42,113 nucleotides of DNA, taken from a virus. Taxonomy: Duplodnaviria > Caudoviricetes. Of this stretch, positions 1 to 42,113 are shown in pieces. A program made the position numbers and the translations under genes. A model generated the notes under the pieces. The model saw only the letters and a list, made by a program, of their open reading frames with translations, did not search any database and had not been told where the DNA came from. Position 1 is the stretch's first letter. Each line of letters starts with the position of its first letter. Location of the stretch: the IMG/VR virus record IMGVR_UViG_3300007541_000045, positions 1 to 42,113 of that record; one strand, written 5' to 3'.

Positions 1-620
1 AGCCTAGCATCGGCGGGGGGTACCGGGGGGATGGCTGGGATTGCGTATGTATGTGTCCCCTTGTGAATTCCTGACCCCTAGTCGATTTCCTGGGTATGCC
101 TGACCCCTGGTCGATCTAGCTATGCACTGCCTATGTCCTCCTATCATCCATTATGTGGATATAAGATATGGATATATCACTATGGTGTCAGCTGCCATAC
201 GGGAGACACGCCTAGGACATCCCACGCTGTAACGTGGGAACCTAGCAACTCCCGACACGCTAAGGAATACCTAGGAATACCTATCACTGCTATGAATACC
301 TATATACCTATATACTTTCTTCTTCTCTTCTATATATTCACAGTTAAGGACTCCTAACCATCCAATATTCGGATAATGGATATACCACAGGAGAATACCG
401 ACCTATTATCTCACTATCCTCCAAAGCTGTAATTGGCGTATAAGCGTTTCAAAAGGGCTCTTTCTAGCTCAGGGGTATGGAGACTAGGGTTAGGGCCAAA
501 CAGGATGCTAGGACGCAGCACAGAGGATCCTAGGGCCTTTCAGGGGTATTCCTAAGTATGTCCTCCACCTCCTCAGAGGGGCTTCCCAGGATATACCCAG
601 GAAGCCCCTCAACCAAGGAG
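1..620. repeat. Non-coding putative genome-end region with short repeats
   Basis: No credible gene. 17-bp direct repeat cctgacccct(a/g)gtcgat at 70-86 and 99-115; ATACCTA at 267, 277, 296 and 304; many CCTAG/CTAGG; G-runs at 15-30. Lies after the last late gene, like the short-repeat arrays next to T7 terminal repeats. Confidence 0.55.
576..610 (-). terminator. Strong hairpin after the giant gene (no U-tract)
   Basis: Perfect 11-bp inverted repeat GAGGGGCTTCC/GGAAGCCCCTC 11 nt past the stop codon. No poly-U, so it may be a processing or stabilising hairpin rather than a terminator. Confidence 0.45.
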
Positions 621-621
621 A

Positions 622-3600
622 TTATCGAAGTAGGTTAGCTAGACCTGATGATGGTCCTCTATCCTCTCTATCCAGCATTCTAGGGACAGAGCCCTGCTTA
701 GGCTGCTGGGGTTGAGGGGTAGTGGACCTAGCAGGCATGGCGGGTAGTGGCGGCATCTGTACCTCGCTGAGACCGTGGGGAGATTCATCAGCATCAAACC
801 ACTTCATGTATGATGCATCCTCCATTGGAGGGTAGGAGAATCCCTTAGCGTTCCTGGCGGAGCCAACAGTCAGCCCGACATGGGTAGCCTTCCAGAGATC
901 ACCGACATTGACTAGGTTCTTAGCTGCCCTGACGGTCTGTCCTAGGGGCAGAGCATTCAGGGGAGATAGATCAATGGCAGTCTCTAGGAGGTTTCCTGCG
1001 GCGGTACCCATCTTAGAGGAGTCTCCCTCTCGGTAGGCAGTACCCATACTACCTACACCACGGGAGACCTGACCGTATAGCTTCTGAGCCATACCGATAG
1101 CTGGGCTACGGAATGGAGTAGCTGGGAAGCTACGCTCAGAGGCGCCATAGGCCCTCATGATTGGATTACCTACCAGATCACGAACATAGGAACCGAATGC
1201 CCCAAAGATGGGACTACCAGTACCGTACATAGCTAACATCTCTACTACATCTTCTTCAGTAGGCATACGAGTGAGCTTCTCTAGAGCCTTCTGACGATCT
1301 TCCTCTTCCTTACCAAACAGTACCCGCTGGGCATTGCGGTTGAAGTACTCCATGGCAACTAGGGACGTTAGCACACCAGCAGTCATCAGAGGACCACGAG
1401 CGGTAATACCATTGCCTACTAGAGCCTGATACGCAGCCATAGGATAACTTAGCATTTGGAATAGAAGATCAGTCCATGGGTTCATGCCTTGGAAGCGCAT
1501 GGTCCCACGAAGTTCAGGGGACAGCTCATTAGTGAAGTACATGATGAACTGGTTAAGGCTCGGAAGGATCTCTCCGTCGATCTCCGCTTGGCGGCTACCG
1601 GCGGTCTGAAGAGTACCACCCATGGCAGTTTCCATGAGGTTAGTACGCTCAGTATCAATCAGAACCCGTAGGTCATTCATGTTAATATCCCTACCTGCGG
1701 TGGTGGGAGTAAACCCACCTAGGTCCATCAGTCTCTTGATTAGAGCACCATCTCGGCGAAGTAGTCCTGACTCAGCAGCATAGACTGCTAGCTGCTTAGG
1801 AATACCCAGCTCTCTGGCAATACCGACGATACCTTCGGTGGTAATCTCACCTTCGGCACCAACTCGCTTGGCTAGGTCAATGAGAGCACCGGAGTGCTTC
1901 ATCAGGGTAGCCTTGGCTTGGTTGGAGCCAATCTCTCGAACAGCATTCGTTACAGGATGCATGAAGGACATGGTACCTGTCAAATCGGCAGTTGCCCCAG
2001 TCAGTGCCTCGATGTAGTTGACCAGCTTACGAGTGAAGCTAGGATCAAGAGCATCGGCCTGACCGGCAGCTCGAATGTTCTCAGCGTGTGCCTTCATTCG
2101 GTCCTTAAGAGTAAAGAGAAGTCGGCTCTCCTCTAGGCCCTCTCCACCTGCACCGAAGCGAGATAGAGCGGTAGAATGGAGGTTAGAGAAACTAAATACC
2201 ATATCATCAACAGACTCACGAATGATTCGAGTGTCCATACCCATGGAAGCCATGAACCGTTCTAGTGGCTTGAACTGGACAGCAAACCCCTGAGCAGCCC
2301 GTAGGTATGCTCCAAGGATCTGGCTGGTGTTGTGGACCATCTTGAATGGGTTCAGGCCAGACGTACGAAGTACGGCCATTGGGGTTTCAACGAACAATAC
2401 TGACATAGCGAACTTGGCACCAAGCATAGAGTAGGATAGGTTTTGGATAATCCGGCTTCCTTGTGAGAAACTCTTATCCTTTGCAGGGTTGAATCCTCTG
2501 GCGCGCAGATAGATCTCCTTCATGCCCTGCATCCACTCATTGACTTCATCAGTCTGCTTCTTGGTCAAAGTCCGTGGAATGCCATTATCATCACGCATTA
2601 GGTTCCTCTCAAGGGACCGTTGCATGTGATTAAACATATCTGACATACTAACACCCTTCTCTCCGGTCAGCTGGTTAATACCCTTCTGAACACGGATGGA
2701 GGCAAGTGTAGTATCTGCATACCGCATGAGTCCTTCAGCTGAGTTGGTTGCTTCAGCGAAGAGATCGGCCAATGCCTCACCGCCCTCAATGTCAAAGTCC
2801 ATGTCATTAAAGGTTCGGTTATGGAAGTTGCCGATATTCCCTAGAACACCAATACGTTCATCAATGGACTCGGTAGCGTTGGAGAAGGAAGTCTTGAATC
2901 GACCACCAGCGTGGTCAAGGTAGTGACGACCTACTCGCTCTAGAGCACTGACAGGAGCTGCTCCCTCAGCCTCAAGCATAGCCTTAAAGGCAGGACTAAG
3001 AAGACCAGTATCACCGTTCACAGCATCAGCATAAAGCTTAGCTAGTGACTTACCAGTAGAAGCAAGGCGGTGGTTCTTGTTGAACTTACCACGCTCAATC
3101 TTACTGATCTTACGACGGTTGAGGTAGTCCTCAGTTTCCTGCTCAAGCTTAGTTGGCTTACGGGGCTTCTCAGGCTCCTCGCCTGGACCCTTCTTGGTCT
3201 TAGGTGGCTTGGAGGGTGGCTCGCCTTCTCCGCCTGCTGGAGCAGTACGGCGATCGAGCTCAGCCTTGGCTTCCTTAAGACGCTCACGTTCCCAAGGAGC
3301 AAGCTTAACCTTACGACCACGAGAACGCTTGATAAGATCATCAGCAGTAGCTAGAAGCTCATCATCAGTGAGTTCAGCAACTGGCTTGGGAGGAGCAGTA
3401 CGTCGTTCGATCTCAGTATTAGCTGACTTTCTAGCAGCCTTTTCCTTCTTAGTTAGCTTCTCTCCTCTACGAGAGCGCATCTCTAAGTTATTGGTAAATG
3501 CTACTAGTTCTTCATCATTAAGGTCTTCAATAGCACGAGGAGTTGGCCCTTCCATGTCCGCAAAGATACGTTCCATGTATTCATTGTCATCTTGTACCCG

Positions 3601-6600
3601 TCCTTCAGCTTCAAGTCTAGCCAGAGCATCTTCCTCATACCTAGCTCTAAGATCTTTATCGCTAGGACGAGCGAAGTCATAAGCATCACCATCCTTCGTC
3701 CTAACAGGACCAATTCTAGTGCCAGGCTCATCTGGAATATTAGGAACACCACGCATTTCAGTTTGGGTCCTAATTTCAGTAGAAGCCGGAGCTTCAGGCT
3801 TTACCTTAGGAGTTGGCGTCTTTACATCGACGGGCTCTACAATTGGTTTTCCTGTAAAAGCACTATACAGATTAGAGGGCTCTCCGATAAAATTAATTTC
3901 ACCATTTAGCCTAAAATCAGAAGTGCTATCAGAAAAGATAACAGCATCATATCCTTGTTCCTTTAGCTCTGCCAAAGAAAGCTTTGGCTTTGCGTGTCTA
4001 GGTCCGGCCCAATATGGTTTCCTAATGTCAGCAAAAACAGCAACCATTTGAGGTGCATAAGCAGTTTTGTCTGATAGAGGAGCTTGAGTAGCATAACTAG
4101 ATGCTTTTGAGGAATCTGAAGTAAAGAATAGGCCATTTCTTCCAAGATGCGGATTCGGGTCACTAAATTCAAATGTTTCTTGAATACCAGAGCTAGTGCT
4201 TCCACGGAAAAGAGGAACAGTAATAACACTATCAGAGAGTTCTTCTGTTAAGCCTAGTCTATCAACTAAGGCTGGATTACCTCTTAACCCTTCATAATTT
4301 AATGGCATTCCGCCATTTCTAGATCTTGGATTAATAGCCCATTCATATAACCAGTCAACAACGCTTGTGGCATCAAAGTACATTTCATCCGGATCATATT
4401 CCCAGGCATCAATACCCTTGTTATTAAAATGCCTAGATTCCTTTATTGCTAAGATTTCACCAGCGTCTAGTTCTTCTCCGTTTAAGCCCCTTAAATAAGT
4501 TTCCCATAGCAACTTATTTTTACCAGCATCATCTAAAGCTTCCCATTCATTTGGAAGTTTAGGAGTTGGCGCCTCAGGAACCTCATCAATAATCTGCTGT
4601 AGATCATCAGATGCCTGACGCATAGGACCAACCATTTCTGGGGTACCTAATGCCTCAGGTTCAGCAGCCTTCTGTGCCTTACGCTTGTAGAAGTACTCAG
4701 CTGCCTCACGAGAGAAGGTAACACCTTCACCCGGATTAGGCTGATCCCATTCAGAGTTACGGCTCATGAAGGCTAGGACGCTATCACTGCTATCAATGAT
4801 CTCATCTAGCTCTTCCTGTGAGAGACGAGTATACCCCGGCACACCGAGGAACTCTGTGTCTGGTGCATTCTGATAAGGAGTAATAGGTTCACCAGTAAGA
4901 TCACCCTTGTTCCCTACAGATGTCTCAGCCACAGCCTGCTGAACAGCATCACTGTCAGCAATCTCGTTATCAGCAATACGACGCTGAATCTTAGGACGAG
5001 CCTTCTCTACTGCGGTATCAATGGCCTGAACAGCTACCTGCTCCTTTTCGCCCTTGAACTCTCTAATTACTTGTTCAGCTGCTTTTTTATTCTCTTGATT
5101 AAGAGGACCACGCTTAGAGTTATGGGCCTTGACATTTGTTCGAGAAATGCCAGTCTCTTCTACTACAGCATCAATGATATCATCAGTAAGAGGATAGACT
5201 CCTGAATCGTTAGGAACTAAGCCACGCTTGACGAAAGCGTCTTCAAGAAGCTTAGCATCATCAATAGCCTTAAGAGCCTTCTTGACTGTCTTATCCTTGG
5301 ACAGGCGTGCTTCAGTAAGCTTACGCGACAGTAGCTCAGCCTGCTCAAGTGCTATGGCTTCTTCTTCAGGAGTAGCAGTCTTAGCTGCTGGAGCCTGTTC
5401 GATAAAGGACTTGCCCTCTGCATCTTCTCCAGAGACACCTCGCTTGGCGCGATCAAACACTTCTCTGTTAGCACGCTTAGCAGCCTTGGCCTCATTTAGT
5501 GCCTTGGTAATTAGAAGATCAACAATCTGATCATCATCCATACCATCAAAGGTAGACTTGATTCCACGGCCTGGAGTGGTACGGATTAACTGCCCCTCTT
5601 CTTCAGAGAGTTGTTGAAGAATTCCAGCAACCGCATCAATCTGATACGGCTTAAGGGCTCGCTCTTCGCTAAGGCCCTCAACACGAGCAAATACCTTGGT
5701 ACTGATTTCTTCAGCACGAGACATTGCAGTTTCCTGAGCCTTAGGCTTAGCAGTCATGGAAGTCATGTGCTCTGTTAATTCAGTAACAGACTCATCAAAC
5801 TGCTTCTGAGCACGCTGCTTATCCATAGCCGTAGCACGAGGATTAGCCTCAGTCTTCTTAAGCTTTTCTTCAGCCTTGTCAGCCTTACGCTTTAGGAAGG
5901 CAAGTCTTTCATCGGGAGCTAGCTGACCAGCTCTACCTAACTCATCTAGATCAACCAGCTTATAAGCATCGATCTCCTCAGCAACATCCACGCCAAAGAG
6001 ACGCATGATACGATCCGAGGCTGCCTCGTCTGGCTGTGAATCATAGATAGCACGAATGATCTGCTTAAGACCAGACCAGTTTTCCTTACCCATGATCTGC
6101 TCACCCATACCGGCTGCTTCATCACCTAGAAGAGCCACATCGCCAAAGAGCTTCTTGTAGAACTTTCCAAACTTACTTAGGAAGGTTCCCAAAGTACCTC
6201 GGCGAGCAGTTACTACTTGGTTACGAAGCATGGTAGCTTCAGCAAGTGCAGCAGTAAACTCATGGACATTACTCATGGCATATTCAGCATCTACACCAAT
6301 CTGCTCAAATAGCCGTCGAATAGAATTCTGACCATTCTTTGCTTGGTTATAGAGAGACTGAATTACACCCTGCATTCGAGGAGAAGATGACAAGAAGGCA
6401 ATGTGAGAGGTCTCATGGACCAGAGTTAATGCCGCATTGACAGCACGATCATTACCTTCGCCTGCTAATTCTTCCAGCTTACGGAGACGGATAATACCAT
6501 CTTCCTCAGCAATGCCTAAGAATCGTTTTGCTAAGTTATCAGAGATATCAATACGAGTAAAGCTCATGCCACCCATCTTGTGAGGATCAATATCCACAAA

Positions 6601-9600
6601 GGCTAGGCGAACAAGCTTTGCTGCGGTTTCATCTAGGAACCCTTCAGCTACGAGTGCATCGAGACGATGACTAAGTGCTGCGTGTCCTTCTGATAGGCCA
6701 TCAAAGGCATCGCGATCATTGACATACTTGATCTTCTGGTTTGCATTCATTGGCTTACGGCGAACACGAGGTGCCGTATCCGATAGGTTTACTTCGGCAG
6801 CCCGAGCAAGAGCTCGCTGTCGCATAACCAGAGCATCGTCAATATCATCCTTTAGAGCTTGAACACTAAGGCCAGTAGCCGCCTCAATCTCTTCTGCTAC
6901 GTCATCAGAGACACGAGCAAGAGTAGAGCGAGCATTCTCTAGACGCTTGATAGTTTCATCAAGACCGAGAACGCCACGAGCTACGGCAGACTCAGCACCA
7001 GCTGACTCTGCGGATCGGCCTAGTGGTAGGCTCATGCTGTTACCAAAGATCTCACCAACCTCATCAGCTACCCTCATAACATCAGCCATGTTTGCTGGAT
7101 CATCAATAAGATCCATAGCATAGTTAATGTCTGAACTGACAGCAGCTGCACGACCAGCAGCTGGAGTTGCTGCTTCGGGGTCTAGTTCCTCAAGCCCGGC
7201 AAAGCCACGCTTGACAATCATTTCTGCAAACTCACGATTGACATCAATGTCATCAGAGATATGCAGAGGTGAGTCCTGTGGTACATCAAACTTCTTGTTT
7301 ACCAAGCGACGGCCAAGAGCATCATGCTCACTACCCTTAGTGATGCGAATCCAGCCAATAGACTCTAGAACTTCTAGGTCTAGGGCAGCTCCACCACGGA
7401 GTAGCTGATGTCGTCGAATCTTAGTAAAGTTATCAATGAACTTACTAGCCCGCTCTGCGGATAGACCACCACGGATATGATGAGGAATATAGCGGGTTGC
7501 ACTAATGCCAGTTAGCGGAGACCCAGCTTCTGCTGCTTCCTCGATTGCCATAGCCATGACATTGGTGTATGCTCGCTGAGCGGCATAGAGATCTGCACGA
7601 AGAGCTTCTTCTCCGCCTAGGTTTTCATAAGCACGTAGCAGTGCCTCTGGAACCCCAGCTAGATCGAACTCACCGGGCTTACCGACTAGCCTGCCTAGCT
7701 GACGTTGACGAAGGAAGAAAGTATCAAAGAGAGAGTAAGGCTGTTCGCCTAGCTTTCGTCGAAGACTCTTCGAGAGATTTAGGAAGGGAACTGCTTCTCT
7801 AGCAGCACCTTCAACAATAGACTCAATTGACATGAAGTCAGTAGAGTTACTAAAGATACGGTTACTTACATGCTGCCCAGTAATCCAGTTCGACATACCA
7901 CGAACAATCCTGTTTCGGTGGCGGAATAACCTGTTCTGGGCAATAGGCCATAGAGAAACCGATGCCATAAGCCTTTCCATGCGAGCACCAATAGTGGTCT
8001 CACGGAACATGCTATTAAACCAAGCTCGTGACCGTGAGCCCTCACCAACACTGACAGCATCGGGTGAGCTACGGAGAATAAGCTTATCAATAGCGGCTCC
8101 TAGGATTTCATCTTGCTCAAGTCCTGTACGCGCTGAGAATGGAATATCACTCTTGATACGCTCAAGAACACGAGCATAGGCTTCTTCGGCATCAAAGTCA
8201 ATACCGAGCTTCTTGTTGACTTCCATGAACCTCTTCTGCATACGAGTAGCAACCTTTTCAAGACGGCGTAGAGCCTTCTCGTCTCCGCGCTTCTCAGCCA
8301 GCTTTGCAGCTCGCTTAGCAAGAGAACGAAGCTTTGTACGAAGATCCTTAGCTTCTCGAATAGCTGCAACAGCATTAGAGGTTTGTAGGAAGTTCTCAAC
8401 ATTAAAGGCTGGTGGTGTACTATCAAGCACACGCATACCCTCGCCCTTTGAGATAGCTTGAATAGCAGCACGAGCATCAGGCATCTCTGCATCGAGGGCC
8501 TTGATTGCGGTAGCATCGCCAACAATAGCCTTATACCTACTAGCATACTGCATCAGTCGCTTAGCACTAATACCTAGATCCTGAGCCGCCTTGATAGTTG
8601 ACTCATTACGGAGAAGGTTAAGAGCATTCTCTACACGAAGAACTTGCTTCAAGAACGAGTCTTCGGTACGAGCCTTTGTTCCAGTCGCCACAATAGAGTC
8701 AATCTTACGGTTAAAGATAGCTAGCTCTTCGGCAGGTAGGTTGCCCTTTTCGTTGACAAGACGCTGGACTGACTTCATTAGCTTCTCGTCGTGAAGACTC
8801 TGAGCATAGTCAGTAAGCTTCTTAAGATTCTTAGGAGTAATAGTACCGTCCTTAAGGGCCTGCACAAGAGTCTTTAGCTCTGTATGCTGGGCGTCAGTTA
8901 GAGGACGAAGACCACTACCGCCTACAAACCTAGCTTCTACTTCCTTCATGTTAGCCGTAACAGCAGCATCAATCTGCTGGATACGAGCATCAGCAACATC
9001 ACGAAGAAGCTTTCCGCTATCATCATAAAGATCTGCGCCAAACTTAGCAGCATGTTCTTTAGATGCACGGAAAGCAGCACGGACAACTTGATCAAACTCT
9101 TCTGCTGCAATCTGACCGCCAGCTCCTAGTCGTCGCTGAATACCGTAGACAAGATCTACAGCAGCAGCTGGCGATAGGCCATTCTCGGCTAGTACATGAG
9201 AAGAGAATAGAGAATCAACTAGAGTCGAGTGGCTTGCTCCTTCAGGTACAACTACCATGTTAGGAATAACCTCGGCAATAGCTTCCTTAGCCTCGACCTC
9301 ACCTCGGTTAAGGCGAATAGCAAGACCTCGGTTTTCGATATTAGAGAAGATCTGAGCACCCTCTACCTCAGCGACAGTAGCTTCACGCTCTGCGAGGCGA
9401 CTCAGTGCTCGGCTCATTGAAGCCTCACCAACGATACCCGTAGCTGCAATATCCTCAGCTAGGTTAGTAACATGAGTGCTTAAGCGGCCTAGACCACGAA
9501 TGCTTGGGCCAACACCACCAACAAGACCTGCCAAACCGGCACCTCCAATAGCACCCAGACCTCCGTAGAGTAGCATGTTATTAGTAACACCATTCCAGTC

Positions 9601-11106
9601 TAGCTCCTCCTGAAGGCCGCCAACGATAGCCTGAGACTGTCCAGCGATGCCTACAGCGTAGCCTTCTGTCAAACCGGCAGTCAGACCGTCTAGAGCTGTC
9701 ATGGACATAACACGACCAAGAGAGGTAGTTGTAGTAGCAGCTCCAGCACTAAACACAGCACCAGTTGCCATACTGGCTCCTACACCGCCAACAACGGACG
9801 GAATAAGGAAATACATAGCAAATGGGTCATTTCCTACATCTACTTTAATAGTATCACTAAAGCGACGAGTCCAGTTAGCCCAGCCATCATGCCAGCCTTT
9901 TTCAAAGATCATTTCACGAGAGTTAGTAGCTGCTAGCTCAGAGACAACTCGCATTGCCTCGGCAGAGTACTTATACTCGTTCTGCATATAAGGGAGAACC
10001 TCGCCGTCCTTATCCCGAAGGAAGGTATCTTGTCGGTAGCCAGCAAACTCTAGGCTCTTACGGGTATCTTCAGGGAGCCGATCCCAGGCAGTATCTGCCC
10101 AGTTGCCACGCTGCTGAACAGAGCCCATGGCTTCATCGAGGAAGTCTGGACCAACAGTTACAGCAAGAGCCTTAACCTGCTCTAGGACTGCCAGAGGATT
10201 GAGATCCTTTGGGTTATTAATGAGAGCATGAAGGTTACGGATTGTTTCCTGCTGAGCTTGTTCATACACATAGACCTTAAGAGCATCCTGATTGAGACCA
10301 CGGTCTTCACCACGGGCTCGGATTTCATCAAAACTATCAAGATTGAACTGCTTAAGGTCGTCTTGGTTGATAGTCCCAGTCTGACGAGCTAGATCAATAG
10401 CTGCATCCATAAGCTCTTCATCCTGAATAATTTCCTCAGTCTTCATTCCTCTGAAGCTACCCGGAGCAATATCATTGATTGCTGCTACGAGTGCTGGCTT
10501 CCAGTCCGAGCGATTAGGGTTACGCTCTGCGTTGAAGAAGTTAGGATCTCGGCGGCCAGCTAGAAGACGGGCAGTACGTAGAATATTACCACGACCTTCG
10601 TAGAAGTTCTTATCTTCACCAGCCTTGCCAGCTTCATTGACAGTAGTACCGGGGCCTACGCCAAGCGGTCCCCAGCTGTATAGATCCTTTTGCTCCCGCT
10701 TGGCATTCTCTTCGCTATAGATTTCAGAGAACTGAGCCTCTACTAGATCAGAGGGAAGGTCGGGAAATAGACTTGTAAACCATGTCGATGCCTGCCGTTG
10801 TCTGGCAAGAAGCATTTGCTTATTACCAATACCAGCTACATTAACACCGAGCATACCATTTAGTCCGGCATCATTTGAAGCCTTTGCGGAAACCATCTGC
10901 TCGGAAAGAGCTGGAGTACTAAATGCCTCAGGATCCTTCGCCTGAAGCAAGGCAAGATCAAAGCTAGTACCAATAAGAGTACCGCCTCGGCCATCAGAAA
11001 TAACCTGAGGTTGTTCGGTACCACGAATACCACTGCGATAAGGAGAGAACATAGATTCTAAATTCTCTTGTTCCTCCCGAGTAACACGATTAGAATAAAT
11101 AGCCAT
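622..11106 (-). CDS. Giant internal virion (ejection) protein, gp16-like, multidomain, 3494 aa
   Basis: Follows the gp14/gp15-like genes; SD AAAGGA. Degenerate SLT-like N-terminus (SWGPLGVGPGT...NILRTARLL...ALVAAINDIAPG), Gly/Ala hydrophobic segments, gp16-like YIPHH and LLFQMLSYP motifs, HETSH zincin motif and an ART-like segment. Confidence 0.8.
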   Translation of the reverse strand: MAIYSNRVTREEQENLESMFSPYRSGIRGTEQPQVISDGRGGTLIGTSFDLALLQAKDPEAFSTPALSEQMVSAKASNDAGLNGMLGVNVAGIGNKQMLLARQRQASTWFTSLFPDLPSDLVEAQFSEIYSEENAKREQKDLYSWGPLGVGPGTTVNEAGKAGEDKNFYEGRGNILRTARLLAGRRDPNFFNAERNPNRSDWKPALVAAINDIAPGSFRGMKTEEIIQDEELMDAAIDLARQTGTINQDDLKQFNLDSFDEIRARGEDRGLNQDALKVYVYEQAQQETIRNLHALINNPKDLNPLAVLEQVKALAVTVGPDFLDEAMGSVQQRGNWADTAWDRLPEDTRKSLEFAGYRQDTFLRDKDGEVLPYMQNEYKYSAEAMRVVSELAATNSREMIFEKGWHDGWANWTRRFSDTIKVDVGNDPFAMYFLIPSVVGGVGASMATGAVFSAGAATTTTSLGRVMSMTALDGLTAGLTEGYAVGIAGQSQAIVGGLQEELDWNGVTNNMLLYGGLGAIGGAGLAGLVGGVGPSIRGLGRLSTHVTNLAEDIAATGIVGEASMSRALSRLAEREATVAEVEGAQIFSNIENRGLAIRLNRGEVEAKEAIAEVIPNMVVVPEGASHSTLVDSLFSSHVLAENGLSPAAAVDLVYGIQRRLGAGGQIAAEEFDQVVRAAFRASKEHAAKFGADLYDDSGKLLRDVADARIQQIDAAVTANMKEVEARFVGGSGLRPLTDAQHTELKTLVQALKDGTITPKNLKKLTDYAQSLHDEKLMKSVQRLVNEKGNLPAEELAIFNRKIDSIVATGTKARTEDSFLKQVLRVENALNLLRNESTIKAAQDLGISAKRLMQYASRYKAIVGDATAIKALDAEMPDARAAIQAISKGEGMRVLDSTPPAFNVENFLQTSNAVAAIREAKDLRTKLRSLAKRAAKLAEKRGDEKALRRLEKVATRMQKRFMEVNKKLGIDFDAEEAYARVLERIKSDIPFSARTGLEQDEILGAAIDKLILRSSPDAVSVGEGSRSRAWFNSMFRETTIGARMERLMASVSLWPIAQNRLFRHRNRIVRGMSNWITGQHVSNRIFSNSTDFMSIESIVEGAAREAVPFLNLSKSLRRKLGEQPYSLFDTFFLRQRQLGRLVGKPGEFDLAGVPEALLRAYENLGGEEALRADLYAAQRAYTNVMAMAIEEAAEAGSPLTGISATRYIPHHIRGGLSAERASKFIDNFTKIRRHQLLRGGAALDLEVLESIGWIRITKGSEHDALGRRLVNKKFDVPQDSPLHISDDIDVNREFAEMIVKRGFAGLEELDPEAATPAAGRAAAVSSDINYAMDLIDDPANMADVMRVADEVGEIFGNSMSLPLGRSAESAGAESAVARGVLGLDETIKRLENARSTLARVSDDVAEEIEAATGLSVQALKDDIDDALVMRQRALARAAEVNLSDTAPRVRRKPMNANQKIKYVNDRDAFDGLSEGHAALSHRLDALVAEGFLDETAAKLVRLAFVDIDPHKMGGMSFTRIDISDNLAKRFLGIAEEDGIIRLRKLEELAGEGNDRAVNAALTLVHETSHIAFLSSSPRMQGVIQSLYNQAKNGQNSIRRLFEQIGVDAEYAMSNVHEFTAALAEATMLRNQVVTARRGTLGTFLSKFGKFYKKLFGDVALLGDEAAGMGEQIMGKENWSGLKQIIRAIYDSQPDEAASDRIMRLFGVDVAEEIDAYKLVDLDELGRAGQLAPDERLAFLKRKADKAEEKLKKTEANPRATAMDKQRAQKQFDESVTELTEHMTSMTAKPKAQETAMSRAEEISTKVFARVEGLSEERALKPYQIDAVAGILQQLSEEEGQLIRTTPGRGIKSTFDGMDDDQIVDLLITKALNEAKAAKRANREVFDRAKRGVSGEDAEGKSFIEQAPAAKTATPEEEAIALEQAELLSRKLTEARLSKDKTVKKALKAIDDAKLLEDAFVKRGLVPNDSGVYPLTDDIIDAVVEETGISRTNVKAHNSKRGPLNQENKKAAEQVIREFKGEKEQVAVQAIDTAVEKARPKIQRRIADNEIADSDAVQQAVAETSVGNKGDLTGEPITPYQNAPDTEFLGVPGYTRLSQEELDEIIDSSDSVLAFMSRNSEWDQPNPGEGVTFSREAAEYFYKRKAQKAAEPEALGTPEMVGPMRQASDDLQQIIDEVPEAPTPKLPNEWEALDDAGKNKLLWETYLRGLNGEELDAGEILAIKESRHFNNKGIDAWEYDPDEMYFDATSVVDWLYEWAINPRSRNGGMPLNYEGLRGNPALVDRLGLTEELSDSVITVPLFRGSTSSGIQETFEFSDPNPHLGRNGLFFTSDSSKASSYATQAPLSDKTAYAPQMVAVFADIRKPYWAGPRHAKPKLSLAELKEQGYDAVIFSDSTSDFRLNGEINFIGEPSNLYSAFTGKPIVEPVDVKTPTPKVKPEAPASTEIRTQTEMRGVPNIPDEPGTRIGPVRTKDGDAYDFARPSDKDLRARYEEDALARLEAEGRVQDDNEYMERIFADMEGPTPRAIEDLNDEELVAFTNNLEMRSRRGEKLTKKEKAARKSANTEIERRTAPPKPVAELTDDELLATADDLIKRSRGRKVKLAPWERERLKEAKAELDRRTAPAGGEGEPPSKPPKTKKGPGEEPEKPRKPTKLEQETEDYLNRRKISKIERGKFNKNHRLASTGKSLAKLYADAVNGDTGLLSPAFKAMLEAEGAAPVSALERVGRHYLDHAGGRFKTSFSNATESIDERIGVLGNIGNFHNRTFNDMDFDIEGGEALADLFAEATNSAEGLMRYADTTLASIRVQKGINQLTGEKGVSMSDMFNHMQRSLERNLMRDDNGIPRTLTKKQTDEVNEWMQGMKEIYLRARGFNPAKDKSFSQGSRIIQNLSYSMLGAKFAMSVLFVETPMAVLRTSGLNPFKMVHNTSQILGAYLRAAQGFAVQFKPLERFMASMGMDTRIIRESVDDMVFSFSNLHSTALSRFGAGGEGLEESRLLFTLKDRMKAHAENIRAAGQADALDPSFTRKLVNYIEALTGATADLTGTMSFMHPVTNAVREIGSNQAKATLMKHSGALIDLAKRVGAEGEITTEGIVGIARELGIPKQLAVYAAESGLLRRDGALIKRLMDLGGFTPTTAGRDINMNDLRVLIDTERTNLMETAMGGTLQTAGSRQAEIDGEILPSLNQFIMYFTNELSPELRGTMRFQGMNPWTDLLFQMLSYPMAAYQALVGNGITARGPLMTAGVLTSLVAMEYFNRNAQRVLFGKEEEDRQKALEKLTRMPTEEDVVEMLAMYGTGSPIFGAFGSYVRDLVGNPIMRAYGASERSFPATPFRSPAIGMAQKLYGQVSRGVGSMGTAYREGDSSKMGTAAGNLLETAIDLSPLNALPLGQTVRAAKNLVNVGDLWKATHVGLTVGSARNAKGFSYPPMEDASYMKWFDADESPHGLSEVQMPPLPAMPARSTTPQPQQPKQGSVPRMLDREDRGPSSGLANLLR

Positions 11107-11149
11107 TGTAATCCTTTCAGTTGGGGTTCTTGCGAAGCCATACTAAAGT

Positions 11150-11186
11150 AAAAGAAAACCCCCAGCCCCCGTTAAGGGACTGAGGA
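11150..11186 (-). terminator. Intrinsic (T-phi-like) terminator
   Basis: Minus strand CCUCAGUCCC-UUAAC-GGGGGCUGGGGG followed by UUUUCUUUU. Confidence 0.75.
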
Positions 11187-11194
11187 TTAAAAGG

Positions 11195-14100
11195 TTAGTT
11201 TCGTACTGCACGTCCTCCTATAAGAATAACGTCAGTAGTTGGATCTTTAGTCATTTTCTTATGATCTTCTTGTCGAAGCTCGGTACCATTCCGTACACCA
11301 GAAGGAGCACTATCTTTATACTGCCATCTGTACATAATTGGAAGCCCAAACTGTCCGGCTTGTAGGAATTCAAAGAGGGCTGGAGCAATTCCTTGTCTTT
11401 CAGTTAATGAAATAGTATAAGAAATAGGACGGTAAGAATTTCCATTCTCATCCTTTTCATATCCCCTATCTTGATCATTAGGGGGAATAGGAACAACAGA
11501 AATTCCCTTACGTAGTTGCCATCGAGACGATCTAAACTTTTGCTGAAGATTAGAAGTTGGTTCATAGGTTCCTGCTAGATACTGCTTAAAAAGCTCTAGC
11601 TCATTATCATCAGCCAACCCAAAAGCAGCTGCAATGCCAATCTTTTGGGTATCGTCCTTTGCAACAGCGTCTAGCACAGTAATAATTGCTTGATCCTGAG
11701 CAGTCATTGACTGACCATTAGGAGCATAAGCATTATCAGCGTTGAAGGGATAGTCAGCCTGAGGAAGAGGAGTATTCCTAATAAAACCAAAGAGCTGCTC
11801 AGGAGAATGTACTTTTCCTAGCTTACTAATATCTCTTGAGTTCTTTAAGCTGCTATTTAAATATGCTTGAGCACTCGCTCGATTTGTTTCAGAAGAAAGA
11901 TCCTCCTCAAGACCTCTTTCTGTTTCTGTTCGATAGTCTGTAATAGCACGATCAAGAATAGCAAGTTGCCACGTATTACTTACGCTTGGATTAGATTCAA
12001 GATCTTCAATAATTACAGTCAGCGAAGGAACATCTGACATTCCCATAGAAAGCATCTGGAAACTTTCGGATAGTCTTTCTTCAAGAGCTTCAGAAGCTGC
12101 GGTTAAGCCCGAGAATTCTGCGCTTCCAAGAATGACTCCTCGACGAACATTTGCTTCTCGATATTCCTCTGCGGATAGAGTTGGGTCATTTAGATATCCC
12201 ATAGAAAATCCAAGAATTAGATTCTTGTTTGCTTCACCGTACCGCTTATGTACACGGTTTCGGAATTCCTCTGAGTTTGCATAAGCTAATGCCCACATAT
12301 TATTAGCAACCGTACGATCTTCGCCTTGCATCGCAGAAATAGAATCTGGATTATAACGCAGATCAATCGCATCAAATGCTGCATTTCCATTGTCACCAGA
12401 TGGGAAAATATCCCCAGCTCCAGCAATTTCAGGATTACCAAAGAGAGCCATGGCTGCAAAAGGATCCTGCTCTGCAAGACGAGCAAAGCCAAGCTGATTA
12501 AGTTCATTAGCTTGATCTACACCAGCTTGGAGATTACCAGCAGCAGTTGAAGTAACCCAGTTAGCTCGTACTTGCTTTAGGAGTTCATTAGCTTGCTTAG
12601 TGCTTTGGGAGCCGGTTCCTGTAAAGACGAACTGACCGTCCTGTGCAACTTGAACCATAAATGGAATCTCAGAAGATCCCTTAAGTTCGCTATCAATGAC
12701 TTCTACGCCTACTGGAAGATACTGAGGAATTGTCCCATCTTCCTGAATCATGGAAGTACCAGAAGTAGCTACAAATGTTTCATACTCATCCATAGAGAGC
12801 TTAACAAGATCTCCTGTGGCTGGATCAAATACCATGACATTAGCATCGTTACTAATGGAAGCCATTGTAGGAATAATATCGTTTTGGAATACTGCGTGCA
12901 TTGCTGCTCGGTATTCAACCGGATTGGTAGCGGCGTTAGTAGCTTCAGTAGCCCGAGCAAGAGCATCTTCCATAGAAAGGATTCGAGCTGATGCGTGGGC
13001 ATCATTTACCTTCGTCTTCAGTCCACCAAAAACAATATCAAATTCTTCCTTACTCTCAATGCCATACTTCCTCCAAACTCCTTCACCAGATTCCCAATCA
13101 AGAGCAAATGCCATTTCCTGTAGCAGGCGAGCACGCTCAGCTGCTGAAAGATTAGGATCAGATGCGATCTGACTGAAGGAGCCATCAAGAAGCTTAGCGG
13201 TGCTGTCTAGTGTCTCTGGAGTTGCTGGAAGATCATTGCCTAGAAAGTTTCGAGTTGAGTTTCCATCTCCAATCGACAGGAAGTTGATAAACTTAGCTAC
13301 CGACTTGTAAGGCGGTTCGACAGCACCTGAACCTCGTCCTAGTACACTCTTAGGTAGGTCAGCAGCCATCATGGCTTGAGCTACGTAGTCTGGACGAACA
13401 GCCCCACTCGCCATACGCTCTTCAAGCAGTCCCTGCATTACAGGGATAAAATCACCAGCAGCATTAAGATCAAAGACCTGACCAGCTCCTGGGATAGTTA
13501 CTTGGCCTGTTTTTGGGTCAACTGCTGCAAGACCTAGGTTTCCTAGTGTCATTACAAGCTGATACGAGGGATCATCTAGGCTTTCGGCGTAGGTCGGATT
13601 TGATCGTAAGGCTTGTGTTAGATTATAATTGTCCTGTTGAAATCCTAGTCTAACCGCCTTAAGATTATTCTGAGTTGCGACGTTAGCTACTGCACCCTGT
13701 AGCTCAATGATACGATTCTTTGCCTGCTTGAAGTAAGGAGACTGCTCATCATACTGAGTAATCTTAGTATTTAGATATTCAAGAGCTTTGGTCGTATCCA
13801 TCTTAGAGATACGGTCAAGATCAGCTGTCCATTGGTCCATCTGATCCTGCTCATAAGCCTTACCATTTACTTGAGCACGAAGCGAGTGGAATCGCTTTGC
13901 GGTAACTCGGTTAGGCTTGTAGCTGTTGTTGTCTAGCCAAGTCTTTAGCTTGGCCGGGTCTCCCTTGACTCGATCGCTTTCAGTAATGTAAGCTGTCTCA
14001 AAGTCAGCATACTGAGTCTCGGACACCATGTTATACATCTTATCATAGTTCTGTAAACCTTGCTGCACTCCGCTAGCAATACCAGCCAAAGCTTGATAGA

Positions 14101-14278
14101 GCTCCGCTCCGGTCTGCTTGATCTGAGCCTGCTGGCCGATCTGGAGTACTGGAGCAGCTGCGGCAGCTCCCCCGGAAATTGGGGAGATATTAGCAGCCAT
14201 CTGTCCTTGAGGCGCAACCTGCTGCTGAGTTACCTGAGTAGCAGCACCACGCTCTTGTTGATTGTCAGGTTGTGGCAT
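11195..14278 (-). CDS. Internal virion protein, gp15-like, 1027 aa
   Basis: Lies between the gp14-like and gp16-like genes; Q/P-rich N-terminus with ELYQALAGIASG; helical; SD AAGGAG. Confidence 0.65.
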   Translation of the reverse strand: MPQPDNQQERGAATQVTQQQVAPQGQMAANISPISGGAAAAAPVLQIGQQAQIKQTGAELYQALAGIASGVQQGLQNYDKMYNMVSETQYADFETAYITESDRVKGDPAKLKTWLDNNSYKPNRVTAKRFHSLRAQVNGKAYEQDQMDQWTADLDRISKMDTTKALEYLNTKITQYDEQSPYFKQAKNRIIELQGAVANVATQNNLKAVRLGFQQDNYNLTQALRSNPTYAESLDDPSYQLVMTLGNLGLAAVDPKTGQVTIPGAGQVFDLNAAGDFIPVMQGLLEERMASGAVRPDYVAQAMMAADLPKSVLGRGSGAVEPPYKSVAKFINFLSIGDGNSTRNFLGNDLPATPETLDSTAKLLDGSFSQIASDPNLSAAERARLLQEMAFALDWESGEGVWRKYGIESKEEFDIVFGGLKTKVNDAHASARILSMEDALARATEATNAATNPVEYRAAMHAVFQNDIIPTMASISNDANVMVFDPATGDLVKLSMDEYETFVATSGTSMIQEDGTIPQYLPVGVEVIDSELKGSSEIPFMVQVAQDGQFVFTGTGSQSTKQANELLKQVRANWVTSTAAGNLQAGVDQANELNQLGFARLAEQDPFAAMALFGNPEIAGAGDIFPSGDNGNAAFDAIDLRYNPDSISAMQGEDRTVANNMWALAYANSEEFRNRVHKRYGEANKNLILGFSMGYLNDPTLSAEEYREANVRRGVILGSAEFSGLTAASEALEERLSESFQMLSMGMSDVPSLTVIIEDLESNPSVSNTWQLAILDRAITDYRTETERGLEEDLSSETNRASAQAYLNSSLKNSRDISKLGKVHSPEQLFGFIRNTPLPQADYPFNADNAYAPNGQSMTAQDQAIITVLDAVAKDDTQKIGIAAAFGLADDNELELFKQYLAGTYEPTSNLQQKFRSSRWQLRKGISVVPIPPNDQDRGYEKDENGNSYRPISYTISLTERQGIAPALFEFLQAGQFGLPIMYRWQYKDSAPSGVRNGTELRQEDHKKMTKDPTTDVILIGGRAVRN

Positions 14279-14289
14279 GAATTATCTCC

Positions 14290-14961
14290 TTAGGTAGCCG
14301 GTGTTGTACCAGCAGGATTTGATTGATAAGCACTTGCAATACCAGCCAATCCACCAAGACCACTAGCTAGGGATCCAAGCAATGCTCCCGCCATCATACC
14401 GCTAGTGTTTGGCGGCTGAACAGGAGTAGCTGGGATATAGGTAGGTGGCTGATTTGTTGGCCGTAGGTTTCGCTGCTTGAGCATTTGATTACGCTGGTTC
14501 TGAATCGCAGCCAGCTGGTATTCATCATTCACGCGAATACGAGCTAGGTCATTTGCAATATCAGTCTCAGCTTGACGCTTGATGGCCTCAGCGGTACCAC
14601 CACGGCCAGCACCACGGCTAGCCATAGTAGACTGCTGCCTAGCCATAGCCTGCTTAGAGGCTCGAACTAGTTGATTTGTGTTGTATTGTGATTGTTCGCG
14701 ATAGGCCCGTTGACCATAGACCATCTGCTCTAGTGACTCTCGCTCAAGCGTAGCGTTACCAAAGAGACGATCAAATTCTTGTAGGCCCATAACCCCACGC
14801 TGCTGAGTGATAGACATCTGCTTCTCAAACTCAGCCCACTGTTGATTGATTCTCTGCTGCTCATAGGCTGCCTTGGATCCAACTGCTTGGCCTTGAGCCG
14901 AAGACACTGAACCCATAACACCCATAGCGAGAGATGCAACACCTAATGCAATTGCTGCCAT
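14290..14961 (-). CDS. Internal virion protein, gp14-like, 223 aa
   Basis: Hydrophobic Ala/Gly N- and C-termini, Q-rich coiled-coil middle and an ASRGAGRGGT motif typical of gp14-type proteins. Confidence 0.7.
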   Translation of the reverse strand: MAAIALGVASLAMGVMGSVSSAQGQAVGSKAAYEQQRINQQWAEFEKQMSITQQRGVMGLQEFDRLFGNATLERESLEQMVYGQRAYREQSQYNTNQLVRASKQAMARQQSTMASRGAGRGGTAEAIKRQAETDIANDLARIRVNDEYQLAAIQNQRNQMLKQRNLRPTNQPPTYIPATPVQPPNTSGMMAGALLGSLASGLGGLAGIASAYQSNPAGTTPAT

Positions 14962-15446
14962 TATACAATCTCCTTAATATGAGATAGAATTTGATCAGGA
15001 TATTCTCGGAGGTCTTCCATACGAACCCTGAGCAATTGTGTATTAGAAAAATTAGACTTGATTCCTTCCTTCTGGGCTTGGAACATTCCAGAGATTACTT
15101 CACCAGTAGGTGGAGCAAAGCCTTCAGCAATAGCACAATTATAAATAGATGCTACCTGAGCCTCAAAGTCATCCCTAGTCATAAGAACTACCAGCTTTAC
15201 TTTGCTGGCATCCACACGACTAAACTGTGGGCTCCACAGCTTGATAACTTTATTCTCTTCATAGGGGATTTTCTCGGAGGAGAAAAGAGCCTCTTTCTTC
15301 ATGTCCCAGAATCCATCAGGATTTTTTTCCCGAGCAACATACTCAGGAAAGGCTTCTGCCAACGAATGCGCTTCAAAGCTTTGCAGTAATAGACGCATCA
15401 TGGCAGACGTACCGCATCGAGGTGCAGTTCCAGTAACGACAATCAT
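14961..15446 (-). CDS. P-loop sulfotransferase family protein, 161 aa
   Basis: N-terminal IVVTGTAPRCGTSAMMRLL (5'-PSB loop, GxPRSGTS type), NPDGFWD, and VVLMTRD...VASI (3'-PB-like). ATGA overlap with TerL and TAATG overlap with the gp14-like gene. Confidence 0.7.
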   Translation of the reverse strand: MIVVTGTAPRCGTSAMMRLLLQSFEAHSLAEAFPEYVAREKNPDGFWDMKKEALFSSEKIPYEENKVIKLWSPQFSRVDASKVKLVVLMTRDDFEAQVASIYNCAIAEGFAPPTGEVISGMFQAQKEGIKSNFSNTQLLRVRMEDLREYPDQILSHIKEIV

Positions 15447-17158
15447 CTGCCCCTCCTTAGGAAGTTTGGACGCTGGTTTGGACCACTGCCTCCATAAACA
15501 GTACGTACACGAGATGTGCCACTGTTGCCTCGGCCCTCGGTAATGAGCTGGCCTCGACGCTTATTATCAGTCCACATCTTAAGATATTCTTCTTCTGCCT
15601 TACGCATATTCTTTTCTGCTTCTGCATCTACATCAACCTGTAGCCACTCTCTCCAGTAATCACAAGCTGCTGAGAGAACGTCCACCCGGTCGTCGTGCTT
15701 AAGTGCACCCTTCATATCCGTAAGACGAGTAATCTGAACCTGAGTCTTCTCTTCGCGAATAGCCTTGGTATCAAACACCAGTCGGTGCCCGGCCATAACA
15801 GGCTCGATGTTAGAGATCATTCGCCTTTCTTTTTGTCCAGATACTCTGAAATCTTCGATAGCAATTCGTCCACAAATACGAAAAGCAATTGGACGGAGCA
15901 ATGCAGCAACTGTACCATCGCCAAAATTAGATTCCACGCGGATCGTCGAAGCATTGTACTGTAAAGCTTTCTTCGCAATCTTTTCCAAGGTTGTGTCATC
16001 ATAGCCTCCATCAAGACCAAAGAGTTCATGTACAACAATATAGCCATTGACACAGGAAGCTACGCACACAGCTGTCTCATCGCTACCTCGTCCCGACGGG
16101 TCTACAAAGACCACAGTTTGGGTATAGGGAATAAACGATGGTGAGATATACATAGGCTTATACAGCTTATCTCCAGACATCCCAAAGCTAGGTACATGCT
16201 TGTACGGCTCGGCATTAGCCCAGACAACCTTCTCGGGAAACATCTCTGGGTCTACATCAAAGACCAACAGATCTGCCAGCCGAAGAGGATACTTTCCTAC
16301 GTCAGCCAGCGAGCAGTCAAGGCGATAGTGCAGATCAAACTTAGTTGGTCCGATCTTTGCCTTACGCTCTTCCAGCAGCTCTTGGCTAAATCGCTCGGGC
16401 TGGGTAGATGTACCAGGCTCCTTATCGAGCATCATGATCCAATCAGCTACATTCTCACATTGAGACTTGATAGTAGGATCAGGAACTACAGCTGGGAACT
16501 TGATCTGAGGATAGCTCATTGCGAGCTTGTTGTAGATCGAGTCTCTAGTCTGAGGAGTACCGAGCATGATTACTCGGCCTCCTGGGTTACGAATCTGCTC
16601 TAGTTCGTGAAGACGGTTGAGCAGCTTCTCACGCTGTACTTCGGTATCAGAGTTACCCTCAATCTCAATATCATCAGAGATGACAATATCAGCGTGGCTA
16701 CCAGTAATCTGGCTAGTGATACCACGAGCAAAGACTGAGGAGTCCTGACCTACCTTCTGACGGAATCCACAGTTGAATGCAAAGGCATTATCAATCATGT
16801 TTTCCTTTGGTGCTAAGTGGTTACAGTACGGCACTAGGTCCAGAATGCGTCGAGTCATCGAGATGAACTCCACGGCCTTCTGAGCGGTAGCCGACAGAAC
16901 CATGATTGTGCAGTCAGGATCCCTAAGAAGGAACCACGATGCAAGAATAGAAGTTAGTACAGACTTACCGGCACCACGGCCAGCCTGCAACTGCATGTCA
17001 GTACCGTATGACTGTAACGCATCTGCCATGGCATACTGGAGATCTGTCGGTGCTACACCGAATAGATACTTCATGCATGCATAGAGATGGTTTCTAAAGT
17101 CCGATACCATCTCATCCGGCACGCTGGCCGGAATACGATCAGGATTAATCGGGTTCAT
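15443..17158 (-). CDS. terL: Terminase large subunit (T7 gp19-like)
   Basis: Walker A QAGRGAGKS, ITGSHADIVISDDIE, LGTPQT, nuclease VDPSGRGSDET and HDDRVDVL. Confidence 0.97.
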   Translation of the reverse strand: MNPINPDRIPASVPDEMVSDFRNHLYACMKYLFGVAPTDLQYAMADALQSYGTDMQLQAGRGAGKSVLTSILASWFLLRDPDCTIMVLSATAQKAVEFISMTRRILDLVPYCNHLAPKENMIDNAFAFNCGFRQKVGQDSSVFARGITSQITGSHADIVISDDIEIEGNSDTEVQREKLLNRLHELEQIRNPGGRVIMLGTPQTRDSIYNKLAMSYPQIKFPAVVPDPTIKSQCENVADWIMMLDKEPGTSTQPERFSQELLEERKAKIGPTKFDLHYRLDCSLADVGKYPLRLADLLVFDVDPEMFPEKVVWANAEPYKHVPSFGMSGDKLYKPMYISPSFIPYTQTVVFVDPSGRGSDETAVCVASCVNGYIVVHELFGLDGGYDDTTLEKIAKKALQYNASTIRVESNFGDGTVAALLRPIAFRICGRIAIEDFRVSGQKERRMISNIEPVMAGHRLVFDTKAIREEKTQVQITRLTDMKGALKHDDRVDVLSAACDYWREWLQVDVDAEAEKNMRKAEEEYLKMWTDNKRRGQLITEGRGNSGTSRVRTVYGGSGPNQRPNFLRRGR

Positions 17159-17177
17159 TGGTTATCTCCTTGGTTAA

Positions 17178-17209
17178 AGGCCGGAGAGGGGTTTCCCCCT
17201 CACCCGGTC
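17178..17209 (-). promoter_or_regulatory. GC-rich GNRA-capped hairpin between terS and terL
   Basis: GACCGGGUGAGGGG-GAAA-CCCCUCUCCGGCC overlaps the terS stop, just before the terL SD (AAGGAG). Confidence 0.45.
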
Positions 17210-17415
17210 TGGTTGATCTTGAAGGGTGCTGACTCTCGTAGCAGGTTCTTAATCTCCTCGCCCTTAAGGCCGGGAAGATCATCCATTGAACCCTTGTAGT
17301 CAGCCAGCAGTCCTCGTGCTACCTGAGCCCAGCCCGCCGTAGGGGCAGTCTGAAGCTCATTAATGACAGCATCGAAGAGTACTTCTTCAAGTTGCTCTAC
17401 CTTTTGGTTTTTCAT
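17200..17415 (-). CDS. terS: Terminase small subunit (gp18-like), 71 aa; start revised to ATG 17415
   Basis: Directly upstream of terL; SD GGAGGG before MKNQKVEQLEEVLFDAVINELQ...; small helical protein ending in a PF motif, like T7-type TerS. Confidence 0.7.
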   Translation of the reverse strand: MKNQKVEQLEEVLFDAVINELQTAPTAGWAQVARGLLADYKGSMDDLPGLKGEEIKNLLRESAPFKINQTG

Positions 17416-17416
17416 A

Positions 17417-17677
17417 TTATGCCCTCCTTGGACGCTTACCGTGACCATTACGAGCACGGTTCTTAGTGCGATCCTCTAGGAAAGTTTTACCATTCTTCTT
17501 GTGGGAGACATCCTTGCCTCCCTTGCCCATAATCCCACGCCTGCGGCGTTCAGCAGCTAACCTACGGCGACGTTCCCTTTCCTCCGGTCGGTTATTAATT
17601 TTAGCCTGCTGAGCAACACGCTTCTTTCTAGCTTTTGGATTAGAGGCGTAGTACTTAGAAGTTTTAGATTGACCCAT
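17417..17677 (-). CDS. Small Arg/Lys-rich protein with a minimal HNH-like motif
   Basis: KDVSHKKNG...EDRTKNRARNG resembles reduced HNH proteins found near phage terminases; SD GAGGTG. Confidence 0.6.
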   Translation of the reverse strand: MGQSKTSKYYASNPKARKKRVAQQAKINNRPEERERRRRLAAERRRRGIMGKGGKDVSHKKNGKTFLEDRTKNRARNGHGKRPRRA

Positions 17678-17685
17678 AAGTCACC

Positions 17686-17979
17686 TCACCATTTCACACG
17701 ATTGGCCCAGTATGCCGCAGACATCTTACCCTTGGCGATGTTCTTGGCATGTCGGGCCTTAAAGGAGGCACGCTTCTTCTTCATCTTATCTGATTCACCT
17801 GACTTAGGCTTGCCAGCAGTCTTAGCTCCTTGCTCACCAAAGCGAATGGTTTTAATCTGATCGCCTTGCTTAGCAACAACAATATGAGACTTCTTAGGAT
17901 GATTAGGAGTACGTTTTGGTTTGTTGTATCCAGATACACCAGCACGAGCTAGTCTAGGATCTTTCTTCTTACCAGCCAT
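17686..17979 (-). CDS. Conserved small basic phage protein, 97 aa
   Basis: KSHIVVAK...IRFGEQG...RASFKARH...SAAYWANRVKW pattern seen in aquatic phage proteins; TAATG coupling to the upstream ORF. Confidence 0.75.
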   Translation of the reverse strand: MAGKKKDPRLARAGVSGYNKPKRTPNHPKKSHIVVAKQGDQIKTIRFGEQGAKTAGKPKSGESDKMKKKRASFKARHAKNIAKGKMSAAYWANRVKW

Positions 17980-18107
17980 TACTTACCCTTTTTCGTTGTT
18001 TTTGCCTTATAGAATGTCACTTTATTACCAGACTTAGCCGCTTCCTTCTTGGCAGCAGCCATGCCCTTCTTGGTGTAGGAATAATGCTTCTTTCCGACTT
18101 GTGGCAT
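17979..18107 (-). CDS. Small basic protein, 42 aa (not in ORF track)
   Basis: MPQVGKKHYSYTKKGMAAAKKEAAKSGNKVTFYKAKTTKKGK; strong SD AGGAGG; stop overlaps the next ATG. Confidence 0.75.
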   Translation of the reverse strand: MPQVGKKHYSYTKKGMAAAKKEAAKSGNKVTFYKAKTTKKGK

Positions 18108-18110
18108 AGG

Positions 18111-18212
18111 TTAACCTCCTTGACGTTTAGCAGCCTTTGCTAGTTTAACATCCTTAGGACGTACTCTAGGAAGCTGCTTAGGATTAACGGGTTTCTTGCT
18201 TTGTTTTCTCAA
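18111..18212 (-). CDS. Possible 33-aa basic peptide (TTG start)
   Basis: (M)RKQSKKPVNPKQLPRVRPKDVKLAKAAKRQGG fills the gap with phage-like codons; AAGGA upstream. Confidence 0.4.
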   Translation of the reverse strand: MRKQSKKPVNPKQLPRVRPKDVKLAKAAKRQGG

Positions 18213-18405
18213 GGGCTGAAATCCTTAAATCATGTGAATGAAGTGTGTTATTGATATCATGAATTCTATCACGGTTCTTATCCGTTTCAGAAATCACATT
18301 ATCTAACTTTGCTTCGATTTGAGGTATTTTCCATACACGAGTAATGATGGTAGCAATACCACCAGCCAAGAGAACAAGAGCAAATTTAATAAATTCATCA
18401 TTCAT
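18184..18405 (-). CDS. Small membrane-anchored coiled-coil protein (lysis region)
   Basis: One N-terminal TM segment (FALVLLAGGIATII) followed by a heptad coiled coil; ATGA overlap with the holin. Confidence 0.65.
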   Translation of the reverse strand: MNDEFIKFALVLLAGGIATIITRVWKIPQIEAKLDNVISETDKNRDRIHDINNTLHSHDLRISALEKTKQETR

Positions 18406-18685
18406 GATCGTGCCCTCGCGATCGAAGAGCCACCAAGGTAAAAACCAGCGGCGGCCAGAAGAGCAGCACGAAGCTCAGGAAGAATAACAATTCCCCTGAG
18501 TTGTTCCCAGCCTCCGGTAAAGAGGCCGAGGAAGTCCCATGGGGCTCGCTCGGATTCGACCCAGACATCGACCCCGTAGAGGGCTCCGATGAAGGGGGCA
18601 ACTGCAAGTACCCAGAGGACGGTAAAGACGAGCACCCGCCGACCAACGTGACTACCACGCAGGTTAGCACGATCAGCGGAATCAT
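18398..18685 (-). CDS. Overprinted lipoprotein with C-terminal TM (u-spanin-like), about 95 aa
   Basis: +1 frame of the holin: MIPLIVLTCVVVTLVGG|CSSLP lipobox, Ser/Pro-rich linker, C-terminal LLFFLSFVLLFWPPLVFTLVAL. Holin third-codon positions switch to C/G across the linker. Confidence 0.5.
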   Translation of the reverse strand: MIPLIVLTCVVVTLVGGCSSLPSSGYLQLPPSSEPSTGSMSGSNPSEPHGTSSASLPEAGNNSGELLFFLSFVLLFWPPLVFTLVALRSRGHDHE

Positions 18686-18812
18686 CAGCCACAGCTTGCT
18701 TCTGCAAGAGTAGCTCAGTTGTCTTTTGTTGGTTTTCCAATGAGGCAGCCATAAAGCGAAAGACAAACCCCATTAGGCCACCGCCTAACATTGACAGAAG
18801 CTCTAGAGTCAT
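18402..18812 (-). CDS. Putative holin (3-TM type), 136 aa
   Basis: Three hydrophobic segments, C-terminal GFYLGGSS motif, SD GGGAG, upstream of the terminase genes as in T7. Confidence 0.65.
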   Translation of the reverse strand: MTLELLSMLGGGLMGFVFRFMAASLENQQKTTELLLQKQAVADDSADRANLRGSHVGRRVLVFTVLWVLAVAPFIGALYGVDVWVESERAPWDFLGLFTGGWEQLRGIVILPELRAALLAAAGFYLGGSSIARARS

Positions 18813-18846
18813 ACTTCAAATCTCCCATAAAGGGGCTCTAAGTTGT

Positions 18847-18886
18847 AATAAGAAGGCCGCCGGGGGACACAGCTCCCCCGACGACC
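18847..18886 (-). terminator. Intrinsic terminator
   Basis: GGUCGUCGGGGGA-GCUGUG-UCCCCCGGCGGCC followed by UUCUUAUU. Confidence 0.7.
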
Positions 18887-18898
18887 ACTATGAGGGTA

Positions 18899-19038
18899 GA
18901 TCGTCCGACGCTGCTGCCCGCAGGCACTCCGAAGAGTCCTGTGGCTGCTGCACTAGAAATGGCGTAACCGATACGTTCGCATTGTCTCCACGGCGGGAGG
19001 AGTTACCTATTTCTTCTGCATCAGCAGTGTTGGCGGTC
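18899..19038. ncRNA. Candidate structured RNA (multi-branched, about 140 nt)
   Basis: 17-bp closing stem (18899-18916/19022-19038), hairpin 18918-18944 and long stem 18949-18968/19002-19020 enclosing small hairpins. Intergenic; strand ambiguous. Confidence 0.55.
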
Positions 19039-19050
19039 CTAAGGTTAAAA

Positions 19051-20703
19051 TCAAGGCTGCGTAGGAATAGCCTTTTCTACAGCTGGATTGCTATATCGAG
19101 CTACAGCTCCACCTCCAGTAGGATGAGTAGCAGAGCTGGTATCAATTCCACCTGCCGAGGTAAAGGTATTCAGAGCAGCCACAAACTGACAAATATCTAG
19201 ATTTTCGGCTGGAGTACTTCCACCAGATCTTGAAAGACCAGAAACACCGACAACAAATCCATGCTGCCATGCAAAGATCATAAAATCTTTTAGTTCATCA
19301 AAGCTATACTGAGGAGCGTCCGTTAGGGTTCGCACCAAATATCCAGCATCAAAGATAATATGCTGCTCATGAATAGCTGGATTCCACCAAATGTTGTCTA
19401 TAAATCTTTTTCCATCTGAATCCCAATTATTTGTATCAGCATCTGTTGAATATTGCTCAGTTGTATAATAAGAAGGGAAAAATCCCCAGTGAGCGGCTAC
19501 TGAATACCTTTCATCAGGCACGCCGGATAATGATGTACCATCCCACGTAGTACCATAAGGATGGAATCGCTTATCGGCTCCTGTAAAAGTACTAGTCATT
19601 GGTGAAGCTTCAAACAGGAACGGAGTATCAGGATAAGCAGACTTTACAGCTTCAGCTGCTGCTGCTGTGTCATTAAACTCTTGGAAAGAATTACCAGACA
19701 CTCCCCATGTTAGTCCATTAAAGCCTAGGCTCTTAATGCCATTAACTTCATAATCCCAGAAGCCACGATCAAATCCATGTGCATCATTTGGCTTAACCCA
19801 TCGAAGGGAGCCAGTACTAGCCTGAAAATCCGTGGAGGCTGAGTAACGATCGTAGCCGCCATCATAATCAGGTAGAGCGTCTACAGCACTCTTGTTCGTG
19901 CTATAAGCGTAGACAGCAGGCCAATCCCACTGATGAAAGACTTGTACATCAGCCAAGGAATTAGAGTACTGATTAAGCTGATCAATAGCTCGCTGCCAAG
20001 CATCAATAGAATCTCCCTGAGTACCAGACGTTGTTCCATCAGAAGTAAATACCGTAGGAATCCATCCAGCATCTGGAACAAAACCTGGATCACTTGGGTC
20101 AACAGACCAGTCATCTACATCGGTACCATCTCCGTTTCCGCCCATAACAGCGTCATCAAGAGCGCGAGTAATAGTTCGATAATCACGGACATGGGATGCC
20201 TGCATTGTGCTATAGGAATTACAGTTATACCCCTTCACAGCATCTGCGCCTTTCTCACCTGATGTTCCTTGAGCTTCTTGAATACCACCAACATTAGCAT
20301 TCCAAGTAGCTCCAAAGTTTGTGATACCGCCAGAATTTGAAATAATATATCGAGCAATTCCCCCAGCCGCAGCATCCTGAAAGCCGCCATTATTAATAAA
20401 AGTAAGGCGACCATTATTAGCTGTAGTGGTATTATTTCCAGTTGTTCCAGTTTTAGACCAGTTTGGAAAAGTGCTAATACCCCATTGATCTGGGTTGGTT
20501 GTAATTGCGTATAGGTTAAGATAAATCGGACGGAGATCAGGAACATGAGGCACAATAACCGTAGCCGTAGCCTCCTCTTCCACACTGTGGACTCCAGAGG
20601 CTAGGGTTCCTGCTGTCTTGATCTTTTGGTTTACTTCAAAGTAGTCAGCAGCGATCTGCTTTGGATTCCCCGAGGGACTCGGGAAAGGAATAAAGTCTGT
20701 CAT
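19051..20703 (-). CDS. Putative virion-associated carbohydrate-binding or hydrolase-like protein, 550 aa
   Basis: In the tail block; SD AAGGAG; W/Y/D/G-rich; KSLGFNGLTWG...VKSAYPDTPFLFE resembles a TIM-barrel glycosidase pattern. Confidence 0.5.
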   Translation of the reverse strand: MTDFIPFPSPSGNPKQIAADYFEVNQKIKTAGTLASGVHSVEEEATATVIVPHVPDLRPIYLNLYAITTNPDQWGISTFPNWSKTGTTGNNTTTANNGRLTFINNGGFQDAAAGGIARYIISNSGGITNFGATWNANVGGIQEAQGTSGEKGADAVKGYNCNSYSTMQASHVRDYRTITRALDDAVMGGNGDGTDVDDWSVDPSDPGFVPDAGWIPTVFTSDGTTSGTQGDSIDAWQRAIDQLNQYSNSLADVQVFHQWDWPAVYAYSTNKSAVDALPDYDGGYDRYSASTDFQASTGSLRWVKPNDAHGFDRGFWDYEVNGIKSLGFNGLTWGVSGNSFQEFNDTAAAAEAVKSAYPDTPFLFEASPMTSTFTGADKRFHPYGTTWDGTSLSGVPDERYSVAAHWGFFPSYYTTEQYSTDADTNNWDSDGKRFIDNIWWNPAIHEQHIIFDAGYLVRTLTDAPQYSFDELKDFMIFAWQHGFVVGVSGLSRSGGSTPAENLDICQFVAALNTFTSAGGIDTSSATHPTGGGAVARYSNPAVEKAIPTQP

Positions 20704-20721
20704 AAGTATCTCCTTAGAGAG

Positions 20722-20762
20722 TAAGATGAAATCCTCTCCTCCAGCGGTAGCCGAAGGGAGGG
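20722..20762 (-). terminator. Intrinsic terminator (paralog of the one at 24925-24964)
   Basis: CCCUCCCUUCGGC-UACC-GCUGGAGGAGAGGA followed by UUUCAUCUU. Confidence 0.6.
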
Positions 20763-20772
20763 TAAGGGTTAA

Positions 20773-23322
20773 TTAAGTATATTCATACCTGATACCGGTA
20801 CCGCCTTCGAGATTAGTCGGCACATCCCAGCCGATATTTTCATCCTTCCTCGTGACTTCGGAAGTCCACGGGAATCCTGGGAATCCGTCAGTTTCATAGT
20901 GAGCGGCAAAACCACCGGACGGACCATCTGGACTCGGCAAGAATTTGTACCCGACTGCCGATTGCCAGTTTGCGGATGTTCCCCCTACATAGTGCCGCTG
21001 TCCATCTGTATTTTGGACGATATAGCAATCACGCAGCAGCGTTCGCTGTGCGCCGGTGTGGAATGGTGTCACATTACTATATGCAGTGCTTCCTGAGATA
21101 TATGGAGCTCCAACATAGTCCCCATATTGGAAAGAACAGTCTTCAATTAGCAGGCCATCGGATGATGTAGAAAGCATAAGGCTTCGCAAACCGATAATTT
21201 CATACCCGGTTGTCATGCCAGTAACCTCTCCGGTTGCATACTTTCCGTCGTAGTTGATGTTCAGATTCACGTTGCGAATAGAACAGGAGATTAGTCCGCC
21301 GTTGTCTCCCGGGGTCAAACCTTGGGATCTTGACCAGACATCATTCATACACTGCACATCATCCATGTAGATATTTACGAGAGGAAGTCTTCCAGCTGCA
21401 TTGTAGTCCGTACCAACTTGCATGATGTCACTATGGTTGATTCCCGGCAGCTGAATGCTATAGGACGACCCAGGAATAGCACCCGCAGCGATATAGGCGT
21501 TGTATGCGAACAACGGCACAGGCGTGTCCGGTGTAGTATTTCCGGGATCCCAGATGATCTTCATATTGGTCTCATCAGACTTAGCTAAATTGAAGAACAG
21601 TTTGTAATCACCGTAAGAACCCCCCAATGCCGATGTCACATTCAAACATGGAAAGAATGTATGATAAAAGTTTGCAGTAAGTGCGTTTCCCAATGGGTCT
21701 GTCGCACCGGGAGTCTGATCTAGTTGGAGTTCAGCAGTGCCGTCTGCTCTAACGGTAAGGCTAACGAGATCACCGCTGCCTCCACTAAGGGTGCCGATGA
21801 TTTCTGTTCCATCAACTGAATCTATCGTCCACGTGAAAGTTGTATTTCCGTCACAGGAGTAGCCAGGCACCAATGATTGATCACATCTTCCTCCGGTGCA
21901 GTTGACGACCGCACCACCTGTAAACACGTCGAACATTACGTACGATCTTCGTACGTTAATTTCAAATGACGAAGCCCATCGTGACTCCTGATATTTCACA
22001 TCACAATCTGTGACGAAAAACCCCTGCTCTACAGAGGGGTTACTAAGCAGGTAAAAGGTTCCCCATTCCGTTCCAAGCCCACGGCCAGCAAAGTCCGTGT
22101 CTTCATTCAAAGTCCAGGAAGCGTCGCCTCTCAATGAGGATACAAGGTCTGGCCTCCATTCCTCCTCAACAAGACACTGATCAAACCAGAGGGCGTTTCC
22201 CTTGACGCCGTTGAACATATGCCTGAATGTTCCAGCGCGCACATTATGACACACCGTTTTGAATTGGGCGTCACTAGCATTTATCTTGAATGAGACATTG
22301 CGGAAACATATCTGCGAGTTATTGCCCCTTCTTGGGAGACTCGTTCCGCCTTGGAGTGGATCAAAGTTTCCTTCAAGGCCGCCTTGTGTCCATCCTACGA
22401 TCCGACTATAGCTGGCCTGTGACGTCGTATTTTCCGATGTAACCTCGACCCACTTTGTTCCGAGGTTGTATCCCCAGTCGGCAGTGTCTGTCTCGAAGTA
22501 ATGGTCTCCGGATTTGAGGACAACACGACCGCCATTGGTGGCGGCTTCATAGATTCCCTTTGTAACGCTTTTGTATGGAGAACCAGTCGAACCGTCACCA
22601 GTTGAGTCACTACCAGTCTGGAAATCGACGAAGATGTCAGATTCCGCTGCACCGTTCTTTACGACGATCGTGTGTGTGTATTCTCCAGACCAAATACTGG
22701 AAAATCCAAACTTTCGTCGCCATTGTGACGATTCTCGCTGGTTGACCGTACTCAGTGATGCGTCTCTTGTGAAATGCGTCGGATACAAAGTTCCACCATA
22801 GGTGAGAGGATCAATCGCCTCGGCGTAGGCGTCCTTCCAAAGGTGCCTGATCCCATTCGTCCCATCATTCCATCTCGCATAAACAGCGGCCCGGAAATAC
22901 TGGATTCCGTCAGGCAGTGCCGTCGTATCGACGAGGCAGTGATACGCCAGTAGATTAGTTCCATATTTCGTCTGAGTAGTTTCTGATGTTGCGGTATGAA
23001 TTAGCGTCCAGTCATTAGGGTCGTCATTGACTAGATTGGCAACATCACCGCTAAACCGATAGAATTCAACCTTCTCGATTCCGGATGGCGTATTAGCTCC
23101 AACAGTGACGACCCACGAGGATCCAGATGCTTCTTCGTGTGGAACCGAAAGCCATCTCGCAGTGGGTTTGATCGGCGTGGCTGACGTACCGTCTCTTTCC
23201 ATGGTCATCCACGTATAGTCGTAGCCTTCGATCGGTACAGGGGAAGGAAATGCAAGCAAGGCCGAAGAAGAGCCAAGCTTAATCATAGGCTTTTGTGCCC
23301 CAATTTTACTTATACTTGTCAT
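20773..23322 (-). CDS. Tailspike/adhesin-like protein, Ig-like plus parallel beta-helix, about 849 aa; start revised
   Basis: SD AAGGGA before ATG 23322; GIEKVEFY Ig-like strand; IFVDFQTGSDSTGDGSTGSPYKSVTKGI...VVLKSGDH beta-helix cap motif; NHSDIMQ. Confidence 0.65.
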   Translation of the reverse strand: MTSISKIGAQKPMIKLGSSSALLAFPSPVPIEGYDYTWMTMERDGTSATPIKPTARWLSVPHEEASGSSWVVTVGANTPSGIEKVEFYRFSGDVANLVNDDPNDWTLIHTATSETTQTKYGTNLLAYHCLVDTTALPDGIQYFRAAVYARWNDGTNGIRHLWKDAYAEAIDPLTYGGTLYPTHFTRDASLSTVNQRESSQWRRKFGFSSIWSGEYTHTIVVKNGAAESDIFVDFQTGSDSTGDGSTGSPYKSVTKGIYEAATNGGRVVLKSGDHYFETDTADWGYNLGTKWVEVTSENTTSQASYSRIVGWTQGGLEGNFDPLQGGTSLPRRGNNSQICFRNVSFKINASDAQFKTVCHNVRAGTFRHMFNGVKGNALWFDQCLVEEEWRPDLVSSLRGDASWTLNEDTDFAGRGLGTEWGTFYLLSNPSVEQGFFVTDCDVKYQESRWASSFEINVRRSYVMFDVFTGGAVVNCTGGRCDQSLVPGYSCDGNTTFTWTIDSVDGTEIIGTLSGGSGDLVSLTVRADGTAELQLDQTPGATDPLGNALTANFYHTFFPCLNVTSALGGSYGDYKLFFNLAKSDETNMKIIWDPGNTTPDTPVPLFAYNAYIAAGAIPGSSYSIQLPGINHSDIMQVGTDYNAAGRLPLVNIYMDDVQCMNDVWSRSQGLTPGDNGGLISCSIRNVNLNINYDGKYATGEVTGMTTGYEIIGLRSLMLSTSSDGLLIEDCSFQYGDYVGAPYISGSTAYSNVTPFHTGAQRTLLRDCYIVQNTDGQRHYVGGTSANWQSAVGYKFLPSPDGPSGGFAAHYETDGFPGFPWTSEVTRKDENIGWDVPTNLEGGTGIRYEYT

Positions 23323-23335
23323 TGTATTGTTTCCC

Positions 23336-24367
23336 TTATGGGGTATAAGGTCCGTCGTAGTTTCTCCACGACGCAAAAGTTCCTGGGTCGTTTTCGTACT
23401 GGACGACAATGTCGCCGACTGCCCACCCGTCCGTGCCTTCGTTTACGGTTGTCAGGCGTTGCCCGGTACTATTGACACTCCAGGAGTTATATCTTACTGA
23501 CCATTGTTGTGCGGAGTCATCCCACACCGCATAGTAAACAGGGCCTTGCTGGGCCGACGAATACGATAGAACTGCGAAGTAACCGCCGATTGGTCCCATA
23601 AACGTCGCATCGTCTATATTCCCGCCGACACTGGCAGACGTAATCTCGATGATGAGCGGTACGGTGTTTCCAAACCCTGTGCTGGTGATCTGAAAAACAC
23701 CAGAGTGATTGGTATCCCAATCAGGACCAGCAGCCGCCACGGTAACAGCAAGGGCATCCGACGCCGGGCTATCGCTAGCCGTGGCCGAGCTCACCGTACA
23801 GGTAACAGTAAAGCTACCAGAGGTAGAGAAGGTGATGTCCGTAGTAGCCGCCGTAGGAGTAGCGATCGTTGCGCTGCCGTCCGTGGTAGTCCACAGGTAG
23901 GTAGCATCGGTAGCATCGCCATCGAAGGCAGCGGAGTAGGACTCAGCCACGCCCTCAGTGGGTGCTGCGGAGCCAGTAACCGTAACCGTACCAATGGTTG
24001 TGCTAGAGCCAGCCGTAAGGTTGACACTCTGCTGAGTGGTCGTCGTTAGGTTGGTACCAGTGGACGAGGTGATGTCCGCACCAGTACCGGAATAGGCCAT
24101 CTTGGCGATGACCGTAGTATTGCTAGTGATCTCAACGGTGAGGCTATGGTCAGGCTCGGTGGACTCAGCGAATGCACCGCCACCTACGCTATACCAGATA
24201 GCGATATCACCGGGAATGTCAAAGAGGGTAGTATCAAAGGCTGGGGTTACCTTCCACGTGGCAGAGCCACCGGCAGGAACCTCCTGATCAACAACCCAGT
24301 TATCAGTAAGCGAGAAGACTAGGTTGTTTCCGTCGCCTACTACAAGATTAAAAGGTCCAGTAGACAT
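23336..24367 (-). CDS. Ig/PKD-domain virion protein, 343 aa
   Basis: Thr/Ser/Ala-rich; TYLWTT...TDITFSTSGSFTVTCTVS PKD-like strands; SD GGAGG. Confidence 0.65.
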   Translation of the reverse strand: MSTGPFNLVVGDGNNLVFSLTDNWVVDQEVPAGGSATWKVTPAFDTTLFDIPGDIAIWYSVGGGAFAESTEPDHSLTVEITSNTTVIAKMAYSGTGADITSSTGTNLTTTTQQSVNLTAGSSTTIGTVTVTGSAAPTEGVAESYSAAFDGDATDATYLWTTTDGSATIATPTAATTDITFSTSGSFTVTCTVSSATASDSPASDALAVTVAAAGPDWDTNHSGVFQITSTGFGNTVPLIIEITSASVGGNIDDATFMGPIGGYFAVLSYSSAQQGPVYYAVWDDSAQQWSVRYNSWSVNSTGQRLTTVNEGTDGWAVGDIVVQYENDPGTFASWRNYDGPYTP

Positions 24368-24379
24368 AAGAACCTCCTA

Positions 24380-24898
24380 TCAAGCCGCAGGATAAGTGGT
24401 GGTGACATGGTTAACAAAATCGGTAAACGTCGCGGTAGGGTTCGCTCGGAAGAAGTCAGCCAAAGCTTCCATTTCCGTACGGCCATCGGTAATGACAAAG
24501 AGCTTCTTACCGTCATTGGCATCCTGAGTACGAGTGTCGTACTGAGCTTGAGTCAGAGCAATGACATCGACAATAGATCCAGCAGCAACATCACCGCTGC
24601 TGGTTGTCAGCGCATCGCTACTAACGTAGTTCTCGTCATTAGTAAGATCTGAGATATTGTCACCCGGCTGAACAGATGTGGTAGCCAAGGAACCTTGAGC
24701 GGCAGTTGCATAATCGGCTGCAGCAGTCGTAGCTGCGGTTCCAAGACCAAGATCAGCTTCGATCTTATCCGAAAGGGCTGCCACAGTAAGCTTACCAGTA
24801 GTGCCAGCAGTGGTATCCCAAACTGCCACAAGATCCGTATCCTGAACATCGGAACCAAGATCAACAAGTTCTGAAATGTTTCTATCGTTTGCGGCCAT
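24380..24898 (-). CDS. Short tail-fibre/adaptor protein, 172 aa
   Basis: NISEL N-terminal motif; LGLGTAATTAAADYATAAQG, ISDLTND and LTQAQYD...LFVITD fibre motifs; SD AAGGAG. Confidence 0.7.
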   Translation of the reverse strand: MAANDRNISELVDLGSDVQDTDLVAVWDTTAGTTGKLTVAALSDKIEADLGLGTAATTAAADYATAAQGSLATTSVQPGDNISDLTNDENYVSSDALTTSSGDVAAGSIVDVIALTQAQYDTRTQDANDGKKLFVITDGRTEMEALADFFRANPTATFTDFVNHVTTTYPAA

Positions 24899-24924
24899 AG
24901 TAAATCTCCTTATGAGAAATAGTT

Positions 24925-24964
24925 AAAGTAAAAGTCCTACCCCCAGCGGCAGCCAAGGGTAGGG
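24925..24964 (-). terminator. Intrinsic terminator
   Basis: CCCUACCCUUGGC-UGCC-GCUGGGGGUAGGA followed by CUUUUACUUU. Confidence 0.7.
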
Positions 24965-24998
24965 TTAGGGTTAGCCATAAAACAAATTTGTCGTTAAT

Positions 24999-27641
24999 TT
25001 ATAAACAAGTTCCAAGATCTGGAGCATTCCTGACTCCTGGCTCCAGCCACGTGTCATCTGGAGTTGAACCACCGGCGTATATGGCTTCATCATCCGGGAG
25101 ATTTTCAAAGTCAGAAATGTAGGTCGTGTACCACGCAGTGTAGCCTGACGATCTGTCCTTGATTGACTTTACATCGGCAAGCGATGGGGCGGAGCTGACC
25201 CATCGAACGCCGATCTGCCCACCATCTGTTGCGCCATTCAGCAGATCTAAATCCGTCGGAAGCAAGGTCGAGGAGCTCAAATAACAACCGACCGTTGACT
25301 CCCTGTTTGGATTCTGCGCTATTCCATCAACCTGCCCGATGTCGGCCGCGCAATTTGCCGTCAAATGCGACTGGCATCTTTGAGTCCAGAAGTTGTTTGA
25401 CATTCTTACAACGTCCGATTTTCCGTTTGTTAGTGTCGGGAAAACACTGGAGCCGGAAATTTGAGCTCCTTGGAAGTAGTTGTTATGGAATCTGCTTGTA
25501 AGTCTAAAGGGCTGCGACGATGACGACATCAATAGCTGGCCGGGCGTGAACGATGTACTCAGAGACACATGAGTATTTGAGGCGACCAGATATCGGAAAT
25601 TTGGAAACAGATCTTCCGATGACCAGAACGCATCTTGATCATGGTTGTACACGGTACCGAAATTTTGTGAATACCAGACAGCTGGCGTCAACGTCCGGTA
25701 GTTGGTCTCGATGAAAAGGTTGCCTTTCATCTCGAACCGATATGGTTGTTGATCTGTTCGGATCGTTCCTGAACCATATGTCGCGTGCTGCATCGTAACA
25801 CCTCTAGTGGTGTTGAACACTATGTTGCCACTGAACACCGCATTGTTGCATGTTCCCTGATAGAAGGAGACGCACTGGCCGTGTTCTGTCAGCGGGTTGC
25901 AGAAAAATGAATTTGTAACGACTGACGCAAGACCGTTTCCTTGCGTCGTTCCTTCCGGCAAACCATAAGACGAGTCCGGAGTTCCACTCATGTTGATGTT
26001 CGACGATTGATACGTCGGCCCGAACCAGCACTTATCAACAGTGAGACCAGGCGAGCCATATAACTGAGAGTAGAAAAACTGATCGAAGACCGATCTTTCT
26101 ACACGTCCTTGGACTCTAGAAATTGCGTTCTGTCCATAGGAAAATTCGCAATCAGAGATATGCACAAGCGCTCCAACTCTCGGCGAAGTTGATCGCAGCA
26201 TCTGGCGTCCACAGCGCATCGAGCAGTTGCTGAACTTGACATATTTGCTTCCGGAACTTAGATCGTCGAGAGTATCCGGATAAGCGTAGTTGTCCCCAAT
26301 CACGAAAAGTTCCGCAGAAGCAATCCCGAAAACGGAGCTGTTTACAGAGCGAACATCACGTGGTTTCCAGTACATCGTCTGTTCGTTCGGGAAATAGACG
26401 ATTTGTCCAGACTCAAGGTTAGCTGGTGGGCCGAAGATAGCGGCGTTCAAATATGAAGAGACGCTTGAAAACGTCAGCAAATTGAAGTCTTCTGAAAATA
26501 GAAACCTAATCTCATTCGGAGATGCTTCTTCGGTTACACTTTGAACTGGACACCAGAACACCCGATTGTCCGAGGATTGTACATTCAGCGAACAACCACG
26601 CGAATCCGATATAAGACCACCAACCTCATTGAAATTAAACGCCTGAAGAATGCCAGCGATGTCGCTTGGGTTCGTAAATACAACTCCGCCGACTGTTCTA
26701 TAAGTCAGTCTAACTTCCCAGTCAATTCCAATTCCGATTGATTCGACAAGACTACCGATTGAATCCGATGTGAAAGAAACGACGCTTCCATCTCGCGAAA
26801 AGCTAGTGTAGGTAACTTGCGCCGACGTAGACCCAGGGTTCAGGAATATTACCTTTCCGGAGTTTGTAAAATAATCAATAGCCTCATCAGTTGTTCCAAA
26901 TGTCATTTGGATAACCCAGCTTCCAGAGCTGCGAGAAGCACTAATTGAATTAAGTCCGATGTCGGATCCCTCTACAGTCTGCGTAACCGTTGCATCCCAA
27001 GAAGAATCTGGTACAATTGAGTTAGTGCTTAGATTGTAAGAAGATACAAAAGGATTTCCGCGATGGTCCATCAAATAACCGTCAAGCCTGCTGATATTGC
27101 TTGAAGTTGTAATTTCAACTCTTGTCACATTTCCTAAAGAGTAGTCGTCTACTGCAATATCATCATCAGCCCAAACAGTTCCGAACTCGATGTCTCGCTC
27201 ATTTGGCGGATAAATTATCTGTTTTGGAGCTTTCTCATACGAACACCACAAGAACGGAGGGTACTCAACGATAGATCCATTTGTCTTGAAATCACAACTG
27301 GCCCGATAGACTCCCGGTCCAAAAGTGTTTAATTCGTCTGCTAACCAGCTCGGCTGGAAGCCGCCGTAGAAATTGCCGTTTTCGATTGTGATCGTTTTGT
27401 CTGTTGGCAACACGATTGCAGAATCGTGGGAAATTGAAACTCCACCCCTATCTAGGGAGCTGATGTAGTTCTTTCCCTCCAGATCGATTGTTGATCCGTC
27501 TTCGGCAGAATCTATTGTGGATTGCAAGGAAGCAAGAGAGAAAAACTCAAGCTGCTCTTCTTGAATACTTCCGGACGCAATTGTCACTGATGAACCATTG
27601 AACCGAAAGCTTGCCGCGTTCGTGCCTTTTGCGATTCTCAT
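24999..27641 (-). CDS. Parallel beta-helix tailspike/depolymerase-like protein, 880 aa
   Basis: SLQSTIDSAEDGSTIDLEGKNY cap helix; xxNxF repeats (VTNSFF, FSGNIVFN, KGNLF, HNNYF); GATDGGQIG end; ATGA overlap with the upstream gene. Confidence 0.65.
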   Translation of the reverse strand: MRIAKGTNAASFRFNGSSVTIASGSIQEEQLEFFSLASLQSTIDSAEDGSTIDLEGKNYISSLDRGGVSISHDSAIVLPTDKTITIENGNFYGGFQPSWLADELNTFGPGVYRASCDFKTNGSIVEYPPFLWCSYEKAPKQIIYPPNERDIEFGTVWADDDIAVDDYSLGNVTRVEITTSSNISRLDGYLMDHRGNPFVSSYNLSTNSIVPDSSWDATVTQTVEGSDIGLNSISASRSSGSWVIQMTFGTTDEAIDYFTNSGKVIFLNPGSTSAQVTYTSFSRDGSVVSFTSDSIGSLVESIGIGIDWEVRLTYRTVGGVVFTNPSDIAGILQAFNFNEVGGLISDSRGCSLNVQSSDNRVFWCPVQSVTEEASPNEIRFLFSEDFNLLTFSSVSSYLNAAIFGPPANLESGQIVYFPNEQTMYWKPRDVRSVNSSVFGIASAELFVIGDNYAYPDTLDDLSSGSKYVKFSNCSMRCGRQMLRSTSPRVGALVHISDCEFSYGQNAISRVQGRVERSVFDQFFYSQLYGSPGLTVDKCWFGPTYQSSNINMSGTPDSSYGLPEGTTQGNGLASVVTNSFFCNPLTEHGQCVSFYQGTCNNAVFSGNIVFNTTRGVTMQHATYGSGTIRTDQQPYRFEMKGNLFIETNYRTLTPAVWYSQNFGTVYNHDQDAFWSSEDLFPNFRYLVASNTHVSLSTSFTPGQLLMSSSSQPFRLTSRFHNNYFQGAQISGSSVFPTLTNGKSDVVRMSNNFWTQRCQSHLTANCAADIGQVDGIAQNPNRESTVGCYLSSSTLLPTDLDLLNGATDGGQIGVRWVSSAPSLADVKSIKDRSSGYTAWYTTYISDFENLPDDEAIYAGGSTPDDTWLEPGVRNAPDLGTCL

Positions 27642-29512
27642 GATGTCGGCCCGTCATAAGCACGCCAGGACGAAGGATCGCCCGGGTCGCTTGCGTAAAA
27701 AATCATCGCGGCCGGAACGTCTATTGGGTTCTGGGGATCATTCCAGGGAATCGACAAACTATAGATGACAAAAGATTTGTACACTCCAGTTGTAATGATT
27801 GCTCCAACCTCCCAACCGAGAACGTCGTTCCAATATCCTACATAGGGAGCGACACTGCCCATCGTATCGGCATTAAAGTAGTAGCCATTGGCGGAGTTAG
27901 TCCATGGACCAGCTCCGCCGGTGCCCCTCGTGATCTCTTCTGGCTGGATCGGGTTCATAGCCGGAGTCTGACCAACGACCGACCACATCGTCCCATCGTA
28001 AAACGATAAGTCGATATCGTTTCCGTCGTTGACCGACCCATAGATACGGCCAACGACGGTAGCCGCCGTGTCCCAGTCAGCAGCCGCAGCCGCCACGGTA
28101 CCAAAGTCAATCATAGCAGTATCGTCCGGGCTAACTCCATTGCTAGCCGTCACGACACAGGTCAGAGCTTCTCCACCGGAGAGCCCAGAGGTATCAAACG
28201 TAGCCTGATCAGTACCTGAGTCAACAGCATCTACCTTCCATTGATAGGAAATGGTAGGAGCCGGAGTACCAGTAGCACTGGCAGTAATCGAGGCTGTATC
28301 CCCTACGGTAAGACTGTCCGCAGTTTGATCACCACTAGCAGTTAGCGTAGGTGCTACACCACCTTCAAGAGACGTAGTGAGCCCATCCAACAGAGGAATC
28401 TCTCGCGACCAAGCATAGGTCAGCGAATAAGACTGCCCCTCGGGGACTCCGCCAATCGTAGGAATGGCGTAAGCAAAGCCACCGATCTCCACGGGAGCAC
28501 CGGCAGTAGATTCGCCTGAGATCTCCAGAGCAAGGGTAAGGTCATTGACCGCATCCTTGTAGATAACGTTACTTACGATTGAGCTAACAGTGTACTCTGT
28601 CTTTGATAGACTAATTGACTTTGGTGAAGTACCATTATCAAGGAAAAGAACCTCATCATCAACTTTTGTACATACATTAGTTACTGGTGCAGTAAAATCT
28701 GAAGCTTGGATAGTTTTATTAGCACTACTATAAGAACCTCCACCAAAATACCAAGCTTCAGCATCTGCAGCTGTATTAAAGTTTAAACTAAGAGTAGTAC
28801 CATTACCTGTGATTGATGTTAACCCAAGCTCATCGTATAAAACATGTCCCGCGCTAAGCGTTTCTCCCAAAAAGATACCATCGCCTGGTCCTGCATCTGT
28901 AATAACATAATCTGGATCAATGTATGCCGCTACTACACCATCTAATAGGACAGCACGCATAGCGGAGTTTTCTGCGAAGGTGCCATAAGCACCAATAAAA
29001 GTATCTGTTTGCGAGCCACCAGCTACTGCAATAATTCTATTACCTTCGATTACAGCACTAGCTACTCCATTGACTCCCCAAGTAACTTGACCATCAATAG
29101 AGTTCTGGTAGGCAAAATAAGGCTCACCAGCAAAGTCAAGTGCAGTATAATCAATTAGATCTAGTGTGCCTGCAATCTCCGTAACAGGATCACCAACAGT
29201 GGCGAGTGTTAGGATGTTAACATCAGGATCAATGGTAGATCCACGAGAAAGCATATCGGTAATAGCTGCCTCAGCTCCCTCTAGGTCTCCGTCACGATGG
29301 AGAATACAACCGACCAAAGCACCAATAGCAGCTGCTTGGGTGGGGTATTGTCCTACGAGGACAGACTGGTTAATGGTAAGAGTCCATACAGCCCGGTCCT
29401 GTGTTTCAATAATCTTGAAGGATCGTACATACTTAAACTTAGGGTTATTGATATGAACAATCCTTGCATAGTCTAGGTCTGCTGTGTAACCAGCAATACT
29501 AACTGTTGCCAT
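27638..29512 (-). CDS. Multidomain Ig-like virion protein, 624 aa
   Basis: VGDTASITASATGTPAPTISYQWK...LTCVVTASNGV Ig domain; SD AAGGAG; C-terminal domain paralogous to that of 23336-24367. Confidence 0.7.
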   Translation of the reverse strand: MATVSIAGYTADLDYARIVHINNPKFKYVRSFKIIETQDRAVWTLTINQSVLVGQYPTQAAAIGALVGCILHRDGDLEGAEAAITDMLSRGSTIDPDVNILTLATVGDPVTEIAGTLDLIDYTALDFAGEPYFAYQNSIDGQVTWGVNGVASAVIEGNRIIAVAGGSQTDTFIGAYGTFAENSAMRAVLLDGVVAAYIDPDYVITDAGPGDGIFLGETLSAGHVLYDELGLTSITGNGTTLSLNFNTAADAEAWYFGGGSYSSANKTIQASDFTAPVTNVCTKVDDEVLFLDNGTSPKSISLSKTEYTVSSIVSNVIYKDAVNDLTLALEISGESTAGAPVEIGGFAYAIPTIGGVPEGQSYSLTYAWSREIPLLDGLTTSLEGGVAPTLTASGDQTADSLTVGDTASITASATGTPAPTISYQWKVDAVDSGTDQATFDTSGLSGGEALTCVVTASNGVSPDDTAMIDFGTVAAAAADWDTAATVVGRIYGSVNDGNDIDLSFYDGTMWSVVGQTPAMNPIQPEEITRGTGGAGPWTNSANGYYFNADTMGSVAPYVGYWNDVLGWEVGAIITTGVYKSFVIYSLSIPWNDPQNPIDVPAAMIFYASDPGDPSSWRAYDGPTS

Positions 29513-29533
29513 AAGGATCTCCTTAATATAAAT

Positions 29534-29572
29534 AAAAGAAAGCCTAGCCCCTTCCGGTAGGAAAGAGCCAGG
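29534..29572 (-). terminator. Intrinsic terminator
   Basis: CCUGGCUCUUUCC-UACC-GGAAGGGGCUAGG followed by a U-rich tail. Confidence 0.75.
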
Positions 29573-29580
29573 AGAATAAG

Positions 29581-29676
29581 TTACTTAGAAATAGTTTTAA
29601 TAAGAGTCACGGATGAAGGCTGCTTGCCTTTTCCCTTGCTCTTCTTTTTGATAACAATAAACTGAATCTTAGGCAT
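29581..29676 (-). CDS. Small basic peptide, 31 aa (not in ORF track)
   Basis: MPKIQFIVIKKKSKGKGKQPSSVTLIKTISK; TAATG coupling to the tail fibre stop; ends just before the terminator. Confidence 0.5.
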   Translation of the reverse strand: MPKIQFIVIKKKSKGKGKQPSSVTLIKTISK

Positions 29677-31319
29677 TAGCGTACCTCTGTAATGGTAGCA
29701 TAAACATCATTAAATACAACTTTTGCTCTGAGATCACTATTAAACGCGGGCAGAGTTAAACGGAAGGTAAGTACATCACCTGCTTGTACAGAAATAGTAT
29801 TGAAATAGGATACAGTTTGAATTGCTTCTGATAAATTAATTAATCGATCTGAGGTCGGATCTGGCCTATCTTGATATATATCATCCCATTCTGCACGATA
29901 GGAATATGCCTTGACGCCTTGAGCACTACTTCCCTTAAACACTAGACCATAACCACGTGCTTCACTTCTGTATTCACCAGTACTAGCATAAGAAAGTACT
30001 GGACCATCATTAGAAATAAACCAAGATAAAGAAGTTACCAGTGTCATATCCCTTGGAGCGGTCCATTGTCCAGTAGCTGTTGAAAAATCACTACTTCCAG
30101 TGCCTCCAATACTTGTACTAGAGTAATCAGAAGTTTTACCTACAATAGTCTCAATAATTGATGTAGTGGATGGAGTTTTAGTTGCACTATCTCCAGAATT
30201 AATAGTAACAAAATATGGCTGATTAGTGATGTAGTCATGTACACTTGTACCTTGAATAGTTACGTCTCCGGCAGTGACAACAACATTTCCAATAGGAATG
30301 TTTAATTCACCGGATAAGATATCAATATCTCCAGTAGTAACCTCAAGCCCTCCAGACGAAACAGTTACATCACCAGACGAAACAGTAAGATCACCAGAAG
30401 TAATACCAATACCACCAGCGGTAATCGTCGCACCGTTTGCAAGAACTGTTGGGCCTGGGTTTGTGGGTTGTGTAATGTTTTGTGTTTTATTCTGAAGAGT
30501 CGAAATAGAAGAATCTAAAGTACTGAGCTTTGTACTCAGTTTATTTGTACCAGCCTTACCATCACGAACATCATCATAGGTAACAAATTCCCAAGCAGTA
30601 TCGTTACCAGTATTTGGATTTACATATAGTACTGCTTTTCCATCATCAGTAGGACTAAACCCAGCCGTTGATGGAACAAGACTACCGGCATCTGCGCCAG
30701 CAGTAACGACTGATCCATTCCAAGAAAGAATACCATTGGTGTTTAAGGTTACATCACTGAGATCAGTAATACTGCTGTTAGTAAGATCAACGCCACTAAC
30801 AATACCGCCAGCTGAAACACCAAAAGCTGTAAGCTCCTGAAGAGCATTGAATAACTGAGCACTAGAGAGGTTTAGGTTCTCAGCCGTTAGGCGACTGCCA
30901 GGCTGAAAGACTACTAGCTGCGAAGTAATGTCAGTAGCTCGTCGAATCTGGAGATTCTGAGAGCCGCTAATAGTTACCGTGTTTGGGTAAAAGTAAGTTG
31001 TTCCACTTTCTACAGTAACCTCAGCATTTGCAATTGATCCAGTATTAAGCGTAATTGTCTTAGCTTCAGCATCAATTGTATACTGAACATCAGGTACAAG
31101 AGTCTTAATGGTAGCCTGAGCATTATCGCTTAGATCTTCAACAGAAAAAGCAACACCTTGATTATCTGCAAGTGAATAGACGGTATCAACATCCCAACGA
31201 ACCTCAATTTGGCTTTGGTCTGTTAGGTTATTAATAAGTGAAAGCTGTGCGTAAGAGTAGGTCGCGGAGGACTCAGTATACTGCACAAGAAGCGTAGCTT
31301 CGGAATCGTTCTGGGGCAT
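29676..31319 (-). CDS. gp17: Tail fibre protein (T7 gp17-like N-terminal adaptor), 547 aa
   Basis: IRRATD...VVFQPGSRLTAENLNLSSAQLFNALQE matches the T7 fibre anchor; GDLTVSSGDVTVSSGG repeats; C1q-like C-terminus (FSTATGQWTAP...VQAGDVL). Confidence 0.85.
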   Translation of the reverse strand: MPQNDSEATLLVQYTESSATYSYAQLSLINNLTDQSQIEVRWDVDTVYSLADNQGVAFSVEDLSDNAQATIKTLVPDVQYTIDAEAKTITLNTGSIANAEVTVESGTTYFYPNTVTISGSQNLQIRRATDITSQLVVFQPGSRLTAENLNLSSAQLFNALQELTAFGVSAGGIVSGVDLTNSSITDLSDVTLNTNGILSWNGSVVTAGADAGSLVPSTAGFSPTDDGKAVLYVNPNTGNDTAWEFVTYDDVRDGKAGTNKLSTKLSTLDSSISTLQNKTQNITQPTNPGPTVLANGATITAGGIGITSGDLTVSSGDVTVSSGGLEVTTGDIDILSGELNIPIGNVVVTAGDVTIQGTSVHDYITNQPYFVTINSGDSATKTPSTTSIIETIVGKTSDYSSTSIGGTGSSDFSTATGQWTAPRDMTLVTSLSWFISNDGPVLSYASTGEYRSEARGYGLVFKGSSAQGVKAYSYRAEWDDIYQDRPDPTSDRLINLSEAIQTVSYFNTISVQAGDVLTFRLTLPAFNSDLRAKVVFNDVYATITEVR

Positions 31320-31344
31320 AGAGTAGCCTCCTTATAACTAAAGT

Positions 31345-31383
31345 AAGAAAAAGCCCCCGACCGCTTGTCAGCGATCGAGAGCC
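31345..31383 (-). terminator. Intrinsic terminator
   Basis: GGCUCUCGAUCGCU-GACA-AGCGGUCGGGGGCU followed by UUUUCUU. Confidence 0.75.
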
Positions 31384-31433
31384 AGAGAAAGGAGAACACT
31401 TAGAGGATACTAAGTAAGTTAACTTAAGCTTAC

Positions 31434-34382
31434 TTAGAGAACGCCAGAGTAAGTTGCTTTGAACTTACCCTTGACTTGTAGATTAGTAAGGTTAACTGGA
31501 GTAAAGTAATCAGAGAGAATAAAGATCTCAATCTTGTCACTAAAGCCCATGATCTTACTAACTAGTTCCCCTTGGTATTCAATATTACTGATCGAAAGAT
31601 TAGAATCTGCAAATGTGTCAGACTGCGGAGCAGCAAATGAAGTAGTAAAGTTACTTAGGAGTGGATCCCTGCTTTCATAAGCTGCCTGAATGTCATCCAC
31701 GGGACGACCACGACGCTGAACAACAACGTCATAGTTGCCAGTATTGTAGTGCCGTGTAAGTAGTGAGGCAATGTTAAAAATACCTTCCCGAGGATTGTTT
31801 TGCTCATTCCTAAGAAATTGTGTACTCATTTGGATTAGCATAGTAAAGCTACGGCCAATCCAATAGTCACCACTAGTTACATCGCCTACAACAGTAATGT
31901 CTGTATAAGCCGCAGCAGGAGTAATGCTCGTAATGTTATACGATACTCCAGCGGTATCCACAAAGTCATACTGCTTGTTTGCATCCAAGACATATGGAAT
32001 GCGAACTGTTGTTTCTACGTCTGCCACAGAGTAGTGACAGTTGAAGGCAGTAGCATCAAAGATTGGGTTGTTTACATCCGTTCCATCTAGAGGACCACTC
32101 TTTGGATACATTGTAATCTTCTGCTTTCGATCAAGCCGTGGGATATCAATATCATCGTAGCGAAGATGTTGACGCTCAATATGATAGACAGAGTCTCGCT
32201 CTACAACCATATAAGCATAGTTTTCCCATGCCTTGATCGACTTAACAGCAGCATCTTCGTAGTTAAACTTATAGAATGCATTCTGAACAATCTCATTTCC
32301 ACGGTACCGAGTAGTGTAAAGATATACATCAGACTCGTTGTTACCGTCTACTGCCATGATAGTATCCTGAGCAGCAGCCACAGCTGTAGCTCCATACACT
32401 GTCGGCAGATACTTAGGACAATGCGCGGATAGTTCTTGAGCAGTAGATAGACTACCACCTCGGCCTAGATAGAGATATAGTCTCTCAGCATCATAGAAGA
32501 AGATGTGATTACCTAGAGTCAAGGGATCTACCAGAGGAGCCGTTGAATAGAATGTCATTGGCTGTAGCTCTGCTGTAAACGGAGTAATCTGATTCTCCGA
32601 TCCCATGAGCTCGTACTGAGTATCAGCATCAGTATTCACAAACATATAATCCTTAAATGGTACCATAGAGGTAATAGGAGTATAGCGGTTTGTGGATGCA
32701 GCGATATCAATAGGATCAGTATCTACAATGATACCCGGATCTTCAATCCATAGGTTGGTGTAGTTGTTCTCTTGGCTAGAGAAGATTACATCTCCCGAGG
32801 ATAGCCATAGGCGGTTACGGAAGAATGCAATGGTAGAAAGCTTAGCTTGCTTTCCGTCCTTGAAGGGTGTTGGGCCGGGGTTAGTTTCCTTATCACCTGA
32901 GGTACGCTCAGCCCATTCGAGCTTAGACCATTCCCATTGAGTAAAGACACTATCACCACCAACAAACTCTAGCTGCATTGGCATACGCTTATCATCTAGC
33001 AAAGAATACTCATCAGGAGTACGGACCTTCATCATGTGAGGAGCCGTAACACTCTTAGCAATGTAGTATCCAGGAGCTTGGCCCTGATAGCTAGTCTGAA
33101 TATAGTAAACCTTACCTTCAGCTGAGTTGTATTGCAGTGTTGAGATATCATCCCAAGTACCATCGGCAGGACTTGTATCCTCACCAATCTCTAAACCATA
33201 AAGCTGATTCAGCATGATCTGAGCATTGTTGTTCCCGTAGAGAACATCGCTCTCCAAAGGAGGAAGCCTAAGATCATTGAAGGTTGATAGTGATTGTCCA
33301 AGCTGAGGCTTAGAAGAGTCTGGGTATTCCCAGTCCTTCACAGGAACCTGTACAGGCTCACGCTCAAGATCCAATGGTGGGTCAGGAGTGGTATCAGTTA
33401 AAACATCAGGATTAACAACATAATCATAATCCGACGCAATTAGACTAAAATGCGTAGCGTGATGAATATGCTCATCAGGAACAAGGGTGCTAGAAACAAC
33501 ACTGAGAATATTATAAGCATTGTTTGATACGAAGTCTAAAGTTGTACCGTGAGCACCATGCCCACCATTCCAATCTTGGGTACCCGGAAGATAAAGCAAC
33601 GTAGTACCAGCAACATAGGTAGAATAAGGATCCCAGATAGTAGCAATACCCTGAGGATCTACCTTGATTGCGGATAGGTACTCTTCCTTGGCTCCTTTGG
33701 TATCAATGATGTAGGCAGTTCCAGAAGATAATCCATCGCCATCAACCTGACCATTAAGCCCAAGCTTAACCCAAACTTCAGTAGCTTCACTGAACTGTTG
33801 GGTTTGGTCGGTATATGGATCATAATACCAGTCAGTATCTGTTACAGCAATCTTCTTACTGGTATACCCAGCATAGACATCTGGGTTTAGGAAGATGAGG
33901 TTCTGCCCACGAGTTACCAGCTTCAAAGGAGAAGCGCCGTAGGTAATGTAGGCACGAACGTCTGCATCAATAGTTGACTGCTCTGATGGGGTATGATCTT
34001 CAAAGTAATCTAAAGTCTGATTGAAGTAATAGACATAATACAGAAGGTCTGCACTGTCACTTGCTCCACGGTCTACGACAAAAAGGTATCTAGCCGCATC
34101 CGATAGTGAATGCCAAAAGAACTCATAGGAACCACTGCCAACAAGTCCAAGAGACTCGGCAGTCCAAGTATCAAGAGGAGCATCCTCAAAGCTTCCACGG
34201 ATCGGCATGAGGTCCGTACCGGGTCGCTTTTCAATTGATCGTTCAACACTACAAAGAGTGTTAATGAGTTCCTGAGACTCGCTAGGCAATCGCTTCGACG
34301 GAGCTTGACGACCCACGCCGCCAGACAGAGAATAGATCGGAATGTTAGTTGTGAGAGTCTTGCCTCGTCGTCGGTTATTCAT
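31434..34382 (-). CDS. gp12: Tail tubular protein B (nozzle, gp12-like), 982 aa
   Basis: LSGGVGRQAPSKR...EKRPGT; W-RTSGDKETNPGPTPF...FFRNRLWL; DTDPIDI; follows gp11. Confidence 0.93.
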   Translation of the reverse strand: MNNRRRGKTLTTNIPIYSLSGGVGRQAPSKRLPSESQELINTLCSVERSIEKRPGTDLMPIRGSFEDAPLDTWTAESLGLVGSGSYEFFWHSLSDAARYLFVVDRGASDSADLLYYVYYFNQTLDYFEDHTPSEQSTIDADVRAYITYGASPLKLVTRGQNLIFLNPDVYAGYTSKKIAVTDTDWYYDPYTDQTQQFSEATEVWVKLGLNGQVDGDGLSSGTAYIIDTKGAKEEYLSAIKVDPQGIATIWDPYSTYVAGTTLLYLPGTQDWNGGHGAHGTTLDFVSNNAYNILSVVSSTLVPDEHIHHATHFSLIASDYDYVVNPDVLTDTTPDPPLDLEREPVQVPVKDWEYPDSSKPQLGQSLSTFNDLRLPPLESDVLYGNNNAQIMLNQLYGLEIGEDTSPADGTWDDISTLQYNSAEGKVYYIQTSYQGQAPGYYIAKSVTAPHMMKVRTPDEYSLLDDKRMPMQLEFVGGDSVFTQWEWSKLEWAERTSGDKETNPGPTPFKDGKQAKLSTIAFFRNRLWLSSGDVIFSSQENNYTNLWIEDPGIIVDTDPIDIAASTNRYTPITSMVPFKDYMFVNTDADTQYELMGSENQITPFTAELQPMTFYSTAPLVDPLTLGNHIFFYDAERLYLYLGRGGSLSTAQELSAHCPKYLPTVYGATAVAAAQDTIMAVDGNNESDVYLYTTRYRGNEIVQNAFYKFNYEDAAVKSIKAWENYAYMVVERDSVYHIERQHLRYDDIDIPRLDRKQKITMYPKSGPLDGTDVNNPIFDATAFNCHYSVADVETTVRIPYVLDANKQYDFVDTAGVSYNITSITPAAAYTDITVVGDVTSGDYWIGRSFTMLIQMSTQFLRNEQNNPREGIFNIASLLTRHYNTGNYDVVVQRRGRPVDDIQAAYESRDPLLSNFTTSFAAPQSDTFADSNLSISNIEYQGELVSKIMGFSDKIEIFILSDYFTPVNLTNLQVKGKFKATYSGVL

Positions 34383-35044
34383 TAGCTAGTCCTCCCTCGC
34401 CAAGAGCGGAAGTTAGGATTACCGCCAGATTGACGGAATACGGCACGCTTCTTCTTGTAGTCAGCAGCATCCCAAATAGTACGTCCCTTGCTATCCATGT
34501 CACGGGACTTACCAATTGAGTTATAGATCATTTCATCCTGCTGTAGATAAGCATCCATACCCTCATCACCCTGCGTAAGCATTTGGTATCGACGAGCTGC
34601 CGAGGCAGTAATCGCACGCTGGCCGGGAGTATCAATATCTTCCCAGTCAAGCTTGACAATCAAGGAAGCCTTGATGTCGTAGGTAGAATAGTCAGACCAA
34701 TTACTAGTCTGGTCGGTTACATTCCAAAGAATAAAACCTGACCCTTCAGTCTTAACAGCTACACGAATAGTGTACCCGTCTGAGTTGGTAATAAAAGTAC
34801 CAAAGTCTAGGCTCATGATGTTAGAGGGTAGGTGGATCTTGCCACTTACATCGTCAATCGTGAGAGTCTTTACAAATACGTTATTAGCCAGCCCTCGGAG
34901 CTGGTAGTCATCAGTATATTGATCAAGCAAGTATTCTGCAATGCTTGTATCAACTCCTGATTGGTTTTCCAGATCCGAGACAATGGCTTCTCCAGCTGCC
35001 AAGAGGCACTGGTTTACGGCATCAAGCCTAGTCAGTTGTCCCAT
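34382..35044 (-). CDS. gp11: Tail tubular protein A (gp11-like)
   Basis: TRLDAVNQCLLAAGEAIVSDL...LDWEDID...ITASAARRYQ. Confidence 0.93.
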   Translation of the reverse strand: MGQLTRLDAVNQCLLAAGEAIVSDLENQSGVDTSIAEYLLDQYTDDYQLRGLANNVFVKTLTIDDVSGKIHLPSNIMSLDFGTFITNSDGYTIRVAVKTEGSGFILWNVTDQTSNWSDYSTYDIKASLIVKLDWEDIDTPGQRAITASAARRYQMLTQGDEGMDAYLQQDEMIYNSIGKSRDMDSKGRTIWDAADYKKKRAVFRQSGGNPNFRSWRGRTS

Positions 35045-35070
35045 AGTGAAACTCCTATGTTAGGATTAAT

Positions 35071-35108
35071 AGAAAAGACCCCCGATGCCCGTTAGGGCAC
35101 CGAGGGCC
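35071..35108 (-). terminator. T-phi-like terminator after the capsid gene
   Basis: GGCCCUCGGUGCCC-UAAC-GGGCAUCGGGGGUC followed by UUUUCU. Confidence 0.8.
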
Positions 35109-35238
35109 GGATGTGTTGAACCTTAAGGCGGTTCTCACCAGATACAGATCACCATGTCTAGATCACCACCCCTCTGATTGTTCTCACAAAAATGTGCCCC
35201 ACTATGGGGAAACTAGAACAGATACAGAAGGGGAGTCA

Positions 35239-36361
35239 TCACTTATCAGCGTATCCGAACGAACCGGCGCTGTTCTGAAGCTTAACAAGAACCTCAGCTC
35301 GGGTTGGAGCACCAGCAGCAGCGTAACTGATGTCGGTGGGAGTACCGGCAACGTTAGCCTTTCGGTTAACAACGATCTTAGCGAGTTCTGGCTTGAGAAT
35401 GCCAGTACCGCTCATCATCGAGGCGACGGTGAAGGTGGTGTTACGACGGATATCATCTTCGGTATCGACGACGAGACCAGTCTTACGAAGCGAAGCAACG
35501 CACTCTGGCATCCAGATAAGAGCACGGACGCCAGCACCGACAGTGTCCACAGCAATTGCGGTGGAAACCTGACCAGTAACATCATAACGAGCCTCACCAA
35601 TGCTAGCAGCATCGTCAGTCTTGTAATCCTTGTTGGGAATGTGGTTGCTCTTGACGATGGTGACGCCCATGTAGCGAAGTGAATCGCTGAGGGAGTTCAT
35701 GCCCTGAGTGAACGGAGCACCGAGACCACCGGCAGCAGCAACACCACCGAACATGGGCTGCATGTTAACAGCTTCGTTAGCTGCATCAGCAACACCGAGA
35801 CGACGGATTTGCTGGAAGAGACGAGGAGAAACTGCGCAGTAGGTAGGACCGACTGGAACGCTGTTCTCCTGACAGTCAACAATGAAGTCCTCAATAGTAG
35901 CGAGAACTTCAAGAGCTGCTACTTCATCATCATCAAGACCTGTGATTACACCGGGAGCTGGAAGAACAAGACCAGAGCGGGGATCCGAATTGGTCTTTGC
36001 AACTGAACCAGCACCAGCGATAAATGCACCGATCTGCTTATCGCGAGCGTTTGCGAGAGTCTGACCAGCCTGTCGTGCGAGTTCCTGACGGTACTCCCAC
36101 TGGGTGATCATAAGGTCAATGTTGTCAAGCTCGAAGTGAGCAGCCATGGGGCGTGCATCGAGAGTAATATCAAAGTTACCAGCCTTAGAATCCTGGTTGC
36201 CTAGTAGCTCTTCGCCTGCGTGCCATGCTGGCTTAAGAGTTACAGTACCAGTGATGGGGAATTCCATCGAGCGGCCAGAAGAAATGGTCTTTGAAGTGAC
36301 CATGGGCTCAAAGCTCTTGTACTCATCATAGGCGTGGAGAACTTCACCACTCCAGATAGGA
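35239..36361 (-). CDS. gp10: Major capsid protein exon 2 (spliced product 409 aa)
   Basis: PIWSGEVLHAY...TISSGRSMEFPITG, ELARQAGQTLANARDK and GTGILKPELA match T7 gp10; joins exon 1 in frame (CT|T = Leu). Confidence 0.93.
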
Positions 36362-37178
36362 CTTGCTGGAGTACCAAGTTTCGACTATATCATCCTGAGT
36401 AGCGGTACTCAGGGAACGCACTTTCGTTATAGATCATTAACTTCTTTGAGTAATCAAAACGACCTTCGTATTGAAGATCAAACTTATATCTCATAGAAGG
36501 TGGAATATAATCCATAACGGGAAGAACCGTATCAAGTAACTGCCTCATTCCTGTGGAGTTAAATGATATCATGGGATATCCTCTTTGCTGAATCTGGCGT
36601 ATGCCGGTGATTCCAAAGTTCTTGGTAAAGGAATCCATCATCTTATCAACTTCCTTTATAGTAAACGAGCATACCGCTAGGCGTCCTTGTCTACTACCGC
36701 TGGAGCTGTTGACTCGAAAGCTGCCATCATCACACCAAAGCCACGCAAGTCCAAGAGGTGTCAGCCGATCAAGCATATACATGCTCGGATACTTGACTCC
36801 AGTGGACTTCCATGCTCTATTAAAGTTCCAATGACGAGCTGTGATGTGTGTCCTCATAAAGACCTGACCACTTCCCAACGTATTGATGTTGGATACGCGG
36901 CGATCAGACTCAATGAGACATGCACGAATGGATTCTAGATATTCACGCTGTTGAGGAGCGTGCTTAATACTCATTTGGTTACGTCGAGTTTTATCAACAT
37001 AACCATCACCAAGAAAGATACCAAATAGACTGTAGTCTATCTCTTTATTACTAAACATTGTTTTACTTCCTGTAGTCTGTGGAGTTTCCGGTGCAATACC
37101 GGATTACCTGCTGATTTTCTATCGCAATGATAGTTTTCCCAGCAATTCACGTTCTTTAAATTGGCCTCCTATTATCGA
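36362..37178 (-). mobile_element. Group I intron (IA-like), 817 nt, in the major capsid gene
   Basis: 5' splice site after U in a U.G pair (UGGCU/GGCCA, P1); terminal omega-G; IGS AUAGGA pairs with 3' exon UCCUAU (P10); P AAUUGCUGGGAAA, Q AAUCAGCAGG, R ACAGACUA, S GAUAUAGUC; P3 GAACG/CGUUC; P8 CCUGAGUA/UACUCAGG. Confidence 0.93.
36390..37058 (-). CDS. Intron-encoded LAGLIDADG homing endonuclease (two-motif, LAGLIDADG_2-like), 222 aa
   Basis: LFGIFLGDGYV and LTPLGLAWLWCDDGS motifs; IPPSMRYKF tail; lies between P7 and P3'. Confidence 0.88.
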   Translation of the reverse strand: MFSNKEIDYSLFGIFLGDGYVDKTRRNQMSIKHAPQQREYLESIRACLIESDRRVSNINTLGSGQVFMRTHITARHWNFNRAWKSTGVKYPSMYMLDRLTPLGLAWLWCDDGSFRVNSSSGSRQGRLAVCSFTIKEVDKMMDSFTKNFGITGIRQIQQRGYPMISFNSTGMRQLLDTVLPVMDYIPPSMRYKFDLQYEGRFDYSKKLMIYNESAFPEYRYSG

Positions 37179-37285
37179 AGCCAGAGCTTTGCATCAGCTC
37201 CAACAGTATTGTTAGTTGCGCCATACCCTGAGCGGTATGCCATGTTAGTATCGACTAGTGAATCACCAGATGGTGTATAGCTCAT
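37179..37285 (-). CDS. gp10: Major capsid protein exon 1 (35 codons + 2 nt; not in ORF track)
   Basis: SD AAGGAG after a U-rich enhancer; MSYTPSGDSLVDTNMAYRSGYGATNNTVGADAKLW-L; the unspliced frame hits TAA TAG. Confidence 0.9.
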
Positions 37286-37445
37286 AATTAAGCTCCTTTT
37301 GAAAACATAGATAAAAATAGAAATAGAAACAATAGCACACTGTAGGTTTAACCCTATGCTACATGATTGCCCTTAGCTGACAAGGATCGTTCACACAGGC
37401 TTAAGATTCATGGAGAGAGCTAGCTCTTGCGAGGAGATCATCCAA

Positions 37446-38444
37446 TCACTTAATGTTTCGCCAATCAGTTCGTGCAGCTCGCATCTCAACGGCACGACGG
37501 AACTTGTCGTCACGCTGGAAACGAGGGTTGGACATGTCCATGCGATATTCTGCCATGGACTTATATCCGGGAAGTTGTTGAGTAGCCCCAGCAGTAGCTG
37601 GAGTTACCGCGTTCGGCTTAAGCTTTGGCTCTGCACTAGCATGAGCTTGGTCATAAGCGTCACGTAGACCTCGAAGAGTCAGCTCTGAGTTTGGACCAGC
37701 GAGTCCTGCCTGCAAGCCCTGTAGCTGCTCACCGGCAAAATTGTTCGCTGCCCAACGCAGGATCTTCGAGAGCTTTTCTCCACCACCAACAATCTCAGCG
37801 GCTGTAGTAAACGCAGCACGACGCTTAGCCTGTTGGGCAGAGAGATAATCATTTACCATTGCATCAGAGAAGCCAGTCTTTGCCTTGATCTCTTCACGAG
37901 CTTCAGGCGAAAGATCACCAGTCATGGCAATCTCCTGACCCCACTTAGAATAGTCGGCTTCCGTGACCCGAGCGGTGGGAGCTGCCTCTTCTGCTGGCTG
38001 CTCGTCCTTGACCTCGGGTACCGGAATGCGCAATTCATCGAGCATCTCTTCCGTGCTGGCGGTAGCAACCTCAGCGGGCTTGGCTTCCGGTGCAGCGGTA
38101 GGCTCGACATAATCAGGATTATCGGTGTTCTTTGCCATTTGATACTGTCGCTTGAGATCAGCAATCTCCTGCTGCGACTGAGTAAACTTGGCTTGAGCAC
38201 CCTTGAGGCTGTCGAACCAGTCGCCAGCACTCTTGAAGTTCTCAGGGATCTTCTGTCCCTGATCGGCAACGTATCGCTCGAACATAGCACGTTCATGAGC
38301 AAGCTGCCGAGTTGCTTCATCAGCTAGAGGATCGGCCTTGACTTGTTCAAGACCTGCCATAGCTTCAGTAGTCATCGAGGCATCATGGCCGGGAGTGATT
38401 GACTCCTCGACTACCTCTTCACGATAATTTTCTTCTTCACTCAT
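37446..38444 (-). CDS. gp9: Capsid assembly scaffolding protein (gp9-like)
   Basis: Acidic; IVGGGEKLSKILRWAANN; GYKSMAEYRMDMSNPRFQRDDKFRRAVEMR; between portal and capsid genes. Confidence 0.9.
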   Translation of the reverse strand: MSEEENYREEVVEESITPGHDASMTTEAMAGLEQVKADPLADEATRQLAHERAMFERYVADQGQKIPENFKSAGDWFDSLKGAQAKFTQSQQEIADLKRQYQMAKNTDNPDYVEPTAAPEAKPAEVATASTEEMLDELRIPVPEVKDEQPAEEAAPTARVTEADYSKWGQEIAMTGDLSPEAREEIKAKTGFSDAMVNDYLSAQQAKRRAAFTTAAEIVGGGEKLSKILRWAANNFAGEQLQGLQAGLAGPNSELTLRGLRDAYDQAHASAEPKLKPNAVTPATAGATQQLPGYKSMAEYRMDMSNPRFQRDDKFRRAVEMRAARTDWRNIK

Positions 38445-38464
38445 AGTGTTCTCCTTTCAATAGT

Positions 38465-38551
38465 TCAAAAGAACCAACAAACGCCACGAATGCAAGCTTC
38501 AAGAGCTGCGACAATAGCGTTCTGAACCTTTGTTAGTACCTTCTTAAGCAT
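38465..38551 (-). CDS. Small amphipathic peptide, 28 aa (not in ORF track)
   Basis: MLKKVLTKVQNAIVAALEACIRGVCWFF; SD GGAGGT and TGATG overlap with the portal stop. Confidence 0.5.
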   Translation of the reverse strand: MLKKVLTKVQNAIVAALEACIRGVCWFF

Positions 38552-40170
38552 CACATACCTCCTTGCATCATCTGCATGGCTGCACTAGTAATACCAGTCT
38601 GAGCAACCTGCCCAGCACCGGCGCCTGCACCTTGAGCTGCGCCCATTGCGATAGCTTGCTGTGCCTGCATTTCCATAGCCTTCTGCTGCATATCCATCTG
38701 CCTCTGGTCGGTTTCCTGTTCATTACGAACCCAACTACGGGGATCGAAACCAAGTGAGGAGATAAGAGCAATTCCATACTGATCCCAGCGGAAGTGCTGA
38801 ATAGCTTCAGCAGGTAGATTACGTACCATTTCACCGAGCTGCATGAGCTTGGTAAGATCACTGTCTCGGCTTAGTGCCTGAAGACCAGTAACAATGCTGA
38901 CAGAAAGCTTACCATTCTCGGTAAACTCATCTGCTAGTCGTTCGTCCATCTCGCCGTTGCGAAGCATTAGAGAGATAGTACGACGAACAATAGGATCAAG
39001 AAGTGATCGAGCGATTGCACTGAATGCACCGCCGAGAACATTCTCGATCTCCATACCAAGCATACGAACCTCGGTTGCCGTGACTCGTTCAGCAGAACGA
39101 ATACCAGCACTACCAAGGAGGAAGGCATTACCAACCTCACGACGCATCTGCTCTACAGCAGTCTGACAAGCAGAGAGCTGAGGGCTGATGGTCTGTGCAG
39201 GGGATACGGTGAATACATCACCCTGCCGAGCACCAATGAAGGATCCGGTAGGTGATTGAGCTACATCATCAATATCAGTAATACCTGCTGGGTCAATAGC
39301 AACCCAGAATGTCGAGGCTGCGGTCATGCCGTCAATCATGGCCTTGGTGTAGGCTTCAAGAGTCTCGATGTCACCGAGGATCTCTTCACAATGAGAGCGA
39401 CCGTAGTCCTCACCAGTTACCCCAATCCAACGCAATGGCATGAATGGAGTGCTGGTATACGTACCTTCGTCAACCTTATTGCCTTCAGCATCCTCGCTGT
39501 AGTAATCCCAGCGATCTTCCTTCTTGTTCCAGACCACACGACAGAAGTGTGCTTGGTAATCGGGAAGAGCATTGAGGGCATTCCACGAGGAAGGGAAGAA
39601 GTTGTTGTCATACGCTTCGTACATATCGTTGTTTGGTTCCTTCGGAACCCAGTCAAGATAAATCAACTCAACGACAGAGCCATCAATGTCTCGACGTACA
39701 ACGTACTGATCAAGACGATAGACTCGGAAGGTATAATCATCCTCCATCACAACCAAGCAGTCACCAGCAATGATTAGATGCTGAAGAGCAAGGAAGATAG
39801 ATTCACGAAGATTCTCAGTTGTCAGCTTGTTGTAGATCTGGTGAGACAATGCCTCCATGTAGGAGAAGGTCTCAGGATCTGCGGTGTTGCCGTCAGACAG
39901 CTCAAACTTAAAGAACGGTAGATCGTTCAGGGGAAGTAGAGCTGACAGCATACGGCTTGCCATGTTGGTAACACCACGAGAAGCTACCGAGCTAAAAGGC
40001 TTTGGTAGTTCGCCGTTGTTGGTGATACCATCAATTGGTAATAGAGAAGGAAGAGTAAGAGACGACATGTAGCGAGAGCGTTCAAGCTTGGAACTGCGAA
40101 CAGAATCCAAGTGCGTGAAACGCTCTGCAATAGTCGTGCTTTCAGTAGGCTTGGCTAGATTCTTTGCCAT
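38551..40170 (-). CDS. gp8: Portal (head-tail connector, gp8-like)
   Basis: SVASRGVTNMASRMLSALLP...PFFK; YVVRRD; GEDYGRS; RSAERVTATEVR; TGLQALSR. Confidence 0.96.
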   Translation of the reverse strand: MAKNLAKPTESTTIAERFTHLDSVRSSKLERSRYMSSLTLPSLLPIDGITNNGELPKPFSSVASRGVTNMASRMLSALLPLNDLPFFKFELSDGNTADPETFSYMEALSHQIYNKLTTENLRESIFLALQHLIIAGDCLVVMEDDYTFRVYRLDQYVVRRDIDGSVVELIYLDWVPKEPNNDMYEAYDNNFFPSSWNALNALPDYQAHFCRVVWNKKEDRWDYYSEDAEGNKVDEGTYTSTPFMPLRWIGVTGEDYGRSHCEEILGDIETLEAYTKAMIDGMTAASTFWVAIDPAGITDIDDVAQSPTGSFIGARQGDVFTVSPAQTISPQLSACQTAVEQMRREVGNAFLLGSAGIRSAERVTATEVRMLGMEIENVLGGAFSAIARSLLDPIVRRTISLMLRNGEMDERLADEFTENGKLSVSIVTGLQALSRDSDLTKLMQLGEMVRNLPAEAIQHFRWDQYGIALISSLGFDPRSWVRNEQETDQRQMDMQQKAMEMQAQQAIAMGAAQGAGAGAGQVAQTGITSAAMQMMQGGM

Positions 40171-40178
40171 GTGTCACC

Positions 40179-40529
40179 TCACTCTGGCCGGGTTGCGGCT
40201 TGACCGAAACCCATGCCGGATGCGAGAGCCTTTTCAAGAGCAGCGAAGTCAACCTTAAGTTCGTCTTCCTTCTGCTGTTCTTCCATAGAACGAAGTTCTA
40301 CGCCAAGAGCCTTCTGTGCCTTACTTAGATCAATCTCCTGCTGCTGAGCCTGTTGCTCCAGTAGCAGAGTCATTTCCTTATCCTTGCGTTCTAGCTCGGA
40401 CTGGAGACGAAGCTGTTCGTCAGCAGCCTTGGCTAGCATACGCTCATTCTCTAGGGCAGCCCGTTCGAGCTGAGCCTGAAGCTCACTCTGGGTAGAGCCG
40501 CCTAATAGAATTGGAGTTCCGCCACCCAT
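40179..40529 (-). CDS. Hypothetical coiled-coil virion protein (gp7.3-like position)
   Basis: Starts MGGG; Q/E-rich helix; SD AAGGA; immediately upstream of the portal. Confidence 0.6.
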   Translation of the reverse strand: MGGGTPILLGGSTQSELQAQLERAALENERMLAKAADEQLRLQSELERKDKEMTLLLEQQAQQQEIDLSKAQKALGVELRSMEEQQKEDELKVDFAALEKALASGMGFGQAATRPE

Positions 40530-40545
40530 AGGGTTGTCCTTTCAA

Positions 40546-41820
40546 TTATTGTGGTCGAGTATCAGTAAATTGGATAGCAGCACCTTGTTGAGATGTGGTA
40601 TCCCCGAATGAAGCCATAGTCTGCGAGTACTCCTTCTTCTGCTCTTCAAGCAGCTGGCGTACTCGTTGCTTTTCAGCTTCGATTTGTTGTTCTTGTTCAG
40701 CCTGTCGATTCTGTTGTCCAACATACATGTTGTATTGGGACTGAGCCATTTGCTCACGACGCTTGAACTCTGCACGAAGTGCTCCCTCATCATCAAGACG
40801 AGAGATCTTGAGGCGTTCAGTAGTAGGAGCAACGAAGCTCTCTAGAATCTGATTAATATCCTTATCAAAGAATACCGACGCCCCACTAAACTGCTTGCTT
40901 CCAGTCGAAGAATATTGACCTCCAGCGGTGGTAATATCACCCATTTCAGCAACAGCAGCAGCTTCCGCGAACTGCTGAGCATCAGTCTCAAGTGCCTTGG
41001 CTGCCTGATACTGATTCCAGTATTCCGATTGTGTTCTACCGTATGGAGCCCAGTTTGATCCAGACGAGCCATACATGACTGTACCAAGGCTTGCCTTGAA
41101 CGCTTCCTCGTCTCCGCCGAAGGGCTTGAGGAAGTCAGCAGTCGTGCCATACTTCTGCTTCGATTCAGCAAGTAGCTGAGACTTCTTCTCCTCCGTAAGT
41201 CTCTTAAACTTACTGGTGATAGCAGTTCGAGCTGCTGACTCTGGATCGTAGCCACCAGAATAAACATCCTCAAACTTCGTACCCAGCTGGAGAATCTCTC
41301 CTGTGACTGGATCTTGGAATGAGAAGTCTACGGTTGGTGCTGACGGTGCCCGGAATCTCTCAAGCTCTTGGAGGTACCGCGAGGTACCCTCCAGAGCAGT
41401 CTGTGCAAGTTGTGAGTATTGCCTCTGGCTTGAGGCAGGACTAGCAGAGGTCATACCCTGCTGACGAATAGCTCCAAGACGAGTATTGATTCCCTCAAGA
41501 CGAGACGCAAATGTCTCTGCGGCTTGTCCCTGTTGAATCATCTGAATATTAAATGCTTCTCCAGCCTTGGCAAAGCCTTCAAGCATCTTGTTTCGTTCTT
41601 GTAGCCGATCGTACTCAAAGCCCTTAGAGGCCCGGAGACCAGCCAGCTCAGTAATGGCTGGCATGTCCCCGGCAATGGTTGTATAACCACGATTACCCCA
41701 GTCACCTTCCCATCCGAAATATGCAGCACGTGTCTTTGCTGTAGATAAGTCGCTAGACGTACTCCGGAATAGAGGCTGAATCTCGCTGGTGTAAATATCC
41801 AAAAGAGGAGTGGAACTCAT
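40546..41820 (-). CDS. Hypothetical, probably virion-associated protein, 424 aa
   Basis: Long ORF with phage-like codons; SD AAGGAG; ATGA overlap; Q/E-rich coiled C-terminus. Confidence 0.7.
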   Translation of the reverse strand: MSSTPLLDIYTSEIQPLFRSTSSDLSTAKTRAAYFGWEGDWGNRGYTTIAGDMPAITELAGLRASKGFEYDRLQERNKMLEGFAKAGEAFNIQMIQQGQAAETFASRLEGINTRLGAIRQQGMTSASPASSQRQYSQLAQTALEGTSRYLQELERFRAPSAPTVDFSFQDPVTGEILQLGTKFEDVYSGGYDPESAARTAITSKFKRLTEEKKSQLLAESKQKYGTTADFLKPFGGDEEAFKASLGTVMYGSSGSNWAPYGRTQSEYWNQYQAAKALETDAQQFAEAAAVAEMGDITTAGGQYSSTGSKQFSGASVFFDKDINQILESFVAPTTERLKISRLDDEGALRAEFKRREQMAQSQYNMYVGQQNRQAEQEQQIEAEKQRVRQLLEEQKKEYSQTMASFGDTTSQQGAAIQFTDTRPQ

Positions 41821-42017
41821 AGGCCGTCTCCTTTCTTATACTTAGAAAAGATTGAATCTAATTTATCAATAGCCCAGAGTTGTCCTGCGTAAAACGCTTG
41901 CTCTCTAGCGAGATCCTCACTCGTCTGTTTCGGATCGTACTTCGGAGGTCTGAGAAGACTTCTTAGGTCCTCGATCGCTTCTTCGAGCGAGGGCATCGAG
42001 TGCTTCTTCGAGTGCAT
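41817..42017 (-). CDS. Small conserved phage protein, about 66 aa; start revised
   Basis: SD AGGAGA before ATG 42017; EQAFYAGQLWAIDKL resembles small pre-portal proteins of T7-like phages. Confidence 0.6.
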   Translation of the reverse strand: MHSKKHSMPSLEEAIEDLRSLLRPPKYDPKQTSEDLAREQAFYAGQLWAIDKLDSIFSKYKKGDGL

Positions 42018-42111
42018 TGATCTTCTCCTGTTGGGCTTCAAATAATTTGACGATATCTGCAACGACCAGCTTAATTTCGCCGCCGTTCATCTGCCCGCCA
42101 CGAGCGAGCTT
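41917..42111 (-). CDS. Partial hypothetical protein (5' end outside window)
   Basis: Open frame KLARGGQMNGGEIKLVVADIVKLFEAQQEKINALEEALDALARR...ETDE*, overlapping the next gene by about 100 nt. Confidence 0.5.
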   Translation of the reverse strand, partial: KLARGGQMNGGEIKLVVADIVKLFEAQQEKINALEEALDALARRSDRGPKKSSQTSEVRSETDE

Positions 42112-42113
42112 TG

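Follow-up and report, generated by a model that had tools for sequence, protein, structure and literature searches.

Gene organization at the locus

The window analysed here is a virus record of 42,113 bases (63% complete) from an uncultured, T7-like aquatic phage, whose minus strand carries T7-type portal, scaffold, capsid, tail tube, nozzle and terminase genes. The large terminase subunit of T7 type was identified by a family match at 15443-17158 (minus strand), and this fixes the slot of the gene of interest as that of the T7 holin 17.5. The gene of interest (18402-18812, minus strand), called the host gene here, follows several fibre-like genes and precedes the packaging genes, and the equivalent slot in T7 is filled by holin 17.5 and the spanins 18.5/18.7. 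Elsewhere in the window, a LAGLIDADG homing endonuclease gene (36390-37058, minus strand) is found between the scaffold and major capsid genes, and a 3494-aa ORF (622-11106, minus strand), which gave no Pfam or PHROG match, occupies the slot of the T7 internal virion proteins; its counterparts in two related genomes, G001 and G002, are 4029 and 4668 aa long.

The host gene encodes a 136-aa membrane protein. In its AlphaFold model, which was built on a 114-sequence alignment (mean pLDDT of 85), three helices (residues 2-52, 55-78 and 112-135) and a beta hairpin (83-105) are predicted. The sole family match was PHROG 38283, a family whose function is not known, and neither Pfam nor any named PHROG was matched. 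Remote similarity to GTA_holin_3TM (PF11351) was suggested by Atlas, which ties the protein at 0.94 to a cluster with this domain on 14% of its members, and by weak matches of the PF11351 model to 2 of 114 host-family members (best E of 0.003). The window protein itself stays below the family cut-off; when the whole window record was searched with PF11351, no match was obtained anywhere, and the controls gave none either. A fold search with the host-gene model matched unnamed viral proteins only. Because Pfam and the named PHROGs are silent, we infer the holin assignment from the remote GTA_holin_3TM similarity and the T7 slot. As a small protein with several TM segments in the lysis slot (136 aa, three helices, position of T7 17.5), the product has features in keeping with a holin, and the host gene is likely to encode one. 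Distant homologs were found in the Verrucomicrobia phage P8625, in an Opitutae MAG and in the Roseobacter phages CRP-4 and CRP-7, the hosts of which all bear an outer membrane. No endolysin gene adjoins the host gene in any locus examined.

The next gene (18184-18405, minus strand) overlaps the host gene by ATGA and encodes a 73-aa protein with an N-terminal TM segment and a coiled-coil-like tail, for which Pfam, PHROGs and NCBIfam gave no family match. It was considered as an i-spanin and rejected, as its charge pattern suggests an N-out/C-in orientation; it is possibly a second lysis membrane protein. Between these membrane genes and the terminase gene lie three tiny Lys/Arg-rich genes (17417-18107, minus strand; PHROGs 33179, 7595 and 6437), the number of which varies among relatives. 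Directly 5' of the host gene, several relatives (L186:3793-4413, L002, L003, L016 and L053) carry a gene for a ClpP-like protein of about 205 aa with a signal-peptide-like N-terminus, which is absent from the window, and in some distant phages the same position is taken by a tubulin/FtsZ-like gene (L217:836-1996 and, by resemblance, L207:741-1982).

A second open frame and its predicted product

The +1 frame of the host gene is open for 122 codons in its longest form, starting with TTG 18766 and ending with the stop at 18398 (18398-18766, minus strand), as an earlier sequence-only reading had reported, and it runs 4 nt past the end of the 136-codon host ORF (18402-18812). The product is a predicted lipoprotein with a C-terminal TM segment, and the arrangement of parts that this reading had described from ATG 18685 (signal, VGG/CSS, Ser/Pro/Gly linker, TM and short tail) was confirmed. 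A hydrophobic signal region (18635-18694) leads to the lipobox VGG-C with Ser at +2 (18629-18643; Cys codon 18632-18634), the Gly-Cys-Ser part of which overlaps host codons 59-61. It is followed by a Ser/Pro/Gly-rich linker of about 48-49 aa that is predicted to be disordered (18488-18631), and by a TM segment with a central Pro-Pro (18431-18487; sequence and model) and a short tail with basic residues. In the structure model, a TM helix is formed by residues 63-92, no strands are present, and the linker has a pLDDT of about 45-55.

These features are shared by the +1 proteins of relatives to different degrees. G-C-S after a hydrophobic stretch occurs in 35 of 35, and the strict lipobox consensus is fitted by 9 of them. 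The linker is 40-54 aa long, except for 28 aa in L098, and 29 of 30 complete +1 proteins pass the 17-residue TM rule, L053 being the one that fails. An extra Cys is present in the linker of 7 of the 15 proteins examined, in several cases at the TM edge; the window's protein has none. In L098 (L098:827-1175), an in-frame deletion of 69 nt (23 codons) removes the host hairpin region and halves the +1 linker, although this is a single record and could be an assembly error.

Among all six frames of the window, the +1 gene is the only lipobox-plus-TM ORF. The absence of a visible Rz/Rz1 pair, also noted earlier, was upheld, with no match among 29 window ORFs scanned (one overlapping ORF of 189 codons was outside the scan). 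Single-sequence and profile searches, Pfam, PHROGs and NCBIfam returned no relatives of the +1 protein, and the best Atlas score was 0.77; since this is expected for a nested gene that is not called, it is evidence in neither direction. In RNA runs, the locus accounted for small shares only, and one 152-nt contig spans the lipobox; such contigs cannot reveal frame or transcription.

The overlap is maintained by selection

We collected 161 loci, which gave 160 host-gene copies (122 unique), and defined as the near set 34 unique copies with at least 70% identity (29 complete and 5 partial) from loci of 37-57% G+C. In all 34, the +1 frame has no stop after host codon 13, and the frame is also open in L053, which is only 51% identical. 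In contrast, each of the other 87 copies (38-50% identity) has 1-11 +1 stops after codon 42, and +1 stops were also found in P8625, the Opitutae copy, 79 more distant unique loci and four annotated phage copies. For 13 representatives with less than 90% nucleotide identity, codons 43-134 contain no stops against 59.6 expected, while the same null fits the controls (22 vs 18.3 expected in codons 2-13; 194 vs 185.6 in 36 far representatives); since the sequences share ancestry, these numbers cannot be treated as independent. In the +2 frame, every near homolog contains 1-10 stops.

Codon use tells the same story. First, host codons 59-61 are RGG, GTG and CTC in 35 of 35 copies, which fixes Gly-Cys-Ser, against background frequencies of 0.23, 0.20 and 0.12. 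Second, the choice of third bases in the host gene switches by region. At four-fold sites of the window, 69% of host codons over the linker end in C (background 17%), and 64-68% of those over the signal and TM end in T (background 37%). For the clade, the preference goes from 59% T (signal) to 56% C (linker) and back to 56% T (TM), compared with 45% T, 19% C and 33% T at the matching sites of the 87 far homologs. The C/G-ending linker and T-ending flanks that had been pointed out earlier are thus real, but the codons listed in support were a selected subset of the stretch. Third, synonymous difference is reduced to 0.27-0.32 over the signal and lipobox and to 0.38 over the TM, compared with 0.55-0.59 in far homologs; outside the overlap, synonymous sites differ by about 0.5, the same as in the far group. 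When host codons were resampled synonymously 5000 times, an open frame with a lipobox arose in a fraction of 0.0006, and no +1 run of 122 codons was seen in 85 equal-sized windows of other window genes.

It could be argued that host codon use alone has produced an open +1 frame with a hydrophobic translation, as such shadow frames arise readily from hydrophobic host helices and from T-ending codons (the latter a caution of the earlier reading), as 6 of the 85 control windows have a +1 run of at least 95 codons, and as the +1 protein has no database relatives. Against this stand the absence of stops where 59.6 were expected, the switch between T- and C-ending codons that is lacking in far homologs, the invariance of the rare lipobox codons, and the retention of the frame across loci of 37-57% G+C, by which the shadow-frame explanation is effectively refuted. 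The case for selection rests here on stop counts and codon data; the hydropathy P values exaggerate significance, because each stop received a strongly polar score. The overlap represents a real gene that selection maintains at the cost of the codon freedom of the host gene. The conservation checks proposed with the sequence-only reading were thereby carried out, and close homologs showed neither +1 stops (34/34 open) nor loss of the Cys (present in 35/35), together with suppressed synonymous variation.

In a midpoint-rooted tree of 63 rows, a single clade (support 99/93) takes in all 14 open rows together with one protein that lacks a DNA sequence, L053 being its deepest branch. Because the frame is maintained in this one clade and closed in all other sampled branches, a single birth of the +1 gene, overprinted on an older one, is most likely. 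No usable loci came from searches for intermediate relatives, and a DNA-pattern scan found known contigs only.

Start of the nested gene

The sequence-only reading placed the start at ATG 18685 (18683-18685, minus strand), and this was not borne out. Among the 34 near copies, the site is ATG in 12 and ACG in 22, and near-identical strains in runs of three studies carry ATG-to-ACG changes with TTG 18766 intact (in one run, 7 letters separate the site from a contig end). The Shine-Dalgarno energy is -0.9 kcal/mol at this ATG, in keeping with the caveat of a weak SD that had been raised, and 0 to -3.4 kcal/mol at codon 43 in all 34 copies. A different picture was obtained upstream, where 28 of the 34 copies have an in-frame TTG or ATG with an energy of -5.8 kcal/mol or better, located at codon 13 in 23, at codon 16 in 2 (window included), at codon 32 in 2 and at codon 34 in 1. 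In this phage, TTG 18766 (18764-18766, minus strand; -6.6 kcal/mol) appears the likelier start. The Shine-Dalgarno-like run (18777-18785, minus strand) comes from host Gly codons 10-12 and lies upstream of this TTG, and of the codon-13 TTG in 23 relatives. An SD-led canonical start was found in 10 of 14 representatives (1.9 expected). Because the ATG is not conserved and has a weak Shine-Dalgarno, and because SD-led TTG/ATG codons lie upstream in 28/34, the +1 gene likely starts upstream of ATG 18685 with a long basic leader, at TTG 18766 here. The n-region lacks a basic residue when read from ATG 18685, as had been cautioned, but the likelier upstream start would supply a basic one.

Some observations speak against an upstream start. 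Six of the 34 copies have no SD-led canonical start, the Shine-Dalgarno run comes from conserved Gly codons, synonymous constraint begins only near codon 43, and the resulting leader would be long (44-47 aa). In addition, the codon next to ACG is ATT in 22 of 22 ACG copies, compared with 0 of 17 far copies that have GAC first. Given the six copies, the late constraint and the ACG-ATT pairing, near-cognate initiation or a frameshift is possible. A ribosomal frameshift at host codons 14-42 would fuse the first holin helix to the lipobox-linker-TM module, and it would agree with the absence of stops from codon 14 onwards in each of the 14 representatives (6.6 expected) and with the lack of any single conserved start codon. 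There is, however, no invariant slippery site, synonymous difference over codons 14-42 (0.48-0.52) equals that of controls, and the SD-led canonical starts explain the open stretch without a shift, which makes frameshifting very improbable. A Tat leader, a conserved slippery site and +2-frame translational coupling at codon 43 were also considered and dropped, as none was conserved.

Lipoprotein partners in the wider host family

To place the nested gene in its family, a distant branch of the host family (E of at most 8e-16 to the near profile) was sampled with 17 loci and the best 80 of 386 matches, giving 79 unique loci. In 63 of these 79, the very next gene encodes a stand-alone lipoprotein, and in 60 of 79 it has a C-terminal TM; the linkers are 25-33 aa long in 40 and 115-156 aa in 20. 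Such lipoproteins occur in 10 of 11 clusters at 75% identity, one of which supplies 39. No spanin annotation was found for the 8 stand-alone partners scanned, and the genes that follow PHROG 38283 homologs in L191-L287 (for example, L251:2144-2380 and L192:2432-2944) gave no informative family match. These partners, with linkers down to 25-33 aa, are candidate minimal u-spanins in uncultured phages. They have the same topology as the nested protein, with Pro inside the TM and often shorter linkers (25-33 aa), but are separate genes. No clear homology between nested and stand-alone lipoproteins was detected (best E of 0.008 among 63, compatible with a shared composition of signal and TM). In the branches nearest to the overprinted clade, 0 of 73 next genes encode lipoproteins, and P8625 has no credible candidate; as these branches have neither a nested nor a stand-alone lipoprotein, the host family can do without one. 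The nested gene thus seems to have re-invented, independently, a partner with which the family is often, but not always, equipped.

The complete relative G001 has no spanin family match in 62 ORFs, and the +1 gene is the only credible lipobox-plus-TM ORF in the window, in G001 and in G002. The endolysin candidate of G001 lies about 40 kb from the host gene and is a destabilase-type (i-type) lysozyme (PF05497, E of 1e-8, above the cut-off; L181:5239-5754) with a hydrophobic N-terminus, an unusual candidate for this function; PF05497 is present in 1 of 5 related genomes. Directly 5' of the lysozyme gene, L181:5060-5215 encodes a short entericidin-like lipoprotein (weak NCBIfam matches, E of 1.5e-4). 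G001 also has two RNA-polymerase-like genes, and its exported protein with a weak dockerin match (L181:9579-10169) and its citrate-synthase-like ORF (L181:11218-11724) are possible clues to the host.

Proposed role as a one-piece spanin

A lipoprotein signal at the N-terminus and a TM segment at the C-terminus of one chain define u-spanins in the survey by Kongari et al. (2018, PMC6139136), and T1 gp11, one of them, rescues lambda Rz-Rz1- (PMC6139136). The +1 product has this defining topology as predicted and departs from two descriptive traits, and we therefore call it u-spanin-like. We estimate a probability of roughly 0.6 that it works as a minimal one-piece spanin. The topology of lipobox, polar linker and C-terminal TM is kept in the clade, and the distant branch repeatedly pairs the host gene with a lipobox-plus-TM next gene. 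On the other side, the linker of 40-54 aa is shorter than the periplasmic domain of all 55 u-spanins tabulated in that survey (60-149 aa), although this length is descriptive and outside the paper's definition, and none of the 58 catalogued there has an extra linker Cys (PMC6139136), whereas 7 of 15 linkers have one here. Further points against are that only 9 of 35 lipoboxes are strict, that the nearest branches without the overlap have no lipoprotein partner, and that the stand-alone partners carry no spanin annotation.

In the mechanism that we propose, the +1 gene would be translated from the upstream TTG or ATG (TTG 18766 here) with its long basic leader. Lgt and LspA of the bacterium would then lipidate the protein and cleave it at the Cys; Ser at +2 would let the lipid end reach the outer membrane, and the C-terminal TM would remain in the inner membrane. 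After holin triggering and wall breakdown, the tether would draw both membranes together, leading to fusion, and nesting within a single 411-nt locus would hold the ratio of holin to spanin constant. With about 0.35 nm per extended residue, the linker would by our own estimate reach some 15-19 nm, which is marginal for the periplasm.

Compared with known systems, the nested protein shares the single chain and the late-region position with the u-spanins T1 gp11 and SIO1 gp22 (Kongari et al. 2018, PMC6139136). The nearest in character among those described in the consulted parts of the survey is SIO1 gp22, which is 60 aa long, Gly/Ser-rich and nearly unstructured (3% helix, 10% strand) with an LGG-C lipobox; T1 gp11 is rich in beta structure, and the SIO1 and PB1 families are not (PMC6139136). 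The nested protein differs from u-spanins in being encoded out of frame inside a membrane gene, in its short linker, in the absence of predicted beta structure and in its long or non-standard leader. With lambda Rz/Rz1 and T7 18.5/18.7 it has in common an out-of-frame nested lipoprotein gene that is missed by gene callers and a Pro/Ser-rich unstructured product. However, its host gene encodes a three-helix holin-like protein with a beta hairpin, in place of the i-spanin with its single N-terminal TM and its coiled coil in the periplasm, and, unlike Rz1, the nested protein has its own conserved C-terminal TM. GTA_holin_3TM proteins, including ICP1 TeaA, also have three helices and a similar size, their putative relation to the host protein being remote. 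TeaA has holin activity, and no nested gene is described for PF11351 holins in the sections of that source relied on here (PMC7182436).

Two other functions of a real +1 gene have to be weighed. As the main rival, the product could be a holin regulator (antiholin or assembly partner), that is, a lipoprotein retained in the inner membrane whose TM packs on the helices of the holin and which modulates the timing of lysis or its inhibition. Antiholins are often encoded in or overlapping the holin gene, and the PF11351 holin TeaA has a membrane antiholin (PMC7182436). In addition, conservation is higher in the TM than in the linker, which is short, L098 lost 23 linker codons in frame, and adjacent stand-alone partners would fit holin binding equally well. 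In-gene antiholins (lambda S107, A118 Hol118(83) and the in-frame antiholin of a Lactobacillus phage) are likewise second products of a holin gene, but in the parts of the literature consulted they are in-frame forms of the holin, whereas the nested protein is an out-of-frame lipoprotein of unrelated sequence. The invariant lipobox with Ser at +2 and the C-terminal TM make up the defining u-spanin topology, and the complete genome G001 has no other spanin candidate, so that we consider a regulator unlikely. Alternatively, the +1 gene may be unrelated to outer-membrane fusion and serve, for example, in masking a receptor or in superinfection exclusion, and the host gene could be something other than a holin. 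That PHROG 38283 has no named function and that no endolysin was annotated or detected next to the homologs in CRP-4, CRP-7, C75C1 and P8625 would agree with such a role; the link to the PF11351-bearing Atlas cluster (0.94), the three-helix model, the T7 holin slot and the repeated pairing of the host family with lipobox-plus-TM proteins argue against it, and we regard it as improbable, more so than a regulator.

Of the holin/u-spanin overprint first suggested for this locus, the overprinting is strongly supported and the topology and family context are favourable, while the holin part is itself deduced. The fuller account, which we would put at about even odds, is that a one-piece spanin arose de novo by overprinting in a holin gene, so that one 411-nt locus would provide both the hole and the fusogen, that the fusogen would be a structureless tether of about 45 residues, and that it would re-invent the topology of the neighbours' stand-alone partner.

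Novelty and significance

The working model of u-spanin membrane fusion needs collapse of a beta sheet. With a low-complexity overprinted tether, one can test directly if two anchors joined by a tether are enough, and among family partners natural linker lengths range from 25 to over 150 residues. A possible lipoprotein antiholin is reportedly nested in Bcep22-like holins, which could lower the novelty. In the JC1 paper, Bcep22-like cassettes are described as typical S-R-Rz-Rz1 (PMC9144972). Our full-text literature search, confined largely to papers outside subscription, uncovered no case of a u-spanin, or of a lipoprotein bearing a TM, that lies out of frame inside a holin gene. Spanin architectures in the consulted portions of the survey are embedded, overlapped, separated or unimolecular, with nesting described there only for an o-spanin inside an i-spanin, and 91 of 677 phages appeared to be spanin-less (PMC6139136). 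If true, a holin gene with a u-spanin inside it would represent a new architecture that gene callers cannot see, and would be one explanation for apparently spanin-less phages. The overlap is also a clear example of gene birth, for which outgroups without the frame are available.

What the first reader, a model, noticed from the sequence alone, without database searches (positions are those of the whole stretch)
35239..37285. Major capsid gene split by a group I intron; splicing is obligatory for the most abundant virion protein
Seen: exon 1 (37285-37179) ends ...TGG CT, the intron (37178-36362) ends in G, and exon 2 starts T CCT ATC TGG. Joining them restores KLWLPIWSGEVLHAY, equivalent to T7 gp10 LFLKVFGGEVLTAF, and gives 409 aa. 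The IGS AUAGGAGGCCA pairs across the junction UGGCU|UCCUAU (P1 with U.G, plus a 6-bp P10). P3-P8 can all be drawn. The unspliced frame stops at TAA TAG within three codons. Known: group I introns of T7-like phages are described mainly in DNA polymerase genes, while capsid-gene introns are reported in crAss-like phages. Inference: this is an unusual site for a T7-like phage, and automated annotation would truncate the capsid protein to 354 aa.
Basis: partly seen in the sequence, partly recalled or inferred. Interest (0 to 1): 0.85.

Follow-up and report, generated by a model that had tools for sequence, protein, structure and literature searches.

The report
Mobile intron splits T7-like capsid gene
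The major capsid gene of this uncultured aquatic T7-like phage is interrupted by an 817-base group I intron that is predicted to splice itself out and carries a likely DNA-cutting homing enzyme; capsid-gene introns are already known from other phage groups, so this is a variant of a known selfish element.

Summary
Observation confirmed. Exon 1 (37285-37179) and exon 2 (36361-35239) join to 409 aa without a stop. Intron-less relatives carry the junction motif unbroken (49 of 51 informative loci), and one has a nearly identical exon 1. It sits between the P7 5' strand and the P3 3' strand and runs through P3 and P8 into J8/7. An ORF-less orthologue at the same site in a 50%-identical capsid scores 86.9 bits on Rfam RF00028, has the IA2 helices P7.1/P7.2, and shows compensatory pairs against the window. 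Endonucleases 90-99% alike appear to accompany capsids only 58-85% alike, which points to homing. One metatranscriptome contig skips exactly 817 bases, but an intron-less allele could explain it, so splicing is inferred, not shown. Precedents exist: capsid introns in LittleE, Tuc2009 and crAss-like phages, and DNA-polymerase introns in T7-like phages. This scan has noted capsid introns with LAGLIDADG genes on other DNA. I found no printed T7-like capsid case. New variant of a known kind; interest 0.38.

The parts
37179..37285 (-). Major capsid gene, exon 1 (35 codons + 2 nt), GGAG ribosome-binding site upstream
   Evidence: near-identical to the N-terminus of intron-less P0154
36362..37178 (-). 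Group I intron, 817 nt, IA2-like, no P2, 20-nt tail after P7
   Evidence: orthologue L033:2732-2999 scores 86.9 bits on RF00028
37162..37183 (-). P1 (37183-37177 with 37168-37162) and internal guide sequence 37172-37162; 37172-37167 forms P10 with 36361-36356
   Evidence: IGS conserved in L033; chance test
37073..37154 (-). 5' half of the ribozyme core: P3 5' strand 37154-37148, P4, P5, P6, P6a, P7 5' strand 37079-37073
   Evidence: Rfam RF00028 positions 57-150, 19 bits, E 0.04; pairs
36390..37058 (-). Two-motif LAGLIDADG endonuclease gene (222 aa, I-SceI-like), own AGGA site 9 nt upstream; last 31 nt overlap P3 3' strand, P8 and J8/7
   Evidence: PF03161 E 2e-14; I-WcaI and I-SceI by profile and by fold
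36362..36420 (-). 3' half of the core: P3 3' strand 36420-36414, P8 36413-36394, J8/7, P7 3' strand 36387-36382, small P9, terminal G 36362
35239..36361 (-). Major capsid gene, exon 2 (1 nt + 373 codons + stop); T7 gp10-like
35077..35108 (-). Terminator-like hairpin after the capsid gene, placed like T7 T-phi (recalled comparison)
37446..40170 (-). Context upstream: T7-type portal (38551-40170) and scaffold (37446-38444) genes
   Evidence: PF12236 and PF05396
31434..35044 (-). Context downstream: tail tubular (34382-35044) and nozzle (31434-34382) genes
   Evidence: PF17212 and PF25675

Best explanation
The major capsid gene of a T7-like phage is split after codon 35 by an 817-nt group I intron that is predicted to self-splice and that carries a LAGLIDADG endonuclease gene, which likely spreads the intron by homing into intron-less capsid alleles of related phages. 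Shown: the split gene, the intron helices, the endonuclease gene and fold, intron-less alleles, and an ORF-less orthologue at the same site. Inferred from group I chemistry: guanosine bound in P7 attacks the U.G site in P1, P10 aligns exon 2, and the exons are ligated into the mRNA for the 409-aa capsid protein. Without splicing, ribosomes stop two codons into the intron. Inferred: the endonuclease is translated from its own ribosome-binding site in the precursor or excised intron, cuts the conserved junction sequence in an intron-less genome during co-infection, and repair copies the intron across. The endonuclease gene occupies the place of P7.1/P7.2 and has likely crept at its 3' end through P3 and P8.
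For: Joined frame and helices. 49 of 51 informative viral loci and 110 of 120 listed proteins are contiguous across the site; 66 of 68 distinct alleles in the wider set. P0154 has a near-identical exon 1 without an intron, and L002 has the same 36 nt around the junction. L033 holds a 268-nt ORF-less intron at the same site (RF00028 86.9 bits, E 7e-23). Double-sided changes window vs L033: P3 3 of 7 pairs, P6 2 of 3, P6a 2 of 5, P7 1 of 6. Endonuclease: both motif aspartates invariant in 18 of 18 aligned, I-SceI-like, 6 of 8 listed strain variants synonymous. RNA: a contig in run X16 skips exactly 817 nt at the predicted ends.
Against: No splicing or cleavage assay. The RNA joint is one contig of depth 2.3 in 1 of 4 RNA runs laid, with no matched DNA run, and intron-less alleles exist as DNA. 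The window intron alone scores only 19 bits on Rfam because the ORF splits it. It lacks P2, P7.1/P7.2 do not fold at the ORF ends, and the P9 region is only 20 nt, so it may splice poorly without help. Covariation rests on two sequences. Three of the five intron labels on the tree rest on contig-length matches, not on read DNA, and the tree is the quick one.
Confidence: 0.92

Rival explanations
1. The intron is real but not self-sufficient. Having lost P2, P7.1/P7.2 and most of the P9 domain, it needs its own LAGLIDADG protein as a maturase, or a host chaperone, to splice at the rate a capsid gene demands.
For: Core outside the insertion is only about 167 nt; 20-nt tail against 71 nt in L033; no stable hairpin at either end of the ORF. 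P7.1/P7.2 stabilise the guanosine pocket in the Twort intron (PMC1995217). LAGLIDADG maturase activity is described for the Thermotoga 23S intron (PMC3984707).
Against: All catalytic helices pair fully. Nothing in the protein marks it as a maturase; the nuclease motifs are intact. This refines the best explanation and does not exclude it.
Confidence: 0.2
2. The intron is dead or unnecessary: the phage makes a 354-aa capsid protein from the downstream ATG (36303), or the genome is defective.
For: A 354-aa ORF is open. Residues 1-36 are low-confidence in the monomer model of an intron-less allele. Splicing has not been assayed.
Against: No ribosome-binding site before that ATG, which lies in a hairpin. 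The lost region holds the most conserved N-terminal motif and predicted helix 40-50, which aligns with T7 gp10. The intron occurs in samples of several studies and years, with splice signals and exon 1 intact.
Confidence: 0.04
3. The patchy distribution reflects one ancient insertion and many losses, not recent homing.
For: L033 has the intron without the endonuclease gene, as expected late in the gain-and-loss cycle. No cleavage shown.
Against: Endonucleases are 90-99.6% identical where their presumed host capsids are 58-85% identical. Each intron-labelled capsid has intron-less near neighbours. In runs X6 and X7 a near-identical intron is joined to a different 5' part of exon 1.
Confidence: 0.12
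4. Assembly artefact or chimera.
For: The window is a metagenomic contig, 63% complete.
Against: A second record is 99.9% identical over 7,119 bases (L003); a contig of another study spans the intron with 3 differences; splice signals are exact; an orthologue exists at the same site.
Confidence: 0.01

Closest known systems
Mycobacteriophage LittleE major capsid gene intron (Pope et al. 2013, PMC3706429; passages read)
   Same: About 820-nt intron near the 5' end of a major capsid gene, U at the exon 1 end, G at the intron end, LAGLIDADG-like gene inside, intron-less alleles in relatives; splicing shown there by RT-PCR and N-terminal sequencing.
   Different: Siphovirus host; its 177-aa nuclease gene is on the opposite strand and I-CreI-like, and its intron subtype was left unclear. 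Here: T7-like podovirus, same-strand two-motif I-SceI-like enzyme, IA2-like core.
[quoted passage not shown]
   Same: T7-like host, IA2 core; Pf-WMP3 also lacks P2; L033 has P7.1 and P7.2 linked by GUA, the stated IA2 mark; own ribosome-binding site for the ORF; ORF overlaps the core.
   Different: There the host gene is DNA polymerase and the enzyme is HNH in P6a. Here the host gene is the capsid and the enzyme is LAGLIDADG between P7 and P3.
Group I introns in MCP genes of crAss-like phages, Delta and Zeta groups (Yutin et al. 2021, PMC7886860; passages read)
   Same: Group I introns in the major capsid gene that break automated annotation.
   Different: Unrelated phage order with many introns per genome; here one intron, and no other Rfam group I match in the window.
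I-SceI / I-WcaI two-motif LAGLIDADG homing endonucleases (PF03161; PDB 1r7m, 6x1j)
   Same: Family, fold and motif aspartates.
   Different: 17-19% identity; fungal mitochondrial rRNA-intron origin (recalled). The phage enzymes form a separate clade of 5 clusters, 27 sequences, with the next hits at about 31% identity or less.

Membership tests
Group I intron | U at the end of exon 1 paired to G in P1; terminal G | tested here: met
Group I intron | Core helices P3-P8 with G-C next to the bulge in P7 | tested here: met
   compensatory changes against L033
Group I intron | Rfam RF00028 at gathering score | tested here: inconclusive
   Window 19 bits, split by the ORF; ORF-less orthologue 86.9 bits against a cut-off of 50
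Group I intron | Precise removal restores a gene found unbroken in relatives | tested here: met
Group I intron | Guanosine-dependent splicing of the RNA | not testable with these tools
   One RNA-library contig joins the exons, but an intron-less allele is not excluded
Subgroup IA2 | P7.1 and P7.2 between P7 and P3, linked by GUA (as stated in PMC3428280) | tested here: inconclusive
   Met in L033. In the window the ORF occupies this place and neither helix folds, so the window is filed as IA2-like through its orthologue
Two-motif LAGLIDADG homing endonuclease (PF03161) | Two LAGLIDADG helices with acidic residues; repeated alpha/beta fold | tested here: met
Two-motif LAGLIDADG homing endonuclease (PF03161) | Cuts the intron-less allele near the insertion site | not testable with these tools
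   Only indirect: distribution and synonymous variation
T7-like phages (Autographiviridae-type) | Portal-scaffold-capsid-tail tubular A/B gene block and T7-type terminase | tested here: met
T7-like phages (Autographiviridae-type) | Single-subunit RNA polymerase in the genome | tested here: inconclusive
   No such family hit among the 24 window proteins scanned (record 63% complete); present in 3 of 5 relatives' records, 2 of 2 complete ones

The most novel reading that the evidence does not exclude
A stripped-down ribozyme of about 167 nt, in which the endonuclease gene has replaced the P7.1/P7.2 stabilising helices and P2 and most of P9 are gone, depends on its own LAGLIDADG protein as a maturase. 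Capsid synthesis would then be hostage to the selfish gene, which also cuts the capsid genes of competing T7-like phages across a lineage whose capsids are as little as 50% identical.
Probability: 0.12. Interest if true: 0.68.

Novelty: new variant of a known kind. Interest (0 to 1): 0.38.

Why it matters
It extends capsid-gene introns to an uncultured aquatic lineage of RNA-polymerase-encoding T7-like phages, in a group whose introns were described in DNA polymerase genes with HNH enzymes. It gives a natural pair, one intron with and one without its endonuclease gene at the same site, for testing what an insertion in the P7.1/P7.2 position and a minimal P9 cost a ribozyme in a gene that is normally very highly expressed. 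It adds a small clade of I-SceI-like enzymes with a predictable, conserved target. Practically, capsid calls of about 340-357 aa in this family can be truncated by the intron. The principle itself, obligatory splicing of a capsid mRNA, is already established.

Tried and rejected
Rfam at gathering score found nothing in the window; an E-value scan found no second group I core. A loose IGS pattern in viral contigs gave mostly chance matches: of 120 loci, only the two known introns carried a core. A tighter pattern found 3 metagenome loci and 19 viral loci, with no further intron beyond the window type and the L033 type. Scans for the endonuclease found only the window's twin in viral contigs and nothing in prokaryote genomes. 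The capsid scan of genomes gave one contig of an unclassified MAG, so the host is unknown. Cultured phages hold only distant capsids (24-28% in the 30 rows listed) and one weak endonuclease hit. A core-motif scan (128 loci, about a third of the collection scanned) held this capsid family only in L033's record; among 126 cores, 9 had a long gap between the P7 strands, 8 with the bulk insert after the P3 3' strand (P8) and 1 an artefact of two introns. MAFFT misaligned the two introns across the ORF, so pairs were counted by coordinate. No sigma-70 promoter excess in the region (4 found, 3.3 expected) and no repeated phage-promoter motif stood out. The careful tree did not finish. The capsid monomer model is weak at residues 1-36 and 65-118 and was not used to argue function. 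No complex prediction was run.

Full report
Observation. The capsid gene starts at 37285 behind a GGAG site and its frame closes with two stops just after 37179. Exon 2 is open from 36360 to the stop at 35239. Removing 37178-36362 (817 nt) gives 409 aa with no internal stop. The region lies in a T7-type block: portal, scaffold, capsid, tail tubular protein, nozzle, and further on a T7-type terminase. The record is 63% complete, and none of the 24 proteins scanned hit an RNA polymerase family. Three of five relatives' records, including both complete ones, encode a single-subunit RNA polymerase. The host is unknown; runs holding the DNA are freshwater, estuary and marine.

Intron-less alleles fix the boundaries. 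Of 52 viral loci, 49 are contiguous across the site, one is too short to tell, and two are interrupted at exactly this site. Of 120 listed proteins, 110 carry the junction motif whole and 10 start downstream of it. In a wider set of 128 loci, 66 of 68 distinct alleles with the motif are contiguous; 9 loci lacked my motif, and the 8 of these that I checked are open full-length genes. P0154 has an N-terminus nearly identical to exon 1 and no intron. L002 has the same 36 bases around the junction as the window's two exon ends. A profile of these proteins aligns the junction with T7 gp10 LFLKVFGGEVLTAF and with the P-SCSP1u capsid, and a model of P0154 matches T7-like capsids.

RNA anatomy. Rfam sees only the 5' half in the window (19 bits, E 0.04), because an ORF splits the core. 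By coordinate, P1, P10, P3, P4, P6, P6a, P7 and P8 all pair fully, and P5 folds as a 5-bp hairpin. A guide sequence that fits both exon ends occurs at 2 places in the 42-kb strand, one of them in position. L033, whose capsid is 50% identical, has a 268-nt ORF-less intron at the same site with the same guide sequence. It scores 86.9 bits on RF00028 and has P2, P7.1 and P7.2 linked by GUA, and a 71-nt tail after P7. Against it the window shows double-sided changes in P3 (3 of 7 pairs), P6 (2 of 3), P6a (2 of 5) and P7 (1 of 6); P4 and P10 are identical. Two sequences give no statistics. A strain variant at 37090 turns a G-C pair of P6a into G.U (read). The window intron is minimal: no P2, a 20-nt tail after P7, about 167 nt of core outside the insertion.

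The cargo. It is a two-motif LAGLIDADG protein (PF03161, E 2e-14), closest to I-WcaI and I-SceI by profile and by predicted fold. D18, D110 and D111 are invariant in 18 of 18 aligned sequences; that these positions are catalytic in I-SceI is recalled. The gene starts 15 nt after the P7 5' strand behind an AGGA site, and its last 31 nt run through the P3 3' strand and P8 to a stop in J8/7. The last 26 residues are low-confidence in the model, which fits the 'core creep' idea (PMC3073962, passages). The insert therefore takes the place of P7.1/P7.2. In a sample of 126 viral cores of this type, none of the 9 with a long gap between the P7 strands had its bulk insert there. The table of five examples in PMC3073962 lists P1, P6a and P8, and one paper search found no named P7.1/P7.2 insertion (listing only, plus passages of three of its papers). 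That is weak evidence of rarity.

Mobility. The enzyme has a clade of 5 clusters with 27 members, representatives 63-90% identical, all ending in the same core-overlapping tail; the next hits are at about 31% or less. Three members share exact contig lengths (11,827, 3,196 and 5,449) with three capsids that start downstream of the junction. I infer they are the same contigs but could not read them. These enzymes are 90-91% identical to the window's, their presumed capsids 60-69%. On a quick tree of 71 capsid rows (a subset of those found), the 5 intron-labelled rows need 5 changes, at least 4 forced by well-supported branches, no fewer than shuffled labels. In runs X6 and X7 a near-identical intron is joined to a different 5' part of exon 1. 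Six of the 8 listed variants in the ORF are synonymous (the list was cut by the tool). Together this fits homing better than loss alone. Only 14 of 32 distinct intron-less junctions would pair fully with the guide sequence, so successful homing likely needs a matching allele or co-conversion of the flanks.

Expression. Four of five listed RNA runs were laid. In X16 one contig (depth 2.3, 82 letters on the shorter side) skips exactly 817 bases at the predicted ends. X16 and X19 also have contigs on the endonuclease gene, and X17 has an 11-letter loose end equal to the end of exon 1. This suggests splicing but does not show it: these are contigs, no DNA run of that sample was laid, and intron-less junctions occur in DNA runs X5 and X6. 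The alternative start at 36303 has no ribosome-binding site and lies in a hairpin, so obligatory splicing is a strong inference.

Comparison with what is known. LittleE has an 819-bp capsid intron with a LAGLIDADG-like gene and proven splicing, and the same paper cites a capsid intron in Tuc2009 (PMC3706429, passages). crAss-like phages have MCP introns (PMC7886860, passages). T7-like phage introns are described as rare, IA2, in DNA polymerase genes, with HNH enzymes in P6a (PMC3428280, passages). A 2007 compilation found only GIY-YIG and HNH enzymes in 14 phage introns (PMC1995217, section 6), but a PF03161 enzyme has since been listed in a Bastillevirinae polymerase intron (PMC11878797, passages). 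IA2 is the commonest viral subtype (PMC11835236, passages; data files not seen, and they may list related introns). I also read passages of PMC10448857, PMC3984707 and PMC12880540. Nine searches showed no T7-like capsid intron; I saw listings only for most hits, and subscription journals are not covered. This scan's earlier notes describe capsid introns with LAGLIDADG genes in at least eight other windows, two of them in podophage-like genomes (unchecked), and no look-alike of this stretch.

Verdict. A real, likely mobile group I intron in a T7-like capsid gene (confidence 0.92). It works like the LittleE capsid intron and is built like the IA2 introns of T7-like polymerase genes. The new elements are the host gene in this phage group, the I-SceI-like cargo in the P7.1/P7.2 position, the minimal core and the ORF-less twin.

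Noticed in passing
window 37078-37070 and 37038-37030 (-): The 9-nt sequence around the P7 5' strand recurs 40 nt later inside the endonuclease gene, within a predicted 8-bp hairpin; a possible decoy for P7.
   Followed up: no
window 36371-36366 and 36355-36350 (-): The short intron tail can pair (6 bp) with exon 2 just beyond P10, enclosing the 3' splice site. I did not see this pairing in L033.
   Followed up: partly
window 622-11106 and 11195-14278 (-): ORFs of 3,494 and 1,027 aa with no Pfam or PHROG match, next to a weak T7 gp14-like gene; probably very large internal virion proteins.
   Followed up: no
window 31434-34382 (-): The nozzle (tail tubular B) protein is 982 aa against a 794-position model, so it likely carries inserted domains.
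   Followed up: no
window 19051-31319 (-): A run of large, mostly unannotated ORFs (550, 878, 343, 880, 624, 547 aa) with weak PKD, Ig and T7 tail-fibre hits; an extended tail or decoration region.
   Followed up: no
L234-L237, L259-L261, L274-L275: Viral loci with 3 to 8 group I core motifs within about 4-6 kb; host genes not identified.
   Followed up: no
L239:1088 region (-): A distant relative of this endonuclease (E 1e-9) lies beside another group I core, but not between its P7 strands.
   Followed up: partly
L033:649-912: A short, very basic 87-aa ORF between portal and scaffold genes in the relative with the ORF-less intron.
   Followed up: no
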